A stretch of DNA of 64,000 bases from an uncultured Eggerthellaceae bacterium (GTDB taxonomy: Bacteria > Actinomycetota > Coriobacteriia > Coriobacteriales > Eggerthellaceae), in NCBI GenBank assembly GCA_948616985.1, contig CAPGDO010000002.1:5965-69964 (forward strand), read 5' to 3'. Positions 1-64,000 of the stretch are shown one piece after another. Positions within the stretch are counted from its first letter, which is position 1; every line of letters begins with the position of its first letter. A model generated the notes under the pieces. That model was not told where the DNA came from and did not search any database. It saw only the letters and a list, made by a program, of their open reading frames with translations. The position numbers and the translations under genes were made by a program.

Positions 1-435
1 CTTGGGATCAGAGATGAATCCGCTGCCCAGGAAGATGCCGCGCAAGTAGGCCGCCTGGCAGCATTTCTTCGAGACCAACCGGGGGTCTATCCCTAGGGAC
101 AGACCGCCGTCTTCGGCCACGATGCCCATATCGCGCAGGGCGTCTCCCAGATCCTGCTGGGCGGGGATCTCGATGAGATAGTTCGGGGTCTTATGGAGCA
201 CGGAGCGACGGATGGTCAATTCGGTCTTGAGCCCATAGAGGGCGTGGAGCAGCTTGATGACCAACCGTCCCACTGAGGCTGAGTCCGTGGCTATCTCAAC
301 GCGGTAGCTGCCCGGTCCGCTCAGGAAGAGCGTTCCCTCCACCCGGACGAGGGCAGCCAGAGTGGCGCGGTCGCAATGGCTGCATGAAGGAGCTACATGA
401 GCCAATTCGTCTTTGACATCCGTGGTGAAGGACAT
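1..435 (-). CDS. whiA: WhiA-family DNA-binding regulator, N-terminal 145 codons (the rest lies beyond the window start)
   Basis: Absent from the ORF track because it is open at the window edge. My translation of the reverse strand from ATG (435..433) gives MSFTTDVKDELAHVAPSCSHCDRATLAALVRVEGTLFLSGPGSYRVEIATDS..., the canonical WhiA N-terminus. It sits directly downstream of rapZ-yvcK, as in the conserved rapZ-yvcK-whiA cluster. Confidence 0.8.
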   Translation of the reverse strand, partial: MSFTTDVKDELAHVAPSCSHCDRATLAALVRVEGTLFLSGPGSYRVEIATDSASVGRLVIKLLHALYGLKTELTIRRSVLHKTPNYLIEIPAQQDLGDALRDMGIVAEDGGLSLGIDPRLVSKKCCQAAYLRGIFLGSGFISDPK

Positions 436-445
436 GGGGGCACCC

Positions 446-1588
446 TTAGAATTCCCGACGAGAGAGCATGAGCCGGATCACCTGGAGGATGGCATCCCGT
501 AGGGCAGCAGGGTCATGCCAGGTGGGTTGATGGGTATCAGCTAGGTTGCGGGCAAGGACCACGGGACCTTCTGCCTGGATAGCCTGGACGTCTTGATAGG
601 TGATGGAGACAGGCCGCACTCCCCCGGAGAGGCGTAGGTCATCCAGATCGGAGATAGAGCCGTGTTCGGGTTCGTCTCCTGCTACAGCGATGAAGCTTCC
701 GGTGGCGGGACTCTCGGCTCGCAGTTGCACGGGGGTATGCACCAGCATGTAATCCACCAAGCCGCACATCCCATGGTCGAAGAGCGCTCGCAGATGCTCA
801 CGGGCGGAGAGTCCCCAGGTCTCTCCCTGGACGTCAGCAAGCGAGCATACGAAGAGCACCGATCCGCGGGAGCGCTGGATGGCTTCCAGGATGCCTGGGA
901 CCAAGAGGTTCGGGATGATGGAGGTGAAGAGGGACCCAGGCCCCAGCACGATGAGGTCGGCGCTCTCGATGGCTTTGAGGGCCGGGCGATAGGGGCGGAT
1001 GGCTCCCCCATCGCTTTGGAGGCTCACGGATTCCAGAGCAGTATGGGAGTGGCAAGCCACTGCCTGCCCATCTAGGGTGCGGCCATCCTTCGTGTGCGCG
1101 GTCAGCGTCACGTGATCCAACGTGGAAGGATAGACATGGCCTTGGGCGTTCACGAGCCGCTCGCAGATGCGAATGGCTTCCGGGAATGATCCGGAGGCGT
1201 CCTCCAAGGCAGCCAAGAGGAGGTTCCCTAAAGCATGGTCATCGGCCACGGCGAACCGGTACTTGAAGGCCCTCACCAAAGGGTCGGTGGGGTCATCGGC
1301 GAAGGCGGCAATGCATTTGCGGATATCGCCCGGAGGGGTCACATCCGCTTTGTCTCGCAAGATGCCGGTGGAGCCCCCGTCATCTGCCATGGCCACCACC
1401 GCCGAAGTGGGTATCCCGAGGGATAGGAGGGTCCGGATGGAGACGGGTGCTCCCGTGCCACCGCCGATGACCACCGCTTCTATGGGCTCATCGGCCTCAG
1501 CGGGCACGTCCCCGGCTAGAACGGAATCATCCAGGGCCCGGAAGGCGCCGGTAGCCGAAGGATCCATATGGAATGGACGCGGATCCAT
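446..1588 (-). CDS. yvcK: YvcK/CofD-like protein (gluconeogenesis / cell-shape factor family)
   Basis: ORF 446..1660. Contains VVIGGGTGAPVS and LGPGSLFTSIIPNLLVPGI motifs typical of the YvcK/CofD fold. The start is uncertain: ATGs occur at 1660, 1630, 1588 and 1567, none with a clear SD. 1588 is the first ATG past the rapZ stop (1596). Confidence 0.85.
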   Translation of the reverse strand: MDPRPFHMDPSATGAFRALDDSVLAGDVPAEADEPIEAVVIGGGTGAPVSIRTLLSLGIPTSAVVAMADDGGSTGILRDKADVTPPGDIRKCIAAFADDPTDPLVRAFKYRFAVADDHALGNLLLAALEDASGSFPEAIRICERLVNAQGHVYPSTLDHVTLTAHTKDGRTLDGQAVACHSHTALESVSLQSDGGAIRPYRPALKAIESADLIVLGPGSLFTSIIPNLLVPGILEAIQRSRGSVLFVCSLADVQGETWGLSAREHLRALFDHGMCGLVDYMLVHTPVQLRAESPATGSFIAVAGDEPEHGSISDLDDLRLSGGVRPVSITYQDVQAIQAEGPVVLARNLADTHQPTWHDPAALRDAILQVIRLMLSRREF

Positions 1589-1595
1589 GGCGCTC

Positions 1596-2588
1596 TCAGG
1601 CCTGAGCGACAGGCTCAGGGGAATGGACATCGGGTGATTCATCATCCAGACGATCGGCATCCACGGCCTTGCGCTCCGCCTTTCCTAGATCGCGATGGGC
1701 CACTGATACGCGATAGCCCTTGGATTTCAGGTAGTCCCCGGTGGCTTCTGCCAGCGCCACGGACCGATGCTGGCCCCCCGTGCAGCCTACCCCGATGGCG
1801 AGTTGCTGCTTGCCCTCCGCCACATAGCCGGGCATCACCACATCCAACAGGGATTGCCAGCGCTTGCGGAATTCGATGGTCTCATCCCGCAGCATGACGA
1901 AATCACGCACCGGCTTATCTAGGCCGGTAAGGTTGCGCAGGTCGGGGTCATAGTAGGGGTTTGGCAGGAAGCGAACATCCATCACCAGGTCAGCATCGAG
2001 AGGCGCACCGTGCTTGAAACCGAAGGAGTAAACGGTGACGGAGAGCCCCTTTCGCTCAGTGCCTTCGGCGAAGGCGGAGCGCAGGGTGCTGCGGAGCTTC
2101 TGAGGCAGCATCTCGGTGGTGTCCAGCACCAGATCAGCCCGCTTGCGCAGGCCAGAGAGCAGTGAGCGCTCGGCCTGGATGCCTTGGGCACTGGTGGTGC
2201 CTTCGGTGCAGAGAGGGTGGCGTCGACGGCTGGATTTGTAGCGAGAGACCAGCTTCGAGTCATCGGCATCCAAGAAGATGAGCCGGAACCTGACCTTGTC
2301 CGCTTCAAGCTGATCCAGGGTATCTATGAGGGAGCCGAAGTACTTGCCGTTACGGGCGTCACAGACCAATGCCAGCTTGGAATGGGGATCATCTGCGCTG
2401 GCATTGCGGTTCAGTTCGACCAGATTGGAGATGAGCGAAGCGGGTAGGTTATCTACGCAGAAATAGCCCAGATCCTCGAATACATGCATGGCCTCGGTGC
2501 GGCCGGCGCCGCTCATGCCCGTGACGATCACCAGTTCGGGCATGAGGTTGGATGCCTCCTCGCTATGGGTCTCAACGATATCCGTCAT
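1596..2588 (-). CDS. rapZ: RNase adapter / nucleotide-binding protein RapZ
   Basis: Walker A motif GMSGAGRT near the N-terminus. C-terminal CTGGQHRSV motif. Conserved position between uvrC and yvcK. Start overlaps the uvrC stop by 4 nt. Confidence 0.9.
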   Translation of the reverse strand: MTDIVETHSEEASNLMPELVIVTGMSGAGRTEAMHVFEDLGYFCVDNLPASLISNLVELNRNASADDPHSKLALVCDARNGKYFGSLIDTLDQLEADKVRFRLIFLDADDSKLVSRYKSSRRRHPLCTEGTTSAQGIQAERSLLSGLRKRADLVLDTTEMLPQKLRSTLRSAFAEGTERKGLSVTVYSFGFKHGAPLDADLVMDVRFLPNPYYDPDLRNLTGLDKPVRDFVMLRDETIEFRKRWQSLLDVVMPGYVAEGKQQLAIGVGCTGGQHRSVALAEATGDYLKSKGYRVSVAHRDLGKAERKAVDADRLDDESPDVHSPEPVAQA

Positions 2589-4606
2589 GAGCCGTTTCCC
2601 TCCTTCAAAGGATGCTCCTCATTATACTGTGCGATCACAGCGAAGAGGTCTTCCGCCACCTCTGCAGGCAGCACCTTTGCAGCCTGGATGTCCTCCAGCG
2701 AGGCGCTGCGCAGAGCCTTCATGGATCTGAAATGGCGCAAGAGGGCCTTCTTCCGCACGGGTCCGATGCCAGGTACCTCGTCGAGCAGCGAGGCTGTCAT
2801 GCCCTTGCCGCGCAGCTCCCGATGGAAGGTGATGGCGAACCGGTGGGCTTCGTCACGCACCTGCTTCACCAGATAGAGCGAGGCGGAGCCACCTGGCAGC
2901 ACGATAGGCCCCGAATCCTGCCAGGGAACGAAGAGTTCCTCATCGCGCTTCGCCAAGCCCACTACGGGGATATCGTCTATGCCCATCTGCTCGAACATCT
3001 TCAAGGCCGCTGTGAGTTGAGGTTTACCGCCGTCCAAGATGATGAGGTCGGGTTTGGATCCGAATCGCTCATCGGCCATGCGCTCGGGGGCATAGCGTCG
3101 CTCCATCACCTCCTGCATGCTGAGGAAGTCGTTGGCTTCGGTGAGCTCCGCTTTGATCTTGAAGCGGCGGTACTGGTTCTTGTCCGGCTTTCCGCCCGTG
3201 AAGACCACCATGGACGCCACCGTGTAGGCACCGTGCAAGGTGGAGATGTCGAAGCATTCGATCCGCATGGGCGGCCTATCCAAGGCCAGAGCGCTCTCCA
3301 GCTGGGCCAAGGCATCGTTGATGCGCTTATCGTCATAGTTGGTGCGCACCTTATAGCGCATGAGCGTATGCTGGGCGTTGCGTTCCGCTAGGGCCACCAG
3401 CTCTGAGCGCTCCCCCCGCTGAGGCTCCATGAGACGCACCTTCGCCCCATGGACCGAGGAGAGCTTCTCCGTGAGCCACTCCTCCATGGCCTCTGCATCG
3501 TCGGGGAGCTGAGCCAAGATGACCTCATGGGGAATGGATGTGGTGGCATCGTAATAGCGCAAGAGGAAGTTCCGGAGCAGGTCTTCGTCGGGCACGTCCT
3601 TTCCGCGGTCCAAGATGAACTCGTTGGAGTTCAGGATGCGCCCCTCGCGGATCTGGAAGACATGGACGCCAGCGACGGTCTCTTCGCGATAGATGCCCAC
3701 CACATCAGCATCCAGGCTCTTGGAGGAGACGGCATGCTGGCGCTCGTTCTGGGAATCGATCACCTCGATGCGGGCCTTGACGCGCGCTGCTCGCTCGAAA
3801 TCGAGCTCTGCAGCTGCTGATGCCATCTCTTCGGTGAGCTCCTCGAGGAATTCCTTGCGGTTGCCCGCCAAGAAGCGCTCGATGCGCTCCACATTGCGGG
3901 CGTACTCCTCCTGGCTGATCTTCCCGCAGCAGGCACCCGGACCTAGGCCCACATGGGAATCGAAGCATTCGGGACATCCCGCCATCACGCATTGGGGATC
4001 AGGAAGCCCCCCGTCCCCGCCTTTGCCCTTCCGATATGCGCCATAACCCTTCTTCTCCAGCTTGCGCTCCATCGATCGCCATTCAGCGCAGGTGGCGGCG
4101 CAGAGGGGGACGACGCGGCGAGCTATGTCCACCAGGCGCCGCGCAGCTCGAGAATCCGTATAGGGGCCGAAATAGCGGGATGTCTTCCTATGCTTCTCTC
4201 GCGTGTATTTGATGGCGGGGAAGACGTCCCCCTTGGTGATGCAGATGAAGGGGTAGCTCTTGTCATCTTTGAAGTCAGCGTTGTAGAACGGCGAGTACTG
4301 GTTGATGAGGTTCTTCTCGAGCACCAGGGATTCATGCTCGTTCTCTACGACGATGTACTCGAAGGAATGGATGCGCTCTACCAAGAGGGGTATCTTCGCC
4401 CGGCTGTCCTGGAAGTTCACGTACTGGCGCATCCGGGCGCGCAGTTGCTTGGCCTTGCCCACATAGATGACCTCGCCTTCTCTGTCTTTCCAGAGATACA
4501 CCCCAGGCTCAGTGGGTACGTTCGCCAGTTCCCCCTTGATACGGGCGAGCTTCTCCTGCTGCGTTTCCTGTCCAGCGGCGACAACGGCTTCTTCATGTTC
4601 ATCCAT
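2585..4606 (-). CDS. uvrC: Excinuclease ABC subunit C
   Basis: ORF 2585..4762. GIY-YIG module PGVYLWKDREGEVIYVGKAKQLRARMRQY, a Cys-rich segment, a UVR motif region and a C-terminal HhH region (GIGPVRKKALLRHF). I prefer the start at M53 (MDEHEE, 4606) because the 52 upstream codons have no UvrC-like sequence. No strong SD at any candidate start. Confidence 0.9.
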   Translation of the reverse strand: MDEHEEAVVAAGQETQQEKLARIKGELANVPTEPGVYLWKDREGEVIYVGKAKQLRARMRQYVNFQDSRAKIPLLVERIHSFEYIVVENEHESLVLEKNLINQYSPFYNADFKDDKSYPFICITKGDVFPAIKYTREKHRKTSRYFGPYTDSRAARRLVDIARRVVPLCAATCAEWRSMERKLEKKGYGAYRKGKGGDGGLPDPQCVMAGCPECFDSHVGLGPGACCGKISQEEYARNVERIERFLAGNRKEFLEELTEEMASAAAELDFERAARVKARIEVIDSQNERQHAVSSKSLDADVVGIYREETVAGVHVFQIREGRILNSNEFILDRGKDVPDEDLLRNFLLRYYDATTSIPHEVILAQLPDDAEAMEEWLTEKLSSVHGAKVRLMEPQRGERSELVALAERNAQHTLMRYKVRTNYDDKRINDALAQLESALALDRPPMRIECFDISTLHGAYTVASMVVFTGGKPDKNQYRRFKIKAELTEANDFLSMQEVMERRYAPERMADERFGSKPDLIILDGGKPQLTAALKMFEQMGIDDIPVVGLAKRDEELFVPWQDSGPIVLPGGSASLYLVKQVRDEAHRFAITFHRELRGKGMTASLLDEVPGIGPVRKKALLRHFRSMKALRSASLEDIQAAKVLPAEVAEDLFAVIAQYNEEHPLKEGNGS

Positions 4607-4775
4607 AGGTTGGGATTCTAGGCGAAGGGAGCACATCCGTCTTATCACAGCAGGATTAAACATCTTGAAAACATGAGGGATAAGCTTTCGCAACCGCTGT
4701 TCTCTCTTGTAGTCCGATCTGAGAGGAGGGATACACTCCTCCTCAGGACAGAGAACAGTCAAGGAGGTACCTACG

Positions 4776-5093
4776 ATGACCTATGAGCATCTCTACGAGA
4801 AGATGATGAAGGAACAAGCCAAGCTCATGCCCCGGATCGAACAGCTCCAAGATGAGGGCAAGCTGCCCGATGATCTTGCGAAGGCGCTGGCAGGAGTGCA
4901 GCAATGGAATGAGGAAGCGGATCTCAAGCTAGGGAATGCCGAAGCCCCAGTGCTCGCTCCTGACATAGATCCCGTGAACGCCTTCTCCAATGCCCTTGGA
5001 ACCTATCAAGGCCTCTTCACTGAACAAGAGCAGTCCGCCATCCAGCTCTATCAGGAATATGCCGAAGCCATGTTCGATAGGCTCAAGGCCTAG
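4776..5093 (+). CDS. Hypothetical small acidic protein (105 aa)
   Basis: ATG preceded by AAGGAGG (4763..4769). No recognisable family. Transcribed divergently from uvrC. Confidence 0.5.
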   Translation: MTYEHLYEKMMKEQAKLMPRIEQLQDEGKLPDDLAKALAGVQQWNEEADLKLGNAEAPVLAPDIDPVNAFSNALGTYQGLFTEQEQSAIQLYQEYAEAMFDRLKA

Positions 5094-5360
5094 GATGAAG
5101 AGCATTCGGCTTACCGCTTGAGCCTCTTCTGCCATCGTCCTGACTCGCGCCTCGCCAGCATCCTCTCCGATGTGAGCGAGGCGTTCTATCGCATCGGGTC
5201 AGTGATGTGGCTGGAGACGTTCATCCCATCAGGATTCTCCCTATTCCAGGGGAACTCGGTCCATCGCTGAGGCACCATCGGATGTGGGGATGCTAAGGCA
5301 GTAGCGGTCTTCGTCATCTATAATCAAAGGTTCTATCACTTCGTAGGATACGGAACCATC

Positions 5361-6803
5361 ATGACGAGATTCACTGAACTAGGGCTTCCCAAGCGCGCTT
5401 TGGCTGCTGTGGAGAAGCTGGGATTCACCGCCCCCACTCCCGTGCAAGAGCAAGCCATACCGAAGGTATTGGCAGGCAAGGACATCATCGCTGCGGCAAG
5501 CACGGGGACGGGTAAGACAGCAGCATTCCTCTTGCCTGTCTTGGGCAAGATGCAGAAGCGGGATGCAGGACGCAGGAAGCCGCGAGCGCTGGTCATCACC
5601 CCTACCCGTGAACTGGCAGAGCAGATAGCCTACACCAGTACGCGGATCGCGAAGTGCTGCGGGTTGTACTCCACTGCGGTATTCGGCGGCCGATCCTATT
5701 CTCCTCAGATCAAGGACCTGCGCCGAGGTACGGACATGCTGATCGCCACTCCTGGCAGGCTGATCGATCTGATAGAGCGCGGCGTAGCGGATCTTTCAGC
5801 GGTGGAGGTGCTGATCCTCGATGAGGCGGACCGCATGTTGGACATGGGCTTCCTGCCTGCGATCGAGGACATCGTCAGCAAGGTGCCCGAGCAGCGTCAA
5901 ACGCTCCTGTTCTCCGCCACCATCGATGAATCCATCCAGAAGAACCTCTCTAGCCTTCTGGTGGACCCGGATATCATCCAGATCGCCCAGAAGGGGGAAA
6001 CGGCGAAGATCGTCGAGCAATTCGTCATGCCCGTCTCCAATAGCAACAAGGCCGAGGCTTTGAAGTGCCTGCTGGATGAGAAGGGCCATGACCGGGTCAT
6101 CATCTTCGCCCGCACGCGCAATCGAGCCGAGGATCTGGCTCAAGAGCTCAACCGCTCCGGCTTCCAGAGCGAATGCATCCATTCTGATAAGACCCAGGGT
6201 CAGCGCAAGAAGGCCTTGGCGGCCTTTCGTCGAGGAGATGCAGGCATCATCGTGGCTACCGATGTGCTGGCTCGGGGCATCGATGTCCCTGAGGTGGACT
6301 ACGTGGTGAACTATGACCTGCCGGATATGGCTGAGGATTACATCCATAGGATCGGTCGCACGGGGCGTGCGGGCAATGCGGGCTTCGCCGTCTCCTTCGT
6401 GGCTCAGAAGCAGTTGGATCGGCTTGAGGCCATCGAAGCACTGATCGGGCGCAGCATCCCCATCATGCGGATAACCTCCTTCGATATCGACATGGCTCAG
6501 TTGAGCAAGCCCTCTCGTCGGGATAAGGCGAAGACGCGCGAGGGCCTTTCCAAGAAGAGCATCAAGTCTGCCGCGCGGGCCAAGCGGTACCGGGATAAGA
6601 AGAAGCAGCAGAAGCAAGCCGATTATGACTACACGGGCTATGGCGATCTGCGTCGAGGTAAGAAGAAGCGCAAGGACCTACGGCCTGGGGACAGGGCAGA
6701 GGATGTCTCAGAGTCACGGTCAGGCCGGGGTGGGAACAGGAGACGCAAGGAGAATGCCTCCCGTAAGCCTGCCCATTCCCCCAGAAAGCACAAGAAGCGC
6801 TGA
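5361..6803 (+). CDS. DEAD-box ATP-dependent RNA helicase with a basic C-terminal tail
   Basis: Q-motif region FTAPTPVQ, motif I AASTGTGKT, motif II LDEADRM (DEAD), SAT, and HRIGRTGRAG. The last ~100 aa are a Lys/Arg-rich tail. Confidence 0.92.
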   Translation: MTRFTELGLPKRALAAVEKLGFTAPTPVQEQAIPKVLAGKDIIAAASTGTGKTAAFLLPVLGKMQKRDAGRRKPRALVITPTRELAEQIAYTSTRIAKCCGLYSTAVFGGRSYSPQIKDLRRGTDMLIATPGRLIDLIERGVADLSAVEVLILDEADRMLDMGFLPAIEDIVSKVPEQRQTLLFSATIDESIQKNLSSLLVDPDIIQIAQKGETAKIVEQFVMPVSNSNKAEALKCLLDEKGHDRVIIFARTRNRAEDLAQELNRSGFQSECIHSDKTQGQRKKALAAFRRGDAGIIVATDVLARGIDVPEVDYVVNYDLPDMAEDYIHRIGRTGRAGNAGFAVSFVAQKQLDRLEAIEALIGRSIPIMRITSFDIDMAQLSKPSRRDKAKTREGLSKKSIKSAARAKRYRDKKKQQKQADYDYTGYGDLRRGKKKRKDLRPGDRAEDVSESRSGRGGNRRRKENASRKPAHSPRKHKKR

Positions 6804-6846
6804 GACAGCGCTTCTTGTGGGTAGCACATTCTGATAAGAGGGTGGG

Positions 6847-8271
<1,425 letters not shown>

Positions 8272-8325
8272 TTAATGACGTGGAAACAAAATCTCTGCAG
8301 CCTCCAGCGGCCAACGGTGATGGGC

Positions 8326-9240
8326 TCATCGTGCAGGTTCCTTCTCTGGTGGCTTTTGGGTGACCAAGAACACCATGATCAAGATGAGCACCAATCCGAT
8401 GATATCCCACGAGGAGATGCGCGCACCGGTCCATAGCGCTCCGATGAAGGTTCCCGCCACCGGTTCTGAGCAGGCCAAGAGGCTTGCCCGCATAGGGCCA
8501 GCATCCTTCACTCCCTGGATATAGAGGAAGTAGGCAGCGATGGTCCCCACTCCCACCAGTCCTGCGAAGACGAGCCACTCCTCCCCTGCGAGGCTCACAT
8601 CGAATCGCCAGGGACGCGTCACCAGAGAGGAGGCGATGCATCCGAAGAGCATCCCATAACCGTTGACCACGCAGGTGCCATAGGCTTCCAAGGGCTTCTC
8701 GGGTAGGAGGTTGTACAGGGCAGTGACGAATGCCGAGGTGATGCCCCATACAAGGCCCAACAACGGCATGTTGAGGGTGGTGATATCCCCTTGGGTGGCT
8801 ATGGCCACCACACCGGCGAAGGCCAAGACCACACCCGCTGATTCTCGAAGGGAGGGACATCGGCGGTCACGCAGGCAAACCCAGACCATCACGAAGACGA
8901 CATTCAACTGCTCGAGGGTGAGCGCGGTGCCGGCCCCTGCGTAGTCTATGGCGAGAAGGTAGGAGTACTGCATGAGGAATATCCCCAGGATGCCGAACAG
9001 GGCTATGCGAACGAACATGGCTTTATCTTGGATGGCTGCCTTGAGGCGCTTCCGCTCGGTCATGGCTGCGAATCCAAGGAAGAACAGGCACCCGATGAGC
9101 ATGCGCATGGGAGTGAGCCACTCTGCGGGGATGCCGTGGTAGTGCATGAGCACCTCTCCGCAATTACCCGAGAAACCCCAGGCTATCCCTCCAAGAAGGG
9201 CGCAGATGATCCCGCGGATGAGATGAGGATGGTGATCCAT
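8326..9240 (-). CDS. EamA/DMT-superfamily permease
   Basis: 304 aa, about 10 hydrophobic helices arranged as two EamA-like halves. Lies 7 nt downstream of the preceding gene. Confidence 0.7.
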   Translation of the reverse strand: MDHHPHLIRGIICALLGGIAWGFSGNCGEVLMHYHGIPAEWLTPMRMLIGCLFFLGFAAMTERKRLKAAIQDKAMFVRIALFGILGIFLMQYSYLLAIDYAGAGTALTLEQLNVVFVMVWVCLRDRRCPSLRESAGVVLAFAGVVAIATQGDITTLNMPLLGLVWGITSAFVTALYNLLPEKPLEAYGTCVVNGYGMLFGCIASSLVTRPWRFDVSLAGEEWLVFAGLVGVGTIAAYFLYIQGVKDAGPMRASLLACSEPVAGTFIGALWTGARISSWDIIGLVLILIMVFLVTQKPPEKEPAR

Positions 9241-9247
9241 GGATGCC

Positions 9248-9982
9248 CTAGAGGGAATCTACGGATTTGGCGGAGGGCACATTGTTCGAAGAGAGGAGTA
9301 TCACGCCCACATCCCCTCTTTCCGGCGAGTTCGTCACCATGGTCTGATCCTCAGGGTCATTGATGACCGAATAGGCATGGGTGCCCGTGGTGAAGATGAC
9401 CACATCGATCCCGTCATAGGAAGAGATGAGAGCAGGCCGTGGCGTTATGCAGAGGATGCTGGCGGCTCCCTTCTCCCGCAAGCCGTCTGTGATGATATCC
9501 AGCTCATCGGCGGGAAGGCGCCTATCCAAGGAGAAGACCCCGATCTTCTTCCCGTCTACGTCGAAGATCTGGGGAGTGGCATAGCGACTACCCCCATGAG
9601 AGAGGTCAAGGCTCAGCACATCAGCACCCCGGGTCTCATAGAGCTCCCGGACATCGGAGACGAAGACGCGCCCTGCATCTAACCCCTCCACCTCTTGGGT
9701 CAGGTTCAGGAGCTCGAATCCGAGGCCCATCTCACGGTCTGCCTCGGTGATCTCCTCATCCTGGGTGGGGGCATCTCCTTGAGCCAGGGGATCTGGTTCT
9801 GCAACACCGCTGTAGACGATGACCGTGTAATCCTCCAGCTGCCCGACACTGTCATCCACGGCTGTAGCGGCCACCGACCATCCCCTGCCTGTGGAGAAAT
9901 AGCTCATGAGGATGAAAGCACCCATCAAGATGAGCACGAAGAAGATGACGAGCGCTGCTCTTTCACGGGTTGCTTTGCTCAT
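9248..9982 (-). CDS. Hypothetical N-terminally membrane-anchored protein (244 aa)
   Basis: ORF 9248..10204 overlaps the 3' end of uvrA. The first ATG past the uvrA stop (9982) gives MSKATRERAALVIFFVLILMGAFILMSYF..., a basic N-region followed by one TM helix. No recognisable family. Confidence 0.55.
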   Translation of the reverse strand: MSKATRERAALVIFFVLILMGAFILMSYFSTGRGWSVAATAVDDSVGQLEDYTVIVYSGVAEPDPLAQGDAPTQDEEITEADREMGLGFELLNLTQEVEGLDAGRVFVSDVRELYETRGADVLSLDLSHGGSRYATPQIFDVDGKKIGVFSLDRRLPADELDIITDGLREKGAASILCITPRPALISSYDGIDVVIFTTGTHAYSVINDPEDQTMVTNSPERGDVGVILLSSNNVPSAKSVDSL

Positions 9983-10013
9983 GGCGAAGATTATATACCG
10001 CTTGGGGGCCTCA

Positions 10014-12941
10014 TCACCCGTTATCAGAGAAGAGCCCCTCCTCCACTGCCTGCGCTTCGGCCAATACGCGCTTGATGAACTGACCTGTGAAGCTCCCTTC
10101 GACCTGGGCAACCTCCTCAGGTGTGCCCGTAGCGATGATGGTACCGCCGTGTGCACCTCCTTCAGGACCAAGATCGATGATGTGGTCTGCGCTCTTGATG
10201 ACATCCAGGTTATGCTCGATCACGAGCACCGTGTTCCCTGCATCTACCAGTCGTTGGAGCACGATGAGCAGCTGTCGTACATCCTCGAAATGCAATCCCG
10301 TGGTGGGTTCGTCAAGGATATAGAACGTCTTTCCCGTGCTGCGCTTCTGGAGCTCTGAGGAGAGCTTCACTCGCTGAGCCTCTCCGCCGGAGAGCGTAGT
10401 GGCGCTTTGACCGAGGCGGATATAGCCGAGCCCTACATCGAAGAGCGTCTGGAGCTTGCGCTTGATCGAGGGGATGTTCTCGAAGAAGTGAAGGGCATCC
10501 TCGACGGTCATGTCCAGCACTTCGGCGATGTTCTTGCCACGATAGGTCACCTGGAGCGTTTCCCGGTTATAGCGGGAACCCTGGCAGACCTCGCAGGGCA
10601 CATAGATGTCAGGGAGGAAGTGCATCTCTATCTTGATCTGGCCGTCCCCCTTGCAGGCTTCGCAGCGGCCGCCCTTGACGTTGAAGGAGAAGCGACCAGG
10701 GGAATAGCCTCGTGCCTTGGATTCCGCGGTAGAAGAGAAGAGATTGCGGATATCATCCCAGAGCCCGATGTAGGTGGCAGGGTTCGAGCGCGGCGTGCGT
10801 CCGATAGGGCTCTGGTCTATGTTGATGACCTTGTCCAGCTTGTCCAGCCCGGACATCTTCCGGTAGGGCCCTGTTCGCTTATGGGCATGATTGAGTCGGT
10901 TGGCCAGGGCCGGTGCAAGGGTGTCGGTGATGAGCGAGCTCTTCCCGGAACCGGATACCCCCGTGACGACCGTGAGCGTGCCGATGGGCACTTCCAAGGT
11001 GACGTTCTGAAGGTTGTTCTCCTTGGCTCCGGTCATCTTGAGCTTGCCTCGACGGGGATTGCGGCGCGCTTGTGGTACCTCGATGCGACGGCGGCCCGTG
11101 AGGTAATCCGCCGTCATGGAGCCCTTGGTGGCCATGACTTCCTCAGGAGTGCCTGCAGCGGTCACATGGCCGCCATGCTCCCCTGCGCCTGGGCCCATAT
11201 CCACGATGAAGTCAGCGCTTCGGATGGTGTCCTCATCATGCTCGACCACGATAACGGTATTGCCGAGGTCTCGCAGGTGCTCCAAGGTGGCGATAAGCCG
11301 CTCGTTATCCCGCTGGTGCAGTCCGATGGAGGGCTCATCCAGGATATAGAGCACGCCCATGAGCCCGGCACCGATCTGGGTGGCCAGGCGGATGCGCTGG
11401 GCCTCTCCGCCAGAGAGGGTGGCGGTAGCCCGCTCTAGTGTCAGATAATCCAGACCCACATCCACGAGGAACCGTAAACGTGCCACCACTTCCTTGACGA
11501 TGGGACCAGCCACATAGTCATCGGCCCCGGCGAAGGAGAGCCCTTCGAAGAAGCGAAGGGAATCCGCCGCGCTCATCTCGCAGGCATCGTGGATGGACTT
11601 GCCCCCTACGGTGACCGCTAGGATCTCCGGCTTCAAACGGCGTCCCTTGCAGGTCTTGCAGGGTACGATGGAGAAGTAGGATTGAAGCTTCTCGCGCTTG
11701 GAGTCAGTATCAGCCTCTGAGTACTTGCGGCGGACCGCCTCGATGACACCTTCCCATTCCAGATACCAATAGGTATTGCGGCCATCCAGCGTGTGATAGT
11801 CGATCCTGACCTTCTCAGAGCCCGTGCCGTAGAGCACGGCCTTCTGGGTCTTGGGCTTGAGGTCTTCCCAGGGGATGGATGGATCCTCTCCCATATGGCG
11901 AACCACGGCTTCCAAGACCTGGGGATAGTAGTTGCCGCTCTTGAAGGGCAGGATGACGCCTTCTTCGATGGAAAGGGCCGGATCAGCGATGAGGAGGGAA
12001 TCATCGACCTCCTCTGTGCTGCCGATGCCGTAGCAATCAGGACAGGAGCCATAAGGGGCATTGAAGGAGAAATCCCGTGGCTCGAGCTCATCCATGGAGA
12101 AGCCATGCTCAGGACAAGCCAAGGCCAAGGAGAAGACATGCTCCCCTTCGGCAACGCCGCCCTTCGCCCCGGAGGATGTGCCCCCTTGTACGGCTCGCAC
12201 ATCCTCTGAGTCTCCCATGAGCTGGACCAGCACGCGTCCGTCTGCCAGCTTCGTGGCCAACTCCACCGCTTCAGCGATGCGGCTAGTGGCCGAGCGCTTC
12301 AGCACTACCCTATCCACCACGACATCGATGAAATGCTTGATCTTCTTGTTCAGGGTAAGCGGCTCGTTCTCAAGGCGGATTATCTCCCCATCGATGCGCA
12401 CACGGGTGAAGCCCTCTTTCTTCAGGTCCTCGAAGAGCTTCGTGAACTCGCCTTTCTTTCCTGACACGATGGGCGCCAAGATGATGGCCCGGGCGCCCTC
12501 CTCCTCGGCTAAGCCGAGGATCTCATCGGTCACTTGATCGGTGGTCTGCTTCTTGATGACCCGTCCGCATTCAGGGCAATGGGGTACGCCTACGCGTGCG
12601 TAGAGCAGACGGAGATAGTCGTAGATCTCGGTGGTGGTGCCTACGGTAGAGCGCGGGTTCTTGGAAGTGGTCTTCTGGTCTATGGAGACCGCCGGGGACA
12701 ACCCGTCGATGGAATCCAGGTCGGGTTTGCTCATCTGTCCTAGGAACATGCGGGCGTAACTGGAGAGGCTCTCCACGTAGCGCCTCTGCCCTTCGGCATA
12801 CATGGTGTCGAAGGCGAGGCTGGATTTGCCGGAACCAGACAGGCCGGTGATGACCACGAGCTTATCCCGGGGAATGGTCAGGTCTATATCTTTCAGGTTG
12901 TGCTCACGGGCACCCTTGATCACGATCTCTGTTTGAGGCAT
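10014..12941 (-). CDS. uvrA: Excinuclease ABC subunit A
   Basis: 975 aa. Two ABC ATPase modules ([18 protein letters not shown], two LSGGE signatures) and Cys4 zinc modules (CPECG..., CEACKGDG...CEVCQG). Confidence 0.97.
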
Positions 12942-13000
12942 CTGATTCCGATCTCATCTCTCGAACGAACGCTGTCATAGGTTCGCTCATGATACACGAG

Positions 13001-13014
13001 CGAACATTTGTTTG
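13001..13014. promoter_or_regulatory. Candidate LexA (Cheo/SOS) box upstream of uvrA
   Basis: CGAACATTTGTTTG matches the Gram-positive/actinobacterial CGAAC-N4-GTTCG consensus with one core mismatch. It lies 60-73 nt upstream of the uvrA ATG (12941). Extra CGAAC/GTTCG half-sites occur at 12962, 12981 and 13001. Confidence 0.5.
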
Positions 13015-13044
13015 TAAAGGATATGCGCTGGGTTCACAGGGCCA

Positions 13045-14889
13045 TCACACCAATGGCTTGCGGGCCTTCTGTCGGGATACCAGCTGCTCTTGGAGGCTGA
13101 CCAGCTTTCGGAAGAGCTCGGATTCCTCGGCACTGCCATCCGGTGCAGCCAGCATCTGTGATTTCAGGTGCGCAGCTTCATCTTCAAGGTCCCCTATCTC
13201 CAGCTCCTGCAGGATATAGGCGAGGATGTCTGCCGTGGAAGCATCAGGATGAGGGCTCACGGCCGTGAGCAAGGAAGCAGCTTTGGGCTCAGCCTGGGCT
13301 GCTGCCTCTACGAGGGCTGCGGGAGAGGCATTGAGGTTCTGCATGAGCTCGCCGATGACGGCTGCCGCTATGCGCTCATGTTCCACGGCATGCCAGCGGG
13401 TCTTCACCACCTGATCGGCGAAGGGAAGGGCCTCCAACGGGTTCTGAGCGAAGGTGCCGAGGAGCTCTCGCTCGAGCACGCGACGGTTCTCCTCCTCTTC
13501 GGAGAGCTGGGACTGGAGGCGGGAGTCTTGAGCGGGAGTAGTAGAAGCGCCTTCGTCCTCATCGAAGATACGGGGCTTCTTCAAGCGCGCAAGCTGTCCC
13601 AAGGCGTCTTCCTCTCGTACGCGCAGACGCTGAGCCAACTGGACCGCGTAATCCTTCGCCAGGATGGAATCCTTGATGGGCGCGAGCACGGAGAGCGCAT
13701 CCGGGAGCGCTCGCGCGCGTCCTTCTGCGCTGGTGAGGTCGTGGTTGGCCAGTCTGCGCTCCAGGCCGAATTGCACGAGCGGACGAGCATCGTCTATGAG
13801 CGCTTGCATCTCATCAGCGCCATGAGCGGCCAGATACTCTGCCGGGTCTTGGCCATCCGGTAGACAGAGCGCGAATATCTCCGTTTGGGATCTTCCCGCC
13901 TCGGGAGTGGAGGTGTCATCTATGAACTGGAGCGCACGCTCCGTGGCCCGCTGACCCGCTGCATCTCCGTCGAAGATGTACACGATGCGCTTGCCTGCAT
14001 GGCGCGAGAGCACGCGGATATGGGCCTTCGTGAGAGCGGTGCCCAGAGTGGCAACAGCATTGGTGATCCCTGCCTCATGCATGGCGATGACGTCTGTATA
14101 GCCCTCGCAGACGATGGCGCATCCCGTGGATGCCATCTTCGCCTTGGCTTTGTCCAGCCCGAAGAGCACCTGGGATTTATGGAAGATGGGGGTCTCCTGG
14201 CTATTGAGGTACTTCGGTTCCCCTTCACCGAGGATACGGCCGCCGAAGGCGATGCACTCCCCCGTCACATCATGGATGGGGAACATGGCTCGTTCGTAGA
14301 ATCGGTCATTGAGATGACCGTTCTTGTTCACCGCCACGTTCGCCAAGACGAGCTCGTCGGGCTTGAATCCCAAGGAGAGCAGATGCGTGGTCATCTGGGA
14401 GCGCCCCGGCGCATACCCCAGCATCCAGCGCTTGGGCACATCTCCGCCCAATCCTCGTCCGCCCAGATAGCTCCGGGCCTTCGCGGCCCCTGGGTCCGGA
14501 GAGCGCATGAGCTGGGTGTGGAAGAACTCCTCAGCTGCCTTGCACGCATCCCGCAGGCGTTGCTTCTTGGATTGAGGGATCCCTCCCCGTCCGTCCTCTT
14601 GGATATCTATGCGTGCCCGCTCTGCCAGCTTGCGGACCGCTTCTGGAAAGGTGACCTCATCCACCTTCATGATGAATCCGAAGATATCCCCACCTTCCCC
14701 GCACCCGAAGCAGTGCCACAGTTGGGTGGCGGGGTCTATCTTGAACGAAGGCGTCTTCTCATGATGCAAAGGGCAACAGCACCAGAACTCGCGGCCCTTC
14801 TGTTGCACGCGCGTACGCTCCCCTATGAGCTCTACCAGATCAGAGGCTTCACGAACCTTCTGGATATCAGCATCGGAGATGAATGCCAT
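13045..14889 (-). CDS. dnaG: DNA primase
   Basis: ORF 13045..14940. Zinc-ribbon CCCPLHHEKTPSF...CFGCG, and a TOPRIM region (VCEGYTDVIAMH, YIFDGDAAG). Start taken at MAFISDADIQ (14889). Confidence 0.93.
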   Translation of the reverse strand: MAFISDADIQKVREASDLVELIGERTRVQQKGREFWCCCPLHHEKTPSFKIDPATQLWHCFGCGEGGDIFGFIMKVDEVTFPEAVRKLAERARIDIQEDGRGGIPQSKKQRLRDACKAAEEFFHTQLMRSPDPGAAKARSYLGGRGLGGDVPKRWMLGYAPGRSQMTTHLLSLGFKPDELVLANVAVNKNGHLNDRFYERAMFPIHDVTGECIAFGGRILGEGEPKYLNSQETPIFHKSQVLFGLDKAKAKMASTGCAIVCEGYTDVIAMHEAGITNAVATLGTALTKAHIRVLSRHAGKRIVYIFDGDAAGQRATERALQFIDDTSTPEAGRSQTEIFALCLPDGQDPAEYLAAHGADEMQALIDDARPLVQFGLERRLANHDLTSAEGRARALPDALSVLAPIKDSILAKDYAVQLAQRLRVREEDALGQLARLKKPRIFDEDEGASTTPAQDSRLQSQLSEEEENRRVLERELLGTFAQNPLEALPFADQVVKTRWHAVEHERIAAAVIGELMQNLNASPAALVEAAAQAEPKAASLLTAVSPHPDASTADILAYILQELEIGDLEDEAAHLKSQMLAAPDGSAEESELFRKLVSLQEQLVSRQKARKPLV

Positions 14890-14988
14890 GGAAGCCTGGT
14901 GCCATCCTTTCAGGATACAGAACAGATGTCCTCTGTTCATTTGATATGATAGCCCAACCGCTCAAGCGAAATGCCGTGAAGGAATCAG

Positions 14989-16224
14989 ATGCACAACAAG
15001 CCTAATGCCGACATCCCCTATCTGTCCTTGGATCCGCGGATCGAAGAGCAGATCCAGCAGGATATGAGCTCTGGGGCCATGAGCCCCTATGCTTTCAAGG
15101 ATGAGAACGTCATCCGGCGGGAGGATCTGCCCAATGACCGGGCCACCCTCGCCCGCCCCGCCTTCGTTCGCGACGTAGAGAAGATCGTGAACGTGCCCGC
15201 TTACAACAGGTATGCGGGCAAGACCCAGGTCTTCAGCTTCGTCAATAACGACGACATCACCCGTCGTGGGCTCCATGTCCAGCTGGTCAACCGGGTGGCG
15301 AAGGGCATCGGACGGCTGCTGCGGTTGAATACGGATCTGATCGAGGCCATAGCCTTAGGCCATGATGTGGGGCATACCCCCTTCGGCCATGCTGGCGAGC
15401 GCTTCTTGTCCCAGTGCTATCACGAGCGAACGGGGAAGCATTTCAACCATAACGTCCACTCCGTTCGCGTGCTGGATGAGCTCTATCCGCGCAACATCTC
15501 GCTCCAGACATTGGATGGGGTACTGGCTCACAATGGAGAGTTCGCAAAGCAGCGGCTCGAGCGCGGCACTATGGGCACCTTCTCTGATCTAGAAGCAGCC
15601 GTCACGGCCTGCACGGAAGACTCCTCTCAGATCAAGGGCCTGCGTCCCTCCACCCTAGAGGGCTGCGTCGTCCGCGTGAGCGACATGATCGCCTACATCG
15701 GGAAGGACAGGGATGACGCTCTCAAGATGGGTGTGATGCAGAGCATCGACGAGTTCGACAGCTTCGTTCTAGGTAAGGACAACGGTCGCATCATCAATAA
15801 CATGACCATGGATATCGTGAATAACAGCTATGGGAAGGATGCCATAGCCATGAGCCAGGATATCTTCGATGACCTGAAGCGGGCCAAACGGCAGAACTAC
15901 GAGCTCATCTATGAGCGGGAGGGCATGCTCGAAGACGCATCGAACGTGGTGGACCACATGTTCGAACGGCTCTATGAGCGCTTGCTGCAAGACCTGGCCT
16001 CAGGGGACGAGTCCTCCCCCATCTTCGCCCATCATGTGCAACCCCTTGCGGATACTTCCCACACCATCTCGCCAGAAGCCTATCTGAGCCAAGATCCGAA
16101 CCGCATCGTCGTGGACTATATCGCCTCTATGACCGATGGGTACTTCACCAGCATCTACGAGATGCTCTTCCCGGATGAGACCTTCGAGATAGAGAAGCGA
16201 GGCTACTTCGCGAACCTGAAGTGA
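14989..16224 (+). CDS. dGTPase-like HD-domain triphosphohydrolase
   Basis: 411 aa. Contains HD motif ALGHDVGHTPFGHAGE and further His/Asp motifs. dGTP triphosphohydrolase-like family. Confidence 0.8.
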   Translation: MHNKPNADIPYLSLDPRIEEQIQQDMSSGAMSPYAFKDENVIRREDLPNDRATLARPAFVRDVEKIVNVPAYNRYAGKTQVFSFVNNDDITRRGLHVQLVNRVAKGIGRLLRLNTDLIEAIALGHDVGHTPFGHAGERFLSQCYHERTGKHFNHNVHSVRVLDELYPRNISLQTLDGVLAHNGEFAKQRLERGTMGTFSDLEAAVTACTEDSSQIKGLRPSTLEGCVVRVSDMIAYIGKDRDDALKMGVMQSIDEFDSFVLGKDNGRIINNMTMDIVNNSYGKDAIAMSQDIFDDLKRAKRQNYELIYEREGMLEDASNVVDHMFERLYERLLQDLASGDESSPIFAHHVQPLADTSHTISPEAYLSQDPNRIVVDYIASMTDGYFTSIYEMLFPDETFEIEKRGYFANLK

Positions 16225-16275
16225 CCTGGCTATGATCCCCTGGAATGAGACCGAGTCAGAAAGCAGTTGCCGAAG

Positions 16276-16758
16276 ATGATGAGCGTTGAGGAAGCCGTAT
16301 TCGGCCAAGCTGAGCCCCGCCCCTTCTATGTTGATACGCCCATCACCGTGCGTTACGGCGAGACGGACATGATGGGTGTGGTCTATCATGCGAACTATCT
16401 GCTGTACTTCGAGGATGCGCGGATCGGCTTCTTGGATGCGCTGGGCTTCTCCTATAACGAAAGCCTGGAGCAAGCGGGGTATATGAGCCCTATCCACGCC
16501 GTGGACATCCGATACCATGCTCCTCTTCGCTATGGCGAAGGCGGGTTCGTGCGCACGTCGGTGGCGAAGAATCAGCCCTTGCGCACGGTCTATCATCAGC
16601 AGGTGTTCCGCCAAGGGGATGATCCGGAAACCACTCAGCCTCTTGTGGATGCCCATGTGACCGTTTGCATCGTGGAGCGGGCTACCTTCAAGCCCGTGAA
16701 CATCAAACGGACCTTCCCTGAGCTCTATGGGCATTACGCTACCATCGCTGAGCCTTAG
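16276..16758 (+). CDS. Acyl-CoA thioesterase, YbgC/4HBT hotdog family
   Basis: VRYGETDMMGVVYHANYLLYFEDAR is the hotdog-fold catalytic region. The ORF track starts at TTG 16267; the first ATG is at 16276. Confidence 0.75.
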   Translation: MMSVEEAVFGQAEPRPFYVDTPITVRYGETDMMGVVYHANYLLYFEDARIGFLDALGFSYNESLEQAGYMSPIHAVDIRYHAPLRYGEGGFVRTSVAKNQPLRTVYHQQVFRQGDDPETTQPLVDAHVTVCIVERATFKPVNIKRTFPELYGHYATIAEP

Positions 16759-16842
16759 TGCTCCCTGTACGGTCATTGCAGCTAGGATGACCTTGCCCTA
16801 TGATTCCAGACGAAGGAAAGGGCTCGTTGAAAGAGGCATAGC

Positions 16843-17208
16843 ATGGATACGACAACGGTTGACTACATCGCTGAGCGCGTTGACATCCTGGCGGCATCAG
16901 ATGCCAGCACCCAGGTGACGAAGGACGCGGCCAATGCCTGGAAGGAAGCTGTGGCTGCAGGTGGAGCTGATGCTGCCGACGCTGCCACCGAGCAGCTGCT
17001 TGACATCCTAGAAGGGCGCCCCACCACCATCGATGGCGTCATCGCCTTCGCTGAGGGGCCTGCCAAGGAGATGTTCGGTGAAGAGGCGGCTGCTCAGATC
17101 CTGACCACCCAACAGCAGCGCAAGGCTGAAGGCGCCAAGTGGTGCGATTGCGATGCCTGCACCGCCGCTACGGAGATCCTCGCCAAGTTCGGTCGCGTAG
17201 AGCTGTAG
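16843..17208 (+). CDS. Hypothetical protein (121 aa, Ala-rich, C-terminal CDCDAC motif)
   Basis: ATG preceded by AAGAGG. No family that I can name with confidence. Confidence 0.5.
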   Translation: MDTTTVDYIAERVDILAASDASTQVTKDAANAWKEAVAAGGADAADAATEQLLDILEGRPTTIDGVIAFAEGPAKEMFGEEAAAQILTTQQQRKAEGAKWCDCDACTAATEILAKFGRVEL

Positions 17209-17229
17209 CTGGTAAGCTCGTCAGGTTAC

Positions 17230-17260
17230 CATAGGGGCGAATCTGAGATCCGCCCCTATG
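17230..17260. terminator. Perfect 10-bp hairpin in a convergent intergenic region
   Basis: CATAGGGGCG (17230..17239) pairs with CGCCCCTATG (17251..17260), with an 11-nt loop. There is no U-run, so its function as a terminator is tentative. Confidence 0.35.
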
Positions 17261-17375
17261 AGGGTGATGCCGTAGACCTCCCGGAGTGGCCGAACGCGTT
17301 CGGCCTTAAATCAGGAGGGGCAGAGATCGTGGCAAGGTCGCCTCGATCGTCGGTTCGTTTTCTGTAGTATGCGAA

Positions 17376-17852
17376 TCATATGGTCACTCGTCGAAGAGGC
17401 TTCTCCATCTTTTCGAAGACCAGCTTTGCGTCGTTTTCGAGATCGATGATTCCGTGTCCGACCGTACGATAACCTCTGTGCTCATAGAGCAAGGCAGCAG
17501 GGAGAGATGCGTCGAGTACCGCCATCTCATGATCCTTGCCGATGATGTTCTCAAGATGGTCGATGATCATGGACCCGCAGCCTTTGCCTTGGCAGGCCGG
17601 CAGGACATACACTCCCGTGATGTGATTGCCATCAAAGCAGCCCGTTCCAATGATCTCGCCGTCCTCTACGAGAACACCCATGTTGCCTGAAGCGACACCC
17701 TCTCGAACATGGTCCAGGCTATGCAGATCACAGAAGAATCCTGTCACCTCAGCAGGGTAATACTTGGGGTAGATGGATCGAATGGTGGTTTGCAAGACGC
17801 GATGGATATCATCTACCTGTTCTTCAGTCGCAGTTATATATTCCATTGCCAC
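17376..17852 (-). CDS. GNAT-family N-acetyltransferase
   Basis: 158 aa. Acetyl-CoA motif A VLPACQGKGCGSMII. Lies in an AT-richer segment. Confidence 0.8.
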   Translation of the reverse strand: MAMEYITATEEQVDDIHRVLQTTIRSIYPKYYPAEVTGFFCDLHSLDHVREGVASGNMGVLVEDGEIIGTGCFDGNHITGVYVLPACQGKGCGSMIIDHLENIIGKDHEMAVLDASLPAALLYEHRGYRTVGHGIIDLENDAKLVFEKMEKPLRRVTI

Positions 17853-17877
17853 GGCACTATTGCTTCCTTTCTCAGGG

Positions 17878-18225
17878 CTAGATGATCACTTCGCCCAGAT
17901 ACTTGTCATGTGGTTGGATGAGGCACTTATCGATCAGCTTCCAGTAGGATCCATATAAGTCCTTCTGAGCCCTACCGTAATCTTCTTTGGATTCGAATTC
18001 CCAGAAGAGAACGTACTTTGCGCATTTCACGATCCGGGTGAGCTCAACCGGAGGCTGTCCCTCTCGGATCTGCTCCATATCGATCTTGTATCCCCGCTTC
18101 ATGAGACGCAACTGCAACAGTCCGGCTCGCTCTTCCAAGAACGGTCTCGCCTCATTCATGATGGATTCGAATTCCTCAACCTTGTCGGGCTTCACCTGAT
18201 AGATGCATATCTCCGAGAATGGCAT
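17878..18225 (-). CDS. Hypothetical protein, ABM-like (dimeric alpha-beta barrel) by eye
   Basis: 115 aa. Starts MPFSEICIYQVKPDKVEEFESIMNEARPFLE, resembling antibiotic-biosynthesis-monooxygenase-fold proteins. SD GAAGGGGA lies upstream. The family call is weak. Confidence 0.5.
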   Translation of the reverse strand: MPFSEICIYQVKPDKVEEFESIMNEARPFLEERAGLLQLRLMKRGYKIDMEQIREGQPPVELTRIVKCAKYVLFWEFESKEDYGRAQKDLYGSYWKLIDKCLIQPHDKYLGEVII

Positions 18226-18409
18226 CGATGTATCCCCTTCTCTCTCATCATAGTAACGCGCTAAGCGAAGACGAGAACAAAGGGGACGTAGCCCGTTGTT
18301 CTCGTTGCTAAGGTTGGCCTTGCCTTATCCGAGAGGCGCGAAAGCAATAAAACAGGCGATAGCCTGCATCTCCGTTGTCCGATTGCTGCATTTGTATAAA
18401 TCGAGCAAC

Positions 18410-18445
18410 GAGAATACCCACACTTTTCAAGGTGCGGGTATTCTC
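18410..18445 (-). terminator. Hairpin downstream of guaA
   Basis: GAGAATACCCACAC (18410..18423) pairs with GTGCGGGTATTCTC (18432..18445): 14 bp with one mismatch. It starts 34 nt after the guaA stop. The U-tract is only modest. Confidence 0.4.
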
Positions 18446-18478
18446 CATGAAGAAGCATTATAAGAAGAAGCGGAACCG

Positions 18479-19459
18479 CTACTCCCACTCAACCGTCCCT
18501 ACGGGTTTGGGTGTCAGGTCGTAGCAGACGCGGCAGATGCCCGGTACCTCATGGGTGATGCGGTCGGTCATGCGCTTCAGAAGCGCCCAATCGAGCTCGG
18601 GCACCTCGGCGGTCATGACGTCCACCGTATTGATGGCACGGATGATGGCAGGCCACTCATAGGCGCGAACGCCATCGCGCACGCCGGTCGCGCGCATATC
18701 AGGCACCACGGCGAAGTACTGCCAAGCTCCCACATTCGCCGCTTCCATCTCTTCGCGCACGATGGCGTCAGCCTCGCGCAACGCTTCCAGCCTGTCCCGG
18801 GTGATGGCCCCCAGGCAGCGCACGCCCAAGCCCGGTCCCGGGAACGGCTGGCGGTCTACCATGCCTGCAGACAGCCCCAGCGCCCGGCCCACTTCGCGCA
18901 CCTCATCCTTATAGAGGAGCTTCACAGGCTCCACCAGGTCGAATTCCAGATCCTCCGGCAGGCCGCCTACGTTATGGTGGGCCTTCACGCCGTCCTTGGA
19001 TTCCAGGATGTCCGGATAGATAGTACCCTGAGCCAGGAAGTCAACCTCATCCCCCACCTTGCGCGCCTCTTCCTCGAACACGCGGATGAACTCAGCGCCG
19101 ATGATCTTGCGCTTCGTCTCTGGTTCATCAACATCTTCAAGGAGCTTCAAGAAGCGATCCGTGGCATCCACATAGATCAGGTTCGCATCCATCTGGTTCT
19201 CGAACATATCTATGACCTGCTCGGATTCGCCCTTGCGCATGAGCCCGTGATTCACATGGACGCAGATCAGATTCTCGCCGATGGCACGGTCGATGAGCGC
19301 CGCCACCACAGAACTGTCAACGCCGCCTGAAAGGGCCAACAGGACCTTCCCCTCCCCTACCTGCTTGCGAATAGCGTCAACCTGCTCTTCGATGAACGCG
19401 TTCGCGAGCTCAGGGGTGTTGATACGAGCCATGGAATCAGGACGGACGTTGGGATCCAT
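18479..19459 (-). CDS. guaA: GMP synthase, ATP-pyrophosphatase plus dimerisation domains only (no glutamine amidotransferase domain)
   Basis: 326 aa. PP-loop LALSGGVDSSV. C-terminus ...KPVGTVEWE typical of GuaA. ATG 19459 has GAGGAGG 5 nt upstream. No GATase-like ORF upstream. Confidence 0.85.
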   Translation of the reverse strand: MDPNVRPDSMARINTPELANAFIEEQVDAIRKQVGEGKVLLALSGGVDSSVVAALIDRAIGENLICVHVNHGLMRKGESEQVIDMFENQMDANLIYVDATDRFLKLLEDVDEPETKRKIIGAEFIRVFEEEARKVGDEVDFLAQGTIYPDILESKDGVKAHHNVGGLPEDLEFDLVEPVKLLYKDEVREVGRALGLSAGMVDRQPFPGPGLGVRCLGAITRDRLEALREADAIVREEMEAANVGAWQYFAVVPDMRATGVRDGVRAYEWPAIIRAINTVDVMTAEVPELDWALLKRMTDRITHEVPGICRVCYDLTPKPVGTVEWE

Positions 19460-19612
19460 TAAGACCTCCTCTGGGTTGACGGATGAGAGCCACCGGACTT
19501 CTCTGGAAGAGATTATAGCGTCCTTGGCAAGCGGAGCCTTCCTTACCAGCGAACGGGATAGGGTAAGATGCGAAGGGATGAAGAGAGGCTAACGAAGGAG
19601 CAAAGGGCAGCC

Positions 19613-20743
19613 ATGCATAGCTTTCGGAATGATTACTCTGAGGAGTGCCACCCCCTGGTCTTGGAAGCCCTTGCGAAGTTCGCTTCAGAACAGCAGCCGG
19701 GATACACGGAGGATGCCCATTGCGAGCGGGCAAGGATGCTATTGCGTGAGACGATGCTGCGCTCCCTTGAACGCTCAGGAGCCCAAGACGGCCATCGGGA
19801 ACGCGTTCGTGATTCCGTGATCGAATTCGTTTCCGGTGGTACCATGGCGAACCTCCTGACGATCTCATCTGCGCTGCGCCCCTACGAGTGCGTGATAGCG
19901 GCCCCCGAGGGTCATATCAATGTCCATGAGACCGGCGCCATCGAAGCTACGGGCCATAAGGTCCTCACCACCTCCGATATGAATGGGCTGCTCAGCGTCG
20001 AAGGGGTGGATGCTGTCATGGCAGAGCATGGTTACGGTCAAGATCACCACATGGTGATGCCACGCATGCTCTACCTCTCCTTCTCTACGGAGATGGGGAT
20101 GGTCCATTCCGCCGCTCAGCTGGCCGCCCTACGCGCCTACGCGGATACCCATGACCTGCTCATCTACATAGATGGGGCACGGCTTGCGGCAGGGTTGGCA
20201 AGCCCGGGTACGGATGCCACGTTGGCCGATATCCTCAAAACGGCCGATGCTTTCACCTTTGGCGGTACGAAGAACGGAGCGCTCTTCGGTGAAGCCGTCG
20301 TGCTCCTCGATCCTGCTGCCTTCGGCAGCTTCAAAGCGGCCCAGAAGCAACGCGGCGCCCTCATGGCGAAGGGCTTCCTCTATGGCATCCAGTTCGAGGC
20401 ACTCTTCGATCAGTACGGGTGCGAGGCTGGCATCCCCGGATCAGAGGAGGACGAGCCGCTCTACTTCTCCTTGGGCAGGCATGCCAATGCTATGGCTGCT
20501 GCTCTTGAGGACGCTTTGAAGCGCAACGGCTTCACTCATCTGGTCAGCCAGGGACAGACGAATCAGGTATTCGTTCGAGTGGATGCAGATACCGCTCGCC
20601 TCCTTGCAGAGCGGTTCGGCTGCGAGTTCTTCGGCGTGCCTTGCGAAGGCGAACAGATCGTGCGGTTCGTTTGCTCCTGGGCGACCGAACCTGAGCATAT
20701 CGAAGAGCTCGATCGTACGCTCCGAAGCCTTCATAGCCGATAA
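19613..20743 (+). CDS. Threonine aldolase / beta-eliminating-lyase family PLP enzyme
   Basis: ORF 19568..20743. FRNDYSE... N-terminus and FTFGGTKNGALFGEA (PLP-Lys region). Start taken at ATG 19613 (MHSFRNDY), with AAGGAG upstream. Confidence 0.75.
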   Translation: MHSFRNDYSEECHPLVLEALAKFASEQQPGYTEDAHCERARMLLRETMLRSLERSGAQDGHRERVRDSVIEFVSGGTMANLLTISSALRPYECVIAAPEGHINVHETGAIEATGHKVLTTSDMNGLLSVEGVDAVMAEHGYGQDHHMVMPRMLYLSFSTEMGMVHSAAQLAALRAYADTHDLLIYIDGARLAAGLASPGTDATLADILKTADAFTFGGTKNGALFGEAVVLLDPAAFGSFKAAQKQRGALMAKGFLYGIQFEALFDQYGCEAGIPGSEEDEPLYFSLGRHANAMAAALEDALKRNGFTHLVSQGQTNQVFVRVDADTARLLAERFGCEFFGVPCEGEQIVRFVCSWATEPEHIEELDRTLRSLHSR

Positions 20744-20760
20744 AGCTCCCCGGAAAGAGA

Positions 20761-20785
20761 ACGGCGGCCCTAGGAGAGCCGCCGT
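20761..20785. terminator. Hairpin between convergent genes
   Basis: ACGGCGGC (20761..20768) pairs with GCCGCCGT (20778..20785), with a 9-nt loop. It sits between the aldolase stop and the permease stop. Confidence 0.4.
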
Positions 20786-20820
20786 GAGCCTATCGTTCTT
20801 GATGATGCCGCGGAAGTTCG

Positions 20821-22209
20821 CTAGAACTCGTCCAGCTTCACATCTCGCTTCAAGCCGAAGTGCAGTATCAGGTAGTAGATCGTACCGATGATGACCCAGC
20901 TGATGCCTAAGGTCATGGCAAGGCTATCCAGGCTGATCCACACATATCCGATGATGAAGAAGCCCACTACCGGCACGATCAGATGTCGCAGGATGTTCTT
21001 CGACTTCTTCCGGAACATGAAATAGTAGATGATCGTCAGGTTCAAGATCATGAAAGCAGTGAGCGCTCCGAAGTTGACGCAGCTTGAGATGGCAGCGATA
21101 CCTAGGCTATTGAAGATCACCACCAAGACGATGGAGAGCGCGCCGATGAAGATGGCGGCCACATAGGGCGTCTTGTACTTGTCGTGGATCTTGGCGAGGG
21201 CCTTCGGCATGAGGCGGTCGCGGCTCATGGCGTACAGGATGCGCGCGATGGCGGTCTGGGCAGCCAGCGCATCGAAGATGCCCCAGGCGATGGCCGTTGC
21301 CACAGCGCAGAGCGCGTAGAGGAATTTGCCGCCTGCTATAGAAGCCACCAGGTAGAAGGCGTTGTCGGGGTCATCAGCGAATACCGCTCCATCAGGGCTC
21401 AGGCACCCAGCGATATAGGTCTGTGCCATGAACATAACGCCTACGAGCAGAAGCGATATGACCATGGCCCGGGAAGGCCCGCGCTTGGCGTCTTTCGCCT
21501 CTTCGGAGAGCGTAGCGATCGCGTCGAAGCCGAGGAACGAGAGCACGCCCAGAGACACAGCCCCCATGACCAGATCCATGCTGAAGGTCTCAGCGTTATA
21601 GAAGGGCTGGAGCGTGAACCCGTTGGAAAGCGGATCGGTAGCCAGCCACCAGATGCCCATGACGAGGAAGACCACCAACACGATGATCTCCGCCACGAGG
21701 GCGATCCGGTTCAAGAGCGCAGTGAGCTCGATGCCGCGAACATTCACGAAGGTGTTGAAGACCACAAAGATGAGACCCCAGACGAGCGTCGGCACGCCAG
21801 GAATAAGGCCGGACATGGCCTGGGCGGCCACTACATAGAGCAAGGTAGGGACCAGCATATAATCCAAGAGCATGGTCCAGCCGGTCACGAAGCCCACGCC
21901 CTTGCCCACGCCCCGGGATGTGTATCCATAAACGGAACCGGACACCGGGAATTCCCGGGAGAGCGTAGCGTAGGATACGGCGGTGAATATCATGGCCACC
22001 ATACCGATCAGATACACGAGCGACGGCATGCCGCCTGAACCGTTGAAAACATCTCCATAGATGCCGAATGGAGCGATAGGCACCATGAATATCAAGCCGT
22101 AGACGATCATATCCGGGACCGTCAACGCTCGTTTCAATTCTTGCTTGTATCCCATCTCCTCCAGCGCTTCGCTTGAGGATTCGATGGAATCCATCATCTC
22201 TTTAGACAT
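20821..22209 (-). CDS. APC-superfamily amino acid/polyamine permease
   Basis: 462 aa with about 12 TM helices and the typical APC N-terminal region (LKRALTVPDMIVYGLIFMVPIAPFGIYG). Confidence 0.8.
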   Translation of the reverse strand: MSKEMMDSIESSSEALEEMGYKQELKRALTVPDMIVYGLIFMVPIAPFGIYGDVFNGSGGMPSLVYLIGMVAMIFTAVSYATLSREFPVSGSVYGYTSRGVGKGVGFVTGWTMLLDYMLVPTLLYVVAAQAMSGLIPGVPTLVWGLIFVVFNTFVNVRGIELTALLNRIALVAEIIVLVVFLVMGIWWLATDPLSNGFTLQPFYNAETFSMDLVMGAVSLGVLSFLGFDAIATLSEEAKDAKRGPSRAMVISLLLVGVMFMAQTYIAGCLSPDGAVFADDPDNAFYLVASIAGGKFLYALCAVATAIAWGIFDALAAQTAIARILYAMSRDRLMPKALAKIHDKYKTPYVAAIFIGALSIVLVVIFNSLGIAAISSCVNFGALTAFMILNLTIIYYFMFRKKSKNILRHLIVPVVGFFIIGYVWISLDSLAMTLGISWVIIGTIYYLILHFGLKRDVKLDEF

Positions 22210-22252
22210 GCTCCCCCTCCTTGTTCGACGCTTTTTTGCGTCGCTTGGGTCA

Positions 22253-23164
22253 TCATCCTTCTATCTGGAAACCGTAGGCATCCAGCACGTACTTGGGAAC
22301 CATGAAGCGGACCGTCTCCTCTGGGTCGACCATCTGGCACACGCGCACATCCCCTACGAGGGAGAACAACATGACGAGTTCTGCTTCGTCTATCCCCGTG
22401 CGCTCGTGGACGAGATCGACCATCTGATGGACCGCCTCGTCCGCCGCTTCGTCCAACGTTGGCCTTGAGGCGATGATGCCCATGTGCGTGGGGGTCACCA
22501 GGAGCGGATTCGGAAGGGAGAGCTGAGGGAGTGCGGTCAGCTGCACCGTGGCGTAGCCTGCGACCTCGGCCCCAGAGACGCTGATCTCCCCATCACCCAT
22601 GACCGCATGCATATCCCCGCAACCGAAGAGTGCGCCTGGTGCAGTCACTGGGAAGTAGAGCACGGCACCCTCCCCTATCTCCGTGCAATCCATATTGCCA
22701 CCGTGAGGACCAGGGGTGCCACAATTGACAGGGTCTCCTTCGGGAGCCACGCCAATCACTCCGATCATCGGCTTCAAAGGGATGCTCAGCTTCTCAGTCC
22801 AGACCAGATGATCCCCTTCTATCCGATTGATGGAGGTGGCCCACCCTTTGAAGCGGTCACCGCAGACGCCTTCATCCTCGCCGGTGCAAGAAGCGGTTCG
22901 GCCATCCAGCTCTATCTTCTGGATCTGCACCTTGAGGGCACCGCCTGGCATGGCTCCCTCTACATAGATGGGGCCGGTGGCGGGATTGATGCGATCCCAA
23001 TCGATCTCATCCAGCTCGTCTTCGGGTGTGCGCACTTGGTTGCCGAAGCAATCCATCGTGCGGATGCGCACGGTATCCCCTGACGCTACCCTCAGAACAG
23101 GTTCGGCATCTTGGGCGAAGGCATAGATGACGCGCTCATCCCCCAGTTCATGCAGCTTGCTCAT
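22253..23164 (-). CDS. Acetamidase/formamidase-family amidohydrolase
   Basis: ORF 22253..23194. FmdA/AmdA-like sequence (TMDCFGNQ..., GPIYVEGAMPGGALKV, GNMDC, CGDMHAVMGDGE). Start at ATG 23164, preceded by AAGGAG. Confidence 0.75.
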   Translation of the reverse strand: MSKLHELGDERVIYAFAQDAEPVLRVASGDTVRIRTMDCFGNQVRTPEDELDEIDWDRINPATGPIYVEGAMPGGALKVQIQKIELDGRTASCTGEDEGVCGDRFKGWATSINRIEGDHLVWTEKLSIPLKPMIGVIGVAPEGDPVNCGTPGPHGGNMDCTEIGEGAVLYFPVTAPGALFGCGDMHAVMGDGEISVSGAEVAGYATVQLTALPQLSLPNPLLVTPTHMGIIASRPTLDEAADEAVHQMVDLVHERTGIDEAELVMLFSLVGDVRVCQMVDPEETVRFMVPKYVLDAYGFQIEG

Positions 23165-23190
23165 AGCTCCTTCTTTCTCTTGGGATCGGG

Positions 23191-23679
23191 TCAACCCTCA
23201 TAGCCGATATCTCGGGACAGGTTCTCTCCGTCTGCAGCCGCGGTAGCAAGAGCATCGCAACGCTCGTTCTCAGGATGCCCTGCATGGCCTTTGATCCACC
23301 CGAAGGTGACCTCATGCCCATCCATGGCGGCCAAGAGCTCCTCCCACAGATCGCGATTCGCCACAGGCTCCCGCTTCGCATTCTTCCAGCCTTTGCGCTT
23401 CCATGAGGATATCCAATCCTTATTGAAGGCATCAGCGACGTACTTCGAATCCGTTTGGACATGCACGCGACAAGGATGCTTCAATGCTTGGAATGCGCGT
23501 ATGACCCCTAGAAGCTCCATGCGGTTGTTGGTGGTCAGCTGGAAGCCCTCAGAGAGCTCGCGCTCATGGATCTGGCCGTTCGCGTCCCTGAAGCGCAGCA
23601 GCGCGCCGAACCCCCCATTACCGGGATTCCCGCGCGCCGCGCCGTCGGTATATATCTGGACCTCGTGCAAGGTCAACAT
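23191..23679 (-). CDS. rnhA: Ribonuclease HI
   Basis: 162 aa. [28 protein letters not shown] and [14 protein letters not shown] motifs. Confidence 0.9.
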
Positions 23680-23689
23680 CCGCTCCGTA

Positions 23690-25828
23690 CTAGAGCATGG
23701 ACTGGATCAAGATGAAGAGCGGGCTGAAGGTCAGAGATACGATGGTCATCAGATTGATGAGGATGTTCATGGAAGGACCGGAGGTATCCTTGAACGGATC
23801 GCCCACGGTGTCGCCCACGACAGCTGCCTTGTGGGCCTCAGACCCCTTGCCACCGAAGTAACCCTGCTCGATGTACTTCTTGGCATTATCCCAAGCGCCA
23901 CCAGCGTTGGACATGAAGATAGCCATCAGCATGCCCGTGGCCACCGCACCCGCCAAGAAGCCGCCCAGCATCGCTGGATCGATGCAGCCGATGACGATGG
24001 GAACCACGATGGAGATGATGCCCGGAGCCATCATCTCGTGCAGAGCCGAGGTGGTGGAGATGCCCACGCACTTGTCATACTCAGGCTGAGCCTTGTATTC
24101 CATGATGCCAGGGATCTCGCGGAACTGGCGACGAACCTCTTCCACCATGGCATGGGCTGCCCGTGAGACAGCACCCATGGTGAGCGCTGCGAACATGAAG
24201 GGCATCATGGCACCCACGAAGATGCCCGCCACGATCAGCGGATCGGTGAGGGACAGCTCGAAGCTGGGGATGTAGTTGTGCATGGTGGCCTGATAGGACA
24301 CGAACAGCGAGATGGCTGACAGACCCGCCGAGGAGATGGCGAAACCCTTGGCGATGGCCGCCGTGGTGTTGCCTACCGCATCCAGGGCGTCCGTGCGGTC
24401 ACGGACCTCTTCGGGAAGCCCTGCCATCTCAGCGATGCCGCCCGCATTGTCAGCTACCGGACCATAGGCATCAACGCCGATGGTGATGGCGGTGTTGGAG
24501 AGCATGCCCGTGGCAGCCAGGCCGACACCGAAGAGGCCAACAGCGATGGCGTTGTCAGTGGAAGCCTCAGGGAAGGCCATGTTGCCGAAGAGGAAGGCAC
24601 CGATGATGGCCAAGGCAACGAGGCAGATGGGGGCGATGGTAGAGAGCATGCCCGTACCCAGACCCTCGATGATGACGGTGGCAGCGCCCGTCTCGGCCGC
24701 CTCTGCGATCTTATGGACCGGCTTGTAGTGATCAGAGCAGAAGTACTCGGTGATCTTGCCGATGGCCAGGCCGGCGATGAGGCCGCAGAGCACGCTGCCG
24801 AAGAGCCACAGCGGCTGGGCTTCTACAGCCATGCCGTTCCAAACGAAGAAGATGCCCAAGATCACGAGGATCTCAAGGCCGGCAGCCACATAGGTTCCCC
24901 TGTTCAGAGCCTTATGCAGGTCAGCCCCTTCCTTGGTGCGAACGGCGAACAGACCGATGATGGAGGTGATGATGCCGCAGGCAGCGATGACTACCGGGAC
25001 GACCATGGCCCAGATGAGATCAGCGCCAACGAAGTAGCCGCCCAAGGCACCGAAGGTGATTGCCAGGATGGTGGGAGCCAGGATGGAACCGGTGTAGCTC
25101 TCGAAGAGGTCAGCACCCATGCCGGCTACGTCACCCACGTTGTCACCAACGTTGTCAGCGATGGTCGCCGGGTTGCGCGGGTCGTCCTCGGGGATGCCTG
25201 CCTCTACCTTGCCCACCAGGTCAGCGCCTACGTCGGCTGCTTTGGTGTAGATGCCGCCGCCCACACGAGCAAAGAGAGCCACAGCCGATGCGCCGGTAGC
25301 GAAGCCCTCTACCATGCCGATGTGCTCATGGGCCAGATGCATGACCTCACCCGTCACATCGATGCCGGAGATGCCGCTGAATACCAGGAGCACCAGCCAC
25401 AGGGAGAGACCCAGGAGGGCGAAGGAGGCTACGCAGAGGCCCATGGTGAGACCGCTGCGGAAGCTCACGGTGAGCGCTTTTGCTACGCTGGTCTCCGCAG
25501 CATAGGCCGTGCGCGTGTTCGCACGCGTTGCCACGTGCATGCCCACGTACCCGGCAGCTGCAGAGAGGACGCCGCCTGTGATGAACGCGAGAGCCGTCAC
25601 CCAGGAGAGCGCTATGGCCATCACGATGGCGACCACCACCATGAAGATCACGAGCAGCTTGTACTCGCTCATGAGGAACGCCTTGGCGCCCTGTTGGATC
25701 TTGATGGAGATGGAGTTCATCTTCTCAGATCCAGGATCCTGCCTGAGGACCCAGCTTCCCAGATACGCCGCGAAGAAGATACCGACTGCGGCGCAGATGG
25801 GAGCTATCCACGCTATTGCCGTTGTCAC
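23690..25828 (-). CDS. hppA: Membrane-bound ion-translocating pyrophosphatase (K+-dependent type by the GNTTAA motif)
   Basis: ORF 23690..25891, whose first codon is [12 protein letters not shown] and [13 protein letters not shown] motifs. Start taken at GTG 25828 ([10 protein letters not shown]...), which gives the canonical N-terminal length and has GGGAAAGG upstream. Confidence 0.9.
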
Positions 25829-25937
25829 TGTCTTACACCTTTCCCTCAAGGACACATATGAGGGAGAATGTACAGGAAAACGACCCGACAAGCGGCCATC
25901 AATCAGCAGATGGTCGGCCCTGACGGGCGCATGACCT

Positions 25938-26858
25938 TCAGGGGAGCTGGGAGGTAGCCTCTATGTCTTGTCGGATCTGGGATGCCAGCGCCTCAGGACC
26001 GTCGAATTTGATCATGGGGCGCAGATAGCGGATGAACTGGAGTGTGAGCTCTTCAGCATAGATGTCCCCGGAGAACCCCAGCAGATGGGCTTCCACTGTG
26101 TGGTTGTGAACCCCTTCGAAGGTCACAGGAACCCCTACGGATATGGCCGCCTTGAAGCGTTGTCCGTCGACGATAGCATACCCTGCATAGACCCCATCGG
26201 CTGGGATGAGGCCTTCGGCGGGAACCTGCAGGTTCGCTGTAGCGATGCCCATCTCACGGCCCACCTGGCGTCCGGCCACTACCTTACCTGACAAGGCGAA
26301 GGGCTGCCCTAAGAGCCTTCCCGCCTCTTCTACCTTGCCCTCCGAGATGAGCGCCCGGATGCGCGTGGAGGTCACAGGATGTCCTTCCTGCTGGAAGAGC
26401 GGCAGAGCAACCACCTCCATGCCGTGATCGTCACCCCAGGCTTTGAGTAGGCTGACATCCCCTGAAGCCTGGCACCCGAATCTGAGATCCTCCCCTACGA
26501 ACAGCATCTTGGGAGCCCCTGAGGAGAACAGCGCATCCAAGAACCTCTCCGGCTGCATGGTGCGCACGGTCTCATCGAAGACGATGGTGACCACCTCGCC
26601 AACACCGGAGGCAGCCAGATGCGTCAAGCGGTCTTCATTGCTCATGAGCTTTCCCAGCTTCCCAGGAGCGAATACCTCATCGGGATCTATGTCGAAGGTG
26701 ATGATCATGGATGTTCTGCCCTGGGCGTGGGCTTCGTCCAGGGTCTTCTCCAGGATGAACCGATGGCCTTGATGGAGGCCGTCGAAGACGCCGAAAGCGC
26801 AGGATGTCCCCGGGAAGAGAGGGTGCGAGGGCAGGGTGCGTATCTCAGATGACCCCAC
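25938..26858 (-). CDS. ribF: Bifunctional riboflavin kinase / FMN adenylyltransferase
   Basis: ORF 25938..26936. GVFDGLHQGHRFIL nucleotidyltransferase motif and a C-terminal riboflavin kinase domain. GTG 26858 has GAAGGGGG 6 nt upstream and gives the usual ~22 aa before the GxFDGxH motif. ATG 26900 is an alternative start. Confidence 0.88.
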   Translation of the reverse strand: MGSSEIRTLPSHPLFPGTSCAFGVFDGLHQGHRFILEKTLDEAHAQGRTSMIITFDIDPDEVFAPGKLGKLMSNEDRLTHLAASGVGEVVTIVFDETVRTMQPERFLDALFSSGAPKMLFVGEDLRFGCQASGDVSLLKAWGDDHGMEVVALPLFQQEGHPVTSTRIRALISEGKVEEAGRLLGQPFALSGKVVAGRQVGREMGIATANLQVPAEGLIPADGVYAGYAIVDGQRFKAAISVGVPVTFEGVHNHTVEAHLLGFSGDIYAEELTLQFIRYLRPMIKFDGPEALASQIRQDIEATSQLP

Positions 26859-27846
26859 GGGAGACCCCCTTCGAGAAGACGCACTCAGGGACGTAGGCAT
26901 CCTTGCCCCCATCGAAGCGATACACAGCCAGGACATGATCGGTGCTCAGCATCAGCACTTGTTCCCCGGGCGTAGGTGGGATACATGATTCCACTACCCC
27001 TGCCGTACAGGCGCACGGGCTATGGAGGGGATCATGGGTATGCTCATGGAGCCGCACGGTAGCAGAAGGAAGCTGCATGCCATGGCTGACGCCTTCGCGC
27101 TCGCGGCCTTCAAGGTAGGCGAAGCGCAAGCCCAGGACCTTGACCGGATCAAGGCATGCGCGCTCCCTTAGGGCTTCCAAGGCATCGAGAGAGGCACAGT
27201 CCTCTAGGGTGATGCGGCCGCTCTGAGTACGGATGAGCGAGCTCAGATGCGCTTCAGTGCCTGCCGCCTTGCCGATATCCCGGGCGAGCGAACGGATATA
27301 GGTACCCTTGGACACCTGGAAGGCCACATCCCAGAAGAGGCTGCCTTCCTCTTCCCCCACCCTGAGCAACTCGGCACGGCCTACCTTGATGGGACGGGGC
27401 TCCAAGTGAAGCACAGTGCCCTTTCGGGCTGCAGCATAGGACTTGACACCGTCCTTCTTGATGGCGGAATAGGCAGGGGGCATCTGCATCTGCGGCCCTA
27501 GGAACCTTTCCAGCACGCTTTGGGCGAAAAGCGGGTCGAGCATCTGGGAAGGCACGGGAGCGGTGCGGATCACACTGCCCTCAGCGTCATCGGTATCAGT
27601 GGCGGCTCCGAAGCAGATGCGCGCCTCGTAGCCCTTTCGTTGGGATCCCAACAGAGAATTGAGGCGGCTAGCGGGACCGACGAGCACGATCAGCACGCCT
27701 TGGGCCATGGGATCGAGGGTGCCAGCGTGCCCCACCCTCTTCTCACCGAAGATCCTCCGAACGCGGTTCACCACATCATGGGAGGTCATGCCCGCAGGTT
27801 TATCTACAGCCAACAGCAGGCTCAGATCGGTCTGTCCCCTCTTCAT
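26845..27846 (-). CDS. truB: tRNA pseudouridine(55) synthase
   Basis: 333 aa. VDKPAGMTSHDVV and GHAGTLDPMAQGVL (catalytic Asp) motifs. Confidence 0.93.
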   Translation of the reverse strand: MKRGQTDLSLLLAVDKPAGMTSHDVVNRVRRIFGEKRVGHAGTLDPMAQGVLIVLVGPASRLNSLLGSQRKGYEARICFGAATDTDDAEGSVIRTAPVPSQMLDPLFAQSVLERFLGPQMQMPPAYSAIKKDGVKSYAAARKGTVLHLEPRPIKVGRAELLRVGEEEGSLFWDVAFQVSKGTYIRSLARDIGKAAGTEAHLSSLIRTQSGRITLEDCASLDALEALRERACLDPVKVLGLRFAYLEGREREGVSHGMQLPSATVRLHEHTHDPLHSPCACTAGVVESCIPPTPGEQVLMLSTDHVLAVYRFDGGKDAYVPECVFSKGVSRGVI

Positions 27847-27852
27847 GGGTGC

Positions 27853-28839
27853 CTAGCAGCCGAGGGATCCCTGGAGTGCGGCTTTGACCTGCACGATGGC
27901 CTTGTCCAAGGGGCCAGGCAGGGTGAAGCCCGCAGCGGCCTTATGGCCTCCTCCACCGAAGAGGCCAGCGATGGCGGCCACATCGGTCCCATCCTTCGCG
28001 CGCAGGCTGCCGCGCACCTCATCTCCTCGCACCTTCAGGATGCAGACCACGCTCACCTGACCCAAGGAGCGCAGGACATCTATGGCCCCTTCGCAATCAG
28101 CATAGCTGGCACCGTAGCGATCCATATCCTCTTGGGAGAGGAAGCTGAGAGCAACGGAGCCGTCACCCAAGAGCTCCATATGCTGGACGACAAGGGACTC
28201 CATCTGTACGGCGGCCAAGGTCTTGCTCTGGTAGAAGGCGGTGGATATGCCAGAAACGCTGATTCCCGTGGCGACCATCTCAGAGGCCAAAGCGAAAGCC
28301 CGCTGATCAGCATTCTGATACTGGAAGCGGCCCGTATCGGTCATGAGGCCCGTATAGCAAGGACCGGCCAGCTCTGGACCAAGCGGCACCCCCGCCGCCT
28401 TCGCCACTTCCCAGACAAGGCAGGTGGCAGAGGGGGCCGATGGGTCTATATGGAAGATATCCGCTGGGCATTCTGACACCTCATGATGATCGAGGGTGAT
28501 GGTGAACTGGGCACCTTGCCGCAATGCGCAGGCAGCTTGCCCCAGCCGGTCATCACCGGAAGCATCCACAGAGATGAAGGTAGCAGCCGGATGGGCTTCC
28601 GAGACGTTCACCAGAGAAGATGCACCGGGGATGCTCAGGAGTGCAGCATCCAAAGGCTCCTTCAGAGCCACGACCGGCTGGACTTCCTTCCCGAGGGCCT
28701 TGAGGATGGCGGTCATCCCTAAGACAGAGCCAATGCAATCACCATCAGGGCTCACGTGCCCACAGACGATGAAGTCATCGTGGGTACGCAGTGCCTGGGC
28801 GATGGCAGCGAAAGAGGCTTGCTCCATAGAACCGACCAT
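27853..28839 (-). CDS. nrnA: DHH/DHHA1 phosphoesterase (NrnA-type oligoribonuclease / pAp phosphatase)
   Basis: ORF 27853..28938. Contains HVSPDGDCIGS (DHH motif I/II region), LDHH and GGGGHKAAAG (DHHA1). Start taken at ATG 28839, past the rbfA stop. Confidence 0.85.
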   Translation of the reverse strand: MVGSMEQASFAAIAQALRTHDDFIVCGHVSPDGDCIGSVLGMTAILKALGKEVQPVVALKEPLDAALLSIPGASSLVNVSEAHPAATFISVDASGDDRLGQAACALRQGAQFTITLDHHEVSECPADIFHIDPSAPSATCLVWEVAKAAGVPLGPELAGPCYTGLMTDTGRFQYQNADQRAFALASEMVATGISVSGISTAFYQSKTLAAVQMESLVVQHMELLGDGSVALSFLSQEDMDRYGASYADCEGAIDVLRSLGQVSVVCILKVRGDEVRGSLRAKDGTDVAAIAGLFGGGGHKAAAGFTLPGPLDKAIVQVKAALQGSLGC

Positions 28840-28846
28840 GGTCCTC

Positions 28847-29224
28847 TCAGTATTCTTCGCCAATGCCTGCGGTCTTCTCGTAAGCAGCTTGACGCTGCTT
28901 CTCTGCATCAAGGTAGCGCCCGAGCTTCTCTGCGGCATCTACCGTATCATCTACGTGGAAGCGCAGTTCTGGCGCCTGCTTCCAATCCAACTTCTTCGCC
29001 ATGAGAGAGCGGATATGGCCTTTGGCGGAATCAAGAGCAGCCTGCACCTCAGGGTAGCGATCAGCCTCACAGGTGAAGTAGACGTCCGCATAGGCGCGAT
29101 CATAGCTCACCTTGCAGCTGGTGATGGTGACCATCTCCAGGCGCGGATCGGATACATCGAACAAGAGGATGCTGGAGATGACCTCGCGGGCTTGCTCATC
29201 TGCTTTGCGGTTTCCCTCTTTCAT
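28847..29224 (-). CDS. rbfA: Ribosome-binding factor A
   Basis: ORF 28847..29245. ATG 29224 has GGAGG 7 nt upstream. RbfA-like sequence (ISSILLFDVSDPRLEMVTITSCKVSYDRAYADVYF). Confidence 0.9.
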   Translation of the reverse strand: MKEGNRKADEQAREVISSILLFDVSDPRLEMVTITSCKVSYDRAYADVYFTCEADRYPEVQAALDSAKGHIRSLMAKKLDWKQAPELRFHVDDTVDAAEKLGRYLDAEKQRQAAYEKTAGIGEEY

Positions 29225-29258
29225 GATGCGACCTCCTCTATCCAAGGATGCTCGAGCG

Positions 29259-31985
29259 CTATTCCGTGCGCTCGACTTCCTTGACAGTGTACCCCTCGAT
29301 GGTGTCGCCTACCTTTATGTCTTGGAAACCTGTTATCCCGATGCCACATTCGTAGCCATGGGACACCGTCTTCACATCATCCTTGAAGCGGCGCAGAGAG
29401 GCGATGTCGCCCTCATAGACCACGGTACCGTCACGCACCACGCGCACCTTGTCGTCACGGGATATCTCGCCTTCGAGCACGTAGCAACCGGCGATGAGGC
29501 CCACCTTCGGAACCTTGAAGGTCTCACGCACCTCGGCGATACCAGTATCCGCCTCCACGATATCCGGAGAGAGCAGGCCCACCCGTGCAGCGTTGATGTC
29601 CTCTATGGCCTGATAGATGACCCGGTAGAGGCGAACGTCCACCTTCTCCTTCTCGGCCTGCTGACGGGATTTGCCCGTGGGACGGACATTGAAGCCGATG
29701 ATGATGGCATCTGATGCTGCGGCCAAGGTCACATCCGTCTCGGTGATGCCACCCACAGCCGAATGGACGATATTGATGCGCACCTCGGATTGATCCATCT
29801 TCTCGAACGCATCCCGGAGGGCTTCGATGGAGCCTTGGACATCCGCCTTGATGATGAGGTTCAAGTCGGTCTGCTTACCCTCCTCGATGCGGCTGAACAG
29901 GTCATCTAGGCTCATATGGGAAGTGTGCTGCTGTTCGGCCAAGCGCTCACGCAGAGCACGCTCCTCCGCTAGCTTGCGGGCATCGCGCTCGTCTTCGAAG
30001 ACACGGAACTCATCGCCCGCCACCGGCACGGAGTTCAGGCCCAGGATCTCCACCGGATCAGAGGGCAGCGCCTCATCCACGTGGTTGCCGCGCGGGTCCA
30101 CCAGGGCGCGCACATGGCCATAGGAGGTACCTGCCACCACGGCATCTCCGGGATGGAGGGTGCCTCGCTGGACGAGCACGGTGGCTACAGGACCGCGGCC
30201 CTTGTCCAGATTCGCCTCGATGACGAAGCCTGATGCCAATGCATCCGGGTTGGCCTTCAGCTCAAGCACATCTGCCTGGAGGATGATGGTCTCCAGCAGG
30301 TCATCTATATGGAGCCCCTTCTTGGCAGATACGTTGACGAACATATTGGAGCCGCCCCACTCCTCAGGGATGACCTCGTATTCGGTCAGCTCCTGACGCA
30401 CGCGGTCAGGGTTGGCTCCATCCTTATCGATCTTGTTCACGGCCACCACGATGGGCACATTGGCCGCCTTCGCATGGTTGATGGCCTCGATGGTCTGGGG
30501 CATCACACCGTCATCAGCAGCTACCACCAGCACGATGACATCGGTCACCTGAGCACCGCGGGCACGCATGGCGGTGAATGCCTCATGGCCTGGCGTATCG
30601 ATGAAGGTGATCTGGCGACCATTGATATCCACCACCGATGCGCCGATGTGCTGGGTGATGCCACCAGCTTCGCTGGCCACTACACCGGTGTCACGGATGG
30701 CATCCAGCAAAGAGGTCTTGCCGTGGTCGACGTGACCCATGACAGTGACCACCGGCGGACGGGGCTTCAGATCATCCTCGGTGTCGTTGTAGACGACGAC
30801 GTACTCCTCTTCAGGAGAGACCACGCGCACCTTGCGGCCCATATCATCGGCCACGATCTCTATCAGATCATCGCTCATGGATTGGGTGACGGTGAGAGCC
30901 TGCCCCAACATGAAGAGCCGTTTGATGATGTCATTGGGCTGAACGCCCAGAAGCTCGGCCAGCTTGCCGACGGTTGCGCCTTGGGGCACCTCTACTACGG
31001 AATCATCCAGCACCAAAGTAGGATCTATGCCGCGCTCGATCGCTTGGGCTTCTGCCCGCTCCCGGGCCTCGGCTTCGCGCTTCTGCTTGCGCTTCTTGCG
31101 CCTTCCCTCCCCCTCGCTGTTGCCCGCTGCGGCTGCTACGGCAGCTCGGGCCTCAGCCAGCACCTTGTCACGCTGGAGCTGTTCGGCCTGAACGGCCATC
31201 TGGGCGTAGCGGTCTTCGCCTTGAGCCCCTTGGGATTCCAGCTCGGGAACGCTCTGATGCTTGCTCTTCTTCCCCTTCTTGCCCTTGGGAGCCGTTGCTG
31301 CGTGGTTGGCTTCCTTCTGGGCTTGGATGCGGGCTTGCTCGGATTCGATCTGCGACAAGAGTGAGCTGAATTTCGCCTGAGCTGGTTGGGCTGTGGCGGC
31401 GGGCGCAGCTTTCGCAGGCTTCTCCTCCGGTTGGGCCTTGGCACTCTTCTGATTGCGGTGGCGCAGCTTCTCTTCGATGGCCTGCTTCTTGGCCACTTCA
31501 GCCGCGCGCTTCTCGGCGGCGGCGCGGGCCTTGGCTTCGGCCTTCTCGCGCTCTACCCGCTTCTTCTCGTTCTCTATCTGCGAAGCTAGGCTCTCGAATC
31601 CAGAGGCTTTCGTCTCGATCTTCTTGACAACCTTATCCTTCGCCGCGGGAGCGCTCTCTGAGGATTCGCCGCGGGCTTCCTTGGCCGCCTTGCGCTCAGC
31701 CAGCTCCTTTTCCACAGCTGCCTTGCGCTCTGCTTCCTCTTTCGCCTTCTCGGCTTCGACCTTCTTCTGCTCCTCTTCGATGGCCGCCCGCTCTTCGTCT
31801 TTCAGATCCCCCGAGCGTTGGAGGACCTCCGGCTCGAAGGTCTCACGGATCTTCGCGATATCCTCATCAGACAGGATGGAGGCATGGGATTTCGCAGCGA
31901 TCCCGTTATCGCGAAGACGCGTGAGCATCTCCTTGCTCGTGAGCTCATATTCCTTTGCTAGTTCATGTACTCGCATTCCAGCCAT
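29259..31985 (-). CDS. infB: Translation initiation factor IF-2
   Basis: 908 aa. Charged Lys/Glu/Ala-rich N-terminal region. GTPase motifs [14 protein letters not shown] and NKID. Conserved position after nusA-ylxR. Confidence 0.97.
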
Positions 31986-32270
31986 CTAGCATCCCTCGCA
32001 TCCGTGAACCTCAGCGTGAACCGCTTCTCTCAGATCCCTCAGTATCTCTTCTTGCGTTCTCTGGTCTATCTTGCAGCGCAGCGCCGCTGACAGCCGACGA
32101 GCGGCTGAAGCGGTATCAAGGCAGTCCACTGAGCATACATAGGCGCCTCGACCCGGCCCTCTGCCCGTCTGGTCAAGGGCTGCCTTGCCGAGACTGTCCC
32201 GGTAGATCCGATGCAGTGACCCCTTAGGGGCGATCCTCCTGCAACCTATGCATGTTCTCTCACGCCTCAA
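31986..32270 (-). CDS. ylxR: YlxR/DUF448 RNA-binding protein
   Basis: 94 aa. RTCIGCRR...GRGAYVC signature. TTG start with GGAAGG 7 nt upstream. Lies between nusA and infB. Confidence 0.85.
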   Translation of the reverse strand: MRRERTCIGCRRIAPKGSLHRIYRDSLGKAALDQTGRGPGRGAYVCSVDCLDTASAARRLSAALRCKIDQRTQEEILRDLREAVHAEVHGCEGC

Positions 32271-32303
32271 ACGCGTACCTTCCGTTCGGTCATCCGAAAC
32301 CTG

Positions 32304-33542
32304 CTAGCCCTCATCGCACGCTGCATGGACACCGCAATAGCGGGAACCCTCGCGAGCATGGTTGCGGCACCGCGTGCCGTCTTCGCTGACGTAGCTGCAG
32401 AAATCGTCATCGAAGGTCTCATCGTCATCGATCAGGCTATCGTTACCCTCCAGGGGCTCCCCCTGGAAGCTGGCGGATTTGATGTCTATGTGCCAGCCGG
32501 TGAGCCGAGCGGCCAAACGGGCGTTCTGTCCCTCTTTGCCGATGGCCAAAGAGAGCTGATCGTCCGGCACGATGACCGTAGCATAGTTGTTGTCCGGATC
32601 GATGGAGACATGGGACACCCGGGCCGGAGAGAGGGCGTTGGCCACGTAGGTGGCTGGGTCATCGCTCCACTGGATGACATCCACGCGCTCGTTGCGCAGC
32701 TCCTCTACCACCATGCGCACGCGCGATCCCTTCGGACCAACGCAGGCGCCTACGGGGTCAAGATTAGGCTCTCGGGAGGCCACAGCCACCTTGGAGCGGG
32801 CTCCGGGCTCTCGAGCAATGGATTTGATCTCCACGATGCCGTCGTAGATCTCAGGCACCTCTATCTCGAAGAGGCGGCGAATCAGATCAGGGTGCGTACG
32901 TGAGACGATGATAGTGGGACGGGATTGCTCTCCCCGCGCCCGCGTTTGCTCACCCGATGGGTCCCGCACGTCTATGATGAGCACCTTCAGACGCTGGTTG
33001 TGGCGATAGTGCTCATTGGAGGGCCGTTCGTTGCGCTCAGCGGGGTTGCGCTTGGTGTCGTAGTGAGGCAGCTCCGCCTCGACGCCATCACGGATCTTGA
33101 TGATGGTGAAATCCTGGGTCCCCTGGAGCACCGTGCCGGTGATGAGGTCCCCCACTCGATCGGAGAACTCCTCATAGATGGACTTGCGGGCAGCATCGCG
33201 TACGATGGAGGAGATGACGCTCTTGGCGTTCTGGGCAGCGATGCGGCTGATGTCACCCGGGGTCACATCCCGCTCTTCGAACTCAGAGTAGATATGCTCC
33301 TCGAGCCCCGTCTCAGGGTCGATCCGGACCTCGGGCTCCCCTACCGGGACCAACTCGTAGACGTAGATCTTGCCCGTCTGGCGATCGATGGTCACCCGGG
33401 CATCATGATCCAGGTCCAAGATGCGCTCATAACTGCGCGCCAGAGAATCCTCCAGGCGTTCGATGATATAGAACTCGTCGATCTTGCGCTCGTGCGCAAG
33501 CATCTGTAGCGCTTCGATCAAAGAGTATTCTTCGTCTGCCAT
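32304..33542 (-). CDS. nusA: Transcription termination/antitermination factor NusA with an extra Cys/His-rich C-terminal tail
   Basis: 412 aa. N-terminal domain, S1 and two KH domains (VGACVGPKGSRV, IGKEGQNARLA). The tail reads DDDFCSYVSEDGTRCRNHAREGSRYCGVHAACDEG. Confidence 0.95.
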   Translation of the reverse strand: MADEEYSLIEALQMLAHERKIDEFYIIERLEDSLARSYERILDLDHDARVTIDRQTGKIYVYELVPVGEPEVRIDPETGLEEHIYSEFEERDVTPGDISRIAAQNAKSVISSIVRDAARKSIYEEFSDRVGDLITGTVLQGTQDFTIIKIRDGVEAELPHYDTKRNPAERNERPSNEHYRHNQRLKVLIIDVRDPSGEQTRARGEQSRPTIIVSRTHPDLIRRLFEIEVPEIYDGIVEIKSIAREPGARSKVAVASREPNLDPVGACVGPKGSRVRMVVEELRNERVDVIQWSDDPATYVANALSPARVSHVSIDPDNNYATVIVPDDQLSLAIGKEGQNARLAARLTGWHIDIKSASFQGEPLEGNDSLIDDDETFDDDFCSYVSEDGTRCRNHAREGSRYCGVHAACDEG

Positions 33543-33560
33543 CTTTCCAAGCTCCCTTCG

Positions 33561-34025
33561 CTAGAACTCAACGGTTCCGATGATGTTCGCTTTGCTCATA
33601 TCCCCTAAGGGCACGTTGACATCTCCGTCATCCATGCCGATGGTCACCTGTTCGCCTTCTACGGACTTGAGGATGCCCGTGAAGCTCTTGCGACCGTCCA
33701 GGGCGCGTACGGTCTTCAACTTCACCTTCTGGCCCACCGCAGCCTGGAAGTGCTCCCGGGTACGCAGCGGGCGGTCTATGCCAGGAGAGGAGACTTCCAG
33801 CACATAGGCACCGGGGAACGGATCCAGCTCATCCATGAGCGCTCCGATCCAGGCCTGCGCCTCGGTGAGCTCATTGAAGGTCACGCCCTCGTCCGTGTCT
33901 ATGTAGACACGGACCGTAGGTGACTTCTTGGCACCGGTCACCTCCAGCGTCACCACCTCTATGCCATGATCGACCGCTAGGGCCTCGATGGCATCCAGCA
34001 GGTTCTGTTCCTTCTGCGTGAGCAT
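33561..34025 (-). CDS. rimP: Ribosome maturation factor RimP
   Basis: ORF 33561..34247. ATG 34025 (MLTQKEQNLL) is preceded by GAGGAG. RimP-like sequence (VRVYIDTDEGVTFNELTEAQAWIGALMD, LEVSSPGIDRPL). Confidence 0.9.
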   Translation of the reverse strand: MLTQKEQNLLDAIEALAVDHGIEVVTLEVTGAKKSPTVRVYIDTDEGVTFNELTEAQAWIGALMDELDPFPGAYVLEVSSPGIDRPLRTREHFQAAVGQKVKLKTVRALDGRKSFTGILKSVEGEQVTIGMDDGDVNVPLGDMSKANIIGTVEF

Positions 34026-34065
34026 GGTCTCCTCGTCTTCGCTCCCGAACCATTCCCTATTGCAT

Positions 34066-34090
34066 AAAAAAAGCGGGTCCGGTGGCCCAC
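34066..34090 (-). terminator. Intrinsic-terminator-like hairpin plus U7 in the rimP-nusA-infB leader (candidate attenuator)
   Basis: Minus-strand RNA reads GUGGGCCACCGGACCCGC followed by UUUUUUU. That is a 7-bp stem with one bulge and one G-U pair (plus-strand 34073..34090) and an A7 tract (plus-strand 34066..34072). It lies ~40 nt upstream of the rimP ATG and downstream of a candidate promoter. Confidence 0.5.
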
Positions 34091-34137
34091 TTTTCTCAAA
34101 CATTGCGAAAAGTTCAGTTGAATACGTAGCGCGTGGG

Positions 34138-34166
34138 ATATTACCATACCTGGGAACGTAGCGCAA
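34138..34166 (-). promoter_or_regulatory. Candidate extended -10 promoter for the rimP operon
   Basis: Minus strand reads TTGCGC (34166..34161), a 17-nt spacer ending in TGG, then TAATAT (34143..34138). Confidence 0.35.
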
Positions 34167-34185
34167 AGCGAAGGAAGGGATCCGC

Positions 34186-34599
34186 TTGAAGAAGCTCATC
34201 GCACAGCTCATGAAGTTCGGCGTGGTAGGGGTCATCGCCTTCATCATCGACTACGGGCTCATGGTGCTCTTGACCGAGGTCTTCGGCATCGACTACTTGG
34301 TGAGCGCAACGGTCTCCTTCACCGTTTCCGTGATCTTCAACTACATCGCATCCATGCGCTACGTCTTCCGTCATCGGGAGGGCATGTCGAAGCGACGTGA
34401 GTTCATCATCTTCGTCACCCTCTCAGTGCTGGGACTCCTCATCAACGACCTCATCATGTGGGTGGGCACCGGCCTTTGGGGCATCAGCTATCTCATCACC
34501 AAGATCGTGGCCACGGTGATCGTGATGGTTTGGAACTTCGTCACCCGCAAGCGGTTCCTCGACGCCGACGACGAGCCCATCGCAGACGATCTGGTGTAA
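34186..34599 (+). CDS. GtrA-family membrane protein
   Basis: 137 aa, TTG start, 4 TM helices. FGVVGVIAFIIDYGLMVLL... and WNFVTRKRF are typical of GtrA-like proteins. Confidence 0.75.
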   Translation: MKKLIAQLMKFGVVGVIAFIIDYGLMVLLTEVFGIDYLVSATVSFTVSVIFNYIASMRYVFRHREGMSKRREFIIFVTLSVLGLLINDLIMWVGTGLWGISYLITKIVATVIVMVWNFVTRKRFLDADDEPIADDLV

Positions 34600-34668
34600 T
34601 GTGCTATCTTCTCGCCCGAGGGCGAGAGCCAAAGAGAATCCGAGCAAGCGAAGGAATGAGCACGGCCT

Positions 34669-36006
34669 ATGCGCAAGACCATCCCCTATGATCAGAAGTA
34701 CTACGACCCTGAGATAGAGTGCATGCCCCGATCAGAGCTGGAGCAGATGCAGCTGGATCGCCTCAAGGCCATGCTCTCCTATGCCTACGAGAACACGGTC
34801 TACTACAAGCGCTCCTTCGATGAGGCGGGTGTGAGGCCTGAGGATGTGCAGACGCTCTCTGACATCCAGAAGCTGCCGTTCATCGATAAGAAGACCGAGC
34901 GGGATACCCAGCATGTGGGGAGCTTCTTCGGAGAGATGTGCTCTGTGCCTGAAGAGGACGTGGTGTTCATGGCCACCTCTTCGGGATCCACGGGCGTGCC
35001 AACGGTGAGCCCCTTCACCCAAGAGGATTTCGATCTATGGCAAGACACCGAGGCCCGGCTGTTCTGGCAAGCGGGCATGCGCCCCTCCGACCGCTACGTC
35101 CATGGGCTCAACTTCGCCCTCTACGTGGGCGGCCCGGATGTCATCGGTGCCCAGCGCCTGGGAGCTCTGGCCATTTGGGTGGGCGCGGTACCCTCTGACC
35201 GCTTGCTGTTCGTACTGAAGCAATACCAGCCTACCGTCATCTGGACCAGCCCCTCCTACGCTTGGCAGCTGGGTGAGAAAGCGAAGGAGAAGGGCTTCGA
35301 CCCGAAGACGGACTTCTCCATCCACACCATCATCGTTGCCGGTGAGCCAGGCGGCTCCATCCCCTCTACCCGGGCTGCCATCGAGGAGCTCTGGGGTGCG
35401 AAGGTGGTGGACTTCTTCGGTCTGTCAGACATCTACGGCGCCTGCGCCGCGGCCTGCGAAGCCCGAGATGGGCTGCATATCGTGGAGGATCAGATCCTGG
35501 TGGAGACGGTAGACCCCCATACCGGCGAGGTCTTGGAACCAGGAGAGCTGGGAGAGCTGGTCTACACCACCCTCATGAAGAAGGCGCGTCCCATGATCCG
35601 CTTCCGCACCGGAGACATAGGCTACGTATCCAACGAGCCTTGCCAGTGCGGGCGCACCTTGGCGCGCATCCATATCACCGGCCGAAAGGACGAGATGTTC
35701 ATCGTGGGAGCCGTGAACGTGTTCCCCACTGATATCGAATACGTGGTGCGGGCGGAGAAGGGCCTCACGGGCGAATACTCCATCCGCGTCTATACCGAGG
35801 ATTTCACCACCCGCTACGAGGTATCCGTAGAACGCGCCCAAGGCTCCGAGGAACCCTATGATGAGGTGGCACGGCGGGTGGAAGGGGCGCTCAAGACCCA
35901 CACCGGCGTGCGCCCGGCGAAGGTGATCGTCCATGACGCCGGTAAGCTGGGCACTTCCAGCGAACACAAGGCATCTCGATTCATAGATGAGAGGACGGAT
36001 AAGTGA
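34669..36006 (+). CDS. Phenylacetate-CoA ligase-like (PaaK / F390-synthetase family) adenylate-forming enzyme
   Basis: 445 aa. TSSGSTGVPT AMP-binding loop. PaaK-like N-terminus (YDPEIECMPRSELEQMQLDRLK). C-terminal domain with a conserved Lys region. Confidence 0.8.
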   Translation: MRKTIPYDQKYYDPEIECMPRSELEQMQLDRLKAMLSYAYENTVYYKRSFDEAGVRPEDVQTLSDIQKLPFIDKKTERDTQHVGSFFGEMCSVPEEDVVFMATSSGSTGVPTVSPFTQEDFDLWQDTEARLFWQAGMRPSDRYVHGLNFALYVGGPDVIGAQRLGALAIWVGAVPSDRLLFVLKQYQPTVIWTSPSYAWQLGEKAKEKGFDPKTDFSIHTIIVAGEPGGSIPSTRAAIEELWGAKVVDFFGLSDIYGACAAACEARDGLHIVEDQILVETVDPHTGEVLEPGELGELVYTTLMKKARPMIRFRTGDIGYVSNEPCQCGRTLARIHITGRKDEMFIVGAVNVFPTDIEYVVRAEKGLTGEYSIRVYTEDFTTRYEVSVERAQGSEEPYDEVARRVEGALKTHTGVRPAKVIVHDAGKLGTSSEHKASRFIDERTDK

Positions 36007-36659
36007 TGGCGAAGGCATTCTCTGTATCAGGACAGCACTACCTCTTCGACGTGCAGACCTTCGCCCAGGTGGTCTTAGCGACAGGCGGAGACGGGTTCCA
36101 CTACCAGCTCTTCGACCGCACCACTCAAGGGGTGATGGAGGACGTGGTCACCGGCCGTTGTGACCTAGGAGTGCTGGTGAAGACCACCGAGAACGCAGCA
36201 GAACTGGAAGCAGAGCTGGAAGCTCAAGGACTGGAGTTCCACTTCTTGAGCGAAAGCGCGCCCCGTATCGCCCTGCCTGCCAGCCACCCCATGGTGAATG
36301 CCGATGAGCTCACCTTGGAAGCCATGGCGGATTACCCCTATATCTACTTCTATCAGGGTGAAGATGCACCGGTGCATCTTCACGAGGAGGCTCTGGCAGC
36401 CGCACCGCGCTCCAAGACCATCGCTTGCACTGACCGGGCTAGCCTCTCTGAGCTGATCGTGGCATTGAATGGCTATACAGTGACCAGTGGCATCCTCGTG
36501 GGCATCTCGGATGGATCGCTCTTGAAGACGGTGCCGCTCAAGACCGATGTGAAGCTACAGCTAGGCTACATCACCCGCGCTGATGCTCAGCTGGATGCCA
36601 TGGAGGCGCGCTTCGTGGAGAAGCTCTCCCAGAACCTCGAGCGCTACGCTCACCTCTAG
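36006..36659 (+). CDS. LysR-type effector (substrate)-binding domain protein lacking the N-terminal HTH
   Basis: 217-218 aa. GRCDLGVLV, LPASHPMV...LTLEAMADYPYIYF and ELIVALNGYTVTSG resemble the periplasmic-binding-protein-type-2 fold of LysR regulators. ATG 36006 overlaps the ligase TGA (TGATG); GTG 36003 is an alternative start. No in-frame HTH-coding sequence upstream. Confidence 0.6.
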   Translation: MAKAFSVSGQHYLFDVQTFAQVVLATGGDGFHYQLFDRTTQGVMEDVVTGRCDLGVLVKTTENAAELEAELEAQGLEFHFLSESAPRIALPASHPMVNADELTLEAMADYPYIYFYQGEDAPVHLHEEALAAAPRSKTIACTDRASLSELIVALNGYTVTSGILVGISDGSLLKTVPLKTDVKLQLGYITRADAQLDAMEARFVEKLSQNLERYAHL

Positions 36660-36674
36660 GTTCTCCAGCGCACC

Positions 36675-38195
36675 CTAGCGCTTGTCTGACAACAGACGGT
36701 TCAGCGCATTCAGATAGGCTTTCGTGGAGGACACGATGATGTCCCCATCGGCTCCGCGACCCGTGTAGATATCGCCATTGGCGGCCTTCACGCGCACGGT
36801 CACCTCGCCTAAGGCGTCTATGCCTCGCGTGACCGATTGCACGGAATACTCCAGCAGATCGTTCTGGCAGCCGATGACCTGATCTACCGCCTTGTAGACC
36901 GCATCCACAGGACCCGTACCCCAATCGCAGACGGTGATGGGGTCTCCTTCGGGGCCGCGCACCGTAAGGGTTGCCGTGGGCTTCAGGGGGAAGCCGCAGC
37001 TGATCTGGATGCTCTCCAGGCTATAGAGCGCATCCGCCTCACGGCTCCGTTCATTGACGAGGCTCTCCAGATCCTCATCGTAAACTTCCTTCTTCTTGTC
37101 AGCCAGGTTGAGGAATGCCTCGTAGATCTCATCCAGCTTCTGAGATTCGAACTCGTAACCCAGCTCCTCCAGCCGGTGCTTGAGGGCAGCATGACCCGAT
37201 CGTGCCGTGAGCACGATCTGACTGGAACCGGCCCCCACATCAGCAGGATCTATGATCTCATAGGTGTCGCGCTTCTTGAGCACACCGTCTTGATGGATGC
37301 CGGAGGAATGGGCGAAGGCGTTCGCTCCCACGATGGATTTGTTCGCCTGGACGTTCATACCCGTGATAGAGGATACCAAACGGGATGCCTTCACGAATTC
37401 TCGAGTGTTCACCTCCGTATGGGCATCTAGCTCTTCCCCATGCATCTTGATGGCCATGACCACTTCTTCCATGGCTGTATTGCCAGCCCGTTCACCCAGA
37501 CCGTTGATGGTGCATTCGATCTGACGAGCGCCGTTGGCAACGCCCGCAAGGGCCAAGGCGGTAGCCATTCCCAGATCATTGTGGCAGTGAACGGCGATGG
37601 TCACAGCTTCGATGCCACGCACGTTGTCTACCAGGTATCTGATACGACGACCGAACTCCTCCGGCAGAGAATAACCCGTGGTGTCGGGGATGTTCACCAC
37701 CGTAGCTCCGGCGTCCACAACAGCCTGGATGACGCGCACTAAGAAGTCGTAGTCGGACCGGCCGGCATCCTCGGCATAGAACTGCACATCATCCACATAG
37801 CGCTTGGCGCACTGAACGCACTCCACAGCCCGCTTGACGCATTCATCGGGGGTGATGCGCAGCTTGTCCCGCAAGTGGCTCTCTGATACGCCGATGCCCG
37901 TATGGATGCGCGGACGCTTCGCGAATTTGAGCGCATCGGCAGCACACAGGATGTCCTTCTCGATGGCGCGGGTGAGCGCGCAGACCGCTGCATCGTAGCC
38001 CACCAACTGGGATATCTTGCGCACGCTCTCGAAGTCTCCCGGGCTGGAGATAGGAAAACCAGCCTCGATGACATCCACGTTCATGCGCAGGAGCTCACGA
38101 GTGATGACCAGCTTCTCTTCCGTATTCATGGAAGCGCCCGGAGATTGCTCTCCGTCGCGCAACGTGGTGTCGAAGATGTCTATCTTCCGTGTCAT
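36675..38195 (-). CDS. leuA: 2-isopropylmalate synthase family enzyme (LeuA; citramalate synthase not excluded)
   Basis: 506 aa. [25 protein letters not shown], and a C-terminal LeuA-dimer/regulatory domain. Confidence 0.85.
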
Positions 38196-38272
38196 CCTAG
38201 ATCCTTTCGCCTAGCTTCAGGTGGTGGCGTCCTTCGTTTTACTCCCTGAGGAGCACGCTTGCAAAGACAGCC

Positions 38273-39847
38273 CTAGATGGCCAGCTTCCAGAGATTCTTG
38301 TAATCCATGGCCCCTTCGAGCTCCTCCATCACCTCAGGTGTGATGTCTCCCTCGACGTTGATATAGACCAGAGCGCACTTCTCCTCCGGCTTGGTCCCGA
38401 TCTGCATGGTGGTGATATTCACACCCGCTGCACCGAGGATGGAGCCGATGAGCCCGATGCGGCCGGGAGAATCAACGTATTCGAAGATGAGCGAGAGCGA
38501 GGCCGGGGTGATATCTATGCGATACCCGTTGAAGGAGATGACCCGAGGAAGGTTGTCCAAGCCGTAGAGGGTGAACGAGATGTCCATGTCATCTGCTTTG
38601 ATGCGAATGGCTGACTCGTAGCCCTGAGCATCCTTGGAGGCCTCGGTGACCACGTCCATGCCATGCCTGCCGGCCATGGTCATGGCATTCTCCAAGGATA
38701 CGGTGCCGATGGACTTGTAGTCGAGGATACCATCGACCACGCCTGCCACGATGGGCGCTGGATCAGAATCAGAGATATTGCCCTCCAGCCAGACGCTCAC
38801 CTGCTTCGGGATGCCGATGAGGCTCTGGATCATGCGTCCTGCTATCCTCGCTGCAGGGATATACGGGCGCACGCCCCCGATGACCTCCGGTGGGATGCTG
38901 GTGGGATTGATGGCCGTGGGCACGATGGAGCCCTCCAGCGCCGCCCAGATGTATTCGGCTATCTCCGTACCCGCCCGCACCTGGGCCTCGTGGGTGACAG
39001 CGCTGATATGCGGCGTGAGGATGGCGCTGCTGAACTCATGCAAGGGGCTTTCCGTGCAAGGCTCCTCTTCGAAGACGTCGATGCCCACTGAAGCTATCTT
39101 TCCTGCCGCCACGAAATCCGCCAGGGATGCGATGTCGAAGATGCCGCCACGAGCGGGATTCACCAAGATGACGCCGTTCTTCATGGCCGCGAACTGCTCA
39201 GGGCCGAACATGCCATAGGTATCCGGGGTGAGCGGCAGGTGCACGGTGATGAAATCCGCTACCGGGAGGATGTCGTCGATGGAATCCATCAGCGTGACAT
39301 CCAGCTGAGCCGCCCGATCCGGTGAGCAGTACGGGTCATAGGCCACCAGCTCCATGCCGAATGCGCGAGCCCGTTCGGCTACGAGGCTGCCGATGCGACC
39401 CAGACCGAAGATGGCCAAGGTCTTGCCGAAGAGCTCCTGGCCCATGAAGCGATGGCGGGCCCAGGAACCAGAATGCACCGAAGCATTCGCCTGGCAGACA
39501 TTGCGCGCGCAGGCCAGCAAGAGGGCCATGGTGTGCTCTGCCGCAGAGATGATGTTCGAGGTGGGAGCGTTGCATACGACGACCCCACGCTCATTGGCGG
39601 CCTCTATGTCAATGTTATCAACGGTGACACCTGCACGACCGATGACTTTGAGGCGCTTCGCCTGGTCCAGCAGCTCCGGTGTGACATGCGTAGCTGAGCG
39701 CACGATGAGGCCATCGGCGTCCGCCAAGGCCTCCTTGAGCTCAGCCTCGCTCGCATCCAGCAGCTCCACCACCTCATAGCCGCGAGAGCGGAGGATGCTC
39801 AAGCCCTCATCGGCGATCTTCTCCGTGACGAGGACCTTAGATGCCAT
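38273..39847 (-). CDS. serA: D-3-phosphoglycerate dehydrogenase (long form with ASB and ACT domains)
   Basis: 524 aa. GLGRIGSLVAERA NAD fold and a C-terminal ACT-like region. Starts 1 nt after the serC stop. Confidence 0.9.
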   Translation of the reverse strand: MASKVLVTEKIADEGLSILRSRGYEVVELLDASEAELKEALADADGLIVRSATHVTPELLDQAKRLKVIGRAGVTVDNIDIEAANERGVVVCNAPTSNIISAAEHTMALLLACARNVCQANASVHSGSWARHRFMGQELFGKTLAIFGLGRIGSLVAERARAFGMELVAYDPYCSPDRAAQLDVTLMDSIDDILPVADFITVHLPLTPDTYGMFGPEQFAAMKNGVILVNPARGGIFDIASLADFVAAGKIASVGIDVFEEEPCTESPLHEFSSAILTPHISAVTHEAQVRAGTEIAEYIWAALEGSIVPTAINPTSIPPEVIGGVRPYIPAARIAGRMIQSLIGIPKQVSVWLEGNISDSDPAPIVAGVVDGILDYKSIGTVSLENAMTMAGRHGMDVVTEASKDAQGYESAIRIKADDMDISFTLYGLDNLPRVISFNGYRIDITPASLSLIFEYVDSPGRIGLIGSILGAAGVNITTMQIGTKPEEKCALVYINVEGDITPEVMEELEGAMDYKNLWKLAI

Positions 39848-39848
39848 C

Positions 39849-40931
39849 TTAGGAGTTCTCCTTCTCGAACTGAGCCATGAAGCTCACGAGGGCCTCCACG
39901 CCTGCCTTGGGCATGGCGTTATAGATGCTCGCGCGCATGCCGCCTACGCTGCGGTGGCCCTTGATGGATTCGATGTTGTGATTCTTGCATTCCGCGATGA
40001 ACTTGGCATCCAGATCAGCGTCTCCCGTGATGAACGGGACGTTCATGAGAGAGCGGCAGTCCTTGCGTGCGGTGCCCTTGAAGAGCTTGGAGCCATCGAG
40101 GAAGTCATAGAGCAGTGCTGCCTTCTCCTCATTCATCTGCTTCATGACCTCAAGGCCTCCCAGGCCCTTGAGCCACTTGAACACCAATCCGCAGACATAG
40201 ATGCCCCAGCAAGGCGGGGTATTGGAGAGGCTCTTCGCATCCACCTGCGTGAGATAGCGCATGATGGTGGGAGTCTGGGGGTTCACATCCTCCCGGACGA
40301 GGTCTTCTCGCACGATTACGATGACCACGCCTGCCGGTCCCACGTTCTTCTGCACGCCGCCGTAGATGAGGCCGTACTGGGAAACATCCATGGGCTCGGA
40401 GAGGAACATGGAGGAGACATCGGATACGAGGGGGATGCTCCCAGTATCCGGCAACTTGGCGTAGCGCGTGCCGTAGATGGTCTCGTTCTGGCAGATGTAG
40501 ACGTAATCGGCATCGGGGCTGAAGGTGAGGGTATCCACATCCGGTACGTAGGAGTAGTTCTCATCCTCAGAGGAGGCCACCACATTGGCTGTGCCGTAGA
40601 GCTTGGCTTCCTTCGCCGCTTTCTTGGACCAAGAGCCGGAGACGATGTAATCAGCCACTCCGTGCTGCATGAGATTCATGGGAATGGCAGCGAACTGCTG
40701 GGTAGCGCCGCCCTGGAGGAAGAGGACGTGATAGTCATCCGGAATGGCCATGAGGTCGCGGAGGTCCGCCTCAGCATCTTCGATGATCTGGGCGAAGGCG
40801 GCAGAACGATGGCTCATCTCCATCACGGACATGCCGCATCCGTTGTAATCCAACATGCCCGCCTGGGCTTCGCGAAGGACCTCTTCCGGCAATACGGCGG
40901 GACCCGCCGAAAAGTTATAGACACGTGCCAT
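39849..40931 (-). CDS. serC: Phosphoserine aminotransferase
   Basis: ORF 39849..40988. ATG 40931 (MARVYNFSAGPAVLPEEVL) is preceded by AAGGAG. GGVQKNVGPAG contains the PLP-Lys region. Confidence 0.92.
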   Translation of the reverse strand: MARVYNFSAGPAVLPEEVLREAQAGMLDYNGCGMSVMEMSHRSAAFAQIIEDAEADLRDLMAIPDDYHVLFLQGGATQQFAAIPMNLMQHGVADYIVSGSWSKKAAKEAKLYGTANVVASSEDENYSYVPDVDTLTFSPDADYVYICQNETIYGTRYAKLPDTGSIPLVSDVSSMFLSEPMDVSQYGLIYGGVQKNVGPAGVVIVIVREDLVREDVNPQTPTIMRYLTQVDAKSLSNTPPCWGIYVCGLVFKWLKGLGGLEVMKQMNEEKAALLYDFLDGSKLFKGTARKDCRSLMNVPFITGDADLDAKFIAECKNHNIESIKGHRSVGGMRASIYNAMPKAGVEALVSFMAQFEKENS

Positions 40932-41027
40932 CTGCTTACCGCTCCTTTGACCCGGGGTTTCAAGACATTTGCTATTGTATCGTTTCATCCGGTCCTATGA
41001 CGTCCTTGAAGGAGTGCAATAGCCCGT

Positions 41028-42350
41028 ATGCTTGCTGAAAGGTTCCTCACTCGCCTGCTGAAGCCCATGATCCACCGTTCACTCTTATCCAGCCCGACGG
41101 ATGAGACCCACCTTCCGGCCCCCCACCCCGGGGAGCGCTATATGCTCTATCTGCATGTGCCCTTCTGTGAGCGCCTCTGCCCCTATTGCAGCTTCAATCG
41201 CTATCCCTTCCGCGAGGATATCGCCCGCCCCTATTTCGAGAACCTCCGGCGTGAGATGCTGATGCTGAAGTCGTTGGGCTACGATTTCGAGAGCCTCTAC
41301 TTCGGCGGGGGCACCCCCACCGTCATGATCGATGAGCTCTGCGAGACCATAGACCTGGCCCGAGAGACCTTCTCGGTAGAGGAAGTGGGGGTGGAGACGA
41401 ACCCTAATCACCTCATCCCCTCCTATCTAGAGAAGATGAGCGGGCGCATCCAACGGCTCTCCGTAGGAGTGCAGAGCTTCGACGATGGTCTGCTCAAGCA
41501 GATGGATCGCTACGAGAAATACGGCAGCGGCCAGGAGATCTTCGAGCGCATCGGCGAGGCGAATGGCTATTTCGATTCGCTCAATGTGGATATGATCTTC
41601 AACTTCCCCTCTCAGACCGAGGATATCCTCTTCGCCGATCTGGAGCGCATTGCTCAGTGCGGAGCTCGTCAGACCACGTTCTCCCCGCTCTACGTATCCA
41701 ATGCCACCATGAAGAAGATGACGTCCACCTTGGGACAGATGGATTACGGACGTGAGTGGGACTTCTATCGTATCCTTGACGGCGTGCTGGCCGGGGGCGA
41801 CGAGCCGCTCTTTGGCCGGGAGACGGTCTGGACCTTCAACCGATTGGATGAGACCGGTCAGGTGGATGACGCCGTGCGCATCAACGAGTACCAGACCTCC
41901 TACAACGAATACCCCGCTATCGGGTCGGGCTCCATCACGCACCTGGATGGTGCGCTCTACGTGAACGAATTCAGCATCCCGAAGTACAACTCCATGATCC
42001 AGAGCGGACGGATGTCGGTCAAGGAGAAGACCGTCATGTCACGACGGGATCTCATGCGCTATCGGTTCCTCTTGGATCTCTATCGCTTGCGGCTCGACAA
42101 AGAGCGCTTCAAGCGAGAGTTCGGCATGAGCGTGGAGCGAGGGCTTCCCGTGGAGATGACGTTCCTTGCGGCGAATGGCGCGTTCTCGGTGAATGATGAC
42201 CGTGAGGTCCTCCTGACCGAGCGAGGCCGCTATCTGGTACTGGTGATGTACCGTCAGTTCCTTTCCGGCATGAACAACCTGCGTGAACAGGCCCGCAAGC
42301 GCCTCACTGGCTACGAGCGCACCCTCCATTTCGGCGACGGCACCCAATAG
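41028..42350 (+). CDS. Radical SAM protein of the HemN/HemW (oxygen-independent coproporphyrinogen oxidase-like) family
   Basis: 440 aa. CERLCPYCSF (CxxxCxxC) after YLHVPF, GGGTP motif, and a HemN_C-like tail. No other heme genes in the window. Confidence 0.75.
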   Translation: MLAERFLTRLLKPMIHRSLLSSPTDETHLPAPHPGERYMLYLHVPFCERLCPYCSFNRYPFREDIARPYFENLRREMLMLKSLGYDFESLYFGGGTPTVMIDELCETIDLARETFSVEEVGVETNPNHLIPSYLEKMSGRIQRLSVGVQSFDDGLLKQMDRYEKYGSGQEIFERIGEANGYFDSLNVDMIFNFPSQTEDILFADLERIAQCGARQTTFSPLYVSNATMKKMTSTLGQMDYGREWDFYRILDGVLAGGDEPLFGRETVWTFNRLDETGQVDDAVRINEYQTSYNEYPAIGSGSITHLDGALYVNEFSIPKYNSMIQSGRMSVKEKTVMSRRDLMRYRFLLDLYRLRLDKERFKREFGMSVERGLPVEMTFLAANGAFSVNDDREVLLTERGRYLVLVMYRQFLSGMNNLREQARKRLTGYERTLHFGDGTQ

Positions 42351-42397
42351 AGGATCCCGGGTGATCATCGTCGCTCCTGACAGGTGATCGCATGGGA

Positions 42398-42417
42398 GGG
42401 TCGAACGCGTTCGACCC
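42398..42417. terminator. Perfect 20-bp palindrome between convergent genes
   Basis: GGGTCGAACGCGTTCGACCC lies between the radical-SAM stop and the kinase stop. It shares a 12-bp core with the palindrome at 17288..17305. Confidence 0.4.
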
Positions 42418-42456
42418 CTACGGAGGAGCTGCTTTATCCCTTCGCATGAGAGGCTC

Positions 42457-43758
42457 TTAAGCCCGGACAGGGAAGGTGAGAGAGAATGTGGTGAGGCCAT
42501 CGGCGCTGTTCACAGAGATCCGTGCACCCATCTGATCCGCCAGCGCCTGTGCGATGGAGAGCCCCAACCCATGACCATCAGCCATAGCCCGTGCTTCGGG
42601 GCTACGATAGAACCGGTCGAAGATATGAGCCTGCACCTCTGGATCCAAGACCTGTCCTGCATTCGTCACCTCCAGGACCGCCTCTTCGCTCCGCTGAGCG
42701 CTGAGACGAACGCTCACCCGACTTCCCGGCTCCACATACTTGCAGGCATTATCCACGAGCACGCTTGCGATGCGGGTCAAGCCCGCTCCATCCAGCCGCG
42801 ATAGCACTCCTTCTTGGATATCCGTCTCCAGGGAGAAGCCCCGCTCCAATGCACGGGACTCGAAGCTGAGGACGACACCTTCGAGGATGCGCGACGCATC
42901 CACCACTTCCGCTGTCTGCAAGATGCCATCACGCCTCCCATCGCTTCGGGCCCGCTCATCCAAGCTTGCCAAGGAAAGGAGATCCTCCGCAAGATCGGCC
43001 ATGCCATCTGCGGCGCCCTGAGTGCTCTTGAGCCAGTGGACCCGCTCTTCCCAGGGGGCCTCCGGCTCCTCCAAGAGGACTTCGGTATTGGCCTTGATGA
43101 TGGAGAGCGGTGTCTTGAGCTCATGGGATGCGTTGGCGATAAAGCTGCGCTGTTGATCCCAGGCGGCACGGACGGGGCGTAAGGCCCAGCGGGAGAAGAG
43201 GATGCTAGCTACCAGGAAGACGAGGAGCGCAGCGGCGCCCACCCCTGCGAAGATGATGATGAGGCTACGCTGTGACTCCGCCACCGTATCGAAGGCGAAG
43301 GCGACATAGGTGCAGCTGTCTACCGTTCGCTTCAGGAAGCTGAGCCCGAGGGCTGGAATAGAGCTGAAGCCCTTAGGAGCTGCCTCGCACGCCATTCTTG
43401 CCTCCTCAAGCCCCTCCGCATCCAGCAAAGCGCTGGAGCGCGAGGCCAAGGTGAGCGAATCATCTTCCAAGCGATAGACCGCAACAGGCTGATCCATCGG
43501 CTCGGCAGGTGGCTTTCCCAGCTCCGGAGGTTCGAACCACCCCAGGCTGTCTTCAGGGACCCCCTTGTCCCTTCCTGCGGACTCCGGAGCGCTCTCCGCT
43601 TCCACGGTCCTATCGATGGCGGATTCCAACGAGCGGTGCAGATGGTCGGATCCTTCATGGCTGATCCAGACCAGGATGCAGGCGAAGACGGCCAAAAGGA
43701 TGATGGCCACTACCGCCATGATCATGGCAATGAATTTCGTTCGGAGCCGTTGCAGCAT
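42457..43758 (-). CDS. Sensor histidine kinase (two TM helices, ~140-aa extracytoplasmic loop, HisKA plus HATPase)
   Basis: ORF 42457..43776. H-box ASHELKTPLS. N/G-box region (DNACKY, GHGLGLSIA). Start taken at ATG 43758 (MLQRLRTKF); TTG 43776 is an alternative. Confidence 0.9.
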   Translation of the reverse strand: MLQRLRTKFIAMIMAVVAIILLAVFACILVWISHEGSDHLHRSLESAIDRTVEAESAPESAGRDKGVPEDSLGWFEPPELGKPPAEPMDQPVAVYRLEDDSLTLASRSSALLDAEGLEEARMACEAAPKGFSSIPALGLSFLKRTVDSCTYVAFAFDTVAESQRSLIIIFAGVGAAALLVFLVASILFSRWALRPVRAAWDQQRSFIANASHELKTPLSIIKANTEVLLEEPEAPWEERVHWLKSTQGAADGMADLAEDLLSLASLDERARSDGRRDGILQTAEVVDASRILEGVVLSFESRALERGFSLETDIQEGVLSRLDGAGLTRIASVLVDNACKYVEPGSRVSVRLSAQRSEEAVLEVTNAGQVLDPEVQAHIFDRFYRSPEARAMADGHGLGLSIAQALADQMGARISVNSADGLTTFSLTFPVRA

Positions 43759-43772
43759 CCTTCCGCCTTCCC

Positions 43773-44441
43773 TCAAGGAACGAGCCGATATCCTACCCCA
43801 CGCTCTGTTTCGATCCGTACCTCGGAATGCAAGAAGCGCAGCTTCTTGCGCAGGAGGGACACATAGGCATCGATGCTGTGATCCTCCACCGCCACCCCTG
43901 GTTCCCAGGCCCCTTCAGCGATCTGCTTCCGGGTGAGCACGCGGCCGGGGTTCTGGAAGAGCAGGCGCGCCATCAGGTATTCCTGGTCAGAGAGCTGAAT
44001 GGTCTCACCTTCACAGCTGAGGCTATAGGTTGCTCCATCCAGGAGCGTGCCCCCGCGATCGATCCGCTCTACGGGCGCTTCGCCTATCCGACGCGTGAGG
44101 GCCCTCAAGCGCGCCAGCAGCTCCTGAGGGGAGAACGGCTTCGTAAGGTACTGGTCAGCTCCCCCGTCCAGGCCCTCTATCTTATCCGGCAGCGCCCCTA
44201 AGGCTGTCAGCATGAGCACGGGTGTGAGCACCTCAGAAGACCGGAGAGACCGCACCACCTCGAAACCACTGAGACCGGGGAGCATGACGTCCAGGACCAT
44301 GGCATCGTAGAGGGAGCTCTTCCCGTAGTGGAGCCCCGTCACCCCATCGAAGACAGCCTCCACCTCGTAGCCCTCCCGCTCAAGGATATGGACGAGGATA
44401 TCAGACAGCTTCCGATCGTCTTCCACTACGAGGATCCGCAC
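43773..44441 (-). CDS. OmpR/PhoB-family response regulator
   Basis: ORF 43773..44621. GTG 44441 (VRILVVEDD) has GAGAGGAG ~6 nt upstream and gives a canonical ~222 aa protein. Receiver domain (VLDVMLPG, KPF) plus winged-helix (GVGYRL). Confidence 0.9.
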   Translation of the reverse strand: MRILVVEDDRKLSDILVHILEREGYEVEAVFDGVTGLHYGKSSLYDAMVLDVMLPGLSGFEVVRSLRSSEVLTPVLMLTALGALPDKIEGLDGGADQYLTKPFSPQELLARLRALTRRIGEAPVERIDRGGTLLDGATYSLSCEGETIQLSDQEYLMARLLFQNPGRVLTRKQIAEGAWEPGVAVEDHSIDAYVSLLRKKLRFLHSEVRIETERGVGYRLVP

Positions 44442-46014
44442 GGTCTTGCTCCTCTCTTTCCGGTGGCAAGCCCGGGGCCTCGCCGTCCTTCGGTGCTTCA
44501 TGCTCACCCATACTGCCGGGGTCTCCGGGCATGCCCAATGCACCCATGCTTTCCGGACCGCCACCTTGACCGCCAGAGGTGCTGGCGGTGATGGAACCCA
44601 TGACGAGCTCCATTGTCTCATGGCCCACCTGGACCGAGAAGGAGCTGCCCTCCGGTATCTGTGGGCTTGAGGCCAGGATGGTGGAGAATCCGTAGGCAGC
44701 CGTCATGCGGACGAGCTCCACCCCTTCGGCATCCGATAGGATGACCTCCTCCCCCGCTGATCCCGCGGCTTCCCCTACGGTAACGGGTTGCCCTGAGGCA
44801 TCCAACCCGCGAACGCTTCCCACCGAACCCGTCATCAAGACCGTGCCGTCGTTGATCTGGGCTCCAAAGTCATAGTCGAGAGCACCGTCCATGCCGGCAT
44901 CGGGCCCGCTGACGAGCACAACTCCTCCATTGATCTGTACATTGCCATTGCTGTCCAATCCATCATTGGCTCCTGCCAGAACGAGCCTGCCGTCGTTGAT
45001 CTGGATCAAGCAATCGCTGCTAGAAGCAGCCATCTGGTCTTTGCCGAAGGGACCTACATCCCCTCCCGCCTCTCCAGCGTCCTCCTGATCCGATGGGGAG
45101 CCATCTTCGGATAGAGCTGCGTTCACGGCATCATCCGAAGCTGTGATGATGTGTTCGCCTCCATCGATGATGACCTGCTCCCCTTCGTAGCCCTCGGTGC
45201 ACGCCTCTACCGTCACGGAGCCTGCCTGCATGTACATATGACCGTCGCTATGGAAGCCGTCATCCCCGGCATTCACCGTGAAGGCACCCCCTGCCACCTT
45301 GATGCAGTCCTTGCCCTGGAAGGCATCCTCCTTGGCTGTGACCACGAGCTGACCGCCGGTGACGATGAGGTCATCCTTGGAGCAGATGCCATGCTGGTAG
45401 CTTCCGCTCACCACCAAGCTCCCTTCGCCATTGATGGTCAGATCATCCCGGCTGAAGAGGACGGCATCGCGGTTGTCATCCTCTCCTTCCAGGATATAAG
45501 CCGCCCCATCGGACAAGGTGTTGTCCGTCCCCGGAACCAGCGTGATGAAGCATTTGTCGGCATTGTTGATGTACAGGGCGGGACCGTTCTCGTTGTGGAT
45601 GGACGCACCGGCCATCACCACTTGAAGCTTGTCCTCATCGGCTGCATCCACCACCATCTGCCCCTGAGAGAGAGACCCCGAAACAACGTACGTCCCGCTC
45701 TGGCCGAGCGTGACCACGCCCCCTTTAGCTACAGCGCCCGCTCCCTCTATCTGGATGCCCTCATCAGAGAGCATCACCTTCGTAGCCGTCGCTTCATCAT
45801 AGGCAGCATCCTTATCCCGATCGCTGAACTCCAGATCCAGGGTAGAGGTATCGAATATCCCCGTATCCTGGTCTATGGACTGCTGAGGCACCTCCCGCTC
45901 TGGGCTCTCCCGCCCCGATACGCTCAACGGCGCACCTGCACAGCCTCCGAGGCTCAGGGCGAATGCGCTGGCTGCCAAACCAGCAGAAAGGCAGGTCAGC
46001 AAAGGCCTTCTCAT
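44401..46014 (-). CDS. Secreted lipoprotein with a Cthe_2159-like carbohydrate-binding beta-helix domain
   Basis: ORF 44401..46071. ATG 46014 has GAGGAG 5 nt upstream. MRRPLLTCLSAGLAASAFALSLGGCAG is a lipoprotein-type signal with a lipobox Cys. GTYVVSGSLSQGQMVVDAADEDKLQVVMAGASIHNENGPALYINNADKCFITL, followed by repeated beta-helix-like turns, resembles PF14262-type proteins (by eye). Confidence 0.7.
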   Translation of the reverse strand: MRRPLLTCLSAGLAASAFALSLGGCAGAPLSVSGRESPEREVPQQSIDQDTGIFDTSTLDLEFSDRDKDAAYDEATATKVMLSDEGIQIEGAGAVAKGGVVTLGQSGTYVVSGSLSQGQMVVDAADEDKLQVVMAGASIHNENGPALYINNADKCFITLVPGTDNTLSDGAAYILEGEDDNRDAVLFSRDDLTINGEGSLVVSGSYQHGICSKDDLIVTGGQLVVTAKEDAFQGKDCIKVAGGAFTVNAGDDGFHSDGHMYMQAGSVTVEACTEGYEGEQVIIDGGEHIITASDDAVNAALSEDGSPSDQEDAGEAGGDVGPFGKDQMAASSSDCLIQINDGRLVLAGANDGLDSNGNVQINGGVVLVSGPDAGMDGALDYDFGAQINDGTVLMTGSVGSVRGLDASGQPVTVGEAAGSAGEEVILSDAEGVELVRMTAAYGFSTILASSPQIPEGSSFSVQVGHETMELVMGSITASTSGGQGGGPESMGALGMPGDPGSMGEHEAPKDGEAPGLPPEREEQDRADPRSGRRSEAV

Positions 46015-46067
46015 AGGGTCTCCTCTTCTCTCTCGGTTGCGTCTTCTGGTAAGGGCCCCAGGAACGC

Positions 46068-46763
46068 TCACAGGGTCCCCAGGGAAGCGGGGGTCATCGA
46101 AAGGGCCACCTTCAGGTTCCCATTCAAACAGCGCAGTTCGTCCATCATCGGCTTCTCTTCGCCCTTCCGCCTCAAACGCAGGCGGTATTGCAGCTGATAG
46201 AGGCTGCCCATGTTGGTGGTGCGGATCTCCATCAGCTCATAGGTAGCGGCATACCGGCTGAGCACTTCATCGAAGAGCCCGTCGAAGGCGAGGTCCTCAG
46301 GGATGGATACCGTGAGCGTCTTCGTGGGTTCCGCCTGCTTTCCGAACGGCGAGAATGCATAGGCTATGTTCGCCAGGCACACGATAGCGGTGAACAGCAC
46401 TGCTAAGGTGAGGAATCCCATCCCGGTCGCAAGACCGATGGCCATGGCGAAGAAGACGCTGCCGATATCCTTAGCGCTCCCCGGAATGGAGCGGAAGCGC
46501 ACGAGATTGAAGACGCCCATGACAGCAATGCCCGCTCCGAGGTTCCCATTCACGAGCGTGATGACCGCTTGCACGATGAGGGGCAGGAGCGCCAAGGTGA
46601 CCACGAAGCTCTTGGAGTGGTCATGGCGGATCATGTAGACCCCCGCTGCGACGAGCCCCAAGACGAGAGAGGACACGCAGCAGAGGAGGAACTCAGCGCT
46701 GGTCACACCGGCTACCAGCGAATCTGCAGTGCCATAGACGGAAGTGAAGGTCCCCTCAAGCAC
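46068..46763 (-). CDS. DUF4956-family multi-pass membrane protein
   Basis: ORF 46068..46868. GTG 46763 has AAGGAGG 6 nt upstream and overlaps the VTC stop by 8 nt. About 5 TM helices, a NLVRFRS motif region, and a ~90-aa soluble C-terminal domain. Confidence 0.7.
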   Translation of the reverse strand: MLEGTFTSVYGTADSLVAGVTSAEFLLCCVSSLVLGLVAAGVYMIRHDHSKSFVVTLALLPLIVQAVITLVNGNLGAGIAVMGVFNLVRFRSIPGSAKDIGSVFFAMAIGLATGMGFLTLAVLFTAIVCLANIAYAFSPFGKQAEPTKTLTVSIPEDLAFDGLFDEVLSRYAATYELMEIRTTNMGSLYQLQYRLRLRRKGEEKPMMDELRCLNGNLKVALSMTPASLGTL

Positions 46764-47463
46764 GATGCGCCTCCTTTCCAGCCGAGGCATGCCGAGCAGC
46801 GACCCGCTCATAGAACGCGCCATACTTCGAGAACGCCACGGGATAGGCCCTCTCGGCTGAGAGGGCATCCACCAGCCAGAAGGGGTGGGCGTTCGCTCCT
46901 TTGACCTCTAAGACGACCTGCCCTGGCTCTAAGGGATAGACCGTCTGACCGCCATCGAAGAGGTCCAGCACTCGAAGCCCTTCGTCAAAGGTGATGCGCA
47001 GCTCTCCTTCACCATCAGAGCCGAACGAGGTCCTCCGGCAGATCACCAGAGCAGAGGGCAAAAGGTCCCCCATGCGCTGACGGGCAGCCTCTATCTCCCG
47101 AGCGATCTGGGAGCCTCCAAGGCCTGACCCGCGAGAGAAGCCGACGGCATTCTGGGGACTCACGGCCAACCGTCGCTTGTAGACGATGCCCTTGTGCTTC
47201 TTCTTCAGCTCCACGAATGCTTCTGAAGCCGTTGCGAGCGAACCGCTCCCATACCACCGGATGCGCAGCTTCTCCTTATAGAGAGGCTTCTCTACCGATC
47301 GGGCGATGACGCTGCGCTCTCGCGTATCCAGATACAAGCTGTTCACCTGAGAGATGCCGAACTCGCTTGGGAGCAGATGTCGGCTGACCGCTTCCCGTAA
47401 GCGACAGAGCGACGGGGCGTCCAGCAGATACTTGAGCTCTTTGCGTTGGAATGTCTCCTTCAT
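46756..47463 (-). CDS. VTC-domain (CYTH/triphosphate-tunnel-like, 'polyphosphate polymerase domain') protein
   Basis: 235 aa. N-terminal strand QRKELKYLL, SLYLDT, KEKLRIRWYG and VELKKKHKGIVYKRRL basic strands are typical of bacterial VTC-domain proteins (by eye). Confidence 0.7.
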   Translation of the reverse strand: MKETFQRKELKYLLDAPSLCRLREAVSRHLLPSEFGISQVNSLYLDTRERSVIARSVEKPLYKEKLRIRWYGSGSLATASEAFVELKKKHKGIVYKRRLAVSPQNAVGFSRGSGLGGSQIAREIEAARQRMGDLLPSALVICRRTSFGSDGEGELRITFDEGLRVLDLFDGGQTVYPLEPGQVVLEVKGANAHPFWLVDALSAERAYPVAFSKYGAFYERVAARHASAGKEAHRA

Positions 47464-47606
47464 GGACCTTGAGAACCTCCTTCATCCTCATTCGATGCGG
47501 TCCATGGTAAAGAGCGCTCCTCAATGGAGCCTGAAAGGCGCTCGGCTGCCGTGACGGATGCCGAGCCTCAGATACCCGATAACCCTCAGGTGTCGCTGAA
47601 ATCCCC

Positions 47607-48089
47607 TCATTCGGTGCTATTGCGCGACATGGCTATCTTGCCCGTGCGGACGATCTCCTTGATGCCGTAAGCCCGGAAGAGGTTCTCAAGGCCTTCGAGC
47701 TTCTTCTCATCCCCCGTAGCCTCTATGGTGAGCGAGCTGCGCCCCACATCCACGATCTTGGCTCGGAAGATGTTCGCTATCTCGATGATCTCATTGCGGC
47801 GCTCAGGTGCTGCGCTCACCTTGAAGAGCACCAGCTCCCGTTCGATGGCACCACCATCGGTCAAGTCGGTTATCTTATGGACGCTGATGAGCTTGTGCAG
47901 CTGCTTGGATATCTGCTCCAGGGCTACATCATCAGCATCCACGACCATCGTCACATGGGACATGGTGGGATCCTCCACGGGTCCTACGGAAAGCGATTCG
48001 ATGTTGAACCCGCGCCGAGACACGAGTCCCGTTACGCGAGACAGCACACCAGGCTGATTCTCTACCAGAATGGAAAGCACGTGCTTCAT
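47607..48089 (-). CDS. ilvN: Acetolactate synthase small (regulatory) subunit
   Basis: 160 aa. ACT domain HVLSILVENQPGVLSRVTGLVSRRGFNIESL. ATGA overlap with ilvB. Confidence 0.93.
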   Translation of the reverse strand: MKHVLSILVENQPGVLSRVTGLVSRRGFNIESLSVGPVEDPTMSHVTMVVDADDVALEQISKQLHKLISVHKITDLTDGGAIERELVLFKVSAAPERRNEIIEIANIFRAKIVDVGRSSLTIEATGDEKKLEGLENLFRAYGIKEIVRTGKIAMSRNSTE

Positions 48090-49924
48090 AGCGCGCTCCC
48101 TTCCCCGTTCGTGCGAACAGCCCCTACCGCAACATCGATGGCGCCTATGGCATCATCAAGGCCAGAGCCGGGAGTCACCATGGGATAGACGTTCTGGTCT
48201 GGCGATATGGCCACATCCAAGAGATACGGCCCCTTCGCAGCGAGCATCTCAGTGATAGCCGGGCTCACCTCAGCAGGTTCTGTGATGCGCTTCCCCTCCC
48301 AGCCGTAGGCCTCGGCGAGCTTCACGAAATCAGGGCAGGGCTCCAAGAGCGTCTCCGAATAGCGCTCGGCGCAGAAGAACCTCTGCCATTGATGCACCAT
48401 CCCCAAGCAGCGGTTGTCCATGATGAGCACCTTCACGGGTACGCCGTTGATGGCAGCCGTGGCCATCTCCTGGGAGTTCATTTGGAAGGAGCCGTCTCCT
48501 GCGATGCACACCACTTGCTCATCCGGATGAGCAAGGGCGGCGCCGATGGCGGCCGGGAACCCGAAGCCCATGGTGCCCAAGCCTCCACTGGATAAGAACG
48601 TGCGCGGCTTCTCTCGCTGGATGAACTGATGGGCCCACATCTGGTGCTGTCCCACCTCTGTCACCACGATGGAGCTGTTGGGGTCCAGCTGATCGGAGAG
48701 CGCCCCCATGACCAGCTCGGGCACGATCTGAGACCCCTCATCCCCCACATTCGCATGATAGATGGGATAGCGCTCACGCCAGGCTGCTATCTCCTCCAGC
48801 CACTCCTGGGTCTGCGGATGAGCATCATGGCTCCTCAGCAAGGCTATGAGATCCTGCAAGACGCCCTTGAGGTCACCCACGATGGGCACCTGGGTCTCAC
48901 GGATCTTGCCGATCTCTGCCGGGTCGATATCTATATGGATCACCTTCGCGTTCGGTGCGAACCGGTCGAGCCTTCCGGTCACCCGGTCTGAGAAGCGTGC
49001 GCCTGCCGCTATGATGAGATCCGACTCCGTCAAGGCGAGATTCGAATACTTCGCCCCATGCATCCCGATGGGACCCAGATCGAGCGGATCAGATGCCGGG
49101 AAGACCCCTTTGCCCATGAGCGTGACCGCCACAGGGATCTGCATCAGGTGAGCCAGTTCCCTAACCTCATCCCGTGCATCAGAGCTCACGCATCCGCCGC
49201 CTACATAGAGCACCGGGCGCTGGGATCCCTCTATCAAGCGGCAGGCCGCACGGATCTGCTTGGCATTGCCGCGGTAGGTGGGCTTATAGGAAGGGATGCT
49301 CACGGTATCGGGATATTCGAAGACCATCTCCTCCCCGGCTAGATCAGAGGGGATATCGATGAGCACAGGACCTGGCCGCCCCGTTCGAGCTATATGGAAT
49401 GCCTCCCGGAACGTTGTGGTCAGCTCATCGGTGGATTGGAGCAGAAACGAGTGCTTCACCACGGGCATGGTGATGCCGACGATGTCTGACTCTTGGAATG
49501 AATCGGTGCCGATGACCGCCCGGGGCACCTGGCCGGTGATGATGATCAAGGGGATGGAATCCATGTAAGCGGTGGCGATGCCGGTCACGGTGTTGGTGGC
49601 TCCCGGACCACTGGTCACGATGGCGACGCCCGGATGCCCCGTTGAGCGTGCATAGCCATCTGCCATATGAACGGCCCCTTGCTCATGGCGAGCCAGCACA
49701 TGATGCAGCTGCTCTGAGTCATAGAGCGCATCGTAGAGCTTGATGGCTTGGCCTCCAGGGTAGCCGAAGACCGTATGGACCCCTTCAGCCTCAAGAGATG
49801 CGATCACCGCTTCGGCTCCCAGCATGCGCTTGCCCTGTTTGGGGGTTCGCGCTCCGAGCCCTTGAGGCGCTCCTATGCTTGCCGCCGTGCGCCTCGGGGG
49901 CGCATCCATTGCGCTTGCGGCCAT
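48086..49924 (-). CDS. ilvB: Acetolactate synthase large subunit
   Basis: 612 aa. ThDP enzyme motifs (GYPGG, GPGATN, GDGSFQMN). ATG 49924 has AAGGAGG 7 nt upstream. Confidence 0.95.
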   Translation of the reverse strand: MAASAMDAPPRRTAASIGAPQGLGARTPKQGKRMLGAEAVIASLEAEGVHTVFGYPGGQAIKLYDALYDSEQLHHVLARHEQGAVHMADGYARSTGHPGVAIVTSGPGATNTVTGIATAYMDSIPLIIITGQVPRAVIGTDSFQESDIVGITMPVVKHSFLLQSTDELTTTFREAFHIARTGRPGPVLIDIPSDLAGEEMVFEYPDTVSIPSYKPTYRGNAKQIRAACRLIEGSQRPVLYVGGGCVSSDARDEVRELAHLMQIPVAVTLMGKGVFPASDPLDLGPIGMHGAKYSNLALTESDLIIAAGARFSDRVTGRLDRFAPNAKVIHIDIDPAEIGKIRETQVPIVGDLKGVLQDLIALLRSHDAHPQTQEWLEEIAAWRERYPIYHANVGDEGSQIVPELVMGALSDQLDPNSSIVVTEVGQHQMWAHQFIQREKPRTFLSSGGLGTMGFGFPAAIGAALAHPDEQVVCIAGDGSFQMNSQEMATAAINGVPVKVLIMDNRCLGMVHQWQRFFCAERYSETLLEPCPDFVKLAEAYGWEGKRITEPAEVSPAITEMLAAKGPYLLDVAISPDQNVYPMVTPGSGLDDAIGAIDVAVGAVRTNGEGSAL

Positions 49925-49988
49925 CCCAGCCCCTCCTTGATCCTATCTGACGCTATCGTCCTGTAAGGGAGAGTATAGGGCTTGGCTC

Positions 49989-50819
49989 CTATATGCGCTC
50001 CAGGATCTGCTGGATGAGGCTGCAAAGGTCAGCTTCGCGGTCCTGGGCCACCTGGAAGAGATCGTCTTCCAGAGGGTTCACGCCTCCCACTCCGCAGGCC
50101 ATGTTCACCACCAAGGAGAGCCCCAGCACAGAGAGCCCCACGTGACGAGCAGCGATGACCTCTTCGCAAACGCTCATGGCCACCGTATCCGCACCCCATA
50201 GGCGAAACGCCCGGATCTCTGCGGCTGTTTCGAAGCTGGGACCGGCAAGGCCGAGATAGATGCTCTCCTGGATAGGCAGATCGAGGCTGATAGCCGCATC
50301 ACGGGCTATCTGGCGCAAGCCAGGATCATAGGGTTCATACATGCTGAAGAACCTGTCAGAGAGGGCATTCGGCTCAAGGCCCTGGATGGGATTGCGGCCG
50401 GTGAGGTTGATGTGATCGCGGATGAGGCAGACATCTCCCACCCCATAGCCTTCATTGATGGCCCCCACGGCATTGGTCACGATGAGCGTTTCGATGCCCA
50501 GAGCATCCATGAGCCAGACCGGGTAGGCTACCTGCTGAGAGCTGTTCCCCTCATAGCCGTGGAGGCGCCCTTGCATGCAAAGGACCTCTTTGCCTCCTAA
50601 ATCCCCGCAGACGAAGCGTCCTGCATGGCTTGTGGCTGTGGAAGGCTGCATATGGGGAACATCCGCAAAGGAGAGGGCAGCGGCATCTTGGATGCGCTCG
50701 GCCACAGGACCCCAGCCAGATCCTAAGATGATGCCGATCTTCGGCCTGCGCCCTTCGATCCTTTGGCGCAGCATCGCCGCTGACTCAGGGAGCCACTGGC
50801 TGAGCTTCATCTCTTCCAT
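49989..50819 (-). CDS. punA: Purine nucleoside phosphorylase (trimeric PunA type)
   Basis: 276 aa. IGIILGSGWG, GRFVCGDLGGKEVLCMQGRLHGYEG and VTNAVGAIN motifs. Confidence 0.88.
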   Translation of the reverse strand: MEEMKLSQWLPESAAMLRQRIEGRRPKIGIILGSGWGPVAERIQDAAALSFADVPHMQPSTATSHAGRFVCGDLGGKEVLCMQGRLHGYEGNSSQQVAYPVWLMDALGIETLIVTNAVGAINEGYGVGDVCLIRDHINLTGRNPIQGLEPNALSDRFFSMYEPYDPGLRQIARDAAISLDLPIQESIYLGLAGPSFETAAEIRAFRLWGADTVAMSVCEEVIAARHVGLSVLGLSLVVNMACGVGGVNPLEDDLFQVAQDREADLCSLIQQILERI

Positions 50820-50849
50820 GCTGTTCCTTTCTCGGAGGGTGCGGGCGCA

Positions 50850-51725
50850 TCAGCCCAGCACAGCGCATAAGACCCGTGGCCTCCCTGCAAGATCCTCAAC
50901 GATGCGCACTTCTGCAAAGCCTGCAGCTTCAGCCAAGGAGGCGGCTTCATCCAAGCACTCCTCATGGAGTTCCACGGCGAAGAGGCCACCGGAGCGCAGC
51001 CAACGCCGCGCGGCAGGGAGGAGTCGTCGGAACATATCCAAGCCATCCTCCCCTCCCGCCAATGCCAGCCTTGGCTCGAAACCCTTGACCTCAGCGGAAA
51101 GCGCTTCCATGATGGGGTTGGGGATATAGGGTGGGTTGGACACGAATGCATCGAAGCGCCCTTCAAGGTCTTCGGGAACGGCTGCGTCGAGGTCACAGGA
51201 GAGGATCTCCACCCGCTCTCCCACCCCTAAGAGATCGACGTTCTCTCGGGCAACGGCCCAGGCTTCAGGAGACACATCCGTGGCCACCACAGAGGCATCA
51301 GGTGATTCGACGGCAATGGAGCAGGCGATGCACCCGCTACCGCAACCGATCTCCAAGACGGAAGGCTGAGAGATACCCTCCATGAACGAGAGCACCTCCC
51401 CCACCAGGATCTCTGTCTCAGGGCGCGGGATGAGCACCCCGGGACGTACCTTCACCTCTAAGTGGCGAAACGGTGCTCTTCCGCCGATGTACTGGAGCGG
51501 CTCCCCTTCAGCGCGCCTGCGTACCCCCTCGCGGAGCACAGCACGCTCCTCCCGGGAGAGCGGTTGGTCGAAGTGGGTATAGAGCTCGAGCCGAGTGAGG
51601 CCTGTAGCGTAGGAGAGGAGATGGCGGGCCGAAAGGAGCGGGCTTGCATCCTCCTTCCGCTCAAGATAGCTGCGCGTCCAGTCCAGAGCCGCCTGAACGG
51701 TCCAGACCCGATCAGGCTGGGTCAC
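50850..51725 (-). CDS. prmC: Release-factor glutamine N5-methyltransferase
   Basis: 291 aa. SAM motif LEIGCGSGCI and catalytic NPPY. GTG start overlaps the prfA stop (GTGA). Confidence 0.92.
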   Translation of the reverse strand: MTQPDRVWTVQAALDWTRSYLERKEDASPLLSARHLLSYATGLTRLELYTHFDQPLSREERAVLREGVRRRAEGEPLQYIGGRAPFRHLEVKVRPGVLIPRPETEILVGEVLSFMEGISQPSVLEIGCGSGCIACSIAVESPDASVVATDVSPEAWAVARENVDLLGVGERVEILSCDLDAAVPEDLEGRFDAFVSNPPYIPNPIMEALSAEVKGFEPRLALAGGEDGLDMFRRLLPAARRWLRSGGLFAVELHEECLDEAASLAEAAGFAEVRIVEDLAGRPRVLCAVLG

Positions 51726-52795
51726 ACCGCTGCCTCGAGCTTCTGAGCACGGTCGGCGGCCTGCAGAGCAGTGATAACATCTATGAGCTTGTCGCCGTTG
51801 AGCACGTCGTTGTAGCTGGAATTGAAGCCAATGCGATGATCGGTCACCCGGTCCTGAGGGCCATTGTAGGTGCGGATCTTCTCGGCCCTATCTCCCGTGC
51901 CTATCTGGGCTAACCGCTCGGCTCCTTCTGCGGCTTGCTGCTCAGCCAGCATCTTCTCATAGAGGCGGGCGCGCAGGACGCTCATAGCGGCTATCTTGTT
52001 CTGCAGCTGAGACTTCTGGTCCTGAGACTGGACCACCAATCCTGTGGGCAAGTGAGTGATGCGCACGGCGGAATCAGTGGTATTCACGCATTGGCCACCA
52101 GGACCGCCGGCCCGGAATACATCGATGCGCAGATCGTTCTCGTTTATCTCCACTTCCACCTCATCCGCCTCAGGCAGCACGGCCACGGTGGCCGTTGAGG
52201 TGTGGATGCGCCCTTGGCTCTCCGTCTTGGGAACGCGCTGGACGCGATGGACGCCGCTCTCGAACTTCATGAGCGAATAGACGTGGTCTCCCTTGACCTT
52301 GAACTGGATCTCCTTGTAGCCACCGGACTCAGAGGGAGATACATCCAGCGTTTCGGTCTTCCACCCCTGGGCCGCAACGAAATGCTCATACATCCGGTAG
52401 AGGTCACCAGCGAAGATGGCAGCCTCATCACCACCGGCAGCCGCCCTGATCTCAACGATGATGTCCTTCTCATCGGCCGGGTCAGCCGGGATCAGCATGA
52501 ACTTGATATCCTCTTCAAGGGCAGGGAGCCTGTCCTCTATGCCTGCTATCTCTTCCTGAGCGAATTCCTTCATGTCCGCATCCGAGAGCATCTCTCGGGC
52601 GGCTTCCAGGTCATCCAAAGCAGAGATATACTCAGCGGCTTTCTTGGCCAGAGGGCCTTGATCGGCGTATTCCTTCGCCAGCCGATTGTATTCCTTCTGA
52701 TCCGAGAGGATATCCGGGTCACCCATCTTCGTCTGGAGGTCTTGATAGGCATCAAGGAACTTCTCCAGCTTCTCTTTCATATTCATGTCAGCCAT
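51722..52795 (-). CDS. prfA: Peptide chain release factor 1
   Basis: ORF 51722..52861. PxT-type recognition region, and GGQ motif (AGGPGGQCVNTTDSAVRITH). Candidate starts at 52795, 52786 and 52780; 52795 has AAGGA upstream. Confidence 0.93.
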   Translation of the reverse strand: MADMNMKEKLEKFLDAYQDLQTKMGDPDILSDQKEYNRLAKEYADQGPLAKKAAEYISALDDLEAAREMLSDADMKEFAQEEIAGIEDRLPALEEDIKFMLIPADPADEKDIIVEIRAAAGGDEAAIFAGDLYRMYEHFVAAQGWKTETLDVSPSESGGYKEIQFKVKGDHVYSLMKFESGVHRVQRVPKTESQGRIHTSTATVAVLPEADEVEVEINENDLRIDVFRAGGPGGQCVNTTDSAVRITHLPTGLVVQSQDQKSQLQNKIAAMSVLRARLYEKMLAEQQAAEGAERLAQIGTGDRAEKIRTYNGPQDRVTDHRIGFNSSYNDVLNGDKLIDVITALQAADRAQKLEAAV

Positions 52796-52867
52796 GTATG
52801 TTGGATCCTTACAAGCAATTCCAGTGAGCTTGAGAGATTCTAGCAGACAAAGCCCACCCACGAACGC

Positions 52868-53803
52868 TTACTGGTCCAAGAGGTACTCAGCCACCGCATC
52901 CGCTGCATTCGCGCCATCCCCCACGCCCGTGGATACCTGGCGAAGGACCTTAGTGCGCACGTCTCCCGCTGCGAATACCCCGGCACAGGAGGTCTTGCCC
53001 ATCTCATCAGCAACGACATGTCCCGTCTGATCCAATTCCAGCTTCCCGTCGAGGAATTCGGTGTTGGGTGTGGTGCCGATGGCAACGAACAGGGCGGATA
53101 CGGCTATCGTCTGCACCTCATCGGTCAGCTTGTTGCGCACCCTCACCGCTGAGAGCTGGCCATCCTCAGAGATGAGCTCTTCCACAACGGTATTCCAGAC
53201 GATCTGGACGTTCGGAAGCGCATTGAGCTTCTCATGATAGATGGCTGTGGCTCTCAGGACATCTCGGCGCACGAAGATACGGATGCTACGGCAGATGCGT
53301 GAGAGGTAGATGGCATCAGCGGCGGCGGTATCTCCTCCGCCCACGATGCAGACATCCTTATCCTTGAAGAAGTTGCCATCGCAGGTGGCGCAGTAGGAGA
53401 CCCCGGCTCCCTTCAGCTCGTCCTCGCCCTTCAACCCGAGCTTCGCCGGACGCGCCCCGGTGGCTACGATGACCGCCCGGGCCTTCACCACGCCATAGGC
53501 CATGGTGAGCACCTTCACGGGTTCATCGAAGCTAACGGCTGTCACCTCGTCATAGATGGTCTTCGCTCCGAAGCTCTCAGCCTGCTCATGCATGATGACG
53601 GAGAGCTCATATCCGCTGGTGGATTGATTGAATCCGGGATAGTTCTCCAAGTGCTCTGTCTGGGCCAATTGACCACCCGGGGAGATGCTCTCTATGAGAG
53701 CCGTATCCAACCCCGCCCGAGCGCAGTACATGGCCGCCGTGAGGCCAGCCGGTCCGGCTCCGATGATGGCGACATCATAGAGGTCAGGATGCTCGTTCGC
53801 CAT
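52868..53803 (-). CDS. trxB: Thioredoxin reductase
   Basis: 311 aa. GAGPAG FAD fold and redox-active CATCDG. AAGGAGG upstream of the ATG. Confidence 0.95.
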   Translation of the reverse strand: MANEHPDLYDVAIIGAGPAGLTAAMYCARAGLDTALIESISPGGQLAQTEHLENYPGFNQSTSGYELSVIMHEQAESFGAKTIYDEVTAVSFDEPVKVLTMAYGVVKARAVIVATGARPAKLGLKGEDELKGAGVSYCATCDGNFFKDKDVCIVGGGDTAAADAIYLSRICRSIRIFVRRDVLRATAIYHEKLNALPNVQIVWNTVVEELISEDGQLSAVRVRNKLTDEVQTIAVSALFVAIGTTPNTEFLDGKLELDQTGHVVADEMGKTSCAGVFAAGDVRTKVLRQVSTGVGDGANAADAVAEYLLDQ

Positions 53804-53856
53804 GAGGTCCTCCTTTTGCGAACGCTCATCGGGGATGAGCGTTCGAGCGAAATAAA

Positions 53857-53886
53857 GAGAGCCCGCATCCTTTGATGCAGGCTCTC
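53857..53886 (-). terminator. Intrinsic terminator of trxA
   Basis: Minus strand reads GAGAGCCTGCATC-aaag-GATGCGGGCTCTC (13-bp stem, one mismatch) followed by TTTATTT. It starts 20 nt after the trxA stop. Confidence 0.7.
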
Positions 53887-53906
53887 GGGTGGTCCATGAG
53901 AAGCAC

Positions 53907-54215
53907 TTACGCGAACATCCCCATCAGCTGCTGCTTCGGCACAGCACCTAACGTCTTGTTCTTGATGGCACCCTTGTCGAACAGGATGAGGGTGGGAACC
54001 GAATTCACCCGATAGCTGGCAGCCAGATCAGGGCTCTGATCTATATCGACCTTATACACATAGGCCTGACCCGCTTTCTCCTGGGCCACTTCATCCAAAA
54101 TAGGAGCGAGCCTCTTGCATGGGCCACACCAAGTAGCGAAGAAGTCCACTAGGACCGGCTTATCCGCTTCGAGTACCTTCGACTGGAAATCTTGAGAAGA
54201 GATGACTTCGCTCAT
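53907..54215 (-). CDS. trxA: Thioredoxin
   Basis: 102 aa with the WCGPCK active site. Confidence 0.95.
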   Translation of the reverse strand: MSEVISSQDFQSKVLEADKPVLVDFFATWCGPCKRLAPILDEVAQEKAGQAYVYKVDIDQSPDLAASYRVNSVPTLILFDKGAIKNKTLGAVPKQQLMGMFA

Positions 54216-54341
54216 GACGACCTATCCCCTTTCGTCGGAACAGCTTCGCAGCTCTTTGAGCTGCCGTTCTCCATCGGTTGCATTCTTCTCCATAGCATAG
54301 CAGCTGAGACCCGAAATGATCTAGGTGTAACCAGAACGCAA

Positions 54342-54376
54342 GAATGCCGTTGGCATCTGGCAAGCCAACGGCATTC
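54342..54376 (-). terminator. Hairpin terminator downstream of thrS
   Basis: GAATGCCGTTGGC (54342..54354) pairs with GCCAACGGCATTC (54364..54376): a perfect 13-bp stem with a 9-nt loop. On the minus strand it is followed by TTGCGTTCT. Confidence 0.55.
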
Positions 54377-54410
54377 CCTCGAAGCAGAGAGGCTCGGCGT
54401 GGAAGATGGT

Positions 54411-56324
54411 CTAGAGCGCAGCGTCCCTGATCTTGTCCACGAACTCCCGCCGATCGCAGGTACCCAGGTCACCTTCGATCCGGTCACGCACGGAGATGGT
54501 CTGCTCGGCCACTTCAGCATCCCCCAGGATGACCATGTAGGGGATCTTCTGCTGCTGGGCTTTGGCTATCTTCACCTTCATGGGCTCATTCTGGTCATAG
54601 ACCTCGACCCGGCCGCCTACGCCACGCAGCTCACCGGCGAATCCCTCAGCAACCTCCCGATGACGGTCGGCAATGGGGATGACAGCCACCTGTATGGGCG
54701 CCAACCACAAGGGCAGAGCGCCAGCGTAGTGTTCGATGAGGATGCCCAAGAAGCGTTCGATGGAGCCGAAGATGGCTCGGTGGAGCATCCAGGGCCGCTG
54801 CTCGGTATTATCCTGAGCGCGATAGGTCAGGTCGAACCGCTCGGGCATGTTGAAATCTATCTGGACCGTGGAGCACTGCCAGGTGCGCCCGATGGCATCC
54901 TTCACCTTGATATCTATCTTCGGACCATAGAAGGCGCCGTCGCCTTCATTGATGTCATAGGCCAGATCGTGCCGCTCACACGCCTGCTTCAGGGCGTCGG
55001 TAGCGTACTCCCACATGTCATCTGTGCCGATGGACTTATCCGGTCGCGTGGAGATCTCAGCCTCATACTGGAAGCCGAAGGTGCTCATGATGTGGTCGAC
55101 CAGATCGAGGATGGCCACTACCTCATCTACCACCTGTTCCCTGGTGCAGAACACGTGGGCGTCATCCTGGGTGAAGCCGCGCGCACGCAAGAGCCCGTGC
55201 ACCACGCCCGACATCTCATGACGATACACCGTGCCGAACTCGAAATAGCGCAGAGGCAGATCCCGGTAGGAATGCAGCTCGTTCTTGTAGAGCATCACAT
55301 GCCCCGGGCAGTTCATGGGCTTCACGCCGTATTCGCTGGGACGGGGATCCTCTTCGGTGCCCTCGTTGATCTCGAAGAAGTACATGTTGTCCTTGTAGAA
55401 CCCATAATGGCCGGAGGTCTTCCATACCTCGGCATTGTAGATGTGGGGCGTGATGACCTCTTCGTAGCCGCGCTCGTACAGATCGCGGCGAAGCCACTCT
55501 TGCAGCGTACGGATCACCCGCGCACCCTTCGGCAGATACATAGGAAGCCCCACGCCTGCCATAGGATCCATCATATAGATGCCCAGTTCTCGGCCGAGCT
55601 TGCGATGATCGCGCTTCTCGGCCTCCTCCAAACGGGTCAAGTACTCTTCCAGATCCTTCTTCTTGAAGAAAGCGGTGCCGTAGACGCGTGTGAGCATCTC
55701 ATTGTCGGCATCGCCCTTCCAGTAAGCGCCTGCGGTCTTCATCAGCTTGAAGGCTCCCAACTTGCCTGTTGAGGGAACATGAGGGCCGCTGCAGAGATCG
55801 ACGAAGCTGCCGTGACGATAGAGGGTGATGTCCTCATCAGCAGACAGGTCATCGATATGCTCTGATTTCAAGCGCTGATCCTTGAATGCCTCTTTGGCAC
55901 CCTCATAGGTGAGGACTTCGCGCACGAACGGCTCATCCTTGGCGATGATCTCAGCCATCTTCGCTTCGATGGCGGCGAAATCATCCGTAGAGATGGGCTG
56001 TTCCAGGGCGAAATCATAGAAGAAGCCATCTTCCGTGGCGGGACCGAAGCCGATCTGGGCACCGGGGAACAGCTCCTGGACAGCTTCAGCCATCACATGG
56101 GCCATGGAATGGCGCATGATATCCAGAGCCTCCGGGGAACGGTCTGTGATGATCTCAACAGTGGCGCCATCGGAGACGGTGGCAGCGAGGTCAGCGAGCT
56201 GACCATCGATCTTCCCGGCAAGGGCGGCCTTCGCTAGACCTGAGCCAATGGAAGCGGCAACGTCTTGGATGGATGCGCCCTCGGGTACTTCCTTCGCGCT
56301 GCCATCAGGGAGCAGTATCTTCAT
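54411..56324 (-). CDS. thrS: Threonine--tRNA ligase
   Basis: 637 aa. TGS domain N-terminus (MKILLPDGS...), class II motifs (FRHE... region YRHEMSGVVHGLLRARGFTQDDAH), and an anticodon-binding C-terminus. Confidence 0.96.
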   Translation of the reverse strand: MKILLPDGSAKEVPEGASIQDVAASIGSGLAKAALAGKIDGQLADLAATVSDGATVEIITDRSPEALDIMRHSMAHVMAEAVQELFPGAQIGFGPATEDGFFYDFALEQPISTDDFAAIEAKMAEIIAKDEPFVREVLTYEGAKEAFKDQRLKSEHIDDLSADEDITLYRHGSFVDLCSGPHVPSTGKLGAFKLMKTAGAYWKGDADNEMLTRVYGTAFFKKKDLEEYLTRLEEAEKRDHRKLGRELGIYMMDPMAGVGLPMYLPKGARVIRTLQEWLRRDLYERGYEEVITPHIYNAEVWKTSGHYGFYKDNMYFFEINEGTEEDPRPSEYGVKPMNCPGHVMLYKNELHSYRDLPLRYFEFGTVYRHEMSGVVHGLLRARGFTQDDAHVFCTREQVVDEVVAILDLVDHIMSTFGFQYEAEISTRPDKSIGTDDMWEYATDALKQACERHDLAYDINEGDGAFYGPKIDIKVKDAIGRTWQCSTVQIDFNMPERFDLTYRAQDNTEQRPWMLHRAIFGSIERFLGILIEHYAGALPLWLAPIQVAVIPIADRHREVAEGFAGELRGVGGRVEVYDQNEPMKVKIAKAQQQKIPYMVILGDAEVAEQTISVRDRIEGDLGTCDRREFVDKIRDAAL

Positions 56325-56334
56325 GGTGATTCCT

Positions 56335-56850
56335 TTAGGATTCGTGGCTTGCGGTAGAGCTTGAGGAATGCGAACGGCGACGCGTTCGAGAGCTGGAAGA
56401 ACCAGAACGGCTCTTGGAGCCGCCGCCTACGGGCGTGGCGCAATAGGGGCACACCGTCCAAGCAGGCTCAAGGGCCTTCTCACAATGAGAGCAGAGGTTC
56501 TTGAGCTGAGTGTGGCAATTGGGGCACAGAACGTAATCCATCTCAACGGGATATCCGCAGGTAGCGCATTCGCCATACTTCATCAGCTGGCGCTGTTTGA
56601 GGGCCACTTCCAATTCCTGCTCATCCTTGTCTATGCGCAGCATAGGCGGACGCAAGAGACAGTAGGCGATGACGCCCACGATGGGGACCAGCGCAACCAC
56701 AGCCCAAACATACCAGGCTGCCCCGCGGAGATAGGCGTCCCGCACCACCCAGACGATGGAGAGGACATAGAGGATCACCAGGAGGACGACCACCACGGTG
56801 AACGCGGCTTGCATCTGCGGTGTCCACAGCTGTGCGAAAAGCTCACTCAC
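56335..56850 (-). CDS. Membrane protein with an N-terminal two-TM PLDc_N-like module, a double zinc-ribbon and a Ser/Arg-rich tail
   Basis: 171 aa. Two TM helices (VVVVLLVILYVLSIVWVVRDA, VWAVVALVPIVGVIAYCLL). Four CxxC pairs (CATCG...CPNC...CSHC...CPYC). Tail GGGSKSRSGSSSSRTRRRSHSSSS. Confidence 0.6.
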   Translation of the reverse strand: MSELFAQLWTPQMQAAFTVVVVLLVILYVLSIVWVVRDAYLRGAAWYVWAVVALVPIVGVIAYCLLRPPMLRIDKDEQELEVALKQRQLMKYGECATCGYPVEMDYVLCPNCHTQLKNLCSHCEKALEPAWTVCPYCATPVGGGSKSRSGSSSSRTRRRSHSSSSTASHES

Positions 56851-56934
56851 TTCTTCACTCCTTATACTGCGTTCCTACTGCGGCTTGCGATTATAGCAAA
56901 GGCGCAGATATGGCTGGCTGAATGTGGAGAGCCA

Positions 56935-59598
56935 TCACATCTGCTCGAGCTGGGATGTGACCTTCTCCAGCTGGCCCTCGATCTCATCGCGCTTCGCCGT
57001 ATCCTTCTGGATGATCTCAGGAGCCGCCTTGGCCAAGAAGCCGGGATTGGAGAGCTTCTTATCAAGCTTTGCCAGGTCAGCAGCCAGCTTCTTCTGCTCC
57101 TTCTCGAGCTTCGCCTTCTCTTCGGCGAAGTCGACGAACCCCGCGAGGTTCGTATAGACCTCCAGGTCAGAGACGATGCCCACCACCGCCTGAGAGGGCT
57201 TGGTCTCGTCAGGAGAAGCCGTGAGCGCAGAGATGCGGGCTAACGACGAGATGAGCGTTGATTGCTGCAGGATCTGCTCCGCCTTGGAGGCAGGAGCCTT
57301 GACCGAGACCGTCAGCTCTTCCTTGGGAGAAACACCGTAACGCGAACGAGCAGAGCGCACGGCACCCACCACTTCGATCACCACGCGCACGCTATTCTCA
57401 GAAGCATCATCCACGAAGCCTGCCAGCTCTGCAGCGCTGGGCCACGGAGCCGCTATGAGCATCTCTGGGCCTTCCTCTGGCCGCGGCATGGAGGCGTAGA
57501 TACGCTCTGTGATGAAGGGCATCACTGGATGCAGCAGGCGCAGAAGAGCGTAGAGAACGAATTGCAGGTTACGCTGACAAGCCAAGCGGTCTTCCTCATC
57601 AGCGGAGTTGAGGCGGCTCTTCGAGAACTCGATGTACCAATCGCAGAACTCGTTCCAGATGAACGTGTAGAGCAGACGGGTCATCTCACTGAAGTCGAAG
57701 CTATCATAGGCCGCATCGATAGCCGCCACGGTCTTCGCGAGGGAAGAGAAGATCCAGCGATCGGCGCTGGTCCGGAGCTCAGTAGGACCCGGTGTGAAGC
57801 CATCTATGTTCATCTCGACGAAGCGGGCGGCATTCTTGATCTTGTTCGCGAAGTTGCGGGCCGATTCGATGCGCTGGTAATCGAAGCGCAAGGTCTGCGA
57901 GCCGGTCACCTGGGATACCAGTCCGAAGCGCATGCCGTCAGCGCCGTATTCAGCCATGAGATCCATGGGGTTTATGCCATTGCCCCTAGACTTGCTCATG
58001 GGCTTGCCGTCGGATCCCATGACCGTGGGATGGATGATGACGTCCTGGAAGGGGATCTCATCCATGCACCACTCAGAGGCCATGACCATGCGCGCCACCC
58101 AAAGCCCCATGATGTCTCGGGCCGTTGAGAGCACCTGGGTGGGATAGAACTTGACCAGATCCGGTGCGTCCTTGCCCTCCTCTCCCCAACCCTGGGTGGC
58201 GAAGGGCCAGAGCTGGGAAGAGAACCACGTATCCAGCACATCTTCGTCTTGACGCACGGCTGCTCCGCATTCCGGGCAGGTCTCTATATCCTCCAGAAGG
58301 GCATCCTGCCAGCCGCAGGCATCGCAATAGAAGACGGGGATCCGATGTCCCCACCACAGCTGCCGCGAGATGCACCAATCCTTCAGGTTATCCAGCCAAT
58401 CGAGATAGACCTGTCCCCAGCGCTCAGGATGGAATGCCACCTGACCCTCAGCAACGGCCTTGCGGGCTGGCTCCTTCAGCTGGGAGACATCCACGAACCA
58501 CTGCTCCGACAGCCAGGGCTCCAGCGTGTTATGACAGCGATAGCAGTGCATGACGGAATGGCTGATATCCTCTATATGGTCCAACAGGCCGAGCTCCTCG
58601 AAGGCCTGGACCACGGCTTCGCGCGCCTCATCTCGGCTCATGCCAGAGTACGGGCCGAATCCTTCGACCACATGGGCTGTCTCATCGAAGATATTCACGC
58701 GCTCAAGCCCCGCACGATCCCCCATGGCGAAGTCATTGGGGTCATGGGCAGGCGTGACCTTGACGGCGCCGGTGCCATAGGCTGCGTCCACATGGAAATC
58801 AGCGAAGATGGGGATCTCACGGTCCACCAGCGGCAGTTTCACCATCTTGCCGATGAGGCCAGCATAGCGCTCGTCGGAAGGGCTCACGGCAACGCCGGTA
58901 TCCCCGAGCATGGTCTCGGGACGCGTGGTGGCCACTACGATGTGATCCACCCCTTCCACCGGTTCGACCAGCGGATAGCGGAGGTACCACAGATGCCCCG
59001 CTTCATCGGCATATTCCGCTTCATCATCAGCGATCGCCGTGGTGCAGTGGGGGCACCAATTCACGATGCGCTTGCCCCGGTAGATGACGTCCCGGTGATA
59101 CCAGTCCACGAAGAGCTTGCGCACCGCCAGGGAGAACTCCGGGCTCATGGTGAACTGCTCGTGGTCGTAATCGCAGCTGCAGCCCATGGCCTTGATCTGG
59201 CTGACGATGATGCCGCCGTATTCATCGCGCCACTTCTGGCATTCTCCTATGAATGCCTCACGGCCTATCTCTCGGCGATTGATGCCCTGTTCAGCCAGAT
59301 GCTTGTCGACCTTGGTCTGTGTAGCGATGCCTGCGTGATCGGTTCCCAGGACCCACCGGGTCTGATAGCCCTGCATGCGAGCACGACGGATGCAGGTGTC
59401 TTGGATGCTGTCATTCAGGGCATGACCCATATGGAGCACACCGGTCACATTCGGAGGAGGGATGACGATGGTATAGCCCTCATCTGCATGGGGGCCGAAG
59501 CCTTGGGAGCGCAGGAAATACCCGCCCGCCATCCAAGCTTCGAAGATGGGCTGCTCCCAAGCGCTGAAATCCTCGGTGACCTTCTTGCCGTCCGTCAT
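56935..59598 (-). CDS. valS: Valine--tRNA ligase
   Basis: 887 aa. HIGH-type motif (PNVTGVLHMGHA), KMSKS, and a C-terminal coiled coil. Confidence 0.97.
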   Translation of the reverse strand: MTDGKKVTEDFSAWEQPIFEAWMAGGYFLRSQGFGPHADEGYTIVIPPPNVTGVLHMGHALNDSIQDTCIRRARMQGYQTRWVLGTDHAGIATQTKVDKHLAEQGINRREIGREAFIGECQKWRDEYGGIIVSQIKAMGCSCDYDHEQFTMSPEFSLAVRKLFVDWYHRDVIYRGKRIVNWCPHCTTAIADDEAEYADEAGHLWYLRYPLVEPVEGVDHIVVATTRPETMLGDTGVAVSPSDERYAGLIGKMVKLPLVDREIPIFADFHVDAAYGTGAVKVTPAHDPNDFAMGDRAGLERVNIFDETAHVVEGFGPYSGMSRDEAREAVVQAFEELGLLDHIEDISHSVMHCYRCHNTLEPWLSEQWFVDVSQLKEPARKAVAEGQVAFHPERWGQVYLDWLDNLKDWCISRQLWWGHRIPVFYCDACGWQDALLEDIETCPECGAAVRQDEDVLDTWFSSQLWPFATQGWGEEGKDAPDLVKFYPTQVLSTARDIMGLWVARMVMASEWCMDEIPFQDVIIHPTVMGSDGKPMSKSRGNGINPMDLMAEYGADGMRFGLVSQVTGSQTLRFDYQRIESARNFANKIKNAARFVEMNIDGFTPGPTELRTSADRWIFSSLAKTVAAIDAAYDSFDFSEMTRLLYTFIWNEFCDWYIEFSKSRLNSADEEDRLACQRNLQFVLYALLRLLHPVMPFITERIYASMPRPEEGPEMLIAAPWPSAAELAGFVDDASENSVRVVIEVVGAVRSARSRYGVSPKEELTVSVKAPASKAEQILQQSTLISSLARISALTASPDETKPSQAVVGIVSDLEVYTNLAGFVDFAEEKAKLEKEQKKLAADLAKLDKKLSNPGFLAKAAPEIIQKDTAKRDEIEGQLEKVTSQLEQM

Positions 59599-59644
59599 CT
59601 ACCGCTCTTCCCCTCTCTTCGAGCTAGGCTGCCCCAGCCGGTCC

Positions 59645-61042
59645 TCATGCGCTTTGGCGCGTCTTCTTCTGCAGCTTCTTCACCTCAGGGGTGGTCTCGC
59701 CGGTGATATCAGTGGCACGGATCGTCACCTGCGCAGGGCCTTTGGTCTCCGGCAAGTCATACATGACGTCCATCAGGATGCGCTCGCAGATGGAGCGCAG
59801 GCCACGAGCGCCGGTACCATGTTCGGCCGCCTCGTGGGCGATGGCCGTCAGTGCCTCGTCCTCTACCACGAGCTGAGCGTCCTCATAGGCGAACATCTTG
59901 GTGTATTGCTTGATGAGCGCATTCTTGGGCTCCACCAAGATGCGTACGAGGTCTTCCTCAGTGAGCTCATCCAAAGAGGTGATGACCGGGATGCGCCCAA
60001 CGAATTCGGGGATCATGCCGTACTTGTTGAGGTCTTCTGGCAGCACCTGGGCTAGAAGCTCGGCATCAGCCTGCTTCTTCGTCTCCGGGATCTGGGAGGC
60101 GAAGCCCAGTCCGCTCTTCCCTACCCGCTGGCCGATGATCTCAGGGAGCCCCACGAAGGCGCCGCCCAGGATGAAGAGGATGTTCTTCGTGTCTATATGG
60201 AGCAGCTCTTGCTCAGGGTGCTTGCGTCCCCCCTGGGGCGGCACGCTGGCCTCACAGCCCTCCACGATCTTCAGGAGCGCTTGCTGGACCCCCTCACCTG
60301 AGACATCCCGCGTGATGGAGAGGTTCTCCGCCTTGCGGGCTATCTTGTCTATCTCGTCTATGTAGATGATGCCGATCTCTGCCTTTGCGATATCGAAATC
60401 TGCGGCGGTGATGAGCTTCAGCAGGATGTTCTCTACATCTTCGCCCACATAGCCAGCCTCGGTCAGCGTGGTGGCATCAGCTATGGCGAAGGGGACCTTG
60501 AGGGTGCGCGCCAGCGTTTGAGCCAAGAGGGTCTTACCGGAGCCAGTGGGACCCAAGAGCATGATGTTGCTCTTGTCTATCTCCACCTCATCCGCAGGCG
60601 CTTCCTCTTCAGCCTCAGCCGAATCCCCCATGGCGATGCGCTTGTAGTGATTGTAGACCGCCACGGACAGGGCACGCTTGGCAGCCTCTTGGCCTACGAC
60701 GTGCTCGGAGAGAGCCGCATGGATCTGGTGGGGCGTGGGCAGCTCTTCCAGCCCAGACAGAAGGCCGTCCGACCCTTCGCCATCTTCGATGTCCGAGAAA
60801 TCCCCCGGCGTCACCTCATAGGGCCAGGGAGACGGCGACATCTCCGACCCAGACCGGTCGAAGCCTTCCGTCCGATTCGCCATCATCATCTCATGCATGA
60901 GGGCGTCAGCGCACACGGTGATGCACTGATCGCAGATGAATATCTCGTTGGGGCCTTGGATCATGGAGTTGGCCAAGCTGGCCGGTTTCCCGCAGAAGGC
61001 GCAATGCACATCTGCGGGAGTGTTCCTATTCTCTTCTGTCAT
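59645..61042 (-). CDS. clpX: ATP-dependent Clp protease ATPase subunit ClpX
   Basis: 465 aa. N-terminal zinc-binding domain (CAFCGK...CDQC), Walker A GPTGSGKT, and an IGF-type loop region. The linker between the ZBD and the AAA+ module is longer and more acidic than usual. Confidence 0.95.
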
Positions 61043-61084
61043 AGCTCTCTCTAAGGTAAGCGGGCGCGGTCAGGGACGGATGGT

Positions 61085-61687
61085 TTAATGATGGGTGATG
61101 ATCTCATCCACCAGGCCATAGTCCTTGGCCTGCTCAGCGGTCATGTAATTGTCACGCTCGGTGTCTGCTTGGATGGTCTCGATGCTCTGACCGGTGTTGT
61201 CAGCCAGGATCTTGTTCAGCTGCTTGCGGGTCTTCAGCATGAAATCAGCAACGATGGCTATCTCGGTCTGCTGGCCCTGGGCACCACCCAGAGGTTGATG
61301 GATCAGCACCATGGAATTCGGCAGGCAATAGCGCTTACCCTTGGCGCCTGAAGACAGCAGCACTGCAGCCATGGAGGCGCATTCCCCGATGCAGATGGTG
61401 GAGACATCGCACTTGATGAAGTTCATGGTGTCGAGGATGCCCAGACCTGCGGTGACGGAACCACCCGGTGAGTTGATGTAGAGAGAGATGTCCTTCTCTG
61501 GGTCAGAGCTCTCAAGATGCAGCAGCTGCGCCACCACGGAATTCGCCACATGATCATCTATCTGCTCACCCAGGAAGATGATGCGATCGTTCAGGAGCCG
61601 TGAGTAGATGTCATAGCTGCGCTCTCCGCGCGGTGACTGCTCGATGACGTAGGGGATCAATGCGTTCCTCGCAACTTCGATGCCCAT
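61085..61687 (-). CDS. clpP: ATP-dependent Clp protease proteolytic subunit
   Basis: 200 aa. Catalytic-Ser context [11 protein letters not shown], plus the His and Asp regions. YDIYSRLL N-terminal motif. Confidence 0.96.
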
Positions 61688-61763
61688 GATTCCTCGCTTT
61701 CGACAGGGACGCCCGAAGCGCCCTTTTCCTTTTGATTGACACTATGATACAGATGTTCCGTTA

Positions 61764-61815
61764 TTGCAACATTGACCCAGCGTATCCATATCAAAGGCAC
61801 ACTGGGTCAATGCAA
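61764..61815. promoter_or_regulatory. Inverted repeat upstream of clpP (candidate operator overlapping promoter-like hexamers)
   Basis: CATTGACCCAG (61770..61780) and CTGGGTCAATG (61802..61812) are perfect 11-bp arms with a 21-bp spacer. The outer TTGCAA/TTGCA extensions are imperfect. Each arm contains TTGACC. It lies 80-130 nt upstream of the clpP ATG. Confidence 0.35.
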
Positions 61816-61869
61816 GAGGTCAGCTATGGGCTGGATGGGAGAGCAGAACCGGAAGGGCTGTCTATCCGC

Positions 61870-63204
61870 CTACTCGTTCGCTTCCTCGCGCTCAGCGAAG
61901 TCCACCTCGGTCACCTTCGCCGTGCTGAGCACGTCCTCCATGGCCTTGGAACGGATGATGCCCTCGCGGATCAGATAGAGCCGACCGCTTGCGCGCCACT
62001 CGCGCTCCAGCTTCTTCGGGTCTTCCACGCCCGCACGCTCGAACTCTAGCGTGATGTCCTCATCCGTTGCCTGGATGCCCCCATGACGCGCCCAGGCGTC
62101 CAGAGCCAACTCGCGCTTGGCCTCGTCCTGGGCCTGGCGCTTCACATCTTCCTTGAACTCTGTATTATCAATGCCCTGCTGCATGAGGTAGTTATCGAAG
62201 CTCATGCCCGCCCGCTGCAGCTGACCGAAGAAGTCCTGCAGTAGCTCTGATTCGGTCTGCTCTACCATGGCAGCGGGAACCTCACCCTGCACCCGCTCGA
62301 TCAGCTGGAGCGCACAACCATTCTCCTTGATCTGGGGGATGATCGTAGCCTTCTGCTGCTCCAGGGAAGAGGCGATCTCTTCGCGCATGGAAGCCACCGT
62401 GTCGAAGCCGAGGGTCTCCTTCGCCCACTCGTCGGTCAGCTCGGGCACCTGCTCGGTCTTCACCACATTGCAGGTGACGTCGAAGGAGATCTTCTGACCT
62501 GCTAGGTCTGCCATGAGCATAGCGGATTCATCCTCGGGGACATCCACGGTGAAGGTGCGGTTCTCGCCCTTCTTGATCCCTTCGAGCTCCTTGTCCAGGG
62601 CCTCAGCATACAGGCCGGTGCCCAGGTTGTAGAGCAGGGATTCGCTGGTAAGCGAGCCTACCTCTTCGCCATCCTCTTTGGTGGCCTTGATGGTCAGGTC
62701 AGCAGCGCGGTCTGCCGTGAGCTTCGTGGCCGCAGGAGCGTTCTCGTAGGACTTGTAATGGTTCCGCAGTGCATCGACCTGAGAATCTATCTCCTTCTCC
62801 GTGGCCTTCTCGAAGGGGATCTCCACCTCTACCGGATCATAGGAGGAGAGCTCCAGCTCCGGCTTCACGGTGATGGTCACCTCGAAGGTGAAGGGCTCAC
62901 CGGGCTTGACAGGATCGATGTCACCGAAATCCGGAGATGCCACCGGGAAGAGGCCCTGCTCTTCGACGACCTGGGGATACAAGCCATTGACCAGGTCCTC
63001 CGTAGCGGCGGCCAGGACGGATTCACGCCCGACGGCGTTATCAATGACAGGACGAGGGGCCTTGCCCTTGCGGAACCCCGGGAAGGAGTACTGACGCGCA
63101 AGGTCCTTGTACGTCTTGCCGACGTAACTATCTACTTCCTTGGCCTCTGCGGTGACGACCGCTTTGACCTTGCTGTCTTCGAGCTTTTCGATCTTTGCTT
63201 CCAC
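61870..63204 (-). CDS. tig: Trigger factor
   Basis: 444 aa with ribosome-binding N-domain (GFRKGKAP), a PPIase-like middle and a C-terminal arm domain. GTG start with GAAGGGAAG upstream. Confidence 0.93.
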   Translation of the reverse strand: MEAKIEKLEDSKVKAVVTAEAKEVDSYVGKTYKDLARQYSFPGFRKGKAPRPVIDNAVGRESVLAAATEDLVNGLYPQVVEEQGLFPVASPDFGDIDPVKPGEPFTFEVTITVKPELELSSYDPVEVEIPFEKATEKEIDSQVDALRNHYKSYENAPAATKLTADRAADLTIKATKEDGEEVGSLTSESLLYNLGTGLYAEALDKELEGIKKGENRTFTVDVPEDESAMLMADLAGQKISFDVTCNVVKTEQVPELTDEWAKETLGFDTVASMREEIASSLEQQKATIIPQIKENGCALQLIERVQGEVPAAMVEQTESELLQDFFGQLQRAGMSFDNYLMQQGIDNTEFKEDVKRQAQDEAKRELALDAWARHGGIQATDEDITLEFERAGVEDPKKLEREWRASGRLYLIREGIIRSKAMEDVLSTAKVTEVDFAEREEANE

Positions 63205-63316
63205 GTGGGTCTTCCCTTCGATCCGTTAGGTTCCAATGGTTCTCTGTGCAATGGTTCCGTATGGTAACATATGCGCTCGTTGCCCCTTGTGCGCTTACGG
63301 GGCGAACAGTTGGTGT

Positions 63317-63402
63317 GCGGGCGTGGCGGAATTGGCAGACGCGCCAGATTTAGGTTCTGGTGGGCACAACCCGTGAAGGTTCAAGTCCTTTCGCCCGCAC
63401 CA
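63317..63402 (+). tRNA. tRNA-Leu (anticodon UAG), type II long variable arm, encoded CCA
   Basis: Acceptor GCGGGCG/CGCCCGC. Anticodon stem CCAGA/TCTGG with loop TTTAGGT (anticodon TAG). A 15-nt variable arm. T-arm GAAGG-TTCAAGT-CCTTT. Discriminator A, then CCA. Confidence 0.9.
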
Positions 63403-63435
63403 TATCCGATCGACGTCGTGAACGAGGATAAGGTC

Positions 63436-64000
63436 ATGGACGAGAAGCAAGAGCAGACTGCGAAACCGAAGCACCCCATCATCAGTGCTTACAACAAGGT
63501 GAGCCTCATCAAGAAGATCATCGTGGGCTTGGTGATCGGCGTGATCCTGGCCCTGGTCATCCCCCAGGATGGCCCTGAGTGGGCACTGGGCATCGGCGAG
63601 GTCATATCATTGCTGGGTACGCTCTTCGTCTCCGCTCTGCGCGCCGTGGCTCCCATCCTGGTATTCTTCCTGGTCATCAGCGCTCTCATGAATGCGAAGG
63701 CCGCAGGCAGCATGAAGACGGTCATCGTGCTATACATCCTGAGCACCTTGATCGCCGCTCTGGTAGCCGTTATCGCCAGCTTCCTCTTCCCCATAGATCT
63801 GACGCTGGCCGTAGCCGACGATGTGACCCAGGAATCCCCTTCCGGGATCGGTGAGGTGCTCTCGGCCATCGTGATGAACATCGTGGCGAATCCGGTGGAT
63901 GCGCTCATGAACGCTAACTTCATCGGCATCCTCACCTGGGCCATCGTGCTGGGCATCGCCCTTCGCAGGTCCTCTGACAACGTGAAGGATGTGTTCACCT
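63436..64000 (+). CDS. sstT: Serine/threonine transporter SstT-like (DAACS family), N-terminal part, runs off the window end
   Basis: Absent from the ORF track (open-ended). My translation from ATG 63436 (GAGGA upstream) gives MDEKQEQTAKPKHPIISAYNKVSLIKKIIVGLVIGVILALVIP...LRAVAPILVFFLVISALMNA...NFIGILTWAIVLGIALR, typical of SstT-type sodium symporters. The antisense ORF 63489..63998 in the track is its shadow. Confidence 0.75.
   Translation, partial: MDEKQEQTAKPKHPIISAYNKVSLIKKIIVGLVIGVILALVIPQDGPEWALGIGEVISLLGTLFVSALRAVAPILVFFLVISALMNAKAAGSMKTVIVLYILSTLIAALVAVIASFLFPIDLTLAVADDVTQESPSGIGEVLSAIVMNIVANPVDALMNANFIGILTWAIVLGIALRRSSDNVKDVFT

Follow-up and report, generated by a model that had tools for sequence, protein, structure and literature searches.

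A close known counterpart of the locus considered here is the polyphosphate-synthesizing VTC complex of yeast. Its enzyme Vtc4 (3g3q, 3g3r, 3g3t, 8i6v and 7ytj) forms an eight-stranded tunnel and carries an SPX domain and a fused membrane domain, works with the membrane partner Vtc1/DUF202 and is controlled by inositol pyrophosphate. Mutation of the Vtc4 residues aligned below showed that they are needed for polyphosphate synthesis, and K458 is the sole residue that differs in the inactive Vtc2/3 (10.1101/2023.01.27.525886).

Bacterial relatives of this enzyme have been noticed next to Gram-positive pel loci, where genes for CotH, a "polyphosphate polymerase", DUF4956 and DUF4832 occur as accessory genes, described without a mechanism (Whitfield et al., 10.1101/768473). 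An example is SIR_1591-1594 of Streptococcus intermedius, in which the DUF4956 counterpart was published as an MgtC membrane domain with an intracellular ACT domain. Cells deleted for SIR_1593, the homologue of VTC, showed no phenotype and no change in Pel, whereas removal of its two neighbours did give a phenotype; loss of the gene at the DUF4956 position or of the CotH gene alters the amount of Pel and aggregation. The authors did not find the CotH trio outside pel loci (PMC12345266). In Clostridium perfringens, NELoc-2 has the order VTC, membrane protein, CotH (PMC2879425).

The locus described here lies in a 64-kb window, by which we mean the whole stretch of DNA that was analysed. Its features are the following:

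41028..42350, HemN-like radical-SAM gene, convergent with the kinase gene
42398..42417, no strand assigned, perfect 20-nt palindrome GGGTCGAACGCGTTCGACCC in the gap where the kinase and radical-SAM genes converge
42457..43758, minus strand, sensor histidine kinase gene, ATG 43758 to TAA 42457, 433 aa
43773..44441, minus strand, OmpR/PhoB-family regulator gene, GTG 44441 to TGA 43773, 222 aa
44401..46014, minus strand, lipoprotein gene (Cthe_2159), ATG 46014 to TGA 44401, 537 aa
46068..46763, minus strand, DUF4956 gene, GTG 46763 to TGA 46068, 231 aa
46756..47463, minus strand, VTC gene, ATG 47463 to TGA 46756, 235 aa
47504..47509, minus strand, -10-like hexamer TACCAT, following the second operator half-site at a distance of exactly 10 nt
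47520..47536, minus strand, predicted response-regulator operator, a direct repeat with an 11-bp period
47539..47567, minus strand, hairpin GGCUCGGC...GCCGAGC, directly 3' of ilvN and abutting the operator

The five same-strand genes are nearly gapless, and the junctions given in the preliminary description hold to the base in the minus-strand read and the list of open reading frames. The end of VTC and the start of DUF4956 share 8 nt (GTGCTTGA), and 6 nt separate an upstream AAGGAGG from the DUF4956 GTG. A gap of 53 nt follows between the DUF4956 stop and the lipoprotein ATG, which is preceded by GAGGAG; the regulator GTG lies 41 nt inside the 3' end of the lipoprotein gene, and 14 nt separate the regulator stop from the kinase ATG. 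The gene starts fit the called lengths of the homologues in the relative with 78% VTC identity (L001), which are 235, 231, 504, 222 and 432 aa. Neither a consensus promoter nor a convincing terminator was found inside the cassette. About 30 loci from two phyla share the 8-nt overlap, and the conserved "KE" at the C-terminus of VTC corresponds to the ribosome-binding site of DUF4956. Through the overlap, DUF4956 is translationally coupled to VTC.

The VTC protein is a stand-alone protein with a pI of 9.7 and no membrane segment. Its AlphaFold model (pLDDT 91) has eight strands and a tunnel, as in yeast Vtc4. The top Foldseek matches of this model are the Vtc4 structures 3g3t, 3g3q and 3g3r (E ~1e-13, best 1.4e-13), followed by Vtc2 (3.8e-10) and by other tunnel enzymes at 6.7e-7 or weaker. 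Vtc4 is also the best match of the profile search (4.6e-13, with Vtc2 at 4.4e-5), and hhalign aligns the two proteins with a probability of 97% and with the catalytic residues in register. The aligned pairs are R7=R196, K11=K200, R67=R264, R69=R266, K87=K281, K96=K294, R144=R361, R156=R373, E186=E426, K188=K428, S212=S457 and K213=K458. They include the triphosphate and Mn2+ ligands K200, R264, R266, K281, R361, E426, S457 and K458 of the yeast enzyme. The last 60 residues of the Vtc4 sequence in this alignment are provisional; their numbering agrees with the published one (10.1101/2023.01.27.525886). All aligned residues are invariant in 23 relatives. The conserved basic tunnel residues anticipated in the preliminary description are present, and eight of the nine catalytic residues of Vtc4 are kept. 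The exception is Y359, in whose place the bacterial proteins have a nearly invariant Cys (C142). They also keep, on strand 1, one invariant Glu (E9) from the ExExK motif typical of hydrolases, which Vtc4 lacks. Unlike Vtc4, the bacterial protein is free, with neither an SPX domain nor a fused membrane domain. As modelled, it is a Vtc4-type triphosphate-tunnel enzyme by fold and catalytic residues, and Vtc4-like phosphoryl transfer is, on balance, the chemistry to be expected of it.

Most bacterial tunnel enzymes are hydrolases or cyclases. The VTC protein could in principle be a triphosphatase, NTPase, polyphosphatase or CyaB-type cyclase that energises DUF4956 or signals to it; the fold is common to triphosphatases and class IV cyclases (Foldseek ranks 14-37), E9 restores half of the metal-binding motif, and Y359 is not conserved. 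Such an activity is nevertheless improbable, since the protein is nearer to Vtc4 than to any hydrolase by at least six orders of magnitude in E-value and keeps, as K213, the lysine K458 that is specific to active polymerase subunits.

The families which the preliminary description had predicted for the three structural proteins were all assigned by Pfam: PF09359 for VTC (E 1.8e-32), PF16316 for DUF4956 (E 3e-16) and PF14262 for the lipoprotein (E 5e-65). DUF4956 is far more conserved than the VTC enzyme; its best 120 relatives share 67-99% identity and are nearly all 231 aa long. The model of the protein, weak in the membrane part (pLDDT 63), predicts five helices (22-137) with few basic residues inside and a C-terminal beta-alpha-beta-beta-alpha-beta domain (148-223) that is ACT-like. 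Weak, sub-threshold Pfam matches to MgtC occur in 25 of 26 members. Like MgtC/SapB/YhiD, DUF4956 is some 230 residues long, spans the membrane with five helices and ends in an ACT-like domain on the cytoplasmic side, but its similarity to MgtC is far below threshold (11 bits vs 31.4; hhalign E 0.086). Its modelled architecture suggests a five-helix protein of the MgtC type whose ACT-like domain is cytoplasmic. MgtC is a regulatory membrane protein and not a channel, and we know of no MgtC that partners a tunnel enzyme.

DUF4956 was also considered as a Vtc1-type channel. This was rejected on the MgtC-like helices and ACT-like domain and on the lack of any relation to Vtc1/DUF202 in Pfam. The module had been proposed as a minimal counterpart of the VTC machine; of its three parts, the Vtc4-like enzyme stands, while the channel fails in this way and an SPX domain is absent from the system.

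The polymer might also remain intracellular. In this reading, VTC makes cytoplasmic polyphosphate or a short oligophosphate, DUF4956 is no channel but an MgtC-like membrane anchor or regulator that responds to a metabolite through its ACT-like domain, and the lipoprotein and the sensor-regulator pair serve a linked envelope task, e.g., the handling of divalent cations. The MgtC-like architecture with its weak matches, the published domain reading of the streptococcal counterpart (PMC12345266) and the acidity of the lipoprotein and the sensor domain, which fits cation binding, speak for an intracellular polymer. We still regard it as rather unlikely, because it leaves unexplained the constant secreted or surface-located third gene (Cthe_2159 or CotH), the translational coupling and the higher conservation of the membrane partner compared with the enzyme.

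The third protein belongs to a beta-helix family and matches Cthe_2159 of Clostridium thermocellum (PDB 4peu/4phb, E 6e-27), with which it shares the Pfam family and the beta-helix repeat region. It differs in being lipid-anchored and longer, with a Gly/Pro-rich C-terminal tail, and in its clade such a protein is always encoded after VTC-DUF4956. The signal peptide ends in the lipobox LSLGG/C (Cys25), and a lipobox is found in 71 of 120 homologues. The net charge is -63 with a pI of 4.05 (family median charge -65), which makes the previously suggested role as a polyanion binder unlikely. Since the lipoprotein is so extremely acidic, Ca2+ or Mg2+ would have to bridge it to any polyphosphate that it holds.

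Cthe_2159 relatives resemble polysaccharide lyases, and the match to 4peu/4phb agrees with a module that acts on a cell-surface glycopolymer. In this scenario, the lipoprotein binds or cuts a polysaccharide, and VTC and DUF4956 supply phosphoryl groups at the surface or regulate a matrix polymer. The related CotH-VTC-DUF4956 trio beside pel loci (10.1101/768473) and the Pel and aggregation changes in S. intermedius point the same way. However, genes for glycosyltransferases, for Pel or for other polysaccharides are absent from the window and from the surroundings of the cassette in five annotated relatives, and Pel was unaffected by the VTC deletion (PMC12345266). We judge a glycopolymer role unlikely, somewhat more so than an intracellular polymer.

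The comparison with the pel-associated trio shows both likeness and difference. In both, adjacent VTC and DUF4956 genes are followed by a gene for a secreted protein, and the membrane protein is read as MgtC-like with an ACT domain. The third gene is a CotH kinase at pel loci and a Cthe_2159 beta-helix lipoprotein here, the window cassette has no pel or other polysaccharide genes nearby, and it adds a dedicated sensor-regulator pair and an operator. The window cassette does not contradict the pel-restricted distribution reported in PMC12345266, because the third gene of that trio is CotH. That no function is known for the present gene combination, as the preliminary description stated, is still true, but VTC-DUF4956 with CotH had already been described (10.1101/768473) and knocked out in S. 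intermedius (PMC12345266).

Relatives are encoded in at least 583 species genomes. Among the 51 species loci with full context, DUF4956 adjoins VTC in 47, Cthe_2159 is directly next in 36, and regulator and kinase lie within 6 kb in 27; in some Clostridia CotH takes the place of Cthe_2159. As the present cassette shows, VTC-DUF4956 has a far wider distribution than the CotH trio at pel loci. The five genes recur with unrelated neighbours at VTC identities of 78, 58, 49 and 47%, as well as in Paenibacillus cellulosilyticus (33%), and at 44% the sensor-regulator pair is divergent.

In the window, the annotation places the block as first described, between ilvN and ilvB on one side and the convergent radical-SAM gene, serC and serA on the other. 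These housekeeping flanks are all that speaks for five genes adjacent by chance with no common function. The cassette recurs as a unit with different flanks, in three bacterial classes, and therefore its genes stand together beyond chance; the start/stop overlaps are conserved, and the operator is common to both transcription units. By these comparative data, the chance reading, whose probability we put close to nil, is already refuted. The five genes very probably form one conserved, self-regulated envelope module.

The regulator carries Response_reg and Trans_reg_C domains in Pfam, and its best NCBIfam matches, RppA and PhoB (181 bits), are below their cut-offs. The kinase (HisKA and HATPase_c) has two membrane segments (~8-33 and ~166-194). 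Between them lies an extracytoplasmic domain of about 126 aa, which is acidic (net charge -13). Sensor domains are homologous across VTC-operon loci, including those of Clostridia (E 1e-88 to 1e-7).

The predicted operator consists of TTTCAG (47536..47531), GCTCC and ATTGAG (47525..47520). This direct repeat is not among the features of the preliminary description. Its position-weight-matrix score is 23.9 bits, the next best site in the 64 kb reaching 13.4, and the pattern TTTCAGN5WTTSAG matches once in the window vs 0.02 expected. Of 45 regions upstream of VTC, 34 contain the same repeat; it also occurs at 28 sites ahead of regulator genes, and it is seen ahead of the divergent regulator genes as well. 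With Paenibacillus and Acetoanaerobium (Bacilli, Peptostreptococcales), the TTTCAG-N5-TTTCAG type before VTC and before regulator genes spans three bacterial classes. A hexamer TAnn[AC]T at exactly the offset of TACCAT accompanies 51 of 93 matrix sites in other loci (background 0.46%). TACCAT is not accompanied by a -35 element, and the region 42200..47700 yielded no sigma-70 consensus promoter. The orthologous sensor domains and the operator conserved before both VTC and regulator genes bear out the dedicated two-component system proposed earlier; by this sequence evidence, the pair is dedicated to the operon.

The closest parallel is PhoB/PhoR, with a regulator of the same OmpR/PhoB type and predicted autoregulation. 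As in Pho-box promoters, two direct half-sites with an 11-bp period end 10 nt before the -10 element and substitute for the -35. The half-site is, however, TTTCAG and not CTGTCAT, the scores are well under the PhoB and PhoR equivalog cut-offs, and the extracytoplasmic domain of the kinase is sizeable and acidic; the signal need not be phosphate.

The palindrome at 42398..42417 was said to close the operon. It is present at that site and folds into a hairpin with a 9-bp stem, and a closing role is plausible, but there is no U tract and its 76-nt region gains no folding stability over shuffled sequence (z -0.44). At this position L001 carries another hairpin. The palindrome may be a bidirectional terminator hairpin. 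At the other end, the region 47530..47610 folds with -34.8 kcal/mol (z -3.06); the hairpin at 47539..47567 is absent in L001 and probably marks where the ilvBN transcript ends.

The explanation which fits best, put forward tentatively, is a self-regulated module in which VTC makes a phosphate chain, DUF4956 takes or gates it, and the lipoprotein holds it outside. The kinase would sense an extracytoplasmic cue through its acidic domain and phosphorylate the regulator, which would bind TTTCAG-N5-(A/T)TT(C/G)AG at the -35 place in a Pho-box-like manner. The resulting single transcript would also encode regulator and kinase, therefore giving positive feedback on the system itself, where yeast uses inositol pyrophosphate. 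The soluble basic tunnel enzyme, with an active site near-identical to that of Vtc4, would be made first, and the overlap would set a fixed ratio of VTC to DUF4956. VTC would probably dock onto DUF4956 from the cytoplasmic side, where the invariant loop R89-F-R91-S...K98-D99 and the ACT-like domain would receive it. It would most likely extend the growing chain with the terminal phosphate taken from a nucleoside triphosphate. The DUF4956 oligomer would receive the chain or gate its synthesis. On the outer side, the chain would be retained or used by the acidic lipoprotein via bound Ca2+ or Mg2+. We infer which product is made, that VTC contacts DUF4956, that the polymer is exported and what the lipoprotein does; export is a shade more doubtful than the explanation as a whole.

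Several points count against this explanation: the resemblance of DUF4956 to MgtC without relation to Vtc1/DUF202, the scarcity of basic residues in its helices and the poor model of its membrane part, C142 for Y359 with E9 kept, the strong acidity of both lipoprotein and sensor domain and the SIR_1593 deletion without phenotype in S. intermedius. The searched literature holds no polyphosphate measurement for any bacterial VTC protein. The operon offers a candidate route to polyphosphate that bypasses the usual PPK enzymes and can be put to the test.

The operon consists of five minus-strand genes followed by a palindrome, with the following features.

47463..46756, minus strand: VTC gene, 235 aa
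46763..46068, minus strand: DUF4956 gene, 231 aa; GTG start; 8-nt overlap with the VTC stop (GTGCTTGA); AAGGAGG ends 6 nt upstream
46014..44401, minus strand: lipoprotein gene, 537 aa; after a 53-nt gap; GAGGAG upstream; signal peptide end ...LSLGG/C
44441..43773, minus strand: regulator gene, 222 aa; GTG start 41 nt inside the lipoprotein gene
43758..42457, minus strand: kinase gene, 433 aa; 14-nt gap before the start
42417..42398: perfect palindrome GGGTCGAACGCGTTCGACCC, 20 nt, between the convergent kinase and radical-SAM genes

Comparison of the minus-strand sequence with the ORF list showed each gene junction of the preliminary description to be exact. The families named there were borne out by Pfam, with E values of 1.8e-32 for VTC, 3e-16 for DUF4956 and 5e-65 for Cthe_2159. 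The regulator carries Response_reg and Trans_reg_C domains, and the kinase carries HisKA and HATPase_c. The operon has ilvN/ilvB at one end and, at the opposite end, a HemN-like radical-SAM gene together with serC and serA, and the remaining window is occupied by housekeeping genes (uvrC, uvrA, dnaG, infB, nusA, leuA, prfA, thrS, valS, clpXP, tig). None of ppk1, ppk2, ppx, pst and phoU was found within the 64-kb window, and PP_kinase and PPK2 domains are absent from the five operon proteins as well as from the rest of the window. Consensus scans for promoters and terminators gave nothing useful within the operon, and the palindrome region folds no better than shuffled sequence.

The VTC protein, basic with a pI of 9.7, lacks membrane segments. 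It scores 113.2 bits with PF09359 (cut-off 23), and its residues 6-217 span positions 1-230 of the 235-position profile. Its AlphaFold model (pLDDT 91.1, pTM 0.86) comprises eight strands and a long C-terminal helix, and forms an eight-stranded antiparallel tunnel, which in Foldseek is nearest to Vtc4, the yeast polyphosphate polymerase subunit. The top matches are the Vtc4 catalytic-domain structures, from 1.4e-13 (3g3t) to 4e-11 with TM of about 0.64-0.71, followed by the inactive relatives Vtc3 and Vtc2 (4e-11 to 4e-10), and the generic tunnel triphosphatases and cyclases reach 6.7e-7 or weaker. At the sequence level, the single protein gives only a marginal Vtc4 match in the PDB (E 0.09), so that a profile is needed; the family profile ranks Vtc4 (4.6e-13) before Vtc2 (4.4e-5) and Vtc3 (0.008).

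The cryo-EM study of the VTC complex lists K200, R264, R266, K281, R361, K458, S457 and Y359 as triphosphate ligands and E426 as the Mn2+ ligand, all of them required for polyphosphate in vivo (10.1101/2023.01.27.525886). K458 is the sole listed ligand that differs in the inactive Vtc2 and Vtc3, where it is replaced by Ile or Leu (10.1101/2023.01.27.525886). Since the PDB search gave no alignment of Vtc4 with a profile of the C-terminal third of the VTC protein, the family profile was aligned to the Vtc4 sequence instead (97% probability). The last 60 residues of that sequence are a reconstruction, which reproduces the published numbers E426, K428, S457 and K458.

Residues of the VTC protein and their Vtc4 equivalents in the profile alignment
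K11: Vtc4 K200
R67: Vtc4 R264
R69: Vtc4 R266
K87: Vtc4 K281
R144: Vtc4 R361
E186: Vtc4 E426 (reconstructed Vtc4 segment)
S212: Vtc4 S457 (reconstructed Vtc4 segment)
K213: Vtc4 K458 (reconstructed Vtc4 segment)
R7: Vtc4 R196
K96: Vtc4 K294
R156: Vtc4 R373
K188: Vtc4 K428 (reconstructed Vtc4 segment)

All 12 residues are invariant among 23 relatives. The expected conservation of the Vtc4 tunnel residues thus holds for eight of the nine triphosphate and Mn2+ ligands, which are identical in the VTC protein, the exception being Y359, replaced by a Cys142 that is nearly invariant in the bacterial relatives. K213, at the K458 position, sits in an invariant FSKYG motif, and Glu9, at a place taken by Thr in Vtc4, is invariant in the bacterial VTC proteins. 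The VTC protein is a Vtc4-type enzyme with an apparently intact active site.

The second gene encodes a membrane protein with very uniform relatives, nearly all of which have 231 residues, and the top 120 show 67-99% identity; its VTC partner is more variable (38-98% in the top 120). The segment L60-G116 is almost invariant, including N72-G-N74 and R89-F-R91-S-x-P-G-S-A-K98-D99. The model contains five helices (22-137), whose membrane part is weak (pLDDT 63), and a better defined C-terminal beta-alpha-beta-beta-alpha-beta domain (148-223). Foldseek returned only generic ferredoxin-like and ACT-like matches for this model, and no membrane protein. The positive-inside rule places both basic loops, as well as the C-terminal domain, on the cytoplasmic side. 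The MgtC/SapB family combines five membrane helices with a cytoplasmic ACT-like domain, and both parts are present in the DUF4956 model. In 25 of 26 DUF4956 members, MgtC (PF02308) ranks second among the families, at 11 bits against a threshold of 31.4, and hhalign against a reconstructed Salmonella MgtC sequence gave a probability below 1% with E 0.086. For the corresponding protein of S. intermedius, SIR_1592, the published reading, made independently, is a membrane domain of the MgtC type joined to an ACT domain inside the cell (PMC12345266). Homology to Vtc1 was also considered, and was rejected because no DUF202 match was found in the DUF4956 protein, even at E up to 10; its only other Pfam matches beside DUF4956 are the weak ones to MgtC. 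The DUF4956 protein may be a conduit, an anchor or a regulator.

About 30 loci, from two phyla, share the 8-nt overlap between the VTC and DUF4956 genes. The codons for 'KE' near the VTC C-terminus (window 46756-46790, minus strand) form the AAGGAG Shine-Dalgarno sequence of the overlapping DUF4956 gene, and this underlying RNA signal accounts for the conservation of 'KE' at the protein level. The conserved overlap with its ribosome-binding site speaks for translational coupling, by which the two proteins would be made in a fixed ratio. Fusions of VTC and DUF4956 were not present among the 240 relatives listed.

The proposal that the five genes are a recurring unit is upheld by the Pfam-annotated relatives, in which the order VTC, DUF4956, Cthe_2159, regulator, kinase is kept. 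The nearest relatives come from metagenomic Eggerthellaceae (Coriobacteriia). Among the numbered loci of other genomes that carry a VTC relative, L001 (78% VTC identity) has the full five-gene order with flanks as in the window, L004 (58%) has it between peptidases and permeases, and L007 (49%) and L009 (47%) each have it among unrelated neighbours; in L011 (44%), the regulator and kinase lie divergently upstream. Chance adjacency of the five genes is rejected by this recurrence of the order with unrelated neighbours.

In a scan of species-representative genomes, a VTC relative is encoded at no fewer than 583 loci, of which the best 80 were labelled with profiles built from the window proteins. 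VTC and DUF4956 are adjacent in at least 73 of these 80. Neighbour counts were taken from the 51 loci whose sequence extends far enough in both directions: DUF4956 adjoins VTC in at least 47, Cthe_2159 follows directly 3' of DUF4956 in at least 36, and a regulator-kinase pair lies at most 6 kb away in at least 27. These are lower bounds, because greedy ORF calling in high-GC loci produced antisense artefacts (ORFs of '771', '743' and '504' aa) that hid DUF4956 or Cthe_2159 in some rows. The 27 regulator-kinase pairs are mostly divergent upstream (21), with five co-directional upstream and one downstream, which is the layout of the window. In more distant relatives, Paenibacillus cellulosilyticus (33% VTC identity) has kinase and regulator divergent from VTC, DUF4956 and Cthe_2159, and Acetoanaerobium noterae (31%) has regulator, kinase, VTC and DUF4956 in one direction. 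A plasmid search for signs of mobility matched four records, three of which are chromosome-sized and carry no annotation.

The third position of the unit is more varied. In a few Clostridia loci, a CotH protein stands in place of Cthe_2159 or beside it. The Ruminococcaceae locus L068 encodes a CotH-like protein (5558-8008, plus strand), VTC, DUF4956 and an 875-aa secreted repeat protein (9968-12595, plus strand) with a membrane anchor at its C-terminus; this gene set suggests that various large surface proteins can serve as the third partner. The Acetoanaerobium noterae locus (L093) has at 8495-10051 (plus strand) a 518-aa membrane protein in place of Cthe_2159; with its two HxK(x)4D-like motifs, judged by eye, it looks like a cardiolipin synthase, an anionic-lipid enzyme. 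In three Coriobacteriia loci (L017, L021 and L024, at about 4000-5800, minus strand), DUF4956 does not follow VTC but is found on the downstream side of the divergent regulator-kinase genes, with an operator-like repeat of its own in front.

In the window, the third gene encodes a lipoprotein that matches PF14262 (Cthe_2159) with 219.9 bits against a gathering score of 25.8, and its residues 98-268 match the Cthe_2159 structures 4peu and 4phb with E 6.1e-27. It has a hydrophobic segment at residues 4-23 and the lipobox MRRPLLTCLSAGLAASAFALSLGG/C, and 71 of 120 homologues carry a lipobox. Cthe_2159 reportedly binds cellulosic and pectic polymers as well as Ca2+. The polyanion-binding role proposed for this lipoprotein in the preliminary description sits poorly with its composition, since 87 Asp and Glu stand against 26 Lys and Arg, giving a net charge of -63 and a pI of 4.05, and the median charge of 120 relatives is -65. 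A basic polyanion-binding surface is thereby rejected. The kinase, whose outer domain of about 126 residues lies between two membrane segments, shows the same tendency, as the net charge of this domain is -13 in the window and -12.5 in the median of 36 orthologues. Lyase-like beta-helices hold pectate through bridging Ca2+ or Mg2+, and with such an acidic lipoprotein and sensor domain a polyanion could be bound only in this manner. By analogy with pectate, cation-bridged binding may take place on the lipoprotein. It is equally possible that the acidic lipoprotein and sensor domain serve cation sensing or handling instead of polyanion binding.

The two-component system was expected to be dedicated to the operon, and the sensor region agrees with this expectation. 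Residues 1-200 of the kinase are homologous to the sensor regions in 36 other ORFs beside VTC operons (E 1e-88 to 1e-7), including Ruminococcus and Robinsoniella loci, so that the regulator-kinase pair is orthologous and travels with the operon. The presence of a receiver and winged-helix regulator together with a HisKA and HATPase_c membrane kinase is typical of OmpR/PhoB-type systems. A direct-repeat operator of such systems has half-sites about 11 bp apart and occupies the -35 position, and on comparative evidence the predicted operator matches this description. Two elements lie upstream of VTC, outside the coordinates given in the preliminary description.

47536..47520, minus strand: predicted operator TTTCAGgctccATTGAG
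47509..47504, minus strand: TACCAT hexamer, exactly 10 nt 3' of the operator, followed by the ATG at 47463

The direct repeat TTTCAG-N5-TTTCAG, with an 11-bp period and at most two mismatches, occurs in 34 of 45 regions upstream of VTC, where about 0.007 matches per 200-nt region are expected by chance. A matrix was built from 24 distinct sites, leaving out the 28 sites that precede regulator or kinase genes. The window operator scores 23.9 bits, the runner-up in 64 kb 13.4, and a degenerate operator pattern has one match in the window against 0.02 expected. Across 1.02 Mb of the 80 loci, 93 sites reach 17 bits or more, 46 of them just upstream of VTC and 28 just upstream of regulator or kinase genes. 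TAnn[AC]T lies exactly 10 nt downstream in 51 of the 93 (background 0.46%). With TTTAAG half-sites, the same layout appears in Paenibacillus at either side of the divergent spacer, and in Acetoanaerobium it precedes each of the two units; the box is kept in three loci lacking an adjacent regulator-kinase pair (L016, L023 and L065). No sigma-70 consensus promoter was found in the operon. The predicted operator has the geometry of a Pho box, with a putative activator site in place of the -35 element, and the system is predicted from these sites to regulate itself. Membership of the PhoBR equivalogs was rejected, as the NCBIfam PhoB and PhoR models score 180.7 and 121.6, well below their cut-offs of 296.2 and 334.2, so that phosphate is no more than a candidate for the signal. 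The operator and the dedicated sensor offer a practical route to the inducing signal.

Several further features were observed around the operon. The ilvN-VTC spacer (window 47539-47610, minus strand) has a stable fold of -34.8 kcal/mol (z -3.06), whose last hairpin abuts the operator; the 78% relative L001 lacks this hairpin and has the operator directly after the ilvN stop. The convergent spacer between the kinase and radical-SAM genes contains a hairpin in both genomes with unrelated sequences, ATGATGAGAAG...CTTCTCATCAT in L001 (14900-14930) versus the 20-nt perfect palindrome at window 42398-42417. A membrane-type H+-translocating pyrophosphatase (PF03030, E 6e-261) is encoded at 23690-25891 (minus strand), 21 kb from the operon. 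The 326-aa ORF at 18479-19459 (minus strand) has only the ATP-pyrophosphatase and GMP_synt_C parts of GMP synthase and lacks the glutamine amidotransferase domain; it resembles one subunit of a split enzyme. At 36003-36659 (plus strand), an ORF with a LysR substrate-binding domain and no DNA-binding helix-turn-helix shares 4 nt with the stop end of the AMP-binding (CoA-ligase-like) gene at 34669-36006. The sole Rfam match in the window is one tRNA gene at 63317-63399 (plus strand).

The preliminary description likened the operon to a minimal VTC machine. The eukaryotic VTC complex has an SPX regulatory domain, which has no match in any of the five operon proteins; its channel is built from three-helix Vtc1/DUF202 subunits, whereas the operon has DUF4956 instead; and its catalytic domain is fused to a membrane domain, whereas the two parts are encoded here by separate overlapping genes. 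Because the membrane partner and the regulation differ, the operon is not a miniature VTC complex, and from that description the observation itself, the conserved unit and the Vtc4-type enzyme are retained.

A closer comparison is offered by the pel-associated modules. The VTC-DUF4956 pair, together with a secreted CotH protein and DUF4832, has been described next to Gram-positive pel loci as a set of accessory genes (10.1101/768473), and C. perfringens NELoc-2 likewise has the pair with CotH (PMC2879425). S. intermedius deletion mutants of the DUF4956-position gene and of the CotH gene had altered Pel levels and half the aggregation (PMC12345266). Deletion of the VTC gene gave no phenotype, polyphosphate being outside the readouts of that study, and its authors found no copy of their own trio outside pel loci (PMC12345266). 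A VTC-domain gene of C. thermocellum has been a repeated target in adaptation experiments. The adjacent VTC and DUF4956 genes are common to the pel-associated module and the operon. The former has a CotH kinase as its secreted partner and is contiguous with pelDEAFG, whereas the latter has Cthe_2159 in third place and no pel neighbours; pel-type genes were found neither in the 64 kb nor beside five annotated relatives. In the literature searched, no activity of any bacterial VTC protein is reported, and the form with Cthe_2159 and a two-component system, its spread beyond pel loci and the operator appear to be undescribed.

The operon is thus a real, conserved and self-regulated envelope module around a Vtc4-type enzyme. 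The best candidate for the mechanism, at rather less than an even chance, is that a phosphate polymer is synthesised at the membrane and then handed over to the outside; of these two steps, the chemistry is more likely than the export. It is possible, if somewhat doubtful, that all parts combine into a third, PPK-independent polyphosphate route in Coriobacteriia of the gut and rumen, Clostridia and some Bacilli. In this scenario, a free Vtc4-type polymerase would dock on an oligomer of the MgtC-like DUF4956 protein, and the polymer would be made there and handed across the membrane. Outside, the acidic, Ca2+-loaded beta-helix lipoprotein would hold or use the polymer, a role that the CotH kinase would take in other lineages. 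A cation- or envelope-sensing two-component system would switch the module on via the Pho-box-like operator.

PPK1 and PPK2 are the enzymes credited with making polyphosphate in bacteria. If confirmed, a functional Vtc4-type polymerase from bacteria would be a new enzyme class in bacterial phosphate biology and could help to explain polyphosphate in organisms lacking PPK; should the combined reading hold, the catalytic domain of the eukaryotic VTC complex would be of bacterial origin. The module is widespread, and since some of the human-gut genera that carry it can be cultured (Gordonibacter, Adlercreutzia, Senegalimassilia, Raoultibacter, Ellagibacter, Blautia and Ruminococcus), it is directly testable. 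Its ties to MgtC-like proteins, CotH kinases and Pel-dependent aggregation suggest a role at the cell surface, which may bear on colonisation.
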